Made by a program: the position numbers and the translations under genes | Part shown: positions 1 to 64,000 of the stretch, piece by piece | Layout: every line of letters starts with the position of its first letter | Numbering within the stretch: the first letter of the stretch is position 1 | Assembly: GCF_018977255.1 (NCBI RefSeq) | Contig: NW_024704746.1 | Coordinates: forward strand, 31,372,001-31,436,000 | Direction of reading: 5' to 3' | Length of the DNA: 64,000 nucleotides | Source of the DNA: Callorhinchus milii | Taxonomy: Eukaryota | Notes under the pieces: generated by a model | What the model saw: only the letters and a program-made list of their open reading frames with translations | What the model was told of the DNA's origin: nothing | The model's database searches: none

Positions 1-844
1 TTACCAACCTTGTTCCTACTTATTGCTAGGTAAACAAAGGCATGTAGGGTAAGGAAACTTGCCCAAAAATTCGCCGTGCCAGGAATCAAACTCTGGTTAG
101 AGTGCTCTAACCACTGAGCTACAGGACTCCATATATGTTGCACAGATGTGCAACACACGTGTACAGGACATGTTGTACATATGTGCAGGAAGTGCCTATA
201 ATTACACTTTCTTTCTGCTATCCGCAATAACAAATGTTGACTTCAATGTTTGGATATCAGCCTGCCTTTAAGGCATTTGTAGGCAAATGTCGCAGCTTGG
301 GGCTGATGTGGGACTTGAACCCACAAACGATTGACTCAAGAGGCAAGAGTGCTACGAATTGAGCTAGTGTGAAACTTGAGAATAGTGATATACCAAGCGA
401 TTGCTGAGATCCCAACTTTACCTACCTTTGCCTCTAAGATATTAAGGGTAGTTTCAATCTGCTGGATACGGAGAGAAAGACTGGCCAATTTCTGAAATAG
501 AAACAAAATTGCTGAACATTACAAATCACATCACTGATTAGCTTATGAAGACGACATATTAAACAGCTTCGAGTGTGACAGGAGAAACTTTATACAGGAT
601 TTGTAAGAAATGCATCTACAAGTTTAGTGCCATATTAACAGCAATTGTCTAGTATTCCCTCTAGAACAGCTATGAATGGAAGGATTTTCTACCTAATGGC
701 TGAACACATCGAAAGCACATTACGATGCATTTTATACAATACCACCAGGCAATTGGCCCCTACCTCTAGCCTGGACTGTTCAGCCCTTCGGACGTCCTCC
801 CAAAGTGAAAATGACTATATAAATGCATTTGTATTGTATTGTAC

Positions 845-943
845 CTCTTCACAAACTGTTGAAAATCGATTCAAAAAACGGACTGTATGTGCAATAAACT
901 GATTAAGAAACGCCACGGTCCTCTTCTGCTGTATGGCTGGTAC
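845..943 (-). CDS. WASHC3: WASHC3 coding exon 2
   Basis: cag|GTA CCA...GAA GAG|gtac, 99 nt. Confidence 0.95.
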
Positions 944-3496
944 CTGCAATAAAAAGTGAAACATCATATAGTATTCCAATATGTTTTTGTAAATCATACC
1001 ACTGTAACATGTTAAAACTTTTCAGTATAGCAGAATTGTTTTAACAGTACATTAATAGTTTATGCATAAGACATTTGCTATATTGTGAAAGGAAACTCGA
1101 ATCCAAGATCATAGCTACTGTTGGCATCATCCAATGCAAATTTGATATAATAGGTAATAATAATAATCCTTGCATTTTACATAGCGCTTTTCACGTCGGG
1201 AGGACGTCCCAAAGCGCTTCACAGAACACACTGCAAAGTGAATTGACTGTATATTTGTGGGTGAACGCGGCAGCCAATTGCGCACAGCAATGTCCCACAA
1301 ACAGTCGTAGATTGAAAATGACCAATTTATTATTGTTTTGGGTTTTGGAGGGATTAGTATTAGGCTCTGTGTGGAGTAAGGAAACTTGCCCAAGGTTTTG
1401 CCCTCTGTCTGGAATTGAACTCAGGTCTCTCGCTTGCAAAGCGAGTGCTCTAACCACTGAGCTACAGGACTCAGATGTCGGACTAGTGATCAAAATATAA
1501 ACAGGTGGTGAAAGAATATCACTGACCTGCAAGTGATTACAGGACAGCAAAGTAATCCAGCAATTTCAAGTATAACATATTATTTGAAACCAACAACATA
1601 TTACTTCTCTTAAATGTTTTTAACCATATTACTTGACATAGCATCTTATCTCATTGTCGAGCCTTCTCATAGCGTTTCACAGGATAATAATAATAATTCT
1701 TGCCTTATCTTCAAGCTGTCTCAAATTGACTGTATATTTTGTGGGTGAAACGCAAAACACTGAAAGATAGTGTGACTATGTGTTTTGTGGCCAAATGTGG
1801 TGGGCAATTTGTGCATAGAGCAATGTTCCACAAATAGTCATGAAAGTGAATAACAATTTAATCTGGGAGAAACTCACTTTTTTCAAATAGTGCAATGAGA
1901 TCTTTATCATCCAACTGAACAGACCGATGGGACCTGGGTATAGGTCTCATTGCAGTGCACTGGAGTGCCAACCTACACTGTGGAGCTTGAACTCCAAATC
2001 TTGACTCCAAGACGATAGCGGATGTCAGTTTAACTCGGGATTGGGCTAGGTCACCATCAAGCAAACTTCAGTAAAGTGCCTGGATTAAAGGTAGTGAAAT
2101 AAAAAGCTTCAGATGCATGAAAGTGGCAACAAAGAGAAGCAGTTGGTCAGGCAAGGTGCCACTGACAATACATCCAAGGTTTGTGAGGATGCAGTTTGGT
2201 GGCGGAAGCTTTTTAATGTGGTGCGGGTCATAAACTGTTTCATGAGGTAGACAGGCAGTTGGAAAGAAGCAGCACACTGATGTTTTGCCCAGGGTGGCCG
2301 ATTGTCTTGAGGGTCTCTGAACGAGAGTACTACCAACTGAGCTAGGCTGACATAATCAAAACACAAAATACTGCCGACGCTGGAAATCTGAAAACGAAAA
2401 CAGAAGTCGCTGGGAAAACTCAGCAGGTCAGGCAGCCTCTATGGAGAAAGGAAAGAGAGTCAATGTTTCGGGTCCATGACTTTTCATCAGAATTGATTCC
2501 CAACATGCCCCAGTTCTGACGAAGAGTCATGGACCCGAAACGTTGACTCACTTTCCTTTCTCCATAGATGCTGCCTGACCTGCTGAATGTTCCAGCGACT
2601 TGTGTTTTTGTTTTGTAGGCTGACATAATATCCACTTAAATTATAATGATCCTTGCATTTCATATAGCGCCTTATCACGGCTTCAGAGCTGTCTCAAAGC
2701 GCTTCACAGAATATATTGTAAAGTGGAGTTACTGTCTATTTTGTGGCTGAAACACGGCAGCCAATTGTCTTGCAATAATATTCACTCCATAGAAAACCAT
2801 ACAATACCCACCGTATTGCCTCTGGAGAAAATAATATAAAGTTTCGCTACGGAAGAAAAAACTGATCTTTAGAAGAGAGTCCCTCAGCCAGAAAGGAGCA
2901 GGAACTACGTTGTAACAAAAAAATGTACGTTTTGTTGGCGAGACCACGGCAGCCAATTGCACACGGCAGTGTCCCACAAGCAGCCGAGGAATGGGTGAGC
3001 AAATTACTATTTTTTTTTTTGAAGGGTCTACTAACCCCGAAAAGAAAATTACAAGCCAGTTTAAAAAAAAAACTAAACGAATGAACTGTACATTTATAAA
3101 CTTTCATATGAACGTAGGCATCCCCAACCCATGCCACCGGGTCAACGGTGAGTATACAACCCCGTCACCCCAAGGCTGGAGCAGAATGGCAGAGCCTTCC
3201 CCGCTCCACAGCGTATGGACATTTCAACGTAGGCGGCCACCATCGAACCCATTCTTGATGGGAGAAGGTCCCAGGAACGAGGACCAAGACCGGGGCACCA
3301 AGAACACCGACCAAGATAATAACCCCTCCAGAAAATGGAACAATAATAAACCGGTCACTTCGATCCACGGCGGCTCGCGGGACGCTGCCGCCGCGTTTCG
3401 CCCTCGGATGTGCGGTCACGACGCTTCACAGCCTATTCCGCGAAGCGCTTTGAGACGTTGAGAAGACGTGATTGAGGCGCTGCCTCAAATGCAAGG

Positions 3497-3528
<32 letters not shown>

Positions 3529-3923
3529 GACCATCGGTCCAAGCCCCAAGCAATCAAAAATGCAAGGACTGAAATTATCCGACTATACCACATGTTATTA
3601 TTATTACTATTATTATTATTAATATTGCGATGCGACACTAGTTTCTCACAGCGGTTACCCAGCATCAGGGACCAGGGGCCAGAGACCGAGACCCGCAGCC
3701 ACAGGAGCACTGACCGGCACCGGAGGCCATCAAGGCCCCCATGTTGCTGCAGCTCCGGGCAGCCTGCGGTCAGTTTGGCAGCTCCCTGACCCCCGCCCCA
3801 CGGGCCTGACGTGGCCCGCGGGCCGGGGCGGTGTGGAAGGGGCGGGGAGGGGGGGGGAGGGAACTGACTTACTTTGGTCAAGTCTATGCCGGAGCCGACC
3901 AACGGCAAACCGTCCGCGTCCAT
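845..3923 (-). CDS. WASHC3: WASH complex subunit 3 (CCDC53), 5' part; join(complement 3873..3923, 845..943); gene continues left of the window
   Basis: MDADGLPLVGSGIDLTK|VPAIQQKRTVAFLNQFIAHTVRFLNRFSTVCEE matches the vertebrate CCDC53 N-terminus; GT-AG junctions, phase 0. Confidence 0.95.
1155..1472 (-). mobile_element. Full-length young tRNA-derived SINE (Deu-like core, L2-type tail)
   Basis: A box TAGCTCAGTGG, B box GAGTTCAATTCC, TGC anticodon loop, core GCTGTGCGCAATTGGCTGCCGCG, (ATT)n tail; near-identical to 18873-19188 and 56805-57125. Confidence 0.92.
2458..2494 (-). ncRNA. Degenerate minimal hammerhead ribozyme motif (inverted copy)
   Basis: AAUU-CUGAUGA-A-AAGUC(AUG)GACCC-GAAA-CA-UU-GACU; mismatches in stems I, II and III. 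Confidence 0.5.
2512..2548 (+). ncRNA. Minimal type I hammerhead ribozyme motif
   Basis: AGUU-CUGACGA-A-GAGUC(AUG)GACCC-GAAA-CG-UU^GACU; stem I AGUU/GACU, palindromic ACGU stem III. Confidence 0.65.
2643..2990 (-). mobile_element. SINE variant with an extra ~160-bp domain
   Basis: SINE tail and core plus segment 2768-2930, which is shared with 15689-15860. Confidence 0.7.
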
Positions 3924-4700
3924 CGCTTGCGGGTGATGGCAACCGCCGCCGCCGCCGACCTCTGACCCGGAAGCAGAGCAGAGCGGCTGGGGCTGGGCCG
4001 CCGCGCCCTAGCAACGGCCATAGCAACGGCCCCAGCCGCTCCATCCCTCATTGCCACTCGCTCACTCTCTCTCCACACACTCCACTCTTCCTCAGACATA
4101 AAGAAGGGAGGGAGTGGGAGTGGGGGGGAGGAAGGAGAAAAAAAAAAGGCACCGGGTTTAAATCGACTTAAATGCAACAGCCTGGAGTTGGCCAGGAGCA
4201 TTGTGGGAGTTGTAGTTCTTGGCCACGGGTGGGGGTGGGGGGGAGGGAATGAAAGCAGGTCATCATCAGACATCAAGACATCAGACAGACTCCTGAACAC
4301 CGACCCCCCCCCACCCCCCCCCCACCCCCAGAGCGTTCAAGGAACCAGCTGGAGGCTGCGAGAGGAAGACCCCAGGCTGAGGCCCGTCCGCAAGGACCCC
4401 GATTGGTGAATTAACTGCGTGCAGTTCAGGTCCGGGCTACATATGGGGAGGGTTGGGAGGGCGCACAAGCCCCGAGAGGCGGCGCAGAGGAGAGCGACAA
4501 GGGTGAACCCCCACCCCACCGCTCAACAACAACTGTTATTTACACAGCGCCCTTCGCGCATGCGATCCGTCTCGCACCCCTCAGTCGCCCAGTGTTGGGC
4601 AACTGAGCCACGAGCAACAGTTGGACAACAAGCTACGGCTCTTCAGTCTTGAGCCAGACGAGACCCTACGCGCGGCGCGTATTCCCATTTCAAATGGGAT
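3700..4700. promoter_or_regulatory. WASHC3 CpG island promoter
   Basis: CpG-rich; ETS CCGGAAG 3967-3973, RFX-like half sites 4007-4027, ACTACAACTCCCA (ZNF143/THAP11) 4204-4216(-), NRF1-like GCGCATGCG 4556-4564. Confidence 0.75.
3873..3923 (-). CDS. WASHC3: WASHC3 coding exon 1
   Basis: ATG...ACC AAA|gtaagt, 51 nt, in a CpG island. Confidence 0.95.
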
Positions 4701-6661
4701 TGAAACAGTAAACCCAGAGCAATATTTTAGGATGCACCAAGACAGTCGAACAAGAAGACATAGATTTAAGAGTGCAGTGTAATGATCCTTTCATTTGATA
4801 TAGCGCCTTATGTCTGTGAGACGTCTAAAATGTTATTATTATTTCGAGTGTAATTTATACCTCTACATGTGTATGTCATATAAAGTGTGGGCGTAAAATT
4901 TATTGGAATTACCCACAAAAATATATATTTTTTAATAGCCCACAAGCTACCATATTACATTTATCTTGGAAAGAGGAATGAGAACTGACTGGAACCCAAC
5001 ATCGTAATATTACATTTTCCACTTGTTAGGCCATTCTCAATAATGCCGACTACTGGAAGATCACCGAATAATTAGGTGACTAGTGACGGTGAGAATTTAT
5101 AGAAGAGGAGGTGCAATTGGTGATATTTCTGGACATAGTTTGGCTTTTCTGATGATAATCTCAATTTATGGCACCAGTTCTTTAGTTCCATGAATTCCCT
5201 TATCACCCCCTGACTGTGTATACAGGCATTTTCCCAAAAGCACAGAGATCATGTCACTCGCTGCATTTTTGTTTTGCAATGTAAGCGACAACCTGAGATG
5301 GCCCAGAATAAACAATAACATTTATTTAAAGCTGAAACTACTTTTATTTTTCATATCCCACTATTGTGCTGTATTTTGTACAAATTCTGCCAATCATACC
5401 TGGCTTTTTAATGAGTCTAAACCATTAAGAGTAAGGTTTTCCCCCTGCTCTTAATCTTACAATACACTTAAAAACTGAAATTATCTGTTGCCATAAAAAC
5501 TCTAGCCTAATCATTATCACTAAAATTGTATGATCACTCCATTTGATCTTACTCATGTAATGCAACTTTAGAATTCTGCAACTTGGAAAAAATGTATGAC
5601 ACAAGTAGAATTTGTTAAGTAGGCGAAGGGGAATAAATCATTTAAGTAAAAAATAATTAAAATAACTAAATTTAAATTAATCCAAAATAATCCTAAAGAT
5701 AATCATGCATTGTAATTAAAAGTCTTCGTGTTGATGACATTAAGCATGTCATGGAGAAGTGTTTTAGAAGAGTTTCCTAGCGTAGTGAAGCTGAATTAAC
5801 ATAGATGTAAAGCAACATATATATGTTAGTTTCATCAACCTGTACCAGTCAATTCTCCCAGTGATTAAGTGAGCTCTTGCTTATAAACAAATTAGACAAT
5901 AACAAACACAAAAGCACAAATGATAATTATATACTTCATTACTCTTGAAACATAAACTGAAGTCCTATTCAGTCACCCTGCTTTAGTACATCACATTTCC
6001 TTTTGTTTGTTTATGAAGATTTTACTGTGCTTTTTAGCTGTTTATTATTCTTTTGGTCAGAGCACTCATTATTTCTGTATTTAAGCCTTTTATATTGGGA
6101 TGATATCTTCTGTCATTTCTGGAAATTTGATGCGTTTTACTTAGTATTGGCTCTTCCTATGAAAAGCCTACAATTCTGTTACTACAGCTCATGAACTCAA
6201 TTGTATTTTACTAGACCCAGATTAGACCTTTGGACACTATACTATACATATCCATAATCTAACCTATAGTTTTCAATAAGACTTACTAAAGAAAGTACTA
6301 AGCAAATAATTGTCAGTAATAAAACAAAAATTATGGTTTGTAAAACAGCCTTACGTTGAAGGCATTTTGCTCACTAACATTCAACCTCAAAACCTGGGCT
6401 ATATAATCAAACCTTAATTGCAAGTGGCATTTACAATGCATTGGTCTATATTCCAAACTGAAATGCTGGCAATAATTATCATGATCACATCACAAAACAA
6501 GTCAATGTTGAGCAATATTCAATGGCTAACTTCCAGACATTGCTGCTCTGTGACTTCATGAACTGCCTCTAGGAAATGTGAGATGGAAAAGTGATTCATT
6601 TTGTTACTACTTTATTTAAATCAGTTACTATCTGTTGAGGGGCTGAATAAACTCGGGTTAA

Positions 6662-7550
6662 TAACAACAACAAAATTACATTGTATAATGCCTTTTACGT
6701 CGGGAGGACGTCCCAAGGAGCTGGACAATCAGTGTTTCGGACCCGAGCTGGGGGTTTCAGGATTGGGGAGGGTGGAGAGCAGTGGGGGAAGGAGGGTGAC
6801 CGAAGGCATGGTCAAAGAGGAGGGTCTTGAGACGGGTCTTGAAGGAGGCAAGGGAGGGGTGAGGCAGAGGGCTGCGGGATGGAGTTCCAGAGGGTGGGGG
6901 CAGAGTGGCAGGAGGCCTGCCTGCCAATGGTGGGGCGAGTGAGGCGGGGATATGAAGCAGGCCGGAGCCCACTGAGAGAAGGAAGCGAGCAGGTTGGTAA
7001 GGGGTTAGAAGGTCGCAGAGGTAGGGGGGACCAAGACCATGGATGGCTTTGAAGGTGAGGACCAGGACCTTGAACTGTATCCTTTGTGCGATTGGAAGCC
7101 AATGAAGTCGAGCGAGGATAGGGTTGATAGGGCCTCGGAGCCTGGTGCGTGAGTGGACATGGGCTGCAGAGCTCTGGATGATCTGCACCCTATGGAGGGA
7201 GGAGTTGGGGAGGCCGACAAGCAGGGAGACATTCTGTCAGAAGTCGAGGGTGGAGGCAGAGAGATAGTTTGGTGTCCTCCGAATACATGTGGAAATTGAC
7301 CCCATGTCTGCAGATGACGTCACCAAATGGGAGCATATAGGTATTGAAAAGGAGGGGATCAAGGACAGAGAACTGAGAAATTCTACACAAGACAGTGTGG
7401 GGGCTAGAGGAGAAGCTGTTTGTGGAGATGAAGTGGAGATGGTGTGAGAGGTAGGATCTGAACCATTCATGGAAAAAACCATGAAGATTGAGGTGAGAGG
7501 AGAGGTGGTGGAGGAGGATAGAGTGGTCAATGGTATTCTTTGGAAGTCAG
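6662..7550 (-). mobile_element. L2-clade LINE 3' fragment (degenerate RT)
   Basis: SVLDPLLFNTYMLP...FHMYSEDT (RT motif remnants) and PILARLHWLPIAQRIQFKVLVLTFKAIHGLGPPYL; (TGT)n tail. Confidence 0.9.
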
Positions 7551-9170
7551 GAGGTCAACTATCTCAACTATCTTGTTGAGATCTTCAATATAATGAAAGG
7601 TGTTGACAAAGTAAATTGGCAACTACTCTTAATTCTATTTGGGGAATCCAGGTCAAGAGGATATAACTGAAATCATCTTTGTTGCTTTTCCCTGAGCCCT
7701 CTCCAATTGTCCTTTTGAAGGTAGGGTGCCAAAAGGAATATAATATTCAAAATGAGGCCTCATCAGAGATTCATAAGTTAGAATATCTAATTTTCACTTC
7801 TGACCAAATACAATCAAGATGCAGCCTAGTATTTGCTCAGTATTTAACAGCTTTGAGTTGACTTTGCTTACTGATGGTGTTTCTGCACACTTGGAAATTT
7901 CAATCAAATATTCTTATTCTAATTTTTATTTGTTTGAAATCTCCTTCTTGTTTTATTACATCTATTATTAACAACCAGTAGAAATGTCTGGTTGTTAGTC
8001 TGGTCAAAGAGATTATATGCACATTGGAATCTCAATTATCTTCTATATTGGAAATTGCATGATGGTATATGAAATAAAGACATATCTCTCCCCCCACCCC
8101 CCCAATATAGTCTCTAGTCACTATATCCTTCACAGGTATTTTTTTGCTCTGATGTATAGTGATTATATATTTGTAGGAAGTGTGTTAAGGAGATGGGCTT
8201 CCTGAATAGATACCCCAGTACCACAAACAGGACTGATACATTGTACGTAGGAAACATTTAGGTATTTTTAAAAAAAATTTAAATGATGCGGGATTTGTGA
8301 CAATTTATTTGCGTAGGAAGTAGAACAGTTTCTGCTGTTCTAACAATTGAAATAAATCCCAGTTGTGAGATTACATCATAGATCCTGCGCACACGCTTTA
8401 AACAGAACTCCTAATCCTGGCATAACATTTAAACTCTATGATCGGAATCAGTCATAAAACTTAATGCAATTATTTGCATGAACAACGCTTAGCACACTTA
8501 ATATTTCCATACAACCCACATCCTGTTCCTCTAAAGTGTTTTGACTTACCTACCATAGAATTTCACAATAAACTCTTAATTCACATTCAGTTGAAGCATG
8601 ATTAAAGCTCTATTGTCTTCTTAGTTGGCAAAGATTTGCAGACAGACTCAACTTCTGGAACAGACTGATAATGTCTGGTGGGAAACAATCTGCTGCACTT
8701 CAATCCCTGGCAAAACATTTAAAACAATTCAGTATATATAAATACATATCATTTTAATGGTCACTTAAAGTTTTATTGGGGTACATATATCGCCTTGTGA
8801 ACTGGTACTTACTGATTGCTAAAACATACATTATTTCAAAACTAGCCACGCATTCATCAGGATAGAACTGCACCTAAAATTGTGTCTGCATTTCACTTGC
8901 AGCCTGAAGTTGCGATCAGAGCATTATTTTGAGTAGGGAGTTTTCTCCAGTACAGTATTAGAGATTGAGAGTATGGCCGCTGAATAGAGGGGGTTGCTTG
9001 ATTGCGTTTGACTATATGGTGCACTCTTTCCCTGGAGGAACCTATCCTGCTTACCTAATTCCATTGAATGTCATTGGTGGCATTTAACCAGCTAAAACCT
9101 CCATCGAGAGCACTGTCTGGGAAGCTTTCTGCTGCTTGTCCAGCTAGTCATTAGCCAACCCTACTCATTA

Positions 9171-9478
9171 GGCCTGTAGCTTAGTAGTTAGAGCAACCAC
9201 CTCGCCAGCGAGACTTGGGTTTGATTCCCGGCAGGGCGAAATCTTGGGCAAGTTTCCTTACTCCACATGCCTGATAGTAATCCCTCAAGAAAAAAAACAA
9301 TAATAATTTGGTCACTCAATCCATGACTGTGGGACACTGTTGTGCACAATTGGCTGCTGCGTCTCATCCAAAAGTATACAGTCAATTCACTTTACAGTAT
9401 ATTCTGTGAAGCACTTTGAGACGTTTAGAAGATGTGAAAAGTGGTATATCAAATGCAAGGATGATTATTATTATTATT
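9171..9478 (+). mobile_element. tRNA-derived SINE, same family, older
   Basis: Head, core and (ATT)n tail recognisable. Confidence 0.85.
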
Positions 9479-9601
9479 ACTCCTTTTGGCTTGCAGGGTT
9501 AAAAGCAACTAAATGGGAAGATTCCCTGCTCCCCAATGATTAGTCATTCCCTCCACATCCTCCTGATGAGCCAGGCTGGCTGGTCTGTCAACAGTACTGG
9601 A

Positions 9602-9900
9602 ATAATAATAATCCTTGCATTTGATATAGTGCTTCTCACGCCTTCTAGACATCTCAAAGCGCTTCACAGAATATATTGTAAAGCAAATTGACTGTATATT
9701 TGTGGGCAAAATGCGGCAGTCAATTGCGCACAGCAGTGTCCCACAACAGTCGTGGATTGAAATGACCAATTTATTTATTTTTTTCTTTAGGAATTATTAT
9801 CAGGTGTGTGGAGTAGGGAAACTTCCTCAAGGTTTCACCCTGCCAGGAATTGAACCCAGGTCTCTCGCTGGCAAAGCGAGTGCTCTAACCACAGGACTCC
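9602..9900 (-). mobile_element. tRNA-derived SINE, same family
   Basis: Full length, inverted relative to 9171-9478. Confidence 0.85.
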
Positions 9901-10363
9901 ACAAATACCGAGACTGCCACAGAGGATTGACTCCATCCCGACATTCGGTTGCCAAGCACGTCACCTTAAAGTCAGCTCTGCCTCAAGGAGCAGGACGCAA
10001 AAAGTTTGGATAAACCGAGTTTATGGATGGTTCAGCTAGGGAGATTAGCTAGGAAATCATTTGAAAAGTCCTTGTGGGAAGTAACTGAAGTGACAGCATT
10101 TAGTGCTAGATAGGTTAATGGAAGTAGCTGATGTGTTGGAGGTGAAGAAAAGCAGTCTGGTTAGGGACCAATGTGAGGGAGAAAGGAGAGCCAAGTATTG
10201 AACAAGATACCAAAGTTGAGCCCTGGCTCAGTTAGCTTCATTAATAAGCTAGGGAGGGAGATTGAGGAGGTCAGAGCCCAAAGTGAGGAGACATTGGCAG
10301 GAACCAATAGTTTATGTCTTATCCATATCCAGAGTTGCAAGAACAGAATAAACAGAATGGTGC

Positions 10364-10369
10364 TTTATT
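10364..10369 (-). terminator. Candidate NUP37 polyadenylation signal
   Basis: AATAAA on the minus strand ~150 nt after the stop. Confidence 0.55.
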
Positions 10370-10517
10370 TTTCAATTTGTATTCATTTACAAATAAAGAA
10401 AATATGGAGTCATTTAATACTGATGCCACTTTGAAAACAGAATTAAGAGAGTTGTATTAAACATTCAAAGCACTTTAAATATTTTACAACTTAACTGAAT
10501 AGTAAAATGCATTGGCT

Positions 10518-10631
10518 CTACATTTCAGTCATCCAAAATAATAGCTTGTGATCGCCTCCGATCACACATAATGGAAGGGTCCTGTGCCAGCTCAGTCCTG
10601 AAGCCACAGATGCAGAACCAATCATAATTGC
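10518..10631 (-). CDS. NUP37: NUP37 coding exon 9 (stop)
   Basis: AIMIGSASVASGLSWHRTLPLCVIGGDHKLLFWMTEM*. Confidence 0.95.
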   Translation of the reverse strand, partial: AIMIGSASVASGLSWHRTLPLCVIGGDHKLLFWMTEM

Positions 10632-13600
10632 CTGTGAAAATAACAGAACAAGTCATATTACATGAGTCAGTCCTAACTGACTATCAATCATCCCTGCAGA
10701 CCATCGATCTCACAGGTTTTCAAGTGCTAATTCCACAATGTTACTCTGAGAATACACTTAAATCTGTAGGACCATATAAAGGATTGAAATTTAATTTGTT
10801 CAGGAAAACTCCCCTTGGGGATCTTGAAAACAAGCTTAGAAAATTGATGATTGGATATAGTTGTGAGTTCAAGCTTCACTTTGGGACTTAGAGCTCATAA
10901 AGTTCATAGATGTTAAAACAAAATGCCATGGCATTACTCAAAATGTGTTTTTCCTGGTGCTCTTCAGATAAAATTGTTCACTATGCGGCAGTATGTGGGA
11001 CATTACTGTGCAAAATTGGTTACCACATTTGCCTACAAATACAGTCACTAAACCTCAGAGAAATTTGTGAAATGCTTTGGGATGTTCTCAACATTGCAGG
11101 CATTATTTCAAATGCAATACACTTTGAGTGCAGTTTCCTGAATATAAGCACGAGATGGCCTCCCCAAGTCATGAAGGCAAAATTAAGGGGATGACACACA
11201 AATCTCTCTTCCAACATTACTTCTGAGAAGTTTTAAAATATAAAATGCAGAAACAATAAGGCTGTCAAGTGCACAGATATACAACGTTTACAGCTAGTAT
11301 ATTATATATCATTCAATTAAAAAAATTGAGAATGCAAAATATACTACAGAATTGCCATATTTTGAAGCCAGAACATGTGGCAAAATTGTCTCAAATGTTT
11401 AGGATGCCAAAAGTCTAAAAGGTTGAGTTCTGGAACGTTGTATACACTCTACAAATAATATGTCTCAATAGCTATTAAATGGCTTTGTTTTACAGGAGCC
11501 TCTGTTTTTAAATGAATTTAAAAATTCTGTATTTTAAATGAAGAATATCAAATAACCGGCAGCGATTAAAATGCAATAAACTCATTGAATTGGTACAAAC
11601 GTCAGAAACTGAGAACTTTGTCATTGTATATTCTGCCAGTTAATGCATTCCTTACGCTTGACGCACCATGACATTTACGCTGAAGATTTAACAGAATAAA
11701 TCAATAATTACACATTTCATTGAGTAACAATCCACAGCTGATCACCGGGAATGACAGTGTATATTTTGTTCTATTACCTGGGGATGGCCCAAGTGATGAA
11801 CCAGCAGTTGGCTGTTTATCTTTCCTGGACAACCAGTAGTTGCAAAAAGATTTTCACTGGCTCTTGACCACCTAAATAACCAAAATGGAAGAGAAGAAAT
11901 AGTCAAGTAGTGAACATTTCCCAATAAAATTCCTATACTACAGTATTAACTGCAATTTTTACAAACTGTTCTATTATGCTGGTAATTGGAGCTTTGAACA
12001 CTTCTAGTCTGTGTGATTAGTGATTAATAGATGGTATAAGGGGATAATCATAGAAGCATTTTGTATCTGTTTTAATAAGCAATTTTTTTTCATAGAAGCA
12101 TATCATCAACATTTATTTGTGTCAGTCTTAGGACAAATTTGGATTGGATAGAGTTAAGAAAAAAAAGCTTGGTGTTCAGATCCACAACCTACAACAAAAT
12201 TACATTTGTATAATGCCTTTCACATCAGAAGGACATCCCAAGGCGCTGGACAGTTAAGCACTTAATCCAGTAGATTGTTGGTACTCAGATTTAAAAGGAA
12301 TTTCATGCTGGTCATTCAAGTCAGAGTAAAAATAAATGCATAAGTGAAGAGTTCCCCCCAATATTCATAATCACCAACTTCCACTTCACAGGGAGATGCC
12401 TCTATTTATCTAACTGCTCTATTTCTATCTATTTTTATTACCGGAATCGTCTCGCTCCATCCAAGTGTGATGGTCTCTTATCTTGGGGGTAACTGTAAAA
12501 CAGGAATAGTAATAGTTAAATCATACACAGTATATACACACACACTTTCAAAGATCAGCTTACTATAAAAATACTTGATTCTTAGTGCTTTTACAAACAA
12601 ATTGTTTAATATCCCTGATTCTAAACTTATTTTTAGTTGATATCTCAGTATAATATTATAAAATCTGGTACACAAACCACACCTTAATTCAGCTTTTAAG
12701 ATCTGGAAATAGAATATAGGCATAAGTTCTGTTCCTAGTCTCTTGGATGATATACAGGATGCAATCAACACAATTTTAATAACTGAAGATAATAATCCTT
12801 GCATTTGAAATAGCGCCTTTCACATCAGGAGGATGCCTCAAAGTGCTTAACAGGATTTTCTATAAAAAGCATTGACTGTGTATTCTGTACGTAAACACAG
12901 CAGCTATTGTACCACGGCAATGTCCCACTAACAGCCATGAATTAAATGTCTGCCCGGTCACCAGGAGGTCATTTCCACAACCCTTTGCCTTCTCTGCAGA
13001 CATAGCCCTTAGTCCACTCCGCAAGCCCCAAACCATATGTTGCAATCAGTAATTTGAACATTATTACAATAATCATTACATTTGGTGTAGTGCCCTTTAC
13101 AGAAGCACTCTGAGACGCTACCCTGTATGGAGTGCGCTATATAAGTGCAAGTTGTTGTTGTTACTTCAGGAGAGTGTCCCAAAGCATTTCACAGCATATA
13201 CTGTAAAGTACAGCAACTGTGTGTTTTGTAGGCGAACATCTGTCCCTTCAGCTATCATCATCGTAACCAACAAAAGAAAAAAATGTTGTTACTGCCCTAC
13301 AGCATGAATAACACCACTGAGCTAATTAAATTGAGAATTCAAACGTTCAGTTATTTGGAGCGATAAGATGCACAGAAATGTGATTGAACGATGCTGTGAT
13401 TAAAATGTAGATGAAAGTTAAAATCAACTGCACCTGGAGCGAGTGATATCCCAGATAAACCAGTCCTTTCCTGACACTGCACCAACTTTTATAGTGTTTC
13501 CTAAACACCAGTCTGCTGACATTAGTGGCATCTGTCCACAATCCAGAGAGAGAATAGCCTGCAGAGTGACCAGGTCATAAAACCTTATGATTCCATTCTT

Positions 13601-16600
13601 TTCTGCCACCATCAACTGGAGAAAGAGAAAATAATAATGAATCGCTCAACAATATAAACTGGTCAAAAATATTCACAGCAATATTTGATGTAGCAAAAGA
13701 CAAAAAGACTGGGTGATGTGCAATCTTGAAAGCCCTACTGGAAAGCTTGTGTGAATATCTGGTAAGGACAGGAACAGGCTACATTGAAATGACCCTTCAG
13801 GTAAGAAAAGCCATTAGGCTTGGCACCAAAAGAGTAACTGGCACTTGTAGACCTTCAATCTCTGCATTCAGAGATTGAAGGTTAGCTTATCATCATCATT
13901 AAAGACACTGATCTTTTTTCAGTAAGCACATCATTGGGTTCCCCAAATTTTTTTAATTGTTTTTTAGTTCTAGCTGAAGAATTAAGCTAAATTCCAGCTT
14001 TATTCACCACAACACGGTCAAAGAGACACAACCAAAAAACATGTCAAACAACTAGAAAGTGGTGCAAACTAACTTTGAAACTCTCTTCTGGGTGCCAGCA
14101 CACACTCATGCCTGGAGAATGAAGAAGAAAAGATGCTTTTTGGTTCCCCTCAAGGTCCCAGATTCTGCAAGGTAATATAAAACACTGTGAATAGGTCAAA
14201 CGTGATATATTTAACTGGAATAAAAAGCTTAATTCTAATAAATAACTTAGAACTCTCAGGCTGAAAGCAAAAGAACTGATTCTGTGACCATATTGTTTTT
14301 CCTATATGCAGGAACACGCTGAATATTGTGATGTTGGAAAATAGGAATTGAACATAGCACCATGTTTAAGGAATTTGTGGAATTGAGCTTCAAAAAACGT
14401 TATCACTCTGGAAACATCTAAGCTACTCTGAAATGTGTTGAGTGTAATGTAGGAAAACACGGCAGCTAATATGCGCCAGCAAAGCCTCACAGCGGGGACA
14501 AGACGAATGACCAAATTTCATCTATTTTTGTAAGAGAAGAATATTTGGCAGAATGTCAGGAGAATGCCTTACTTATTTTCAAACCTTAACCCTATTTTCA
14601 AAATAGTATCATGGAATGCTTAACATCAACCTGAAGAAGTATTTTGTATTCAATGATACAATAATACCAACTAAAGTTCAATCTCCTGAACTGGTGCACG
14701 TATACCCTGCGTATAACCTAGGGGTGACTTTTCAGCCAATTCAGTTTGTTAAGAACAAGAAAACTAAACATTTGATTTGGCAAGGTAAATTTGCTAATGA
14801 TTATTAAAAAGCAGAGCAAAAAGAAACAGGAACTGGTGTTGTCATTTTTATATCTGATCCAGATATGAAGTTAACTTAGCACAGCTAAATTGCAGTAAAT
14901 AACACTTACAGCCTATAGAAGTAAAAATGCATGTTGGCACATGTACTTACCGACACGTGTGATCGTCACTAACACTTGCAATTTGCTTTCCATCGTTGGG
15001 TTCAAATACTAGGTCATTGATGTAATCTGCATGACCTTCGATTACCTACGTGAAATAACAAATCAGGACACTTAGTGGATGGACTGTGGACTCTGACTGG
15101 AACAATGGCACTATTTTAAACCAGGCTGTCTGATGTAACATTATATTGATACTCAAGTCCTTAAAACAAACTGAGATAGATAGATACTGTGTGCAAATGC
15201 AAAACTATGTGGCTCACTCATCAACTGAATTGAAGACTAAGTTGAACTCAGGGCAGTAATTGTCTTGAACAATAGTGTCTCGTATCAAATACACCAAAAA
15301 ACTCAATGCCATATATCAGATCACAGATTTCAAACTCAGGTCCCAACTACCTACACGGGGACACCATTTCATCTACAAATAGGAAAACTGTGTCTTTATC
15401 TTAGAAAACTAACGTTAACAAAGTTACCTTCCATCCATTTTCATCTTTGAGGTCAGATGTGAGAAGTCTCAACTTATTATCAGCATCTGCTGTGCACAAT
15501 CTGCAAAAGTTGAGAGATAGTTAAAAAGAAAACAAGCAATAACAGCAAATCAAACCAAAAATAAAAGTTGGGCGTTTCCGTTGATTTTAGTTGGACATGA
15601 AATATAATTAGTATTAAGGCAAAGAATCTTTTTTTCCCTGTGCTTCTCAAATTTGAGTGAGATATTAGAGCTGCTGGTTTCAGGTATAGCGTACATTTTT
15701 TTGTAATAATGTAGTTCCTGTTCCTTTCTGGCTGAGTTGCTCTCTTCTAAAGATTAACTTTCTCTTCCATAGCAAATCCTTTATATTATTTCCTCCAGAG
15801 TCAATGCAATCAGTAGGTACTGAAGGGTTTTCTATTTACTGAATATTATTGCAAGACAATTGAGTACCATGTTTCACCCACAAAGTACAGACACCCCACT
15901 TTACAATATAGTCTGTGAAGCGCTTTGAAATGTCTGAATAATGTGATTAGGTACTATATCAAATGCAAAGTTTATTATTATTAATAACATGCTCTAGATC
16001 TAAACTCCAAGTTACAAAAGTTTCTACTTCTTTCATTTAAGCCCTATTCCATTTTTACTGTATTTTTTCCATTGGTTTGATTAAAACACTATAGCAATCA
16101 GTTTCCATTTGAAATCCTCTCCCATTAGACTGCCAAATCTGCATCTGCCAGCTGTACATGTGTGGAGACAGAATTAAGGATAAAAAAAACTCTTCAGCCA
16201 AAGTAAATCCCATTATCTAAAAGTATGGTCTCCAAACATATGGAGCCACCGGCTCTTAATCCCTCTAATCAGGAGATTAGGATGCTGATTACATAGGGGA
16301 GGCTGATTCTCAACACACAACTGCAGTAAGGATTACTCAAAGCTTTCATTTTTTTTTAAAAAAAGTAAAAATTTACACTTAATGCACATACATGTAGGGC
16401 AAATATAAAATTGTTGAGGACTTAATAAATTACTACAAGCTATTTCCCTTTCCGGAAGCTTGATAGATGAATATATTAATCATCTGTCGACCACCACAAT
16501 GGCTGTTTAAGCAGTAAAGCAGTTGCAAAAGTCATGAAATGTCTTACAAAGCCTTTTTTCTCCAATAGCTTCAATATAATGGCTTCAAAATGTCTTAAAT

Positions 16601-19600
16601 GTTTCAGCCATGGCTTCCTCTTTTTATACATCAGCTGATCTCCTGCCTCTACACATGGGATCAGACCACCACCTCGGATAAGGGCAGAAACCAAGAGGGA
16701 ACAAGTAGGATAAACATGTTGGAAAGCAGCAGCTGTCAGGGTACAATGGGTGGTTAGTTGTCAAGAACAGAAATGATAGGAGGAGCTACTTGTTCCATTG
16801 CAGAATGATGACACAGGCAGAGATATATAAAGAATTTGGCTTTCAGATGCTGAAACTTTTATTTTACTTGGAATTGTTATATTTGTTATTTACAAATAAT
16901 TAACTAAACAAAGTTCGGTGGTGCAAACGGTTTGGGTCAAAACTTTTACAGTCTAGCTGTTTTCTCCAAGAAAATACACCTTCCGATCTGTATTACTAAC
17001 ATTTATTTGGAACTTGGCTCTAATTAATTACCATGGGAATCGGGCAAGGTATTAGGAATCTTGAAGTTAGGGACCAATGGGGAGGGAAGAGGCAGTGATA
17101 AGAGTAACATGCAAGTAATATAAGGAACAGGCTGATGGGATGGCTAATCTTTTTTGTTCCAGGTTTTCTTATATTCATAATCACTCCCAAATTTCCAACT
17201 TAAGCTTCATGAAAGATACAAATTCCTGATCCTAATTAGAATCCAAACTGGTTTGCATTCTTGTGGTAATGTTAATGTTCAGTGTTTCATTCAACATATT
17301 AGCAAATGTAATTCAATTTCATGAAAAGTAGAAACGAAGTATGAGTATTATCCTGGAGTGAAATACAGTATTGGGTTATTAATTATCCTATTATTGAGGC
17401 TAAAAGAAGCCACAATTAAGCTTGTTTACCCTTGCACTAAAATTCTGAAATTTTGTTTCAAAATTAATGGATCTATACTAGCGTTATTTCACCACTGAAT
17501 TTAGTTTCAAGCTAAAATGGTTTCAAAACTGAAACATTGTTTAACATATTTAATGAACACGAGTGCTTTCCTACCTGAGTACCTGTGGCACTGTGTCAAG
17601 TTTAGTTTCTGGACTCCAAGCGATTGCATCTACACGAATACCACGATGAAAAGTCTTCAGTGTATTGTATTCTACACCTTTAATTTCAGTGTCTTCTTCC
17701 TAAAATATATTGAAAAATAGGATTTAGAATATTCATCCTCCACTGGATTCAGAATAGTTAACACCTCTTACTCATTTATAACTTGTATGTGAGAATGTGA
17801 AAACCTGTCACCTTATTTTTCACACATTACTCTGAGCTTGACCATACACCAACGCTCATTGGCATGCTCACAATGTCACATGCGTCAGTGTAGGTCTGGA
17901 GGAGAAGCCATTTGGAGAAGATAAGAATGTATATAGTTGCTCAAACAGATGGGATTGAAACTTGGAAAGGACTGAGAACAGGGACTTGCATTTGAATGCA
18001 GCTTGGACTGAAGAAATACAAGTCTTCCCCTTTTGCTGATTAATGAAAGCTAGTGTGGGAAAAGAAAAAGATCATACAGATCATACTTGAGGTTAGGTCT
18101 CAAGGAGCATTGTTCATTATATAGACAGAATATATTCAAAGATTTTGAACAGTTTGATAGTATTTGATAGTATGTATGTGAGATGATGGCACAGTGGGTT
18201 AAGAGACCTGGTTTGAATACAGCTTGAACAAAGATTAAAGTCTTCTCCCTTCACTGGCTGAATTCTACAACTGAATTGGAGAATGCTTCATGGGATTACT
18301 AACGAGATGCCAAAAAGTTAAATCACTGGGAAGTTTAATAGAAGCTTTTCAACGCTGTTAGACAAACCTATCAATGGACTTCAAAAATCACTGTGAATCA
18401 AAACTCCAATCCTTAGTCATATTTCAGCCATGAATTTTATGCAGTGTTTTAATACAGAAATGAGGGTCAGTGCATTGCAGGTATAGATAACTACCAGGTC
18501 TATTTGTGGGTGGGGGGGTAGTCAGCAGTTAAGTAGAATGATGGGAACGCACACCTAAGCACATGTGTAGAGCTCTGGTTATACTATTATGGGCAAAATT
18601 GAAGTTATGCAAATTTCTACAGAATTACTCCAAAGTGTACAGTATAAAGACTGAATGATACTTGTGACTGTTGGTCTGTGAACCTAAAATAACTGTTTAA
18701 AAAAACAGGGTGGTGGGGTGGGGAGGGTGGTGGGGAGGTGAAGAAATGTTAAGCTGATAACATATTTAAACTGAGATTCATGATTCATTTTAGAACGGAT
18801 TTGACAGATACATGTGTTTCATCTGTTGGGACCGTTTCCAGAATTAGATGCATCGGACAAGTTACATAATTATAATAATAATCCTTGCATTTGATATAGC
18901 GCTTTTCACGTCGGGAGGACGTCCCAAAGCCCTTCACAGAACGCACTGTAAAGTGAATTGACTGTATATTTGTGGGCGAACGCGGCAGCCAATTGCGCAC
19001 AGCAATGTCCCACAAACAGTCGTAGATTGAAAATGACCAATTTATTATTGTTTTTGGTTTTGGAGGGATTATTATTAGGCTCTGTGTGGAGTAAGGAAAC
19101 TTGCCCAAGGTTTCGCCCTCTGCCTGGAATTGAACTCAGGTCTCTCACTTGCAAAGCGAGTGCTCTAACCACTGAGCTACAGGACTCCACATGTCCGTCA
19201 CCCAAGTACAGTGGTGTAAGTATCAAATGCAAGGATTATAATTCATATTAAATTATTATTATTATTATTGCACGTGTCTGGGGCGTTCAGCACAGGATCC
19301 TGTTTGTGGGTTTTCCAGAATTTATTGGGATTAATCTATTGTCTTATTTACAACTACAAAAAAACCTGGAGCTCCTTAATACATAGAAACCTTTAACGTG
19401 AAGTGGGAATAGAGAGCCATGAGAGAGAGAGAGAGAGGGGGGAGGGGGCAATCCACTAATTTACATGCCATCCATTGCTAGTGTGGCTGCCAGGCCAGGG
19501 CAGGGCGGGCCAGACCAGGGCCAGGGAAGGGCAGGCCAGGGCAGGGCAGGGCGGGCCAGACCAGGGCCAGGGAAGGGCAGGCCAGGGCAGGGCAGGGCAG

Positions 19601-20436
19601 GGCGGGCCAGGGCAGGCCAGACCAGGGCAGGGCGGGCCAGGGCAGGGCGGGCCAGGGCAGGGCAGGGCAGGCCAGGGCAGGCCAGGGCGGGCCAGACCAG
19701 GGCAGGGCGGGCCAGGGCGGGGCGGGCCAGGGCGGGCCAGGCCAGGGCGGGCGGGCCAGGGCGGGCCAGGCCAGGGCAGGGCGGGCCAGGCCAGGGCGGG
19801 GCGGGCCAGGGCAGGGCGGGGCGGGCCAGGGCAGGGCGGGGCGGGCCAGGCCAGGGTGGGCCAGGGCAGGGCGGGCCAGACCAGGGCAGGGCAGGCCAGA
19901 CCAGGGCAGGGCGGGCCAGACCAGGGCAGGGCGGGCCAGGGCAGGCCAGGGAAGGGCAGGCCAGACCAGGGCAGGGCGGGCCAGACCAGGGCAGGGCGGG
20001 CCAGGCCAGACCAGGGCGGGCCAGGGCAGGGCGGGCCAGGCCAGGGCGGGCCAGGGCAGGCCAGGGAAGGGCAGGCCAGACCAGGGCAGGGCGGACCAGG
20101 CCAGACCAGGGCGGGGCGGGCCAGGGCAGGCCAGGCCAGGGAAGGGCAGGCCAGAGAAGGGCAGGCCAGGCCAGACCAGACCAGGGCAGACCAGGGCAGG
20201 CGGGCCAGGCCAGGGCAGGGCGGGCCAGGCAAGGGCGGACCAGGGAAGGGAGTGGGTTAGATTGGGCGACAAACCTGGAAGCTGCACGTCCCAACAACCA
20301 CATAGTTGCGGCCTCCGTAGGCGAGGAGGCCCCCGGCCAGGCCGCTCCCGAAGGGGCTGAACTCGGCCACGTGAACGCACTCCTCGCACTGGGCCGTGTA
20401 GGTGGCGGTTCGGGCCGCGGCCGCCGCGTCCTTCAT
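10518..20436 (-). CDS. NUP37: Nucleoporin Nup37 (WD40), 9 coding exons, 328 aa
   Basis: Exons 20275-20436, 17575-17699, 15428-15500, 14951-15045, 14074-14164, 13434-13615, 12442-12492, 11778-11871, 10518-10631 sum to 987 nt, in frame, all GT-AG; colinear with human NUP37 (IAWSPET, ASVSDDHTCRIW, SWHRTLPLCVIGGDHKL). Confidence 0.97.
11778..11871 (-). CDS. NUP37: NUP37 coding exon 8
   Basis: WSRASENLFATTGCPGKINSQLLVHHLGHPQ, 94 nt. Confidence 0.95.
12442..12492 (-). CDS. NUP37: NUP37 coding exon 7
   Basis: YPQDKRPSHLDGARRF, 51 nt, phase 2-2. Confidence 0.93.
13434..13615 (-). CDS. NUP37: NUP37 coding exon 6
   Basis: LMVAEKNGIIRFYDL...WFIWDITRS, 182 nt. Confidence 0.95.
14074..14164 (-). CDS. 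NUP37: NUP37 coding exon 5
   Basis: IWDLEGNQKASFLLHSPGMSVCWHPEESFK, 91 nt. Confidence 0.95.
14951..15045 (-). CDS. NUP37: NUP37 coding exon 4
   Basis: VIEGHADYINDLVFEPNDGKQIASVSDDHTC, 95 nt. Confidence 0.95.
15428..15500 (-). CDS. NUP37: NUP37 coding exon 3
   Basis: LCTADADNKLRLLTSDLKDENGWK, 73 nt. Confidence 0.95.
15689..15985 (+). mobile_element. SINE variant with an extra ~160-bp domain
   Basis: Reverse-complement similarity to 2643-2930. Confidence 0.7.
17575..17699 (-). CDS. NUP37: NUP37 coding exon 2
   Basis: EEDTEIKGVEYNTLKTFHRGIRVDAIAWSPETKLDTVPQVL, 125 nt. Confidence 0.95.
18873..19188 (-). mobile_element. Full-length young tRNA-derived SINE
   Basis: Near-identical to 1155-1472. 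Confidence 0.92.
19489..20250 (+). repeat. GC-rich variant-pentamer tandem array (GGGCA/GGCCA/GGGCG/GACCA/GGGAA)
   Basis: ~760 bp, almost no T on + strand, G3 tracts throughout; in NUP37 intron 1. Confidence 0.97.
20275..20436 (-). CDS. NUP37: NUP37 coding exon 1
   Basis: MKDAAAAARTATYTAQCEECVHVAEFSPF...VVGTCSFQ|gt. Confidence 0.93.
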
Positions 20437-20650
20437 GGTCTCCGAGCCCCGCCCCCGCCTCCTCCGCCCATTGGTCAGTTTCGCAGCCCCCGCGGCGCTG
20501 GCCATTGGCTGCTGCCCGGCTAATCCGGGGCTCCGATTGGACCATCCCTGGTCCCGCCCCGCCTCCGCGCTCCCGTTGGTCCGATCGCTCGCGTTCCATC
20601 CGCTCTCTCGCTGATTGGTCGCTCGCTCACTGGTGCGGGAGATTTAAATT
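20437..20650. promoter_or_regulatory. NUP37/PARPBP bidirectional CpG promoter with CCAAT array, GC boxes and CDE/CHR
   Basis: ATTGG at 20470, 20504, 20536, 20614; CCCGCCCC boxes; GTGCGG-N4-TTTAAA at 20633-20648. Confidence 0.8.
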
Positions 20651-20700
20651 ACGAAACCGTGAAAAGGGGACGAGTTGGGAGTAGTTTTCCCTGACAGCAG
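20650..20700 (+). other. Probable non-coding first exon of PARPBP (5' boundary approximate)
   Basis: Lies just after the CDE/CHR element; donor CAG|GTACGG at 20700/20701; coding exon 1 begins with an acceptor, so an upstream exon is required. Confidence 0.55.
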
Positions 20701-21478
20701 GTACGGATTTTCCAGCTTATCCTATCTTTAAACCCCCCCCTTCCCCCCCAACCACCACACACCACTCTTCTAAGCGCAAATAGTTCTGAAGTTAAACTTG
20801 ACTTTTTTTTTGCTACTTTATTTGGGGAATTATTGAGCGATTCGAGTCCTGTTGCAACTGACATAACTGCTCTCTATTTCGTGTAGATGTGACTCAGATT
20901 TCGAAATGCTCTTGTACTTGGAATGGAAATTAGCTCTCTTTCTCTTAGCCAATGTTTTGTAACTTGTTGCTTTGTATCCAGCACTCCTGTGTATCAAATT
21001 TAGAATGCTGTTTCCAATTGTTATGTTCTACTTTCACACCTGATTTTAAATACCTGTGTGTATCTGCTCAAGTTTTTTGTTTCTCCAATCCATAAAGACT
21101 TCTTATTATTTACAGTATGTTTCTGTTTCTTTCTTTCTCTCTCTCTCAAAAAACAGCACATTACTTTTAGGATGTTTTCATTGAATTCCACCTGCCAGTT
21201 ACCTGCCAACTCTGCAAACCATTGTCAAATATTTCAATTAATGTTTCCTACCTTCTGTATTGAGAGAGTTGGTTGGATGGCTACTCCAACTCTCTACCTG
21301 TGCTGGGTGAAGCCAGCAGTGTTGTGCTTCCTGACAGAAACTTCCCATTTGTTGGCTTTTACTGACTAGTGTTGAGAATGTAATGGAATCTTGGCCTTAT
21401 ATGTATTGTTTGTTCTTGCATCATAAAGATCCAATCTCTTTTGGAAAAAATATAAATGGCAATTTTTCTTTTAGGAAC

Positions 21479-21628
21479 ATGGATTGCGTTCAGTTGAAAG
21501 TATTGCAGCTGGTAAAAACATTCAGAAAAGAGCGTTATAAATTGTCTGAATCTGAAAGAACCACAGTATGCGGTGCAGATAGCATGCTCATGGTCTTGCA
21601 GCTTGCTATGGCAGAAATAAATAAAGAG
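21479..21628 (+). CDS. PARPBP: PARPBP coding exon 1
   Basis: acceptor AG 21473-74; MDCVQLK...LAMAEINKE|gtatgt. Confidence 0.93.
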
Positions 21629-24600
21629 GTATGTGCCTTCTCCACTATCTCTGTTCACATCTGTTGCTCTATTTTTCTGGTGTCATTCACTCCTACCTGT
21701 TCCGGTGTCTTCACTTCATCTCATTCAATGGTGTCTTTACTTGTCCCTGCAGGGTTACATGGGGAGTTCAGTAGGGCTTTACCCTCAGTCCTCTCCACTT
21801 CATCTACATGTTCTCCCTTGGTGACATTTTCAGGCATGGATCTATTTCCATACACAGATGACACACAACTCTATTTTTCTGCTTCTTCCCTCGATTTCTG
21901 TAACACCGCTGTTCTGAAATACTGCTTGTCAGACCTCAAGTCCTGGATGAGCTGTAATATTCTCCAACTCAATGTCAACAAACCTGAGACAATCTTGCTT
22001 GTCTCCCATTAGTGCCTCCTTGTCTCCCATTTGCGCCTCCTCGCCTAATGTTTTCATCATATTCATCTCCCCAGTTGCTCAGTCCAAATCACAGAGCCTG
22101 TGCAGAACAAAGATTTCACTTTCCTTCAAACCTTTCACTTGGGATCTGACCAAGCTACCTTTCATCCTCGTCCGCAAAATCTCCTGGCTCTGCCATTACC
22201 TTGTCATCTAATGCAGTATAAACCCTGATCTGTACCTTTATGACCTCTCAAGTCCTCCTGACGTGAAAGGCGCTTTATAAATGGAATCTTGTTGTTGTTG
22301 TTATTCAACTACTCACTGCCCTCCACAATTTCCAGTCCACACAAAACTCTGCAGCCCATTATCCTCTCTTGCACCGGGCTCTGTGGGACCATGACTCCCA
22401 TCCTGGTGCCCTCTCCCCAAAGTGCTGTAGGTGCTGTTGTTGCTTGCAGGTGTTAACATTGTAAATGCAGAACATTTGAAATAATAACCATTTTCTGGAG
22501 TTTATTCTAAATGTTTTGGAAGAGTTTGTACCGTTGTAGAAGTGGGTAAGACCATCACGTGAGTTAATGCCTTGCCCTTCAATGCCAATGGAGATGTCAA
22601 TGAGCTATAACTTTTTCCAACTCGACCTTTTTATGCTCAGGTGTGGATCCCTGATTGTCCAGTGCCTTACAACAACAACAAGATTCCATTTATAGAGCGC
22701 CTTTCATGTCGGTAGGATGTCCCAAGGCGCTGTACAGTTGGGTCAGGACCCGAGCATTGGGGGGAAATGGTCAGGGTGAGGGGAGGGAGCGAGGAGGGGG
22801 TAGAGAGTCGAGAGGGGAGCTGAAGGCACGGTCAAAGAGAAAGGTCTTGAGACCAGCCTTGGAGGAGGAAAGCGAGAAAGCGGCGAAGGCACTGGGGGAT
22901 AGAGTTCCCTGTTAGGATGTTCTCCTATGCTAGGTGCTATTATACATGTAATTTGTTGTTTTTGTATGGTCATGCTGGTTCACTAAAATCTTAAAAAAAG
23001 CGAATAAACTAATCTTATCTAGTAGGTTTGCTTAACTTGCTTTCGATTTCCTGATCCAAAATTGCGTTTGTCAGGCTTTGAGGAACATTTGCACCTGCAA
23101 GGAGTTCCACTTGCCAGCATCAAATGCTGTTTAACTTTTCAATGTTATTAAAGATTTCATGACACATAGAGGACAAATTAACTGCTCAAATCTCTTTGAA
23201 GGTCTCTAGCATAGAATACATTGCCATTTTAGAATTTTTTTTAGTCTTTGTAGCTTTAGACTATAGGATACTATGCGCTTTGCCACCTGCAGCCTAAATT
23301 TGTTCTGTAGTTTGCTTCCCTTTCTTTCTAAGCCTATGTTATTCAAAAGGACATTTGTGTCCGAAAGCCATTTCATCAATCTAGTATGTAACATATTCTC
23401 CCATCAGCACTGAATAATCTGTGAGCAAATGTAAATCCCATCTAAATAATGTAAGCTGATGCACAAATGAAAGATGCTTTACAAATGTGGATTTATAGGG
23501 ATACAGCCATTTGGTGCATTCCTAGTAAATCTCTCTTCATCTTTCCAGATGACTGCTACCATGGGGCAGCTGCTCAAGAGATAAAACCGCATGCTGTCCT
23601 GTCAATGGTTCTGGACTGCCAGTCTCAACCATCAGCTAGGACCACCGTGGTCTGAAAATAGATGTGCATTATTTGGAATTCTATTAAATGTCACATGGAT
23701 ATCTCCACATCACACTGTGGAGAATTCCAATCCTAAATTGGCTCCCAGTTCAACAACTATGGGATCCCATTTCAACAACTATATATCCAGTTGGTCTTCC
23801 ACTGATTTATAGTATTTAGCTATAAACCTTCCTATTCCTACCTCTGGAATCTCAATCCAGTATTGATAAACAGGACTTAGCCTATTTAGATTCCAACCCA
23901 AGTTTAAACATGGATCTTATTTCCAAATATTGACATATAAGACTTTGGCATCCATTCCGTTGTAAGAGATTGAAGGTCACTAATTTATCAGCTGGATAGA
24001 ACTGCCTGATTGACTAAACCTGTTGTATGCCAGACTTTCCAGCACATTACTCTAGTCCATCTCTCCCACCACACACAAGTATGCAAACGCATACATCTCA
24101 AATATCACAGAATTTCTATCTAATTGTCCTAAGCTCTGAAAAAATTACGGTTCCACACGAGGATGAATAGCTTTAAAGAGTTGTTTTGCTTCGGCAAAAA
24201 CAAAACTTTCAACAGAGAGCCAACAGTGACAAGATATTTTTTTCTGGTATAAAATGTATTTTATACAGTTGCATGTTTGCACAAGAGAGGTGCAGATCCA
24301 GATCCATTTCATTTGTGATGAGCATTACATTTATGTGACAGATATATTACAGATACCAATTGAAATTACAGTCACATGTTATACTCTTAGCTCTGAGTCA
24401 CTCTTGCTCTTAGGTCAGTCCAGTAAAGACTGTGTGCACTAAGTGTATGTGCAAACTGAAAAGCAGCACTGAATGTGAGTTAAGTTTCAGTATTATCGTT
24501 AGAGTTGGGAGTGTGTTTTTTTTTCTTCTTCCTTACTTTGTGAACCACTGTCTCACTATATGAACCTTTTCTCTTGAATATTGCTTTTCTGCATTTAATC

Positions 24601-27600
24601 CTCAGTCCTGTGGAGAATTCAGCATTGCCTTAAGTGATGTGCTTGTGTCATGGAGGCACTTACTTCAGGAGAAACTAAACCTGCTGAGTGAAGGTGAAGA
24701 AGCACCAGAAGGATACGTTAAAGTTCGAAAAGCTTATGATGCTTTCCTGACCAGAAGTAACTCTGTTGACCTGATTGATGTGTACAGGATTTGTATTGAG
24801 TTAAAACCTGAAAATGGACTTCGAGAAATGTTATCTGTGGTATGTTGACGGTATGAATCATTTTGCACAAACACATAAATATATATATCTATATTCATGT
24901 GTAATTTAGATTTAATCTGCTAGCCTGCTTGTATTTTTCTGCTTAACATAATCTAAATCCATTAGGTTTTTCTGTTCATGCTAGTCTGTGAGAAATAACA
25001 ATGCATATAGGATTTGTATCTAAAGGTGAATTTGATCTTCTGTTGCAAATTATTGGGTCTTGTATGATGTTGCGGAGTGGTGTGTAATAGAATAACTAAC
25101 TGGACTGTTACTGCCAGGTGCAACTGTTCGACTTCCTGTCGGGATCATCTGAAACTTTGGATAACTCCTTGATCTCAGTTCCCACTTCCCCATCCAATGG
25201 GTATCCAATCAATTCTAAGGTGAGCTCAAAATATTTTGGGAAATGATAACTTTATATAATTTTTTTGAATGGCGATCTTGTAAAATAGAGAAGCCCTGTT
25301 AGACGATGTTTCTTTACAATGGTGATTAAGTTAGGTTACCCCGTTCACTAAACATGCAGGTAGCAGTCTCATTGACCTCCAATGTACCATCAAGATGTCA
25401 CACTAAAATGATCTGCCTTTGGGTCACTACCCATGCCATTTCACTGGAGGTGATGCCAGAGAAAACCTGAGAAGTTGGCCATTTTATTTTCACTTTAGCT
25501 AAAAATGGCTGACTTCCAGATCTTGTATTGCCAGCTGTGTGTTTGTGGGGGGATTTCACACCTCTAACCTTACGATAAAGATGCATGCAATGGGCCTTTT
25601 AAACTATCTCCTTTTTAGACAATGCTGCATTTGCGGCTTCAGGAAAGTGAAGCAACTCTTTGTGTGAAGAAATGTTTTCTCATCTAACTTCAAACCAGCT
25701 GAACTCTAACTTTATATTCATGTCTCCTTGTTTTGGATATCTCAACCAGAGGTAAGAGTTGTCCTTTGCCTCATTCAAATCGCCCCTTAACCTTCTAAAT
25801 CTAGTGAAATTTATCCAGACTCTCATATTAGCTAAGGCCCTTCATCTGGATATTAACCTAGTGAATAGTTGCTACAAACACTCCCTTATTCTTCCTAAGG
25901 TTGGGTGTCCAAAACTGAATATAATACTCTAAATGAGGTTCAACCAGTAGTGCAACAGCAATTTTCCTTTCCTAGTCCAGACCACTTGTTATAAATCATG
26001 GCATCCCATTAATGGTTTGATTGCTCTCGGCACCTGTGAGGCAGCCTTTCATGCTCTCTACTTAAATCCCTAAATATCTTTGTTAATATACCCCTCCCTC
26101 CTCCCCATTTAGAATGTATTCACACTAACCATTATCCCCTCAAAGGGCACCACTTTTCTATGATGAACTACATCCAAATCTGGTTAACATTAAAAAAAAG
26201 AACATCAGTATCTGATCATCTAAATCTGAGAAAGAAAACTGGGAGAAAGGGATATCCAAATTGTTTTTTGTTTTGTTTTTTAAATACAAATTGGTTGATT
26301 TGGTTTTATTTTCTTAACTAGTCAGAAAGTACAGAATTGAAGCTCAAATACAATTGCTCTTAACCTATTAAAGAGTATCTGAAATCTAGTTGGGCAGAAC
26401 TATCAGCGTTCTGGTGGTGTCTGCTTATGCTGCCATTGCAAATATGTTGTTAACAAAAAATATAGTTCTGGAGTTGAGACTTCTCGTGACTGGAACAAGG
26501 AAAGCTTGATAATATTGGACTGGCAAAGTGTACAGGGTGGTGTTCCACTTACTGAACTCTCCCTGGTTTGCCCATCTGGACCAGCAAATATGGAGTCTTC
26601 AGATTCCATCACAGTTTCAGTAATGCATAATTACCAACTGCTGTTCAGTTCATTTCAGCAACTGCTTACGATTAAATCAGCGATAGCTAAAGGGAAATAG
26701 TCACCTGCTCCATAGTTCATGCCCCTATAAGCCCTACTTGACGGCTTCTCTTCCAGTCCCTGCAACGTCATATGCAACATTCCTCAGGGCTCTGTCCTTG
26801 GTCCTTTCCTCTTCAATATCTATATGCTCGCCCTCGGTGACATCATTCGCAGACATGGGGTTAATTTCCACATATATGCAGATGACACCCATCTCTGCCT
26901 TCACCCTCGACTCCAAGACCACAACTGTCCTGATGGATTGTCTATCAGACATCAAGTCCTGGGTGAGAGCTAACATTCCCCAGTTGACCATCGACAAGGC
27001 TGAGGCCCTCCTGCTTAGCTCCCATCAGCACCTCCAAACCTCAGGCGCTGACAGCATCACCATCCAAGGATGAGCCAGTCTGGAACCTTGGCCTTCAACA
27101 CTGGTTGGGCCCTCAGCCTTCTTGTCACCACCCTTTGAAAGTCCACCCCATAGTCCTTTCACCTCACACCCTCCCTTTCCTCTAAGGCCTGTCTCAAGAG
27201 CCTCCTCTTTGACCGCATCTTCAATTACCCTCCTATCCTTCCAGCCCTCCTGATCCTAACCACCAGCTCGGGTGTGGTTCCTCGACCGTCCAGCACCTTG
27301 GGACTTTCTCCTGATGTGGAAGGTGCTATAACAAATGTAATTTGTTGTTGTTGGAGACGTGAACATAAATGATCTCTTCTCATACGTAATCCTTGAGGTT
27401 ACACTTAGTAATAATATAAACTTTCTCCTTTTCTTGATAACATTGTCCAGAAAAGAAAAAAAAGGTTCTGGTTTAGATTGGTAAATCTGAAAAATTAAAT
27501 GGCTGATTTGACTATGTAATAGCTGAATCCTGCATTAATATTTTTGTGTTACATTATTTTTTTTGCTGCAGTTGGCCCTGATGGTGAAGAAGCTCCTCTG

Positions 27601-30600
27601 TGATTATTTGAACTTACTGGTGAACTCAAAGAGTGATCTAGCTTTGGCATGTGTGTTCAACAGCCCTGATCGAGGACTTGGAAGGAATGCCTTCACTGAT
27701 CTCCGACATGCGGCACAAAGCAAACAGACCTCTCTATTCTTGGTAAACGAGCAAGTTGGAACTCTTTCACAATCTTAACCAGTTAAATTGACACAGCTCT
27801 AATTAAAGCTGCAAAGACTGTAGGAATTTGCCAAATACTCCATGTGAATCCCAGATTTTCTGCGCTTTTTTTGTTAAATAACATTATCTTCCACCGTGCC
27901 CAACAACTATCACAAACCTATGCTATTTTCAGAGTAATGTGGAATACTGTAATAACATGCATAGCACCAAGTCGAGCAATCCCAAACTTTGGAGGTGGCA
28001 CAAGCACAGAATGGGATTAATTTTTTATTACTCTAATGCTTTACCCTTCCAGTGGGTGACGCTTTTCGTCTTCTGAAAAGTTTAGAAGTGCTGTTCAGTG
28101 GGAGAATAGTATGTTTGTATAGTAGAATGTTAATGTCACTAAGCACTGATGTTGGGGAGTGCTGGATTTGGCAGCCAGCACTCTTACATCATCAGGCTTC
28201 ATTTTGTAGCACGAGAGAGCCCTGGAGTAATGAGCTCAGAAAGTTCCACGAAACAGGACAACTTTATATTTTTAAAAAAAAGCAATTTTAACATTAATTT
28301 TTTTGAATTTCTGCGTCTTGAGAGATCAGAAGGAAAGGCTTACAAATATAATTTTTCATGAACCTCTTGAGGCATTTCTTTATTATGAGTTTGGAGCTAA
28401 AAATAATCCCAACATGATTTAGTGGACCAAGTGTAGAAAAGAGAAATGGATTTTAATTATTTATTTATGCAGCATTTACTGCAATGGAACTTAAAATATT
28501 GATATAATTGTCAGATGCAAAATATTTTTCAGCTATAAATTTTGAATGATCTATGTAACTATGCTTCGATTGCCAATTAACTAGTGTCATTGTGTGCCAG
28601 AGGCCCTATTTGAGACACGTCTGCAGGCAACATTAGCAATATTTTTGCTTTTCCCTTCCAGAAACATAACATTTACGGGTTATGGAGGGAGCGGGTGGGC
28701 CAGATGGAAGGTGGGGAAGGACCTGGATGAAATTGACCCACGGGCCGCCAGTTGGACCACTCTGGTCTACACTATGCCATATTCAGCCTCTGGGTACAAC
28801 AAGATTTGTCATCATACCGGGGATGAATTAACCTGGGGAACTTTCCTTTTAAGCACACATACAATACTGATACAGCATTCATTGAAGCACAACTCCATGA
28901 TTGTCTCAGATGGTGGTTAAGCTACAGACAAAACTGCCGTGACCAAGATCATCATAATGGACAGAGCCATACAAACTATTATTAAATATCAAATATTGTC
29001 TTGGCAGTTCAGTATATACTTGAGAGCTGCTGTGCTCCACACACACCTGAAGGTGCTAGGTTTAGAGAAACCAAAGTTTCTCTTACTTGTATACAGAGGT
29101 TGAATAAATTGGAAATTTGTTTTGCTGTCTACTGTTAATGTTTTTTCTTGTGTTTCTCATGCGTCCTCTGGAACATAGGAACAGGAGTTGGTCATTCAGC
29201 CCCTGAAGCCTGTTCCGGCATTCTATTAGATCATGGCTGATCTGTACCTCAAATCTAATTATACGCTTTTGCCCTATATCCCCTGATGCCCTCATCAGAT
29301 TGGACCATTTGTGATTGGAGATGCATTTTGTTTATTGCCGTATTTCAGTTTTCTTCCTACCGATTTAGGTCTCAATTCTGCCTCCTCCGGGGAAAGTCTA
29401 AGTGCACAGCTACAAAGTAAGGGCTGAGCGGGGAAATATCTCGACTGCTAAGGATACAAGGTTGAATTTCTTTCAAAGAATGAGGAAGGCTATGACTACT
29501 GTCATTTAATTTATGTTTTACTTTACTCTCTAGGCTGCAACATCCTTTATTAGAAGTCTAGAGCTGGGAGGAAAAAGCTATGCTCCTTCAGAAGGAGATC
29601 CACTTAAACAGCACGTTAAAGGACTTTTAGAATTTGTGCATTTCACAGATGCATTACAAGAAATACTGGGAGAAACCGCAGACTCCAGGTAACTACTTTC
29701 TTTTGTGCATGTAACGAATAAGAACTGACTTACATTTTTAACAAGAAAGTAAATACATGATGGTAACTTTGGCAAATGTATTGGAGCTTTAAAAAGCTTA
29801 ATTGTAAAACTAGCTTAGAAATGTAGGATGCCATTATATGGAAAATAGTTATTTTCCTTTGTGTGAATGCACTTTTTTATTCTACAATAAAACTTCAGAG
29901 TGAATGAGTTATAGTAACAATTAGCACCAGGAAGAAAACTATCACAAATTTAGGTTGAAATAAAGGAATGTAAGTTATTTAATTCCTAAATCTATAACAT
30001 TTTATTAGAAATTTCAAGTGAACCACTTTGTAACTTTGTAACTTATTATTTCAACTGAACTAAAATAAAATTAGTTTAACTTATAATGAAAATAATCTTA
30101 ATGGATGAAGTTTTCTCAATTCTGAAGTGTGAGAATGGGAAAGTATTTCAGATAAAAAGTAGACAATTTCTTAAAAATCTTTAACTATAGCCTACAGCCT
30201 TAGTTGTACCTATGAGAACTAGAAACAAAAAAACGTGGGATTTTTATGGGCAAGTTGCCAATCTGAAAATGCTGATCTTGCTATTAACTAGAAATTGAAG
30301 AAGTCGCTTGTTCTTGGAATGAAAATTTAGCAGCTGCTGAATTTAATTCATGTTCCTTAATTTCCTGAAAATCATAAGACTACATATGTTTAACCAATCA
30401 GCTGTATCACATGATTAAATTCATGGCAACTAACGTGGAAATAATTGGTAATGAGTTGCATTTACAGTGAATTATATTCTTTAGAATTGCTCAGTTATAT
30501 ATCTTTGCCATTGCATCTTCAATCTATATCGTAGACTCTGAAGCACTTTGAGACACATTGATGTGATGAGACCACCATATGAAATGCAAGGTTTGCTTAT

Positions 30601-33600
30601 ATCCTCTTAGTTTTCTCATTCCACAAACTTTCCTCATGGGAGAAAACACTCAGCAGTTTAGAGCCATCAAATACTACTCTTATCTCTCTGCTCAAACAGT
30701 TCTTTTAATAAATATAACATTACATAATTTTCAATCATTGTTAATTCCAGTTTCTCCTCCAAGAAGTCTCAGTGGCTAAGTGGTTCTGCCACTTTCACTG
30801 TGTTTTTGGCCATCCTTTTCTTTTAAAACTGTTCCCAAGAGTGTTTGGTTAAATTTGTGTTTTTCTTTAAAATGTCAAATCAATTTATCTGGGAACTGGT
30901 GCTCTGACCCAAGTTCCCAGTAACATGTTTGGGGGGTGTGGGGGGTGAAAACTCATCTGTTTCTCATTCAGCAAGTTTTATCTTTACGATTTGTCATTTG
31001 GTCACAATTTGACATATTTTGAGGGCCAGAGACATTCTAATCAATTTGGATAGTTTAAATCCCTTCCCAAATAATACTGAATGTGCTCAGAGTGTTTTTT
31101 AAACCTCCTTTCCCCACTCCACACACCCAAAATGTTTGACCTTTACGGTTAGCCAACAACATAAGTTTTTCTTGATTCAGTATTTCTTGATTTATACCAT
31201 AAATCATGTTTGGGGATGGAGGGGTGAGTGGAATGCTTCTTCTTCACGGGCCACAGGTTGACCAACTGTACTATCTAGTTAAAGTAAATCTGGACACAGG
31301 TGGAACTTCTGTCCAAATCTTTCAAAATAGTAGATGACCATGCAAGTGATGCATAACAATTGCTCTGAAAATGAGTTCAATCCTGTACAAAGTGACAGTC
31401 AGTTGCTGAGGAACAACAAACGGGTAACTATGTTTGTTGGCAGTATTGCAGGGGGTCGAATTCTCACTGTGATCAAGACGCGGCTGCTAAAAGGCCATGG
31501 CTGTGAGAGCCCACTTTACCTCGCTGCAGAGGAAGCCACACGAGAGCTAAGAATGAGGATTAACAATATTATCAATTGCCAGCGTGAAGCCAGAGACGGA
31601 GCAGCTACAGGCATCAGTCCAGCACGGGTAAATAGATCTTCAATCTCACGCTGATTTGCTTTAGATGATGACCAATCTTTCATCTGCATTTGATATTTGT
31701 GTGCTAGAGATTAGAGTTAATCCCCTGATTAAAGCAAAAGGCAAGAGGTACTGGTAATGTTGTTTCTATTTGTAATGCAACAAAAGGATCTTCACTTAGT
31801 GACTGACATAGCTCTGGGCATAAATTGCAGTATTGAATTTCAGATTCCCAGTTGGAGTCTCCCTAATTCTATCCAAAAAATGTATTCACTTAAATTACTC
31901 ATGCAAACTTAATTTCATGTCGAGTTCAAACCAAATGCTAAATTTCTCTTTTCACCCCAGGCACATTTTCTATGGTAGCTGTAATCTTGATTTTTTTTTT
32001 GCATTTTAAGTGACATCATCCTGCCTCATTTCTGCTCATAATTAGTTTGTTTTTCCTTTTTAAATAGTTCTACAGGCTTTGGATTGACAATCTAAAATCT
32101 TTGAAAGTAATGATTTGGGAATGCAGGATAAAAGTAGCGTTAGAAATGTATTTCAATACCAACTAGGCTCAAATTTGATGCAGCAATTCTCTTGAAGCCT
32201 CAAAGGATGCAACTAAACTGTTTTCAACTATGTTTCTTAATGGTCAATGCTAGCCTTCGTGTTAGCTAATGTTAGCCTTGAAATATATAATTGACCTGGA
32301 TTGTTTTGAAGTTGCAATCTTCATTTCTTTTAATTGTAATTTAATTTTCTTTAATTAGTTACAACTGACTCTACCATTTGCGTAACTTGCTGAGATATCT
32401 ATTCTGATTGCAACTTGCGCATTGTGTATCTGCCAGTTTTTTCTTCTTCTCTCTGGCATCAAATTGTTTTGGTACAGATGGAAAGGCATCCATTTGCTCT
32501 GCTGTCCTGCAATGCTTATGTGATTTTACACTAAAGACATTTTTTAGATTAGCTTTTAGAAAATTTCACCCATAAAATATAGCCACTCTCCTTTATTGTA
32601 TATCCTGTGAAGCACTTTGAGACATTCTTGTGATATAAAAGGTGCTATATCAAATGTAGGTATTAATATTTTACATAATGTAAAATTGAACATAATGTGA
32701 AAAAGGGTGTTCTTACTCTCGTACTTTTAAAGCCATTCAGCAATGTAGTTTCATATGATGATGATGATGATAATAATCCTTACATTTAATATAGCATCTG
32801 ATCACTTTGTCGAGACATCTCAAAGCACTTCACACAATATATTATAAAGTGGAACAACTGTATTTTGTGGGAGAAACGCAGCAGCCAATTGCTCACAGCA
32901 GTGTCCCACAAACAGTTGTGGACCGAGTAACCAAATTTTGTTCTTCTGGAGGGATTTATGATGATGTCTATGTTTTTAAATTGTTAGCCTCGAGTTTATG
33001 CTATCAACCATGCCTCAGCATACGGTGGCAGGGATACTGTGAAAGCATTCCTCGCTCTGATGGATGAGGAGGCAGCAAATCTTCCAAGCAGAAACAAAGC
33101 TGAGCTGCTGCACGGAGCAGAACACCATAACGTCTTAGGATTGCCTTGTATGTTAACTCTCTTCAGGTATTGATTCAAAGCGTTTCAATATTGAGTTGCT
33201 GAAGAACAACTTGTGAAACCTATAAGATGTAATAATGATACACAATAGAGCCGCCGAGGGGAGTGGGGAGGTGACTGGAAGCACGATCAAAGAGGAGGGT
33301 CTTAAGGAGTGATCTGAAAATGGGGGCAAGATGGAAAGGTTGAGGGAGAGAGTTAGAGTTGCGGGGTGTAGCGGGCTAAAAGGTGGAATGCAAGGGGTAT
33401 GAAACACAGCAGAGTGGCGGTGGCGTGGGGAATAAGCATATCAGAAGTAGGGAGGTACTGGGGCATAAAGGGATTTTGTAGACCAGTGTGAGGATCAATT
33501 CAATTGATCTTTCCATAATTCAAGGTACTATTGTACTATGTTTCCACTTTAAGTAAAACATTTTCAATAATGTTATTTTAATTGTAGATCTCCAGAGCAG

Positions 33601-36600
33601 CCAAGTGGCTCATCTCCAAAGCCTTTGCGCAATCGTGTTCAAAGTCGAGTCCGTGAAGGAAAAGCCATTAAGGTACCATACTATTGTGCACTGGGACTTT
33701 CCGCTCTTGACAGTCATTTGGAGATTTGCTAAATAATAATAATGCTTATAATTAGATGCAACATTTTATCACCTCAAAACATCTTAAAGTGCTTCCTGGA
33801 GTTTTTCTGAAACAGTTATTTATTTAGAAAAAANTTATCCCCATAGGGGAAGAAAATGGAAGTTGTTCCAATAGACTTTGTCAATGTTGCGGATATTCTG
33901 TGCCAAAAAAGAAAGCGTTTTAATGGCGTTAGTGCTGTTGCCAGAGGTACTGTTAAGGTGACTCTCAGCAGGTTTATTTTATGAAAATATTGGATTTAAC
34001 TTTAATAAATTCTTAATGTGCTGCAGTAAGTAGTGATCCAAAGAGACTGATTGCTATCAGGGTAAGGTTTCTGTTTTCCAGATTAACGTTTTAGTTACTT
34101 ACACAAATGACAGGGGGAAAAAAAACAGTGAAGAGTACTGGGATGTGGTTCCACTATCACTGAATGTTCAACTGTTCGCCATTCTTGTGTACTTTCTTTA
34201 CATAACAATTAGTGGCAGACTATTTATATGGCAATATCACACAATCAGGTGTTTGTTTTACATTTTTGTAGTACCTTGTTGTTGCACGAATGGCAGCTAG
34301 CTTCTGCGTCTGCTGCGAGTTTTTACAAAGGTCCCTAAACCAGGTTCTACAGTTAGAAATGCTTAACTTTTGTGAATTATTAAAATCATGTAAAACTAAG
34401 ATCTTTTCACACTGATCTCTTCATTAGTATTGACGTCTTACATTCCTCTCATCTCAACTTCACCCACCCAGATGTTTCTATGAAACACTTTAAGACGTTC
34501 CCCCTGACGTGAAATGCATTATATAAATGTAAAATTGCTATCCTTATTATTTGTATAACGATTAATCCATAATCTGTATCATGATGGTAACTCTTACAAA
34601 GTTCCGGGTAATACAATTTATTTTATTTGGAGTTCCTCAGTACCTCAACAATATTCTAATCTAATCAAATAATTTTCCTGTTTTTTTAAAAAAAAATATG
34701 CATTCATAAATCCCCAACTTGTTTAGATTTGAGTTAGTATTGTACATTGAAACTGTTTCGATGTAAGATTTATGAAGTAGATTTGTGTCAATTTGTCCAC
34801 CAAAAATTGTTCCAAGCTCACAGAGATCACTCTTTGACTTTTTATATGGACAGAAATGTATGATTTTAGAATTTTAAGCTTCGTGAGAAAAGCCCTTTTC
34901 CACCTGTAAAAGCCATCTCAATTGTCTGGCCTCCTTTAACTCCACTATAGATTGAACTGATTTCCTTCCAAAGGTCTGAGTTAGTTTTGTTAGCACATCT
35001 TTAAAACTTTTTTGGGGGTAAATTTGTTTCATAAAATATTAAGTCTGATGTGTTTACAACTCCTTGATACAAATTGTTGGAATTAGGTTCAAAGCATCTG
35101 TTTTGTTCATTGCATTGGTGAACTCCACACATAGACTAGATTATTATTGGCTTCAAAACAACTGCTGTACCACAGCAATTTGTTCTGTGAAGGGTCATGT
35201 TGCAATTCAGCTTTTAGAGTTGAATCCCAGATGTGTGCTATGTGATCTGCAACATCTGCATTAAGCTAGGTAATACAATCTTCAAATGCTGCTTTTTATA
35301 AAAAAAAATCCAACTGGTAATGATTTCCAAGAATATACATTATTATTTTAACTCCTGTAAAGCTATTAAATTAAAATTATTCTCCATTACCGAAGAAAAA
35401 ATGTACTTGACCAAATTGTATAAAATCAGGATTTGCTTTTACATTTTTAGAACTAGACTGGTTTCACGCCGATGTGAATTCAAGATAAATTATTTTGTGC
35501 TGAGCATCGGTAACGAGGTATTTCACTTTACATGTCTGTTACCATAGGTGAAGCACAATCTGATTAAATCCCAGTTTTCGTGCACATACAAAGAGGATGA
35601 TGTAGTGACCAACAATCTTCAGAACTATCGAAGCCTCAGCCAAGCTCCAACATGCGTTCACCCAGGACCAAAACGTGTTCCAGATATATACTGTGACAGT
35701 ACATCCACTGAAGGTAAAACTACATGGAGTTCTTGGTGCAAAGAGGGAATGCCAATATTGCAGTCTCATTTTCCTCCGGTTAACATCTATCACTCATACC
35801 TTGAAATATAATTCAAAACAAAAGGAAACAAAAGATTTTTTTTTTTCTTGGCTTGCTGTTGATGTTAACTGTTTGGTTACTAGATTACAGCTCGTTGCTC
35901 TCGATCTGATCTTTCAATATCTGAGAATGTTCGGGGAACACTCAAAAGGCAAATGGGGCGTTTAGAGTTTTGACCATACAAGACCTGAAAAAACTGTGTG
36001 CTTCATATGTTAAGTAAACAACAAATATAAAATGCTTACACTAGTCTACCTCGTAAGCTTTGATGGATTTCTCTGCCAAATAGCGAATTAATTCCCCTTT
36101 GAATTTGCTGATGCAATCCACCCACCCCACCTCCTTGGGCAGTCTATTTCTCATATCCATCACTCTCTGTGGAAAGTAATTCAATCTGAACTGTCTGTTC
36201 AAGATGTCCTTACTTCAATGTGATGACCAGAATTACATGCAATACCCCAGATAGGGCTGACATGTGCTCTTTACAAACTCAGTATCACTCTTGTGTTCTA
36301 CTCCTCCTTGTATACACCCCTAACATGTTGCTCACCTTCTTTACTGTTGCTAACATTTGTCTTTTTTTGTGATCTCTCCACCAGTACCCCAACTTGTTCT
36401 CCTTTGTAGTGTATTCATTTCTGCACACTAACATTGTTTAGATTATATTCTCTCTTTTTCTTTGAATCTCTACTTTTGCCCACATTAAATGAGATCTGTC
36501 TCTTGCCAGATAGTAATGCTGGCATTTATTATTACACTGAAACATCTCAAAGCACTTTACAGAAAGTGTATTAATGTGTATTTGTAGATCCTGGAATCCC

Positions 36601-37340
36601 CTGCCCTACGGTCTGGTCAGCCTGTTGTATCTTTTCTCAGGGCTCTGTCCTTGGTCCTCTCCTTTTCAACTTCCATATGCTCCCGCTCAGTGACATGAAC
36701 CGCAGAGATGAGGGCAATTTCCACATGTATGCGGGTGACACACGACTCTATCTCTCTGCCTCCGCCCTCGATAACAGGACATCAAGTCCTGGATGAGAGC
36801 TAACTTTCTCCAGTTGGGTCTGTTTGCCTGCATAATTGCAAATACACTTATTATGAAAGGGGCTTTGAAGCTTTTTGATATTATAAGGTGTTCTATCAAA
36901 TGCAAGTATGCTACATTAGAATTTCACCATTGTTAAACCAGAAAACTTTCTCTCCTTTCTATCCACCTGATCTCCCCCTCGAACTAGATGAATGTGAACC
37001 TAGAACATCAGCAGCTCACTCACCAGTCAGTAAAGAATGTGCAGTGAAGAAACATGGACTTGGGATGAAGGCTGGGAACACTCAACATAAGCAAAGCGTG
37101 AATCTGAAGGGCAGCAGGAAAGTGACCAAGCGGAAACTGACCGAGCTGAACTCTCTTTCGGAATGCAATGATGCAAGTGAGCCACGGCAGAAGTCTGGTA
37201 AAACGAATGATGTGAAGTGCATCCCATTGAAGGGTAAAATAGATATGAAAATGCCAATGTCATCAAAGAGAGGCAAAAATGCAGCCAAGAATAAGTTAAT
37301 TCCTGGACAAGGAAAGTTAACGCACTTTTTTAGAATGTAA
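21479..37340 (+). CDS. PARPBP: PCNA-interacting partner PARI / PARP1-binding protein, 10 coding exons, 592 aa
   Basis: Exons 21479-21628, 24606-24839, 25118-25219, 27572-27742, 29534-29688, 31444-31627, 32988-33166, 33588-33672, 35548-35713, 36988-37340 sum to 1779 nt, in frame, GT-AG; [26 protein letters not shown] and C-terminal PIP box QGKLTHFF. Confidence 0.96.
21745..22302 (+). mobile_element. L2-clade LINE fragment
   Basis: YTDDTQLY...[22 protein letters not shown]; (TTG)n tail. Confidence 0.85.
22670..22915 (-). mobile_element. L2-clade LINE 3' end
   Basis: (CAA)n tail and 3' stem-loop shared with 6662. Confidence 0.75.
24606..24839 (+). CDS. PARPBP: PARPBP coding exon 2
   Basis: [18 protein letters not shown]...EMLSV|gtatgt, 234 nt. 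Confidence 0.93.
25118..25219 (+). CDS. PARPBP: PARPBP coding exon 3
   Basis: VQLFDFLSG...[14 protein letters not shown]|gtgag. Confidence 0.92.
25620..26170 (-). mobile_element. Old CR1-type LINE fragment
   Basis: Degenerate CR1 ORF2 antisense motifs (CCAAAACTGAATATAATACTCTAAATGAGG). Confidence 0.55.
26733..27352 (+). mobile_element. L2-clade LINE fragment, internally deleted
   Basis: PQGSVLGP and YADDT coding remnants, then the 3' tail. Confidence 0.85.
27572..27742 (+). CDS. PARPBP: PARPBP coding exon 4
   Basis: [20 protein letters not shown]...QTSLFL|gtaaa. Confidence 0.95.
29167..29285 (-). mobile_element. CR1-type LINE 3' end
   Basis: GATCAGCCATGATCT...CTCCTGTTCCTATGTTCC; reverse complement of 53562-53648. 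Confidence 0.75.
29534..29688 (+). CDS. PARPBP: PARPBP coding exon 5
   Basis: [18 protein letters not shown]...EILGETADS. Confidence 0.95.
31444..31627 (+). CDS. PARPBP: PARPBP coding exon 6
   Basis: [11 protein letters not shown]...GISPAR|gtaaa. Confidence 0.95.
32770..32957 (-). mobile_element. 5'-truncated SINE
   Basis: Tail and core; ends ~30 nt before the PARPBP exon 7 acceptor. Confidence 0.75.
32988..33166 (+). CDS. PARPBP: PARPBP coding exon 7
   Basis: [20 protein letters not shown]...[16 protein letters not shown]...LTLF. Confidence 0.95.
33588..33672 (+). CDS. PARPBP: PARPBP coding exon 8
   Basis: [28 protein letters not shown], 85 nt. Confidence 0.9.
35548..35713 (+). CDS. PARPBP: PARPBP coding exon 9
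   Basis: [17 protein letters not shown]...TSTE G|gtaaa. Confidence 0.9.
36636..36820 (+). mobile_element. L2-clade RT fragment
   Basis: CAGGGCTCTGTCCTTGGTCCT (QGSVLGP), similar to 26785 onward. Confidence 0.75.
36988..37340 (+). CDS. PARPBP: PARPBP coding exon 10 (stop, PIP box)
   Basis: phase-1 acceptor ctag|AT GAA; ends [17 protein letters not shown]. Confidence 0.88.
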
Positions 37341-37508
37341 AATTGTCAGGATTTCTTCTGTTTGTTTAAAAGACTATTGGGTATACTTTTTAAATATTGA
37401 CCTTGTTATTAACTTGAAGTGATTCATTCTGAAATTGTTTTTTAATCAAAACTATGTGAATAATGTTTCCTTGCAGCAATGTAATCAGGCATGCACAATT
37501 TGTAATAC

Positions 37509-37514
37509 TTTATT
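37509..37514 (-). terminator. Candidate PMCH poly(A) signal
   Basis: First AATAAA on the minus strand after the PMCH stop. Confidence 0.6.
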
Positions 37515-37589
37515 AATATAATGATTCCATTGATCGCTCAGTAACAAAATGCAGTTTCACATCATGACTTTGGCTATTAAAGTACGAAC

Positions 37590-37595
37590 AATAAA
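37590..37595 (+). terminator. Candidate PARPBP poly(A) signal
   Basis: First AATAAA on + after the stop (ATTAAA also at 37576-37581). Confidence 0.55.
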
Positions 37596-37709
37596 GTAGA
37601 TTGACATTTAAGCATGCATTTTTCACTATCATTTGATACAAGGAGAATACCTTTTTCTAAACATCATTGATAAAGTTCCAAACAATATTCTGTATATACC
37701 AGCCAGCCT

Positions 37710-37759
37710 TTAGATTTGCCAGCAGGGCCTATATACTCTTCCCAGCATACATCTGAGCA
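37710..37759 (-). CDS. PMCH: PMCH exon 3 (mature MCH)
   Basis: cag|TG CTC AGA TGT ATG CTG GGA AGA GTA TAT AGG CCC TGC TGG CAA ATC TAA. Confidence 0.97.
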
Positions 37760-40700
37760 CTGTGGGACAAAATAGAAAAGGGATGTTAATTTATACAAAT
37801 AATCAGATCGTCATCTTTGCATTTGATATAGTGCTTTTCACATCAGGAGGACTGCATTCCAGTCACAGCCTGGACTATGTAGTTCAAGATCCCAATGAGA
37901 GGTTTAAACCCACAGCCTTCTGACTTGAAGGTGAGTGTGCTCTCAAAACTGAGCCAAATTGTCACTATGTTCAGTGCAATCGAGTTTTATACAACCGTCC
38001 TGCATCATGTAACTTGTGTGTTTCTGGATGCGAATGAAAATATGATTACAAGGTTGTGAGTCAATTGTGTATTTCGAGCTCTTAAGCAACTCTGGACAGA
38101 TCATAAACTGGATTATGCTGGGGTTTAGGGGATATGCAGGAGGTTAGGGGATGTGCAAGGAGGAAGAGAATGGGGAATTTTAGGTGGAGGCTAGCAATTA
38201 AATCAACAGTAATGCAAAAACAATATTAATACAAGGATAATTTCAAAGAATATTGTAATCCTGTTAGCTATATAATAATCCTTACATGTAACAGAATGTG
38301 GTAACCCTACTAGCTGTAAAGAAAATTTGCCTCCAAATAACAAAAATAAATATTTTCTTATTTTCTAATATTTACATATTTGCAAGAGGGCTATTATCCA
38401 GACAACCGCATAGAAATGTATTCAATAACTAGTAGACAAAATCATCAGTTGGCTTCTCTTTTTACACAGTACAGACCCATCCACTACTGCGAGTCATAAT
38501 TCTGAAATGTAGTTTTGGATACTTTGAATGAGAAAATATGTGTCTGTTTTGCATCCACCAGGATTGTAATATTAATATTACATTGGCACTATCCCTGCAT
38601 TATTGGCCTGGCACTGGAAGACATTAAGTCTATTCTATTTTATTGGATTATGGCAGATCTTTTAATCCTATTTCCAAACTTTTTTTCTCCGAATCTCTTA
38701 ATCATACTTCCCGAGTATCTCCATCTTTTAAACATCACAATACATTTTTCATTCACAGCCTTGAGCAGCAGTGAATTCCTTGCTTTCAAACTTTTTTTAA
38801 ATTTTTTTTTTCAAAATTCCTATCCTTCAGAGGATCCAGTTCAAGATCCTGGTCCTCACCTACAAAGCCCTCCATGGCCTCACCCCACCCTACCTCTGCG
38901 ACCTCCTAACCCCCTACCAACCCGCCTGTTCCCTCCGCTCAGCCGGCTCTGGCCTGCTCCACGTCTCTCGAGCCACCCGCCCCACCATTGGCAGGAGAGC
39001 CTTCAGCCATTCTGCCCCCAACTTAGCCTCCTTCAAGTCCCGCCTCAAGATCCTCCTTTTCAGCCATGCCATCGGTCACCCCCCTTCCCCTGCCCTCCCT
39101 TCTAAAGGCGCTACACAAATGTAATGTTGTTGTTTGTGTGGGAAAAAAATTGGAGTTCCTTATCGTGGACAGATTGTCTGACAAGTTGCCACACAGAGGT
39201 GAAGTAATTCCAACACAACACCTTGAAAAAAAGGCAAAGACTCATCTTAAAAAGTTGGCACTCATCTTGCATGGGGAAGAACATTCTTGTGGCAAATGTT
39301 GAAGCCTAGAATAAGTAAATTAATAAATAAAATAAACGAATAAATTGATCGTTTTTGTTGCAGCCCACCCTTCTGTCATTCCATGTCCCTACTCGACTGG
39401 TATTTCAGCATGACTGGTCGACAGAATGCAAAGTACTTACTGTCAAAATCTCTCCTGGTTACAGGAAATTTGCTTATACCTTCCATATCACCAGAACCTC
39501 TTCGAGCCTCTGTTGTCTCAGTCTGCTGTATATTGTCAGATAATTCTGATTTGCCCGCACCTTTGATTACAAAATAAGGTGGCTGTTTCACTGTGGCTTT
39601 CAATGGTGGAGTGGATTTGAGCAGACTTTGGTTGGCAAAATTTAGATGATCTTGAATGATTTTCCAGTCTGATTTATAACCCAAATCCTGAAAAGAAGAA
39701 TGGATGCATAAAACAGTATTATTAATGTAGTGTCACTCTGAAAGCATTTTGTGATAATTGTAGTAGCTTTTACTGATGTTGTAACATGTCGGTATTTCAG
39801 AGGCAGGAACTTTGTGGAAGAACTTTTACCAAATCGTTGTGCAAACGTAGTTGCTGTTTCTCTTCTCCCCTACATTCTCTGCCTCCCCAAAATAATTGGA
39901 TGGTTGTTGTCCACTTGCTGGCAAGCAGAGCATGAGATGCTTGTGATACAAGCTGGTTTACCTTTTAGCAGGGGAATAGTAAGCGAAGCGAGGAGACTGA
40001 AACAAAGATAGGGATGCAAAACAATCATTTAACCTTTCAGAAAGATTAATCCATCTTTTAATTGTTTCTCTGTTCGGGCTAATGTGCTGCTTCTAGTTAG
40101 TATTACCCTTTTATTGGACAACATTTAATTACATGCATTGCAAAAAAAATTATCATGGGATTTTTTAAAAAGATATTTGTAGTTTAAATGTTCTATGTAA
40201 GACACTCTATACTTTGCTCTTAAACCCAAGATTGATGAAATTGATTTAAAATTTGGGAGCACATATAAAGAAACCGCTCCAACAAATTTCTGTTCATCAT
40301 TTTCTTTTAATAAAAAGCCAGTCAGGACAATATTAGGAGCATTACAAATGGCTTCAGTATTCTGGGTGGGAGAGAGGGAAAATAGCCAATATTCACACTC
40401 CCGATCATCTAATGTTTCTTTGGAGAATGGCTATGTCAACATTGGATGAGAATAGAATCAAGATTGGCTCCAATGTTCCTCATAGTAGAATGGCCATTCG
40501 AAGCTCACACATCAAGAGTGACATTTTGGCTGAGGAACAGGATATGACTGTGAGCATTAATGAAATTACACTACAGCATGAGAAGCTGCCTCAGGAGATC
40601 TAGGCTTATTTTTTCTTCTGACCGAATTATTATTTATCAAAGTCTAGCACGCGATGATTCAGAGTTGGAGTTGGTATTAGCCACTCTGAATCATAAATAA

Positions 40701-41195
40701 CAACTCCTTCCAGTAGCAGGGATTCTGTCATGACAACCTGCAAGAACAACAGTCCAACATGCCCAGAAGCAGATTTTGTGATGTACATTAAACCATCAGC
40801 AGGAGTTAACTATTTGTGACTAAGTCACTATAACTGACTCAAATTGAGAATTACTGTATGTAACACTCCCAATTTTTTTGACATTTTACCAACTTCTTTT
40901 GATTAAAGATTTTGGAGTTTGCATTTTCTTATAAATGACAACGTGAAATTGACATGATGAAAAAATAACTTACCGTTATGACGAAGACTTCTGGGTTTAA
41001 TTTGTCATCCAAAAGTGGGTAATGATTGAATAACAGTGAAGCCATTGCTTTTACTGGTAGGTCAGGCTTCTTTGGGTTAAAATTATTTGGTTGCACCTTG
41101 TTTTCTTGCAACCATTCCACAGATTTTGCAGAAGCAGATAACTTTGTGATGACCAAAACCGAGATGAAGAGGACAGTGTACACTGACACAGTCAT
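37710..41195 (-). CDS. PMCH: Pro-melanin-concentrating hormone, 3 exons, 172 aa
   Basis: Exons 40974-41195, 39441-39687, 37710-37759; signal peptide, then RR-DFDMLRCMLGRVYRPCWQI*; intron 2 splits the MCH Met codon as in mammals. Confidence 0.97.
38825..39135 (+). mobile_element. L2-clade LINE 3' end in PMCH intron 2
   Basis: RIQFKILVLTYKALHGLTPPYL coding remnant and (TGT)n tail. Confidence 0.85.
39441..39687 (-). CDS. PMCH: PMCH exon 2 (NGE/NEI-like region)
   Basis: DLGYK...EARRGSGDMEGISKFPVTRRDFD A|gtaagt. Confidence 0.95.
40974..41195 (-). CDS. PMCH: PMCH exon 1 (signal peptide)
   Basis: MTVSVYTVLFISVLVITKLSASAKS...EVFVIT|gtaagt. Confidence 0.9.
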
Positions 41196-41291
41196 TCTCA
41201 CACTGGCTGTAAGTTCTCTCAAGAGCAAGGTTTGCACAGAAACCAATGATGATCAAGAGATGCTTTCTTTGAAGGTACATGTAGCAATGCC

Positions 41292-41299
41292 TTTATATA
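41292..41299 (-). promoter_or_regulatory. PMCH TATA box
   Basis: TATATAAA ~97 nt upstream of the ATG. Confidence 0.65.
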
Positions 41300-44200
41300 C
41301 TTCAACACAATGGAATGACTTCCCGGTGAGTCTACTTGAAGGGTTTATTACCAGTTGTGACCTAAAATGAATGTATAGTCTGATTCATCGTACCAAGAGG
41401 TATTGCCTGATCTACATTTTAATTAACGTTTCAAGGGATTTCATTCCACGGTGACTCTCCTAACATTAGGAACAGCATGTCTAATGTATTTTTATCTGCA
41501 TAATGAATAATACATCTTAGATGTCAAAATGATGGATGGTTACTTCATTCATCTGAAGAATAATGCATTAATGGATCTGATTTAAGAAGGTAAGCTTTAA
41601 AACTATTCTCTGCACTTTGTATTAGATGTGCTGAATGGGAAGTGGAAATTATGGTTTTATTACTAAAAACCAAGAGGAGATGAAAGGAATCTTTTACAAC
41701 AAAGAATTGCTAATCTCTGCGGAATGTGTATCCTGATAGGAAGATCCTTTCTTACCGAAAACATTTTTGCATGATGTTGACCTAGACATAAATCAAATTA
41801 GGAAAAAATAATCATTCTTCATAAAGTAACACTCTGTAGCTAGTATTTGAATTGCAGTTTATTGGATATTGAAAAACTTCGATACCAATGAATTGAGATC
41901 TAACTTATGTAATAATTTTCTTACATGAAAATTGTTTTTAGGGTGCATTACATTTTGGGATTAATCAAAGTTTGTGTCTCCAAATGGTCGATTGGGATTG
42001 ACTTCTTGAAATATCAAGATGTTATTGCTGATTGTGGATCATTACTGTGTGGAAATTGGTTATCGCTTTACATTTTATCATGTGATGCCTTTTGAGAAGT
42101 CCTTCTGAAGTGAAAGACGCCATATCAAATGTAAGGATTATTATGTAGGCAAAACTGCCATTTATTACACATCAATGGATTCTCTAAAATGGTGGTGATG
42201 GGCCTTCTTTCCAACTGAATTTTTCTGCAGTGATTTTCTCAGTGACTTGCTTGACCCATGCAGAGGACAGCCAGAATCAATCAAGTAGTACAGGGCTGGA
42301 GTTGCATATAGACCAGACTAGGTAAGGGTGACATTTACATTGTGTGTAATTTAGGAATGATGGTGAATTTCAGAAAATGTTTTGGCAGAAGAAAATACTT
42401 AGCATTATCAATTCCGAATGTACTGTCATGAAGGACAGATTGGACAGGAATGATTATTGTGAATAAAATATTTCTGATGGCTGATAAATGCTGGAAATGA
42501 AGCGATGAGAACCATTTTCGGAAAAAGACAGTAATGATTTTCTAGCGGCTTGTTGCACGCCAATCTGGGTGGCTCTTCAAATATGTAATGAAAATGGGAT
42601 TATCGAAGGCAAAGCATGCTAAATAGCTTGTCCACTGCTTGAAAGGAATGTTGCGTTCATTTACAGATGTGGATGAATTTAGTGTCTGTTCTGAAAGGTA
42701 AAGATGACACACTCCCAGCCTTTGATTTGGCCAGGGCAAACTTTGGTTCTAGCTTCACAAATTCAAAAACTCGAGTAGGAAAGGAAAATACCACCTTCAG
42801 AACAGAGTCTTAAAAGGTAACAAAAAAAAAAGCTGTCAATCCCCAAATTATCTGCCAGTGGACTAGTTGAAGTAAATCTAAAAAGACAATTAGAGAATAT
42901 TACATATGCCCAAGCATGCAGCCTCCGCATGCACATACACACATTGTGCTTGGACTTACGCCGTGATTTAAATGTTATTTTTCCTTTTATATGTCTTTAG
43001 CCAATCCCCACACAGTAGCCAAAGTTGACAGGAGGAAAATCTATCTTGCATGAGGCCAAGCCAGCTCAACGAGGAAGGGTGCGGTCATGGGTATTAGTGG
43101 CTAGTTCTCCTACACATCAGCTTGTGAAACAATCTAAAATATAAAACAAAAAACATTTTTTTGCCCTGTGTGAACTCTTTATATAATAATAATCCTTACA
43201 TTTGATGTAGCACCTCATGACGTCTTTGAGACCTTTCAAAGCACTTCACAGAATATACTGTAAAATGGATTGACTATATTTTGTGGACGAAACGCATCAG
43301 CCAATTGTGCACAGATCTATGTAAGATCTATGTAGATTCTAATCTCTTTGAACTTGCACATGGTCACTTCCCACTTCTCCCATGCTCAGTGTCACACCCC
43401 ACCACTATACAGTGCTCCAAGACAAAGGGGCTACATAAATTCAAGTTTTTGTTGTTGAGCAATGAGAAATTTGTTTGAATTCAATTTTAAGGAACATTTG
43501 AGCACTTTAATTAAACCATTTATCTCAAAATCGATTTCAAGGTCCTCGCGTCAATCTCCTAGCTCATTCCTCTCCCTGTACCCTCTGATCAGCTAACTCG
43601 TACTTACTACAGGTCCCCTGCTTTACCTGTGCCACCATTGAATGTCAAGCTTTTCAATTTTTGTTGATGTTTTAATGTCATTTCACTTGCATTGGTTTTA
43701 AATTATGGATTTTATGTGCATCAAAAACTTTTTTTTTTGTTGGATTGTGATTTGAATTCAAGGTAATATCGATCATTACAAGATTGGTCTGGATGAAGAA
43801 GGTCCTTCGAGTCATCCATTTGAAGCATGGACACAAGGGATATTGAGCATTTTAGGGTTAAAATTTCTGTCTAGCATTGTATGATGTGTAACTATAATGA
43901 AAAATACCAATAAGGCTGACGTTGCCAAAGGTGCGTCAGGCTCATTCAATTGGTTGCATTGTTGGAGGTATCATTCTTCAGACCAAGCTCCCATCTACCT
44001 GTTCGGGTGGACGTTAAAGATTCCATGGTACTATTTGAAAAAAGAAGGGAATTTCTTCTGGTATCCCGGTCAACAATACCAGAAATAAAACTGATATTTT
44101 CCTTCATGGCTTCTTGTGGGATACCATTTGGTACAAATGCATTGCCATATTCACCTACAAATACAGTAATATCCTGTAACGCCATTTGAGACGTCTCCTG

Positions 44201-44362
44201 ATGTGAACGGCACTCTACCAAATGCAAAATTATTATAATGCTGAATGGAATTTTTACCCATGCATTGCTTTTACGAATGTGGCATATCTGTAGAACGAAG
44301 TGATATGCTATATTTATTTGCAACAATCAATACACCAACACAGGTAAGGTAATTGTGAAAGT

Positions 44363-44368
44363 TTTATT
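44363..44368 (-). terminator. Candidate distal IGF1 poly(A) signal
   Basis: AATAAA followed by CA and a GU-rich downstream element (TGTGTTGGTGTATTG) on the minus strand. Confidence 0.5.
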
Positions 44369-44382
44369 TAGAAACCTCACAG

Positions 44383-44497
44383 AGGCAAAGATACACATAC
44401 ACTAAAGATACTATAAGTAATATTTCTCATTTGAAAACAGGCAAAAGATACAGATGTACACTGAAGATTCTATACGTAATATTGCTCATTTGAAAAC
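44383..44497. repeat. Diverged two-copy tandem duplication (56 and 59 bp)
   Basis: AGGCAAAGATACAC...CTCATTTGAAAAC twice. Confidence 0.85.
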
Positions 44498-45362
44498 CGA
44501 TACCATCAAAGTATGCAGAACTAGAGTATTCAGGTTAAAGTTTTTTTTTCAGTGTTCACACAAATTGAGATATAGCATTACAACAATCTTAAAACTTATT
44601 TTTAAACTTTTTTTTCCCTACCTGCTTTCAGTACTGTAAAATTCTGTTGTAATTTGCCCATTGAATGTAAACCGGCAACACAAAGAAGGGGGAAAAAATA
44701 AATTTTAATGGAGTGTTTAATTACAGCTTCAATTTTTATTTTAGTGATCTTATGGTAAAATTTATTTTCTAAATTGTCCAGAGTGGGACTGGTTGTTACA
44801 GTGAGTTGGTACACTATGCTTTCACCTCCAGGTCTCTGTTAGAATACAGCCCAGAATGAAGTAATGCCACTCTCTCCTCTCTACCACATATAAATGTATA
44901 TGAAATGAGTTTGCCCAATAGCCATTGATTCCCAGCATAGTATTGTTTGTAATTTTGCAACAGGATTGAAGTAGCCTGTCTTCACGGAAGTTGGAGCTAA
45001 GATTGTTCAAGCAATGACCTGCGACACATCTGGGATTCGCTATTTACTAATCCTTTTGCAAGTCTCAATATCCCAATATCACTCAAACAAAACTACAAAG
45101 GCTGCAGTTGTAAGAAATAAAAATTGAGGTGATGTCGTAGGGATGCTCTTTTGCAGTTAAATTGGGGTAGATGAGAGGGAGATTTACTCTGCATCTGATG
45201 CTGCCATTACCTGACCTTGGAGTGCTTAAAGCTGACACTGGATTCTTAAACAAAATATTGTTCTGACATTCATTTATTGGGCAATTAAAAGGAATCACAA
45301 ATTCATGAAGTTAGTAACAATTTAAAATTATTTTCTCAGCAATACTACAAATTATTAACAAA

Positions 45363-45780
45363 GTGCCAGTGTGGCTCAGTTGGTAGCACTCTTGTTTTGG
45401 ATTAGAAGATTGTAGGTTCAAGCCCCACACCAGGACTTGAATTCCTAATCTGAGATGACAATTCAGTATTATGGGTGCATAGTAATATGGGTATGCTGGA
45501 TTATTGGAAGTGTTGTCCTTTGGATGAAATGTCAACCCAAAATAATGTCTTCTGGTTCAAGTAGACTAAAGATCCAATATATAATTTTGAAACAGGAAGT
45601 TCCCATAGTGCCTTGGCCAATATTCTTCCCTCAATCAAAATTCAAGAAAAATAGATTAACTTTGGTCATTCATCTCACTGTTTTTTGAGATGTTGCTGGA
45701 ATAGAGAAGCTGTTGTGCTTGTCTGCATAACAGTCATTGCATAATGTGCTTTAATGTGATAAGACACTATATCAAATTTA
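45363..45780 (+). mobile_element. Old DeuSINE (SacSINE1/AmnSINE-like)
   Basis: tRNA head TGGCTCAGTTGGTAGCACTC...GGTTCAAGCCC, Deu-like body and tail. Confidence 0.75.
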
Positions 45781-47335
45781 ACATTTCCAACTGCAATGGA
45801 ACTGAAAAACAGTCTTTACATTTTGTCACAATACCTAAATAAATAAAAATGGTAAATCTGTTTGTAATTTGCAGATACATAATCCTTAAGAGATAGCAGT
45901 GAACGAAAATGGTAAATACCATGCTGTCCTTCGATTGATCTTGAAATATGAGGCATTCCAGGTGCGTGTCAATTATTTTGATATGACATTATCATATTAC
46001 ATTACTAGCTCCATATGTTCTGCATATCAAAAATATTGAATCAATATTGTTTCAAAACAAGTTTTTCTACAAAACAATATTCCATCCAACACTCTAACCT
46101 TAAAATAACAAAAGATGCAATAGACTTTGCAAAATTACTTTCATATTGGCTATTTACAAAATTAATAAATAAACAGCAGTCCCTCTCTGTATAATATCCT
46201 GTTTTAATTTGCACGATGCAAGTATCAAAAGTCACTTAGAAAAAAATTACATTTACTGCACTGATATTTTTTTTCCAACACTTTGTCACGGTTTGTCCTG
46301 ACATTTACCTAAAACTTATAACAGATGAAAGTCATCTATTTGAACTTACTCATTTTCAACAATCAAAACAGAAATTACATATGGAATATTTTAATCCTCT
46401 TGTAGGATCCAGGGTTGCTAACTTAACTAAATGCAACAAAATATGGTGCAACTGTACATGGCTATAGTTCTAGGGATAACATTACTTTGCTTAATATACT
46501 TATATAGTTTCACAAAAAAGTTGGAAAAATTAAAAAGGCTAGTTTTGAAATGCTAAGACACTTTCATAACAGATCATAGGTACAAAAATAAAAGTGGGAT
46601 TTATTTTAAAACACATTTTGAATTGTTTGAGAAAGTGTATACGGAAGACAATGGTACAACATAATTAAGAGTTTTGAGAAAGTAAAGTACATCATACTAT
46701 ACTACATACTATGCTGCTCTGCCCATGCCGGGAATTTAAACACAACATTCAAATACAATAGCTGAAAACCACAGCAAAATAAAAAGCTTAAATCTACATC
46801 TGCTCTATGTGCATATGAAAATCTTACCAGAAATCAGGCTATTTTGTTTAACAGTTTTTTTTGTATTCCTTATTTTCCCTAACATCAAGTATTTTTACAA
46901 TAATAAAAAAATAGCACCATGGTATTGAATAGATTATAAGTATTGCTTAAGTGTACCGTTTCAGCCTGTATATTGAATTTAGGGTGCAAATCATAGCGAG
47001 AAGCTGGTTGAGGGTTATATTGTAATTACAGATTTGTAGCAAAATCTTTAAAATGCATGTTTTCCAAATTGCACTAAAGTAGAAAAAAGAAAATATGCAG
47101 CATTCATTTTTTTCAAAATTAACAATGTAATGTTTAAGCAATGAATATGGTTTCTATTTAGAAAGGTTACAATTTTATTGAATGCATTAATACATAAGAA
47201 AATTATTTGCAAATGGAATGTCATTGTTACTAATGAGAGGTTAAGTAGCTCCATTTAGCCCAACATTTTACAAACATTGAAGAGGAACATATATCTATCT
47301 GGTCTGGAAGCTGATATTCTAATGGGACTATAAAG

Positions 47336-47450
47336 AAACACAGCAGATACTGGAAATCTGAAATAAAATCTCAGTATTGGAAATTCACAGATCAATTTGA
47401 AAGTTAAGGTTAATGTTTTTAGGTACAACCTACCTGCATTTCTGTTTTAT
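47336..47450. mobile_element. Degenerate remnant of the Penelope-like terminus
   Basis: AAACACAGCAGATACTGGAAATCTGAAATAAAA resembles 2357-2405. Confidence 0.5.
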
Positions 47451-48854
47451 GGGCCTTTTAAGTCTAATAGTTATTACAACAGTATTGTGCTTTGTTATTT
47501 TAAAAAGCATTAAGAGGTGGACTGCTGTTTCACATGTTGAAGTTCAGTTATAGAAACAGCTTACTTTCTCACAAAACACATTTTTGTCAGAGGAATTTCC
47601 AATGACATCTTTAGAGTGCAGGGAAAAAGACATGAATAAACCAATTGTTTCTTAAAAGCCAATTGATTTATACCAGTTTCTTTTTCCTTCTTGCTGTTTT
47701 CTAGCCTTATCCATCGTGAAGTCTATGCTTGGGTATATTTTGAAAGCAGCAGCAGCCTAACAGTACCCCACCCAACTGGCTTTCCTTTAACTGTGAGCCT
47801 GGTCAGTGAGCCAATCGACTGCAGGGGACTTCATAGCCAAAGATAATCCTGTCCTAATCTGACCCACACACACACAAATGCACACACCCACACACACAGG
47901 AAGTCAGAATCCTAGCCAGTTTTTCCGTTTCTATTCCAGAAATACTGAGACTGCTGTTCCCCCTACCGCCTCCCTCGATGAGATCAACAAACTTTTTTTT
48001 TGGTCAGCTGGGTGAACAAACATGTGGAAAACCATCACAGTACTTAAGAGTATCCATACTAGAGGAGACTGACTTTCACGTATGTATGCCAGCTACACAG
48101 GATTTTCCTTGTGTCTGGAATGAGATGCACATCTCTCCTGGAAGGACCTACCCACTGCTTTCTAATTCCAGAAACTACTAGGTGCAGGTTGGCAAGAGCC
48201 AAGGCTTGGAGATCCCAGAGTATAGGAGTACTGCTGGAGTTTAACCAGCTAAAACACATCTTATCATTGAGTGCACTATCTGGCAAGTTTCCTGCTGCTT
48301 GTCCAGCTAGGACTACTCTGCCCCTAAGGGCTTTGGCTTGCAGCATTAACAGAAGCCAAGTGGGCTGGTTAATCCTTCCAAGCTAATGAACCAGGCTGGC
48401 TCTTGAGTACTGCAGACTCATCTGGTTCAGGAACTGGACAGCCTAGATTGCCACACCACAGAACATTAACTTGATTCTGACATTCTATTGCCAAATATGT
48501 GACTTTGAGGCAGCTCAGTTCTGAGGAGACCCTCACACCCCCCCCCCCCCCCCCCCCACCACCTCTCTCCCAGGAGAATAATCACTCGTTAGTATATTAA
48601 CTGACACAGCAGTAGATCAACCATTAGAAATATCATGATCTTTATGGCTAGGTACAATCCCATTTGCTACTTGATATTGTGAACTTTGGAGGAGATGGGC
48701 TTACAACCGGACTTTGAACGTGACTTACACTCTGTTTAAAAGTTAAAATCTGAGCTGGTTCTTATCCCACCCCAATATGTTACCTACCAGGGTTGGCAAT
48801 TTATCACTGCCATGGGAATTTACATTTTTTTAAAAAAATCCCAAGGTCTGAATC

Positions 48855-49050
48855 ATAATAATACTTGCATTTGATACAGCGCCTTATCACATCGTTGAGA
48901 CATCTCAAAGCGCTTCACATTTCAAAGTGCTGTAAAATATATTGCAAAGTGAATTGACTATTTTGTGGCCAAAATGTGGCAGCCAATTGCTCACAGTAGT
49001 GCCCCACAAACGGTCATGGATTGAGTGACCAAATTATTATTAAATTATTA
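48855..49050 (-). mobile_element. 5'-truncated SINE
   Basis: Tail and core motif GCAGCCAATTG. Confidence 0.75.
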
Positions 49051-50693
49051 TGATGTAATTTCCCCTTACCCACACAGATATGCATTCATACGAATACAGG
49101 TACACTGGATATCCAGTGATTGATATAGTGCATTCCTATCAGTCGCATCTCCAACAAGAATTAAATCACACAGGTGATACTACATACAGCATTTAACCTG
49201 GATTTAAATCCACCATGTACTTCACATGTATCTTACTCCTCTACAACACCAGAAACAAGCATATTGCCCCATGAGATAACTGATTGAATACACCTCTATA
49301 ACAGAACTTGATTTGGACACATTACTGTCTCCTCCCCTTCTCCAGCTGCCAATAGAATGATTTGAAATTAGAAGAAAGAAAATACTACAGCACAAATACC
49401 TCTGTGCTCATGTGCAACACTTTATAGTATTGAATAGGGCCAGTTACATATGCCCTCAAATTAATCTGTATTGGGCAAAATCAAATTCCAGATTTGCAGT
49501 TTGGAACTCGTGCTTATCATTTTGACAGCTCAACAATGATCCCAGTGCTGAGCAATAGGATTACCTGTGCTCTATAATACCTTTCTACTGCTGGCATACA
49601 CTTCACTTGGTCGGTTCTCAGCCAGTGTGAAGCTTTGTGCAAATCTGGAGTAATCTTGGGAAAAATTGTGGTGTCTCATGACGTTTTTATTTGAAACATT
49701 GCAAATTTCCACCTCCGAACTTCCTGAAGACTAATCGTTTCCATTTTGCTTTATACAAACTCCATCTTAAAATTGTCCAAACAACACTACCTGGAGTAAT
49801 GACTTGTCTACAGCATGAATACGTGCAGTTGGAAGTTCTCTGACAGTGAAAGGTTTAATGAAAGAAAAACTGGGGATGGGGCGAAATGAAACGGGTGAGA
49901 ATCCAATTTCATTCATATTAAATTAGCTGGGCAAATATTTATTGTAATGATAAGAGTGTTGACATTTATATGCAAACTTCATATTGAGAGAATTATAGCA
50001 TCTTGATAATGTTAATGAAGTATTCAAGATAGGGTAATGCATTTAAAGTGTACCATGTAGATTGATGATTATCATTAAATTTATGACTATCTGTTCAAAA
50101 CCTTTTAAACTGCAGACAGCTAGATTTATATTACTTGCAGCGACAAACGACAGAACACACAAGAGTGCAAATATTGAAATGTAGTCTGACATTGATCTGT
50201 GTGTCATCTACTTAATCTGCCTTCATAAAATAATCAACATCAATAAAGACTTCATCACCCTCAAAAGTATATTATTGCAGAAGCATGATTAACATAATAA
50301 TATTAACAAGTAAATGTATGGTAATCACAATGAAAAATGATTCTGTTTCGTTGTCACTGGCCCTTAAAGTAGTCCACATATATTGAGCTGCTAATTGTTA
50401 CATAGGCTCCTTGCAGGTGAATGTGAAACTCTTTGTTAGATCGACATTTTACACCAGGGTGCTGTAAACTTCACTTGCTCTCCTCCAAGAAGATCTCAAA
50501 GGTCTTGAAAACATGTGTATTCTACAAAATGGCTGATCTAACAAAGGTATCGTTCCATAATGTCTGTTGTGGTCATCAAGGCAATTCTGACTGTAGAAAT
50601 GACTGTCTTATAGAACGATTCAGTGGTGAACAGACACTTCAGCTACATTAGGCATGTTGTGGTAGCCATCCCATTGTTCATTTCTCTTGTATT

Positions 50694-50759
50694 TCATATT
50701 CTGTAATTTCTGTTGACACTACTGGTATTACCTCGGCTAGAGTTCTTCAAGACAGTCTC
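50694..50759 (-). CDS. IGF1: IGF1 last exon: Ea peptide
   Basis: [21 protein letters not shown] (compare EVHLKNASRGSAGNKNYRM). Confidence 0.93.
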   Translation of the reverse strand, partial: ETVLKNSSRGNTSSVNRNYRI

Positions 50760-53700
50760 CTATAATAATCAGAGGAATGATGTTAAGGAACATAATATGA
50801 AATCCGAAGTGAATTGGATCATAGTTCTTCTTTATACCTGTGTGCCACATAACATAAGACTCATCATAAGAAATAGACAATTCCAGTATGATTCAGAATT
50901 TCACACGGATGTGAAAGCTCTCCCATTAGAAGTGCTTTGGTATGTCATTAGAACACCAACGCATTGTAGCCATCCCCTCTCAGATGAGATCCCACCATGG
51001 AGAGGAAGCAAGCAGAGGCCAGGCACATCTCACAGGTAGAGGGAAAGATACTGACAGTCAGGCCTCGACTGCTTTTACACATGTTCTAGAGGCCACATTC
51101 ACAGCGGCATCAGACTGTCCTTGCAGCAGGTTGTCTCCTGCTTGTGAACGATACAAAGACCAAGGAAAGAGCTGGAGAAAAGCACTTCAGAAAAAGAGAC
51201 AGCCTCACCCACAATGCAAACTAAACTACCTACTAATTGAGGGTTATTTGTTTTTGCATAAATTCAATTAAAACATTTTACTTTGCTCTCAACAACAGTC
51301 ACTTAGTGCGTTTGACATCTTTCAGAAAGAAAAATGAAGGGGACATTACATCCATACAGGCTATTATCATAGTTTGATATAGGTTTGCACATTAATGTAA
51401 GCACATTGTATATTTTAGCAGATAAGTGGAACACAATGATCTCAATTAATACTGGGGCGAAAACAAAATGTTAATAACAGTGCAGTTGCTCACCTCTTTG
51501 TTTTTCTGCCAACTAATTGCTTTATATTCTGAAAACAGAGAATCTCAAAATTAACTGCGAGAACCCTTAAGGCTTTTCAGATATGAGGCAATAATTGATG
51601 GGGTAATTTTTCTCCTGTCAGTAAAAATGGCCCGTAATCTTGAAATGGAGTATTACACTGGCTGATGACTGAACATAGAAAGATCTTGGAGCTAACCAAC
51701 ATATAGTATCAAGATAACTAGAGACAGGGGAAAGCACAAGATTTTCAGAAAGAGGATATTTCAAAATGATGAATTTAGACAATGGACAAATCTACTAATG
51801 TATTCCCAAAGTGGCTTGTTTATCAATTAAACAGTAGGCAAAGCCAATAGAGACACTTAGACATCTATTTTCTTCAAGATATCAATATGTCTGAGAAGCT
51901 AATGTTATGATTTTCATCTCCGTCTCACAACTATGCTAATGAGTTTGGGACAGTGGCTATTTCATTATTCATTCATTATTTGCCTCTTGTGGATCCATAT
52001 TGCAGTACAGGGGGTGGGGGAGAAAGTTAAATGGCTTCAGGGCAGGAAGAAAGGGGGAAATTGGTCAAGAAAATTGCTGACTCCATGTGTTATTTCATAA
52101 TTATCCATTAATAAACATTACTTTATACATTTCTATGGAATAGACTCCCACTGGTTCCTGGAAAAATGCGAGTGTGGCCTTCTGTGTAAATGGGTTAAAG
52201 ATCAATAATATGAATAATACAATACATCTGGTGGATTTATAAGCTTGAGATTTTACCTATTGGAACATTTCACAGAGCATCATCATCTCAAGATTACAAT
52301 TCTCTTCCACAAAATAATATAAAATGTGTTTAATGGGTAACCATGAGATATTGGAGGATGGTATAGTTCAAAGGTGTGTTATTTTTAAAAAATAGTAATT
52401 TTGTTTTCTTTATCTAATACAGGATGAAATCAGGTCTGTTTCTTCCTTACCCTTTGTCCTTTATCAGCGTGGGGCTGTGTGCGTGCAGAAGCCTCTTGCT
52501 TTGCTGGTTTTGCACAATACATCTCCAGCAACTTGAGATCACAGCTCTGGAAGCAACATTCATCCACAATCCCTCTGTTTGCCCGCCTTATAGTAGGCCT
52601 GTAGCCTGTCGGTTTGTCTGTGAAAAAAAAATACACGCAGAACTGAAAAATACTTCTGACTTGTCGGCAGTTAAAAACCTAACAATACTTGTATGATTTG
52701 ATACATCATCTGAGACCCACACAGTACTCTGGAGGCCATGAACCTTGCTAACACAGCACAATCTGCAGGCACAGGTCAGAACTGAAGCCCTGAGTATGGT
52801 GGTGACTGCCAAAAATATAATACATTTGGCAGGACAAATGCTCTGCTGCACAGAATAATTTTTGGAATGAAAAAGTCTGCCATTGCCAAGGTTTCAGATA
52901 AGATAGCTTGTCTTCCATAGACTTAAAATTTCACAAATAAAGTGGTAGGAAAAAAAAAACTGACGTCACGGCATTAACGTCACACGATTTGACCTGCGGT
53001 CTGACCCACATTAGAAGAAACCAGTGGGTGTGGTTTTGTGCCTGTAGTTCTTCATACACTGGGGTCTTAGGCTGCTTGCTAAAAATAGCGATTTTTCCGC
53101 TATGTTTTTACAATGGAATTTTATTATAAAGCCATAGCTAAACGATCGCTATTTTTAGCGATCAGAGTAAAATCGACCCAAGTGAGCTAGCAGTTCAGAT
53201 ATCAGGACGGAGACTAAAAAGAGATTCCCCCAAAATATAAAAGTGTCAATTATGGTCACGCGTGTATGTTCTTCAGCAACTGGTTCTAGAGCAGCACTGA
53301 AATTGAAAGCATGTTGCTCACTCGCCCTCTCAATGGAGGCACGGCTGTCTTGCCTTTGCCATGGAAGATTCAAACAGAAATAAAAGTTAACCTCAAACAA
53401 ACAATTTTTGAATTCTACAGGCCATTTGCTGTCATCCACCAAGGGTGCACGGGGTCAACCTGCTCCTGGTTTGTCAATGCCACTTGCTCTGAAGCTACTT
53501 GCAAGGAGGTGCGCAAACTGGGAACTTTCCTGAAATTTAAACCAAGGTCCTATCTGCTTGTTTAGCTGAGGTACAGATCAGCCATGATCTAGTAGAATGG
53601 CGGAACAGGATCGAGGGCCTGAATGGCCTACTCCTATGTTCCTATGTTAAACATCCCACGACACCACGCGAAAAAAGAAGGGAGTTTCTCCTAAAGTCCA

Positions 53701-56700
53701 GGCCAATAGTCCTCCAGATTAACTGGTTGTTCACCTCATAGCTGTTTGGACAAATTTATTGGCGCAATCGGTTGGCATGTTTGCCTACAAAAACAATCAT
53801 TATACTTGACAGTAATTACCTGAGAAATGCTTTGAGACATTTCAATGTGATAAGGCGCTATAAAAACGCAAGTTTGTTCTTTTTTTTCCTTTATTCCTCC
53901 AATGCCATGCATTATTCTTCAGCCAAGAGGATGCAGCTGGTGGGTGGGGAGACCTACTTATGAGCGTTTGCCAATGCTACTCTTGATCCAAATACTCAGA
54001 TGTGTAACAACAGTTGGAATGGACTTGCCCTGCAACTTTCCTTCCCTTCCTCCCTCTCAACAATCTACTTCCCCACTGCTTTGGATGCCCCGACTTAAAG
54101 AAAACTCGTGCAAGACTATGTTAAACTGCAGATAGCGGATTTTTAACAACTATAACTAATTGATGAACTGAACAAAAATTCTTATAAATGTATTCACTTG
54201 TAGTGTTATTACACCATGTTTGTACTTTTGGAAGCAAAGCAATATTGCTTCCAACAGCAAAATGATTGGGAGCTGGATGTATGATTTTTTTACTTCTCTT
54301 AAATACATCTCTTGGGAGAATGTTATGCGTGCACTTGGCTTTGCTCACTAGTGTTAGTTTTATGAAGTTATTACAGTGCCATTTAAAATGATCAATTAAA
54401 AGGTTTTTAAGGTGACAGTTAGACCAAAGGATACAATCTTAGAGCTGAAATGGTTGTGAGAATGTAGAATTCACTATCCCAGAAGACTATTGAGAATAAA
54501 TTGTGATATTTAAAGAGAGATACTGTGGATACATATGTAGGAAGGAATAATAATACTTGCATTTGATATTGCACCCTAATGCATCTTCAAGACATCTCAA
54601 AGCACTTCACAGAATATATTGTAAAGTGAATTGACTGTGTATTTTGTGGGTAAAATATTTTGTTCCTACATCTGCGTGGAGTTAATCACTTTACACCACC
54701 TGCATTTAAACTGGTGCAAATGCTGCTATAACTCTCCTAAAGCAGCTTTGCATTTAGACTCCAGCATGATTCACTTTCATTTTCTACATCTCAGTCTCAA
54801 TTTGTACTGTTAGCAAAACTTCACAAAAGCATCTTACCATTTTAATACTTGCTGCCTTTACCACATTCAACTTTGCTGATTCCATCAAACCTAGATAAAG
54901 TGCTGTCAACATTTTCACCCAATAAAACTTCAAAAACAAATCAATATTGATATTGGCTGAAGTTGTGATGTTTAGTTCAGTCATGTATTACTGAGAGGCT
55001 GTACTAAATTATTAAAGATAGGTCTATTGTGCAAGAGTGCGCAATGAGGCAGAAAGTGTTTCTGTCAGGTTCTGGGTGCTTTAGTAACCAAAAGTTGGGT
55101 GCCATTAGTTTATTGACTGCACTTTTTAAACATTGTGAGGCAGAAATACACTTGGGTCTATATTTATTCTATTAACATGGCTTTTGTTCAGAATGTGGCA
55201 GATTGTTGAATTCAGGTTTAACTTTGAAGCTTGTTCTCTGTCGTTCTTAAAAGAAAATCAGCTTCAGAATTCAAAATTGTATTTAGATGCAGGACAATGT
55301 GAAATATAATGTTAGTAGTGGCATCATGGGTCACTGAGTACCTACGGATGTACGCATACAACTGCAGTTACATCTGGTGGCTACGTCGGCTGACTGTGGT
55401 GCTGTGGCATCCTGCATCACAGAGCACGCACGAAGCCAAGCAGCGGGAACAAAACAAAGAACACAGACGAAGCTAAGCCACAGCAACCACAAAATTATAT
55501 TTTTAAAGCGCCAAGTCCTCCCATTGAGTCATCCCAAAAGAAGTCCTCCCACAGGAGACCTCCCAGATGGCTATAAAGATGAAATGTCTGTTGTGTGTTT
55601 GTCTGTGTCAATCTACATTCCATATTGAATCCTTTGGTTGCAAGCGAAGGCTGAAACGGGTACAGTAGTCTGCAATAGTAATAATAACAATAATAATCCT
55701 TGCATTTGATTTAGCACCTTCTCACGTCTTTGAGATGTACCAAAGCACTTCACGATATACTGTAAAGAGGAGTGACTGTATATTTTGTGGGCAAAACGTG
55801 GCAGCCAATTGTGCACAAAAGTGTCCACAAACGGTCGTGGATTGAGTGACCAAATTATTATTTTTTCCTTTTTCTTTTGAAGAATTCTCCAATTGACCTA
55901 CAACCAGTTTCCAACTCACCACCAGGCAAACAGAGGCATGTGTGTGTGGAGCAAGGAATCTTGCTCAAGGCTTTGCCCTGCCCGGGAACCAAACCCAGGA
56001 ACTAATGCCTCATTTAGGGTAGGAAAATATTGTTAGAATGATGTGGAGATTTGAAGATTAATTTCATTCTCTTGTTATAAACCTGTTCAGCATGATATCA
56101 TGTGCCTTTGACATGTTTGGTGGCTGTTGAGGAAACAGTGGTTCCTGTTCCAAGGAAACAGGAAACTATCAGTTTACATTCATTATCCATTGTAGAACTT
56201 GCAGTGTTATCATATGGACTAGCTTCATGCAAAATGGTTTTATCCCAAGCAATAAAGAAAGTAAACCTACTGAAATAAAAGCCTCGATTACCACACACAA
56301 ATTGGAGAGTATCCACCAAATCTGAACCGCAAAGAGTCTCTGGATTGGCTTCCGCTCCACTCAGGATTAGTACACAGAGCGTCAGGTAGAAGAGATGAGG
56401 GTAGGACGCAAAAGCCATCCTAACCTGCAAAAATAACAGAATAAGTTAAGCATTTAAATCTCAATGGACTATTTGACATTTAAAATATAATAATAATACT
56501 TGCATTTGATATAATACCTTATCACATTGTTGAGAAGTCTCAAAACTGCTTCACAGAATATAATGTCAAGTAAATTGTATATTTCGTGGGCAAAATGTGG
56601 CAGCCAATTGCACTCAGCAATGTCCCACAAACAGTCGTGGATTCAGTGACCAAAATTAGTATTACTATTATTTTGGGGGGCATTATTACGTTTGGCAGAT

Positions 56701-59700
56701 TTAAAAAAATAAGAGAATCCTCTCGTCCTTCTGATATTAACACTAGAATTGAATCAAAAATAACATGTCTTTAACTAAAGGCACAACGAATACACTGCTT
56801 ATAAAATAATAATAATAATCCTTGCATTTGATATAACGCTTTTCACGTCGGGAGGACGTCCCAAAGCGCTTCACAGAACATACTGTAAAGTGAATTGACT
56901 GTATATTTGTGGGCGAACGTGGCAGCCAATTGCGCACAGCAATGTCCCACAAACAGTCGTAGATTGAAAATGACCAATTTATTATTGTTTTTGTTTTTGG
57001 AGGGATTATTATTAGGCTCTGTGTGGAGTAAGGAAACTTGCCCAAGGTTTCGCCCTCTGCCTGGAATTGAACTCAGGTCTCTCACTTGCAAAGCGGGTGC
57101 TCTAACCACTGAGCTACAGGACTCCTGTTTTGTTTATACTCCTGTATTGTTTATACGTAAACAATGAGCTGCGTATGTAGATCTCTTCTTAATATCATGC
57201 AGATTACTGTAGGACAAGTTCTAACAAAACAATTGATTTGATTGCCACAGAGATAAATATAAGAGTCTGCTGTTGCCCCCACCCCCCCAGTAAATCAGAT
57301 TTCTAGAGAGAATTACACTGATTTATCAGCAAAAGCAGATTGCTGCCATGTCAGTGAGCTGACAAGTGACTTAAGATACCTTTAACCTTAGTTTGGTGTT
57401 GATGCTAACTCTATTGATCAAAGAAAACTACCTGTAAAACACGAGCATATCACAAAGACATTGTACATTGAACCAATATAAAAATTACATTTCACCTGGC
57501 AATAATGTAAAGTATCTATATTGATCTTAGATTGACCATTGAACCAATTTCACTGCAGGTTTCATTCTGATGTTAGTGTTTGTAAAAACTACCGTGCTTG
57601 GAAATGTTACTGATGATTATTTTAAACATTGAAGTTGGGGAACATAGATTGGCTTTTGCAGTATTGTGTTGCCTCCAAGTGTTACACAGGAGCAGACGTG
57701 TTACTCCACTATCTTGGATGGCCTTGGTGCAGAGTACCCAAGAGGTACATACTCTTATTTGTGTGTGTGTGTATATATATATACATACACACACACATAT
57801 ATATTATATATATATATACACACATATATATGGATGGTGTAGTATGATAATAGCAATAAACATAAGAGAAGCACATGCAGTACTAGATATTCAGTGGTGA
57901 AATGTGGAATTCAGTAGTTAACTTGTGAACAAGCAAGACTGAATGAATCGTAATGCCTCAAATGATGAAGAATATCTTCCTCCTGTAGAATAAATATGGC
58001 ATTTCATTGTTCTCTCGGTTTCAGTTCACTGCATCAGTTGAAAATAAACATTTGTTTTCTGTTGAACATTATTGGGGGCTTTTATATTTGCAGATGGTAT
58101 TGTAATACTCTCTCTAGTTTTGTGAAAGGACTTTCATCTCTCTTCAAAACTGGTTGGGTATCACTTTGGAAATCCCTTAAACATAAACGTCAATAAAGAC
58201 ACCTTTATGGTGTATTTCACCCACAAAACACACAATCAAACCACAAATGTCTAACTTGTTCCTCAATTCCAAACAGTTGGAAGCTATTAATACCAGGGAA
58301 CTGAGTGAAAACAGCCTTCTCCAAGATTGAGTCTGTTCTCTGTAGTGTGGAGTGGATATATAAAAAACCTTTCAAAGATCGATCATTTCACTATTCTAGG
58401 AACCAAGATCTACTACAGTTACACCTAGAATTTGACAGCAGAGAAGGCCACTTGATCAATCATTATTGTGCCAACTCTCTGTCTCTAATTTGTCCTTTTT
58501 AGTTGTTTAGTTGGTACCCTATATAATAATCTATGCATTTGATAATAATAATAATCCTTCCCCTGTTCCTTGTTTTTTCCTTTTGTCTTTCTTAAATTCC
58601 TTAAACCTTTCCCCCACCTTGCTTTCCTCTGTTTGATTGGCTTGTTTTCCCCTCCCTTTGCCATATATATTAGTTTGGATGATCCCCAAGAGCATCAGTT
58701 ATTCTTTCACCAAGGACATGGGTCCCAGCCCAGCGCTCTTCTGGTTAAGCCCACCTGTCCTGCACGAGTCACTCCAGACCCAAAAAAACAGTCCCAGTGC
58801 CGTAGGAATGTAAATTTTTCCCATCCTAATGCCATCTCTCCAGCATATTTATTTCCCTAATCCTGTGCACTAATCAGCAGGTGGCATTGGTAGTAATCAC
58901 GAGAATACCACCTTGAGAACTTAACTCTTAATTGCTGAAATCTTTATTAGTCATTAGTTCCAACATGAACCATAACATCTAACTTTTTTCCCCTCCATCT
59001 CTACTCCATAATCTTCTGTAACATAATCTATTATGTCGATTACCCTGCCTGCCAGCCGAGAGGCTTACGGTTCTACCTCTACATTCTCATGACTGGCCTT
59101 TCTATCACTGCTAGAAATTCCTACTGATAGCATTTCTGTACTTCCTCCCTTATTTACTCCACAGGGCAGTTACTTTGCTCATGGATATATTCGTCTTGCG
59201 TTGTCATCTTTGTCACAGGTATTCAGTACTACATACCGATTTGATAAATCAGTACTTGCAATACCTCCTGCCTGCTCCTTCCAAATCTATGTCCAGTTAC
59301 CCCCTTCCCTCAAGACCTCTTCAACCACAACTTCAGTAACCTTCCTAGCCCTACCTTCCCTGCCCCCCAGCTAGGATCTAAATCCCTGACTGTCCAGCAC
59401 CTCAGGATGTCCTCCTGACATGAAAGGCGCTATACAAATATAATTTGTTGTTGTTATCAATTATATCTGCCTGTGTGTTGGCCACTGGCTGAAATATATG
59501 TTTGAAATAGCCTTTCGACCTCTCATATATGACAAAGTGTTCCTAACTGCTGCTCAAGCTCATAAACGTTGAACTAAAACAAGCAATTGAAAGGCACCAC
59601 CTACATGTGTGGTCATCCCTGCCATATAAAACGTGCAGGAATTCCAAAATTACACACAACACAGGCATTAGCTAACCCTCCAAACTAAACGGATTCCTTG

Positions 59701-62700
59701 CTAAAGTTCAACATAGACAAACATGCACTTACTTTAGTGATTTACTTAAGAGGTAAGGCAAATTTTCACTCACCACCTCATTTGCACTCTTGGCAAATTT
59801 GCTTGATTCCTGTCAAGCTGGCTGGCCTTTTGCCTGTGCTATTTCTTGTAAGTTATTTCAGGTAAAAAATGTCTTGCATTGCTCACAGTCCAAACTATAT
59901 CTGGTTTACAAGGAACCAATAACTGGCTAATACATGACTGGGTTTGGCCAGCTAATTCATAATTGATTAAATGATGGATGAACCGATTAACAATCAGCTG
60001 TCCAGCTGTAAACTTCAACAAAACTACTCAATGACTGGCTTTCCTGCCCTGTCATCTAGTGCTTTTTTAAAAAAAATCAACTGCATACCTTGCGCTTAGC
60101 AACCTTGAAATTTAATCACACCACTTACTGACTGTAATCTGCCGCTATCATCAGATTCACGTGATTGTGCTCTGTGCCCCTCAAGCTCCCTCAACGTTCT
60201 GCATCAATCCACAGTGAAGCTTAAAACCTTGCGTCTGCCTCCACGTGTAACCTGCTTTCAGCCAGTATTATCAATTTCAACAACAACAACAACTTGCGTT
60301 TAATTAGCGCCACCCGTGCGCGGTAGCTTCCCAGAGCGTTTGGCAGTGGTGGAGCAAGATGCCAAGCCGGGGGCGGGGGGGGGGGGGTGGAGGGAGAGGG
60401 TGGGATGGGTGGGTGGGTGGGTGGGTGGTGGGGGGAAGTGACCGTAGGATTTCGACTCTGTTCCTTTATTTGCAAAACTTCAAACGTACAAGTTCTCCAT
60501 CATTTGCTGAACAGGGTTTGTTGGATGGACTGTGCGAGCATGAAGTTCTGAGCAATCTATGACTTGCCCATTGGGGCCCCAGCATAAACTTGCCAGAGCA
60601 TTGTGTACTTCAACTGCAACCACCAGGGTGAAAGGAGCATTCTGTACTTGTTACAGTTGCCCCTGACTACAAGCGAGTTATTACAGTACCTAATACACAA
60701 ATAATAAAAAAAAGTGACCCAATAAAAACTCAAATAGTTGTGTTTTACACGTTCATGCTTGATAATGGTTTGACATTCTTCTCTGAAGTATGAACTCAGC
60801 AAATACTGACTTTAGTGCTACTTCCACAACCAGAGTTTGCAACACTTAAGCAGCATTTATTTTAAACGCTTGCAAATATTAGCAATCCTTATTGAGTGGC
60901 AAAGCCAAAAACTCTTAATCAACTCTGACTATCTGTAAAAAGAAAAAATCCTTTCCATGTGAAACTATCACAGGCCAAATTATTTCACCAAATGCCTGGG
61001 ACATTTCCAATATATCAGCCAAGCAGGCAAAAATGCAAGAGGGAGTTTCATTCGTGATGTTATTCTCTGGGTCTCGCCAAATAAAATATTCTGATTCTAT
61101 CCCTCCAGAACACATTTGAAAGAAGGTTACACTGCAGTTTAATGCAAAAAAAAACCTTGCATTAAAAATACTTCTGAGAGGTTTCAAAGGCTGATCTGAA
61201 AACTGAAGGGATTGCCATATAGGAAGACGGGTATTTCCACCACAAAGCGTTTGGCAAAGTAGTTGTGTTGGTTTTGGGAGGCGAGAAATAATAATAATAA
61301 TAATAATAATAAAGCCCTAAAATAAAACGTACGTTACTTTCAGAGGTGACACCAAGCGCAGGAGATGTGGCATCTCTCAGTGCATTTTAAAGACAAATTA
61401 CTGTGTGTGTCATGTTTGCAAACACATGTGAAAACAGTCACCGAACACTTCTGCATGAAAACAGCACGTATAAAGCGCTTCACTTGCATTTCTCCCATCG
61501 AAACACTGCAATGAAAACCCTTTCTTGGGGAAGAACCATTCACCCTAAGAAACTTATGCAGTAACTGCAATTGAAAGAATTTTTTTTCGAAGCAAAGTTG
61601 AAGCCTCGACCAGATGTGTGTGATCTGAACTATTTGGCAGCTTAGTGGGGGGGGGGGGGGTCTACAGTAAAGTCTTTTTAAAAAAAAGCTACAAATGTCT
61701 TCAAACCCAAAACGACTCACATACAAGAATAACTGTGTGATTCCCTGAACACCAGCCTCATCATTCTCTGCAATGAACCCAGATGCTCCCAACTTCCTTT
61801 AACATTGTAAGGAACAAAAACCCTCAGCACAGAAGAATATATATTTTTTTCAGCCTTTTTTCCCCCAACGTTTTTACCATCAGACTCTGAAAAGCCAGGC
61901 TCATAATGCAACCCACTTCTATCCTGCAAAGTGATTGCCAGTGGTTAGTCCAAACAGGCAAATAATGCGCAAACTTACATAAGAAAGTAAATAATTTAAT
62001 GCTGCACTTTCAACTGGATTCTCTGCGTGATAACACGTTGCCAATTCCAACCCCCCAACCCCCCCCCCTCCACCCCCAACCAACCAACCAACCCAACCAA
62101 AAAATAAGAGAGAAGCTGTTAAGAGAGGAATTGCATTTTTGAAGGGTTTAACACACGATTGCACGTCAAGAATCACGATTAACAGTGCAAGAAAATAACC
62201 AGTGTCTCTTTAAAGTTAAATCAGTTAACTTCTAATGCACATGCATACAGTCTTGCAGTCCAGTGGGGGGTTATTTTCTAGTTGGGGGTTGCAAGTTGAT
62301 CACTGTCAGCATTAAAACAGCAGAATTTTCCTGTTGCAATAACTGTGAAGTCCATCTTCTGGACACGTTCCTATTATTCCCACCAATATCCTGATATGTA
62401 AAAGCAAAACCTGCACAAACTCCCAGCCCCTGAATTACCTGCATTCGTGTAAGTCATCCGGCTTCAGGTGTTTAGGTTTTTCTTGGGGTGGGAAATAAAA
62501 GCAAAACAATCCCATATCCTGATGAAGGTATATAAAACCTGCACAGCCTCACAGTCAGGGACTGACTGATACTGGGGGTGTGTGGGTGTGTGTGTGTGTG
62601 GTGGTGGTGTGTGTGTGTGTGTGTGTGTGTGGAGGGGGTTGGAGTGAAATCAACACATATATAAGCAGACTCCACAATAACCAGAGGAAACAAAAAAGTC

Positions 62701-62771
62701 ACCTTAAAGACTTCTGAGAGGGCGCAGGAGATGCATTTGGACTCTCCCACCGGGGTCTGGGTCTCTTCCAT
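50694..62771 (-). CDS. IGF1: Insulin-like growth factor 1 precursor (Ea type), 4 coding exons, 151 aa
   Basis: Exons 62703-62771, 56271-56424, 52451-52617, 50694-50759; six conserved Cys, [33 protein letters not shown]; adjacent to PMCH. Confidence 0.96.
52451..52617 (-). CDS. IGF1: IGF1 exon: C, A, D and start of E domain
   Basis: [56 protein letters not shown]|gtaagg. Confidence 0.97.
53562..53648 (+). mobile_element. CR1-type LINE 3' end
   Basis: GATCAGCCATGATC...GAATGGCCTACTCCTATGTTCCTATG octamer tail. Confidence 0.75.
55675..56000 (-). mobile_element. SINE, longer subfamily (also at 1-130)
   Basis: Tail, core and AAACAGAGGCATG...AAGGAA.CTTGC.CAAGG segment. Confidence 0.75.
56271..56424 (-). 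CDS. IGF1: IGF1 exon: signal peptide and B domain
   Basis: [51 protein letters not shown]. Confidence 0.97.
56487..56680 (-). mobile_element. 5'-truncated SINE
   Basis: Tail and core. Confidence 0.75.
56805..57125 (-). mobile_element. Full-length young tRNA-derived SINE
   Basis: Near-identical to 18873-19188. Confidence 0.92.
57760..57831. repeat. Compound (TG)/(TA)/(CA) microsatellite
   Basis: Read directly. Confidence 0.9.
59210..59456 (+). mobile_element. L2-clade LINE 3' end
   Basis: GTCCAGCACCTCAGGATGTCCTCCTGACATGAAAGGCGCTATAC...(TTG)n. Confidence 0.7.
62577..62630. repeat. (GT)n microsatellite, IGF1 intron 1
   Basis: Read directly. Confidence 0.9.
62703..62771 (-). CDS. IGF1: IGF1 coding exon 1 (class 1 leader)
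   Basis: [23 protein letters not shown]|gtgact; Cys-containing leader ending VFK, downstream of the conserved IGF1 5' region. Confidence 0.8.
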
Positions 62772-62875
62772 CACCTCTTGCTGGAAGCTGGAGAGTTGTG
62801 GCCAGTAAATGCTCTCCTGGTTTTGTGTGTTCCTGCGAATGCAAAAGAGCAAGAAAAAAAAAAGAAAAAGGGGGA

Positions 62876-62912
<37 letters not shown>
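62876..62912. repeat. (GT)n(GA)n microsatellite in the IGF1 5' leader
   Basis: Read directly. Confidence 0.9.
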
Positions 62913-62913
<1 letters not shown>

Positions 62914-62939
62914 GTTCAGTCGAGCACTCCTCACGTTTC

Positions 62940-63110
62940 TCTCAATTTCACACCAGGAACAGAGGACTTTCGATCGATTGCGCAAACGCATCTGATGTGC
63001 TTTCAGGGACAGTGAAAATTCCAGCAACAGGGGATTCACAGAAATCCCTTTTTATCTCCATCAAACACCCTCCCAGACAGGAAACAGCTGCAGGGGCATT
63101 CACTCCTTTG
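62940..63110 (-). promoter_or_regulatory. IGF1 promoter 1 / conserved 5' leader with C/EBP site
   Basis: CAGCTGTTTCCTGTCT...GATAAA...TCACTGTC...TTGCGCAATCG...AAAGTCCTC blocks resemble the mammalian IGF1 exon-1 region; TTGCGCAA palindrome at 62978-62985. Confidence 0.75.
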
Positions 63111-63134
63111 TATGTACGTGGGTTATTTTTTTTT

Positions 63135-63290
63135 GTGTGTGTGTGTGTGTGTGTGAAGGAGTTTTTCACTCATTGTTTCAAGCAACGTCTCTGCAAACAC
63201 ACACACACCACACAACACACACCACACCACACAACACACAACACACACCACACCACACACCACACAACACACCACACAACACACACAGAG
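63135..63290. repeat. (GT)n and degenerate (CA/CACAC)n repeats upstream of IGF1
   Basis: Read directly. Confidence 0.85.
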
Positions 63291-63458
63291 AGACATAAAG
63301 GTTTTATTAAAACAAAGTCCTTTTTTGTAGTATCTTTTGAATCAGGGTTTTTTTTTTGGGGGGGGGGTGGGGGGGTGCAAATGCTACTGAACAATCCAGG
63401 GGAGGTGTTGATGTTGTCTGCAAGTGCTGTTATCAGCACTGATACAGCGAGTGCATCC

Positions 63459-63689
63459 NNNNNNNNNNNNNNNNNNNNNNNNNNNNNNNNNNNNNNNNNN
63501 NNNNNNNNNNNNNNNNNNNNNNNNNNNNNNNNNNNNNNNNNNNNNNNNNNNNNNNNNNNNNNNNNNNNNNNNNNNNNNNNNNNNNNNNNNNNNNNNNNNN
63601 NNNNNNNNNNNNNNNNNNNNNNNNNNNNNNNNNNNNNNNNNNNNNNNNNNNNNNNNNNNNNNNNNNNNNNNNNNNNNNNNNNNNNNNNN
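63459..63689. other. Assembly gap (231 N)
   Basis: Run of N. Confidence 1.
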
Positions 63690-64000
63690 GTTCAGTTTAC
63701 ATGTGTGTTGGGTCCATTTCGCAGTAGAGATGGGGTTGGGTTTAAGTGTCATGAAAATATGGAATGGGGCAACTTTGTGTTATAAATACGTTTACAAAAC
63801 AATCATTTGGTCACTCGATCCGCCGCTGTTTGTGGGTGTCACCCTTCCTGTGCACAAATGGCTGCTGCCTTTCAGCCCCCCCCCCCCCCCCCCCCCGCCC
63901 CACAAAAACGCACAGTCACTACACCTCACAATATATTCTGGATGCGCTTTGAGATGTCAAATGCAAGGATTATTATTATTGTTGTTGTTAAATTACATGT

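Follow-up and report, generated by a model that had tools for sequence, protein, structure and literature searches.

A short intronic insert in Callorhinchus milii is probably the remnant of a Penelope-like element with two inverted, hammerhead-bearing ends

The window, meaning the whole stretch of DNA analyzed here, spans 64,000 nucleotides of a Callorhinchus milii contig. Between 845 and 56445, the gene order is WASHC3, NUP37, PARPBP, PMCH, and IGF. WASHC3, PARPBP, PMCH, and the insulin/IGF family are backed by Pfam or UniRef matches, and the exon at 36882-37337 shows 100% identity across 77% of length to UniRef V9KL86, the Callorhinchus milii PCNA-interacting partner. The exon at 20257-20643 (minus strand) is what we take to be the 5′ exon of NUP37, and the name IGF1 is likewise our assumption. 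A GC-rich 5-bp tandem array of ~148 copies (19491-20250) adjoins this presumed NUP37 exon. Repeats are distributed across the window. Mutually related LINE reverse-transcriptase remnants, presumably L2-like, lie at 6660-7550, 21770-22020, 26690-27350, and 38800-39100. Three tRNA-headed SINEs (1155-1479, 18862-19195, and 56799-57125) are mutually 96-97% identical, with many older copies at 70-85%, and an inverted SINE pair (9170-9473 and 9601-9892; 128 nt apart, ~80-83% complementary) could form intronic double-stranded RNA. The SINEs probably belong to the C. milii families of PMC5499810.

The subject of this study is an insert in the first intron of WASHC3, also named CCDC53. Pfam CCDC53 matches 815-1000, and on the minus strand the intron is bounded by a GT donor (3872) and an AG acceptor (before 943); exon 1 is presumed from what we take to be the vertebrate N-terminus. 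The features of the insert and its host intron are as follows.

944 to 3872, minus strand: intron 1 of WASHC3/CCDC53, host of the insert (splice sites and Pfam CCDC53)
2343 to 2356, no strand: left target-site duplication (TSD), 14 bp, 100% identical to 2616-2629
2357 to 2390, minus strand: tail of the type found in Penelope-like elements (PLEs), 33-34 nt, on the left side only (arm alignment)
2391 to 2495, minus strand: left arm, apparently a 5′-truncated pseudo-LTR (pLTR) end with its 3′ end outward (arm alignment)
2458 to 2494, minus strand: decayed minimal hammerhead, core starting at 2490, nominal cut after 2462
2496 to 2510, no strand: central loop, 15 nt (inverted-repeat alignment and fold)
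2511 to 2615, plus strand: right arm, apparently a 5′-truncated pLTR end without tail (arm alignment)
2512 to 2548, plus strand: minimal type I hammerhead in which every consensus core feature is present (motif, helix pairing, and shuffles)
2616 to 2629, no strand: right TSD, 14 bp, an exact copy of 2343-2356

The boundaries of the insert are sharp. Two identical 14-mers enclose 259 bp (2357-2615), and the repeat stops at 14 bp with no extension on either side. The chance identity of two given 14-mers is ~7e-9. A perfect TSD alongside arms that have drifted by 9% since insertion has a probability of ~0.28, and the two are compatible. Because a single TSD encloses everything, we consider the insert the product of one integration event. 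The first-pass annotation had described the same 259-bp insert between perfect 14-bp repeats and had proposed insertion as one unit; both points hold, with 14 of 14 positions identical. Some 10 bp beyond the right TSD an older SINE copy (2639-2929) begins, which places the insertion at the SINE's AT-rich end.

Within these boundaries, the two arms (2391-2495 and 2511-2614) align over 105 columns with nine substitutions and one indel, an identity of 90%, in agreement with the ~105-bp inverted arms noted earlier. The loop between them, previously given as 17 nt, is 15 nt. The one-sided extension of 33 bp also reported is recovered at 2357-2390; its length is 34 nt, or 33 nt with G2615 treated as a mismatched base of the arm. 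This tail repeats, in degenerate form, the final ~30 nt of the arm. Its similarity to the right arm end was reached by 15 of 2,000 shuffles, and that to the left arm end by 81 of 2,000. Both insert termini are identical inward over seven bases. As RNA, the insert is a long hairpin on either strand, with −171.3 kcal/mol on the plus strand (z −22) and −160.8 kcal/mol on the minus strand (z −19); none of 200 shuffles was as stable in either case. Matches to Rfam microRNA families at 2425-2581 were set aside, being far below gathering score and generic for any long hairpin. Pyrimidine tracts followed by AG, resembling splice acceptors, occur on the minus strand at 2439 in the left arm and, judged by eye, at ~2388 on the arm/tail border; as they are oriented with WASHC3 transcription, they are possible cryptic splice sites. 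A second, unrelated hairpin lies at 53055-53185, with 48-nt core arms that are 77% complementary and an 8-nt loop (−52.9 kcal/mol, z −9). It lacks a hammerhead core, its flanks share no direct repeat of more than 6 bp, and it is possibly an old MITE-like remnant.

Each arm had been said to hold a hammerhead core, with a self-cleaving motif on either strand. The plus-strand motif is complete. Stem I (2512-2515 with 2545-2548) has four of four pairs, as the first-pass annotation had it along with the cut predicted after 2544. The core occupies 2516-2522, with an extra A at 2523, followed by GAAA at 2537-2540 and U17. Stem II has four of five pairs, including G10.1-C11.1, with one A-C mismatch, and helix III is a palindromic C15.2-G16.2 without a loop. 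This motif matches the published consensus for PLE minimal hammerheads feature by feature (PMC4209133). Five core-like motifs occur in the window, and a strict descriptor accepts only this one and none in 300 shuffled windows; as the thresholds were chosen after the motif was seen, the latter count speaks of rarity, not activity. The core alone is matched ~1.1 times per shuffled window. The core-like motifs at 18008, 33199, and 51662 each fail one helix or the helix III palindrome. A CAG at 2511-2513 (plus strand) falls inside the 5′ strand of helix I. In Drosophila virilis Penelope, the start of helix I on its 5′ side marks where the intron ends (PMC4209133), and by this analogy the inner arm ends may, speculatively, relate to a splice junction or the RNA 5′ end.

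The minus-strand copy retains its core letters, but helices I, II, and III are all damaged, and it no longer qualifies as a minimal type I hammerhead. Three of four pairs remain in stem I and three of five in stem II. The lesions fall at 2493 (stem I), 2482 (G10.1 to A, so that G10.1-C11.1 is lost), and 2464 (the helix III palindrome); positions 15.2 and 16.2 are C and A, and the self-complementary helix III is therefore lost. Of the earlier description, then, a hammerhead core per arm is retained, and self-cleaving potential on both strands is not. As WASHC3 is transcribed from the minus strand, it is the broken ribozyme that the host transcript carries in sense, inside the long duplex. Both arms share an A-C mismatch in the second base pair of stem II (2525/2535 and the mirror positions), for which a template variant, a fold-back copy, or conversion between arms could each account.

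Forcing the hammerhead fold in the full insert costs 57.5 kcal/mol on the plus strand and 53.1 kcal/mol on the minus strand, and by these models both ribozymes are masked inside the hairpin. Taken as isolated 45-mers, the two motifs are no more stable than shuffles, and the hammerhead fold is not the minimum-energy structure of either. A covariance-model search with Rfam, a check proposed alongside the first-pass annotation, gave no match to a hammerhead family, whether the gathering threshold or a relaxed cutoff of E 10 was applied. Minimal hammerheads can cleave as dimers (Lunse et al., as cited in the review PMC6765202). The hammerheads at this locus most likely do not cleave.

We searched for copies, relatives, and a coding partner. 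A decayed relative had been placed at 47336-47450, but this match does not rise above chance. It gave a blastn E of 0.051 across 28 nt, and a two-arm nhmmer profile gave E 4.2 there against E 1.2 in a reversed-window control. For 26 of 30 shuffled queries, some place in the window scored at least as high, and two unrelated tiles scored above it. A similar repeat is presumably abundant in shark and ray genomes, which would make a decayed copy plausible. By blastn, nhmmer, and shuffles, no second copy above chance was found in the 64-kb window, and no tandem head-to-tail array of the insert unit is present at the locus. Translations of the insert contained no reverse transcriptase (RT) or GIY-YIG open reading frame. 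Pfam found no GIY-YIG domain among 150 open reading frames of the window (146 of the 160 stop-free frames that are 70 aa or longer, plus four added); its five matches were Pro-MCH, Insulin (twice), RVT_1 at 26731-26970, and CCDC53. Protein searches with reading frames across the arms returned no matches, and an Atlas search with the arm frames returned a best score of 0.88 and no family. In GTDB contigs, checked for stray host DNA, one search gave three loci, all matching over only 21-23 nt, and another gave none; phage records gave two matches of 33 nt (E 6e-3), and plasmids gave none. Our literature search, with most subscription papers, Repbase, and Dfam outside its scope, did not turn up a family of this kind in cartilaginous fish; the tables of a retrozyme preprint (bioRxiv 10.64898/2026.07.22.740005), also outside it, could already list one. 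The motif letters are absent from one supplementary file each of PMC8557442 and PMC3964593, and a paper-wide search returned two papers, both unrelated.

The combination of features is familiar from PLEs. The pLTRs of Penelope terminate in a 34-37-bp repeat, present once or twice, and the size of the inverted repeats differs between copies (PMC2377424). In the rotifer element Pen2a_Av, an inverted pLTR completes the insert, with a 31-bp tail at one end and a 9-bp TSD (PMC3846280), and PLEs generally include inverted, 5′-truncated copies with a 30-40-bp tail at one end (PMC8557442, PMC8969392). The insert shares with such endonuclease-positive (EN+) PLEs, Pen2a_Av and D. virilis Penelope among them, the inverted terminal repeat, one-sided tail (31-37 bp in those elements), TSD around the whole insert, and 5′ truncation; it differs in having no open reading frame between the ends, of which only ~105 nt each is left. 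Its TSD of 14 bp also exceeds the 8-10 bp of the rotifer examples (PMC3846280). PLEs occur in all vertebrates surveyed, including elephant shark (PMC4350176).

The hammerheads fit the same origin. Metazoan PLE hammerheads share the CUGANGA box with an extra base, G10.1-C11.1, GAAA, palindromic 15.2/16.2, and a short helix I (PMC4209133). That paper also reports a truncated bracovirus PLE with a minimal hammerhead at its 5′ end, and opposite-strand pairs of minimal hammerheads 100-700 bp apart in Schistosoma; the two cores of the insert are only ~25 nt apart. Helix II of the insert (5 bp, a 3-nt loop, and a mismatch) is unlike the PLE minimal hammerheads listed there, and the parts of its supplement that we covered hold no chondrichthyan motif. 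Taken on sequence structure, the insert has the makeup of a PLE insertion: a hammerhead-bearing terminal repeat, an inverted 5′-truncated copy, a one-sided tail, and a TSD. It is probably a short remnant of a Penelope-type element in an intron, now dead. The earlier view of a Penelope derivative is therefore upheld as to PLE origin (hammerhead consensus, inverted end, one-sided tail), but not as to a retrozyme- or MITE-like palindrome family, as ordinary PLE insertions take on this geometry one copy at a time, and the reading of a self-propagating family is not needed.

Two neighboring classes were also considered. Metazoan non-LTR retrozymes are, like the insert, short (150-450 bp), non-coding, PLE-derived, and equipped with a type I hammerhead, and they are defined by head-to-tail tandem units, each with its hammerhead, from which they self-process to circular RNA (PMC7229834; bioRxiv 10.64898/2026.07.22.740005). 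The insert is instead a head-to-head pair without tandem units, from which no unit-length RNA is releasable, and assignment to this class was rejected. A class II MITE was rejected on arms that are asymmetric by 33-34 nt, termini of which only seven bases match, and the TSD of 14 bp.

What remains is how two head-to-head, hammerhead-bearing ends, a one-sided tail, and a TSD came to lie together with no coding body. We favor, with rather better than even confidence, a single, heavily 5′-truncated EN+ PLE insertion, now inert, in which each nick primed its own cDNA and the truncated cDNAs were joined centrally. A PLE protein with RT and GIY-YIG activities would nick both target strands 14 nt apart, and each 3′-OH would prime reverse transcription on PLE RNA. 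One cDNA would begin at a distal start site and include the tail and arm (at least 139 nt), and the other would begin at a proximal site 34 nt upstream and include the arm only (105-120 nt). Both would stop 5-20 nt beyond the hammerhead core, perhaps on reaching the 5′ terminus of the RNA, and would be joined at that point, with gap filling yielding the TSD. We infer that the tail (2357-2390) marks the distal RT start site, the right arm end at 2615 the proximal one, and the loop (2496-2510) the junction of the two 5′-truncated ends. The hammerheads would be passengers from a parent pLTR, in which cleavage would take place in a tandem dimer or with the aid of protein.

Two-sided priming is favored because the arms both face outward, with 3′ ends at the TSD, and are unequal by a single tail length, and because the distance from predicted cut to arm end is 71 nt in both arms and 105 nt with the tail included. 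A PLE source is supported by the resemblance of the tail to the arm end, as in the repeat-ended pLTRs of Penelope (PMC2377424). The scheme can be likened to Poseidon of Anolis carolinensis (PAc), whose purified protein nicks and extends both target strands in vitro and whose RT starts at two sites that delimit the tail, downstream of the hammerhead; PAc insertion needs no ribozyme cleavage, and its ribozyme cleaves only with protein (PMC11167929). PAc, however, starts reverse transcription in an AC-rich stem-loop 111-118 nt into the open reading frame, and the insert shows no open reading frame start and has ends that are U/G-rich on the hammerhead strand, which counts against the reading with two start sites. 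Also weighing against it are the failure to find an autonomous partner among the 150 open reading frames or by protein searches with the arm frames, and the lack of any second copy above chance in the window.

A fold-back origin shares the PLE source and is judged unlikely. Here, one cDNA of tail and arm, primed at one nick, would have looped over 15 nt, extended on itself, stopped 34 nt short, and joined the other target end. The small loop, near-identical inner ends, and A-C mismatch common to both arms all speak for it, and with inner ends within 15 nt of each other and that shared mismatch, a fold-back copy or a fixed master is the simpler account of the center. By analogy, self-annealing 3′ overhangs give rise to inverted duplications at L1 sites (10.1101/2024.12.14.628481), and rotifer pLTRs carry short palindromes at their 5′ ends (PMC3846280). 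The outer end argues the other way: the short arm misses the end by exactly one canonical tail length, stopping where a motif resembles the tail end, which is expected from a second RT start site and would be coincidence under fold-back.

The first-pass annotation proposed a non-autonomous, palindromic derivative of PLE ends that is transcribed and re-inserted whole by PLE proteins, which we judge quite unlikely. One TSD around a compact symmetrical unit, with seven terminal bases matching inward and the stem II mismatch common to both arms, would suit it. PLE ends can mobilize sequence in trans (PMC3846280), and non-autonomous PLE derivatives exist (PMC8557442; bioRxiv 10.64898/2026.07.22.740005). 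Yet the ribozyme and RT start region would be buried in a 105-bp duplex that costs 53-58 kcal/mol to open, tandem units are missing, no second copy above chance was seen in 64 kb, and the geometry is explicable without a special family. If both cDNAs of the favored two-sided scheme extended to a fixed 5′ end of the RNA, nearly identical palindromes could arise repeatedly with no such family involved. That chimaeras carry a fixed, palindromic, non-coding PLE derivative, with a constant loop and a one-sided tail, re-inserted as a unit, is doubtful to the same degree.

A DNA-transposon MITE or fold-back element with an incidental hammerhead-like motif is very improbable. Long inverted arms, the 7-bp terminal inverted match, and Rfam without a hammerhead match would fit it. 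TSDs of cut-and-paste superfamilies generally measure 2-11 bp, and the 14 bp here exceeds them; the arms are asymmetric by one tail, and the strict hammerhead descriptor was matched in none of 300 shuffles. The elephant shark mobilome, moreover, is almost all retroelements, with few DNA transposons (PMC4350176). Least credible of all is an insert kept as a functional intronic RNA hairpin or ribozyme on WASHC3 pre-mRNA: its location in intron 1 and the fold of −160.8 kcal/mol on the transcribed strand would fit, but that strand bears the broken ribozyme, the arms are ~9% diverged, and the Rfam microRNA matches are far below gathering score.

As a decayed transposon remnant, the locus itself is of little weight, and its architecture is already published for PLEs, of which it is a further decayed instance. 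Such inserts are easily misannotated as MITEs or microRNA hairpins. Should the palindromic unit family be real, it would constitute a non-autonomous PLE family of hairpin type, separate from tandem retrozymes and with duplex-locked hammerheads. For the question of how PLEs complete integration and produce inverted ends and tails (PMC11167929, PMC8557442), short inserts with both ends and a clean TSD would provide a direct genome-junction test, in a vertebrate, of the model with two start sites and two strands.
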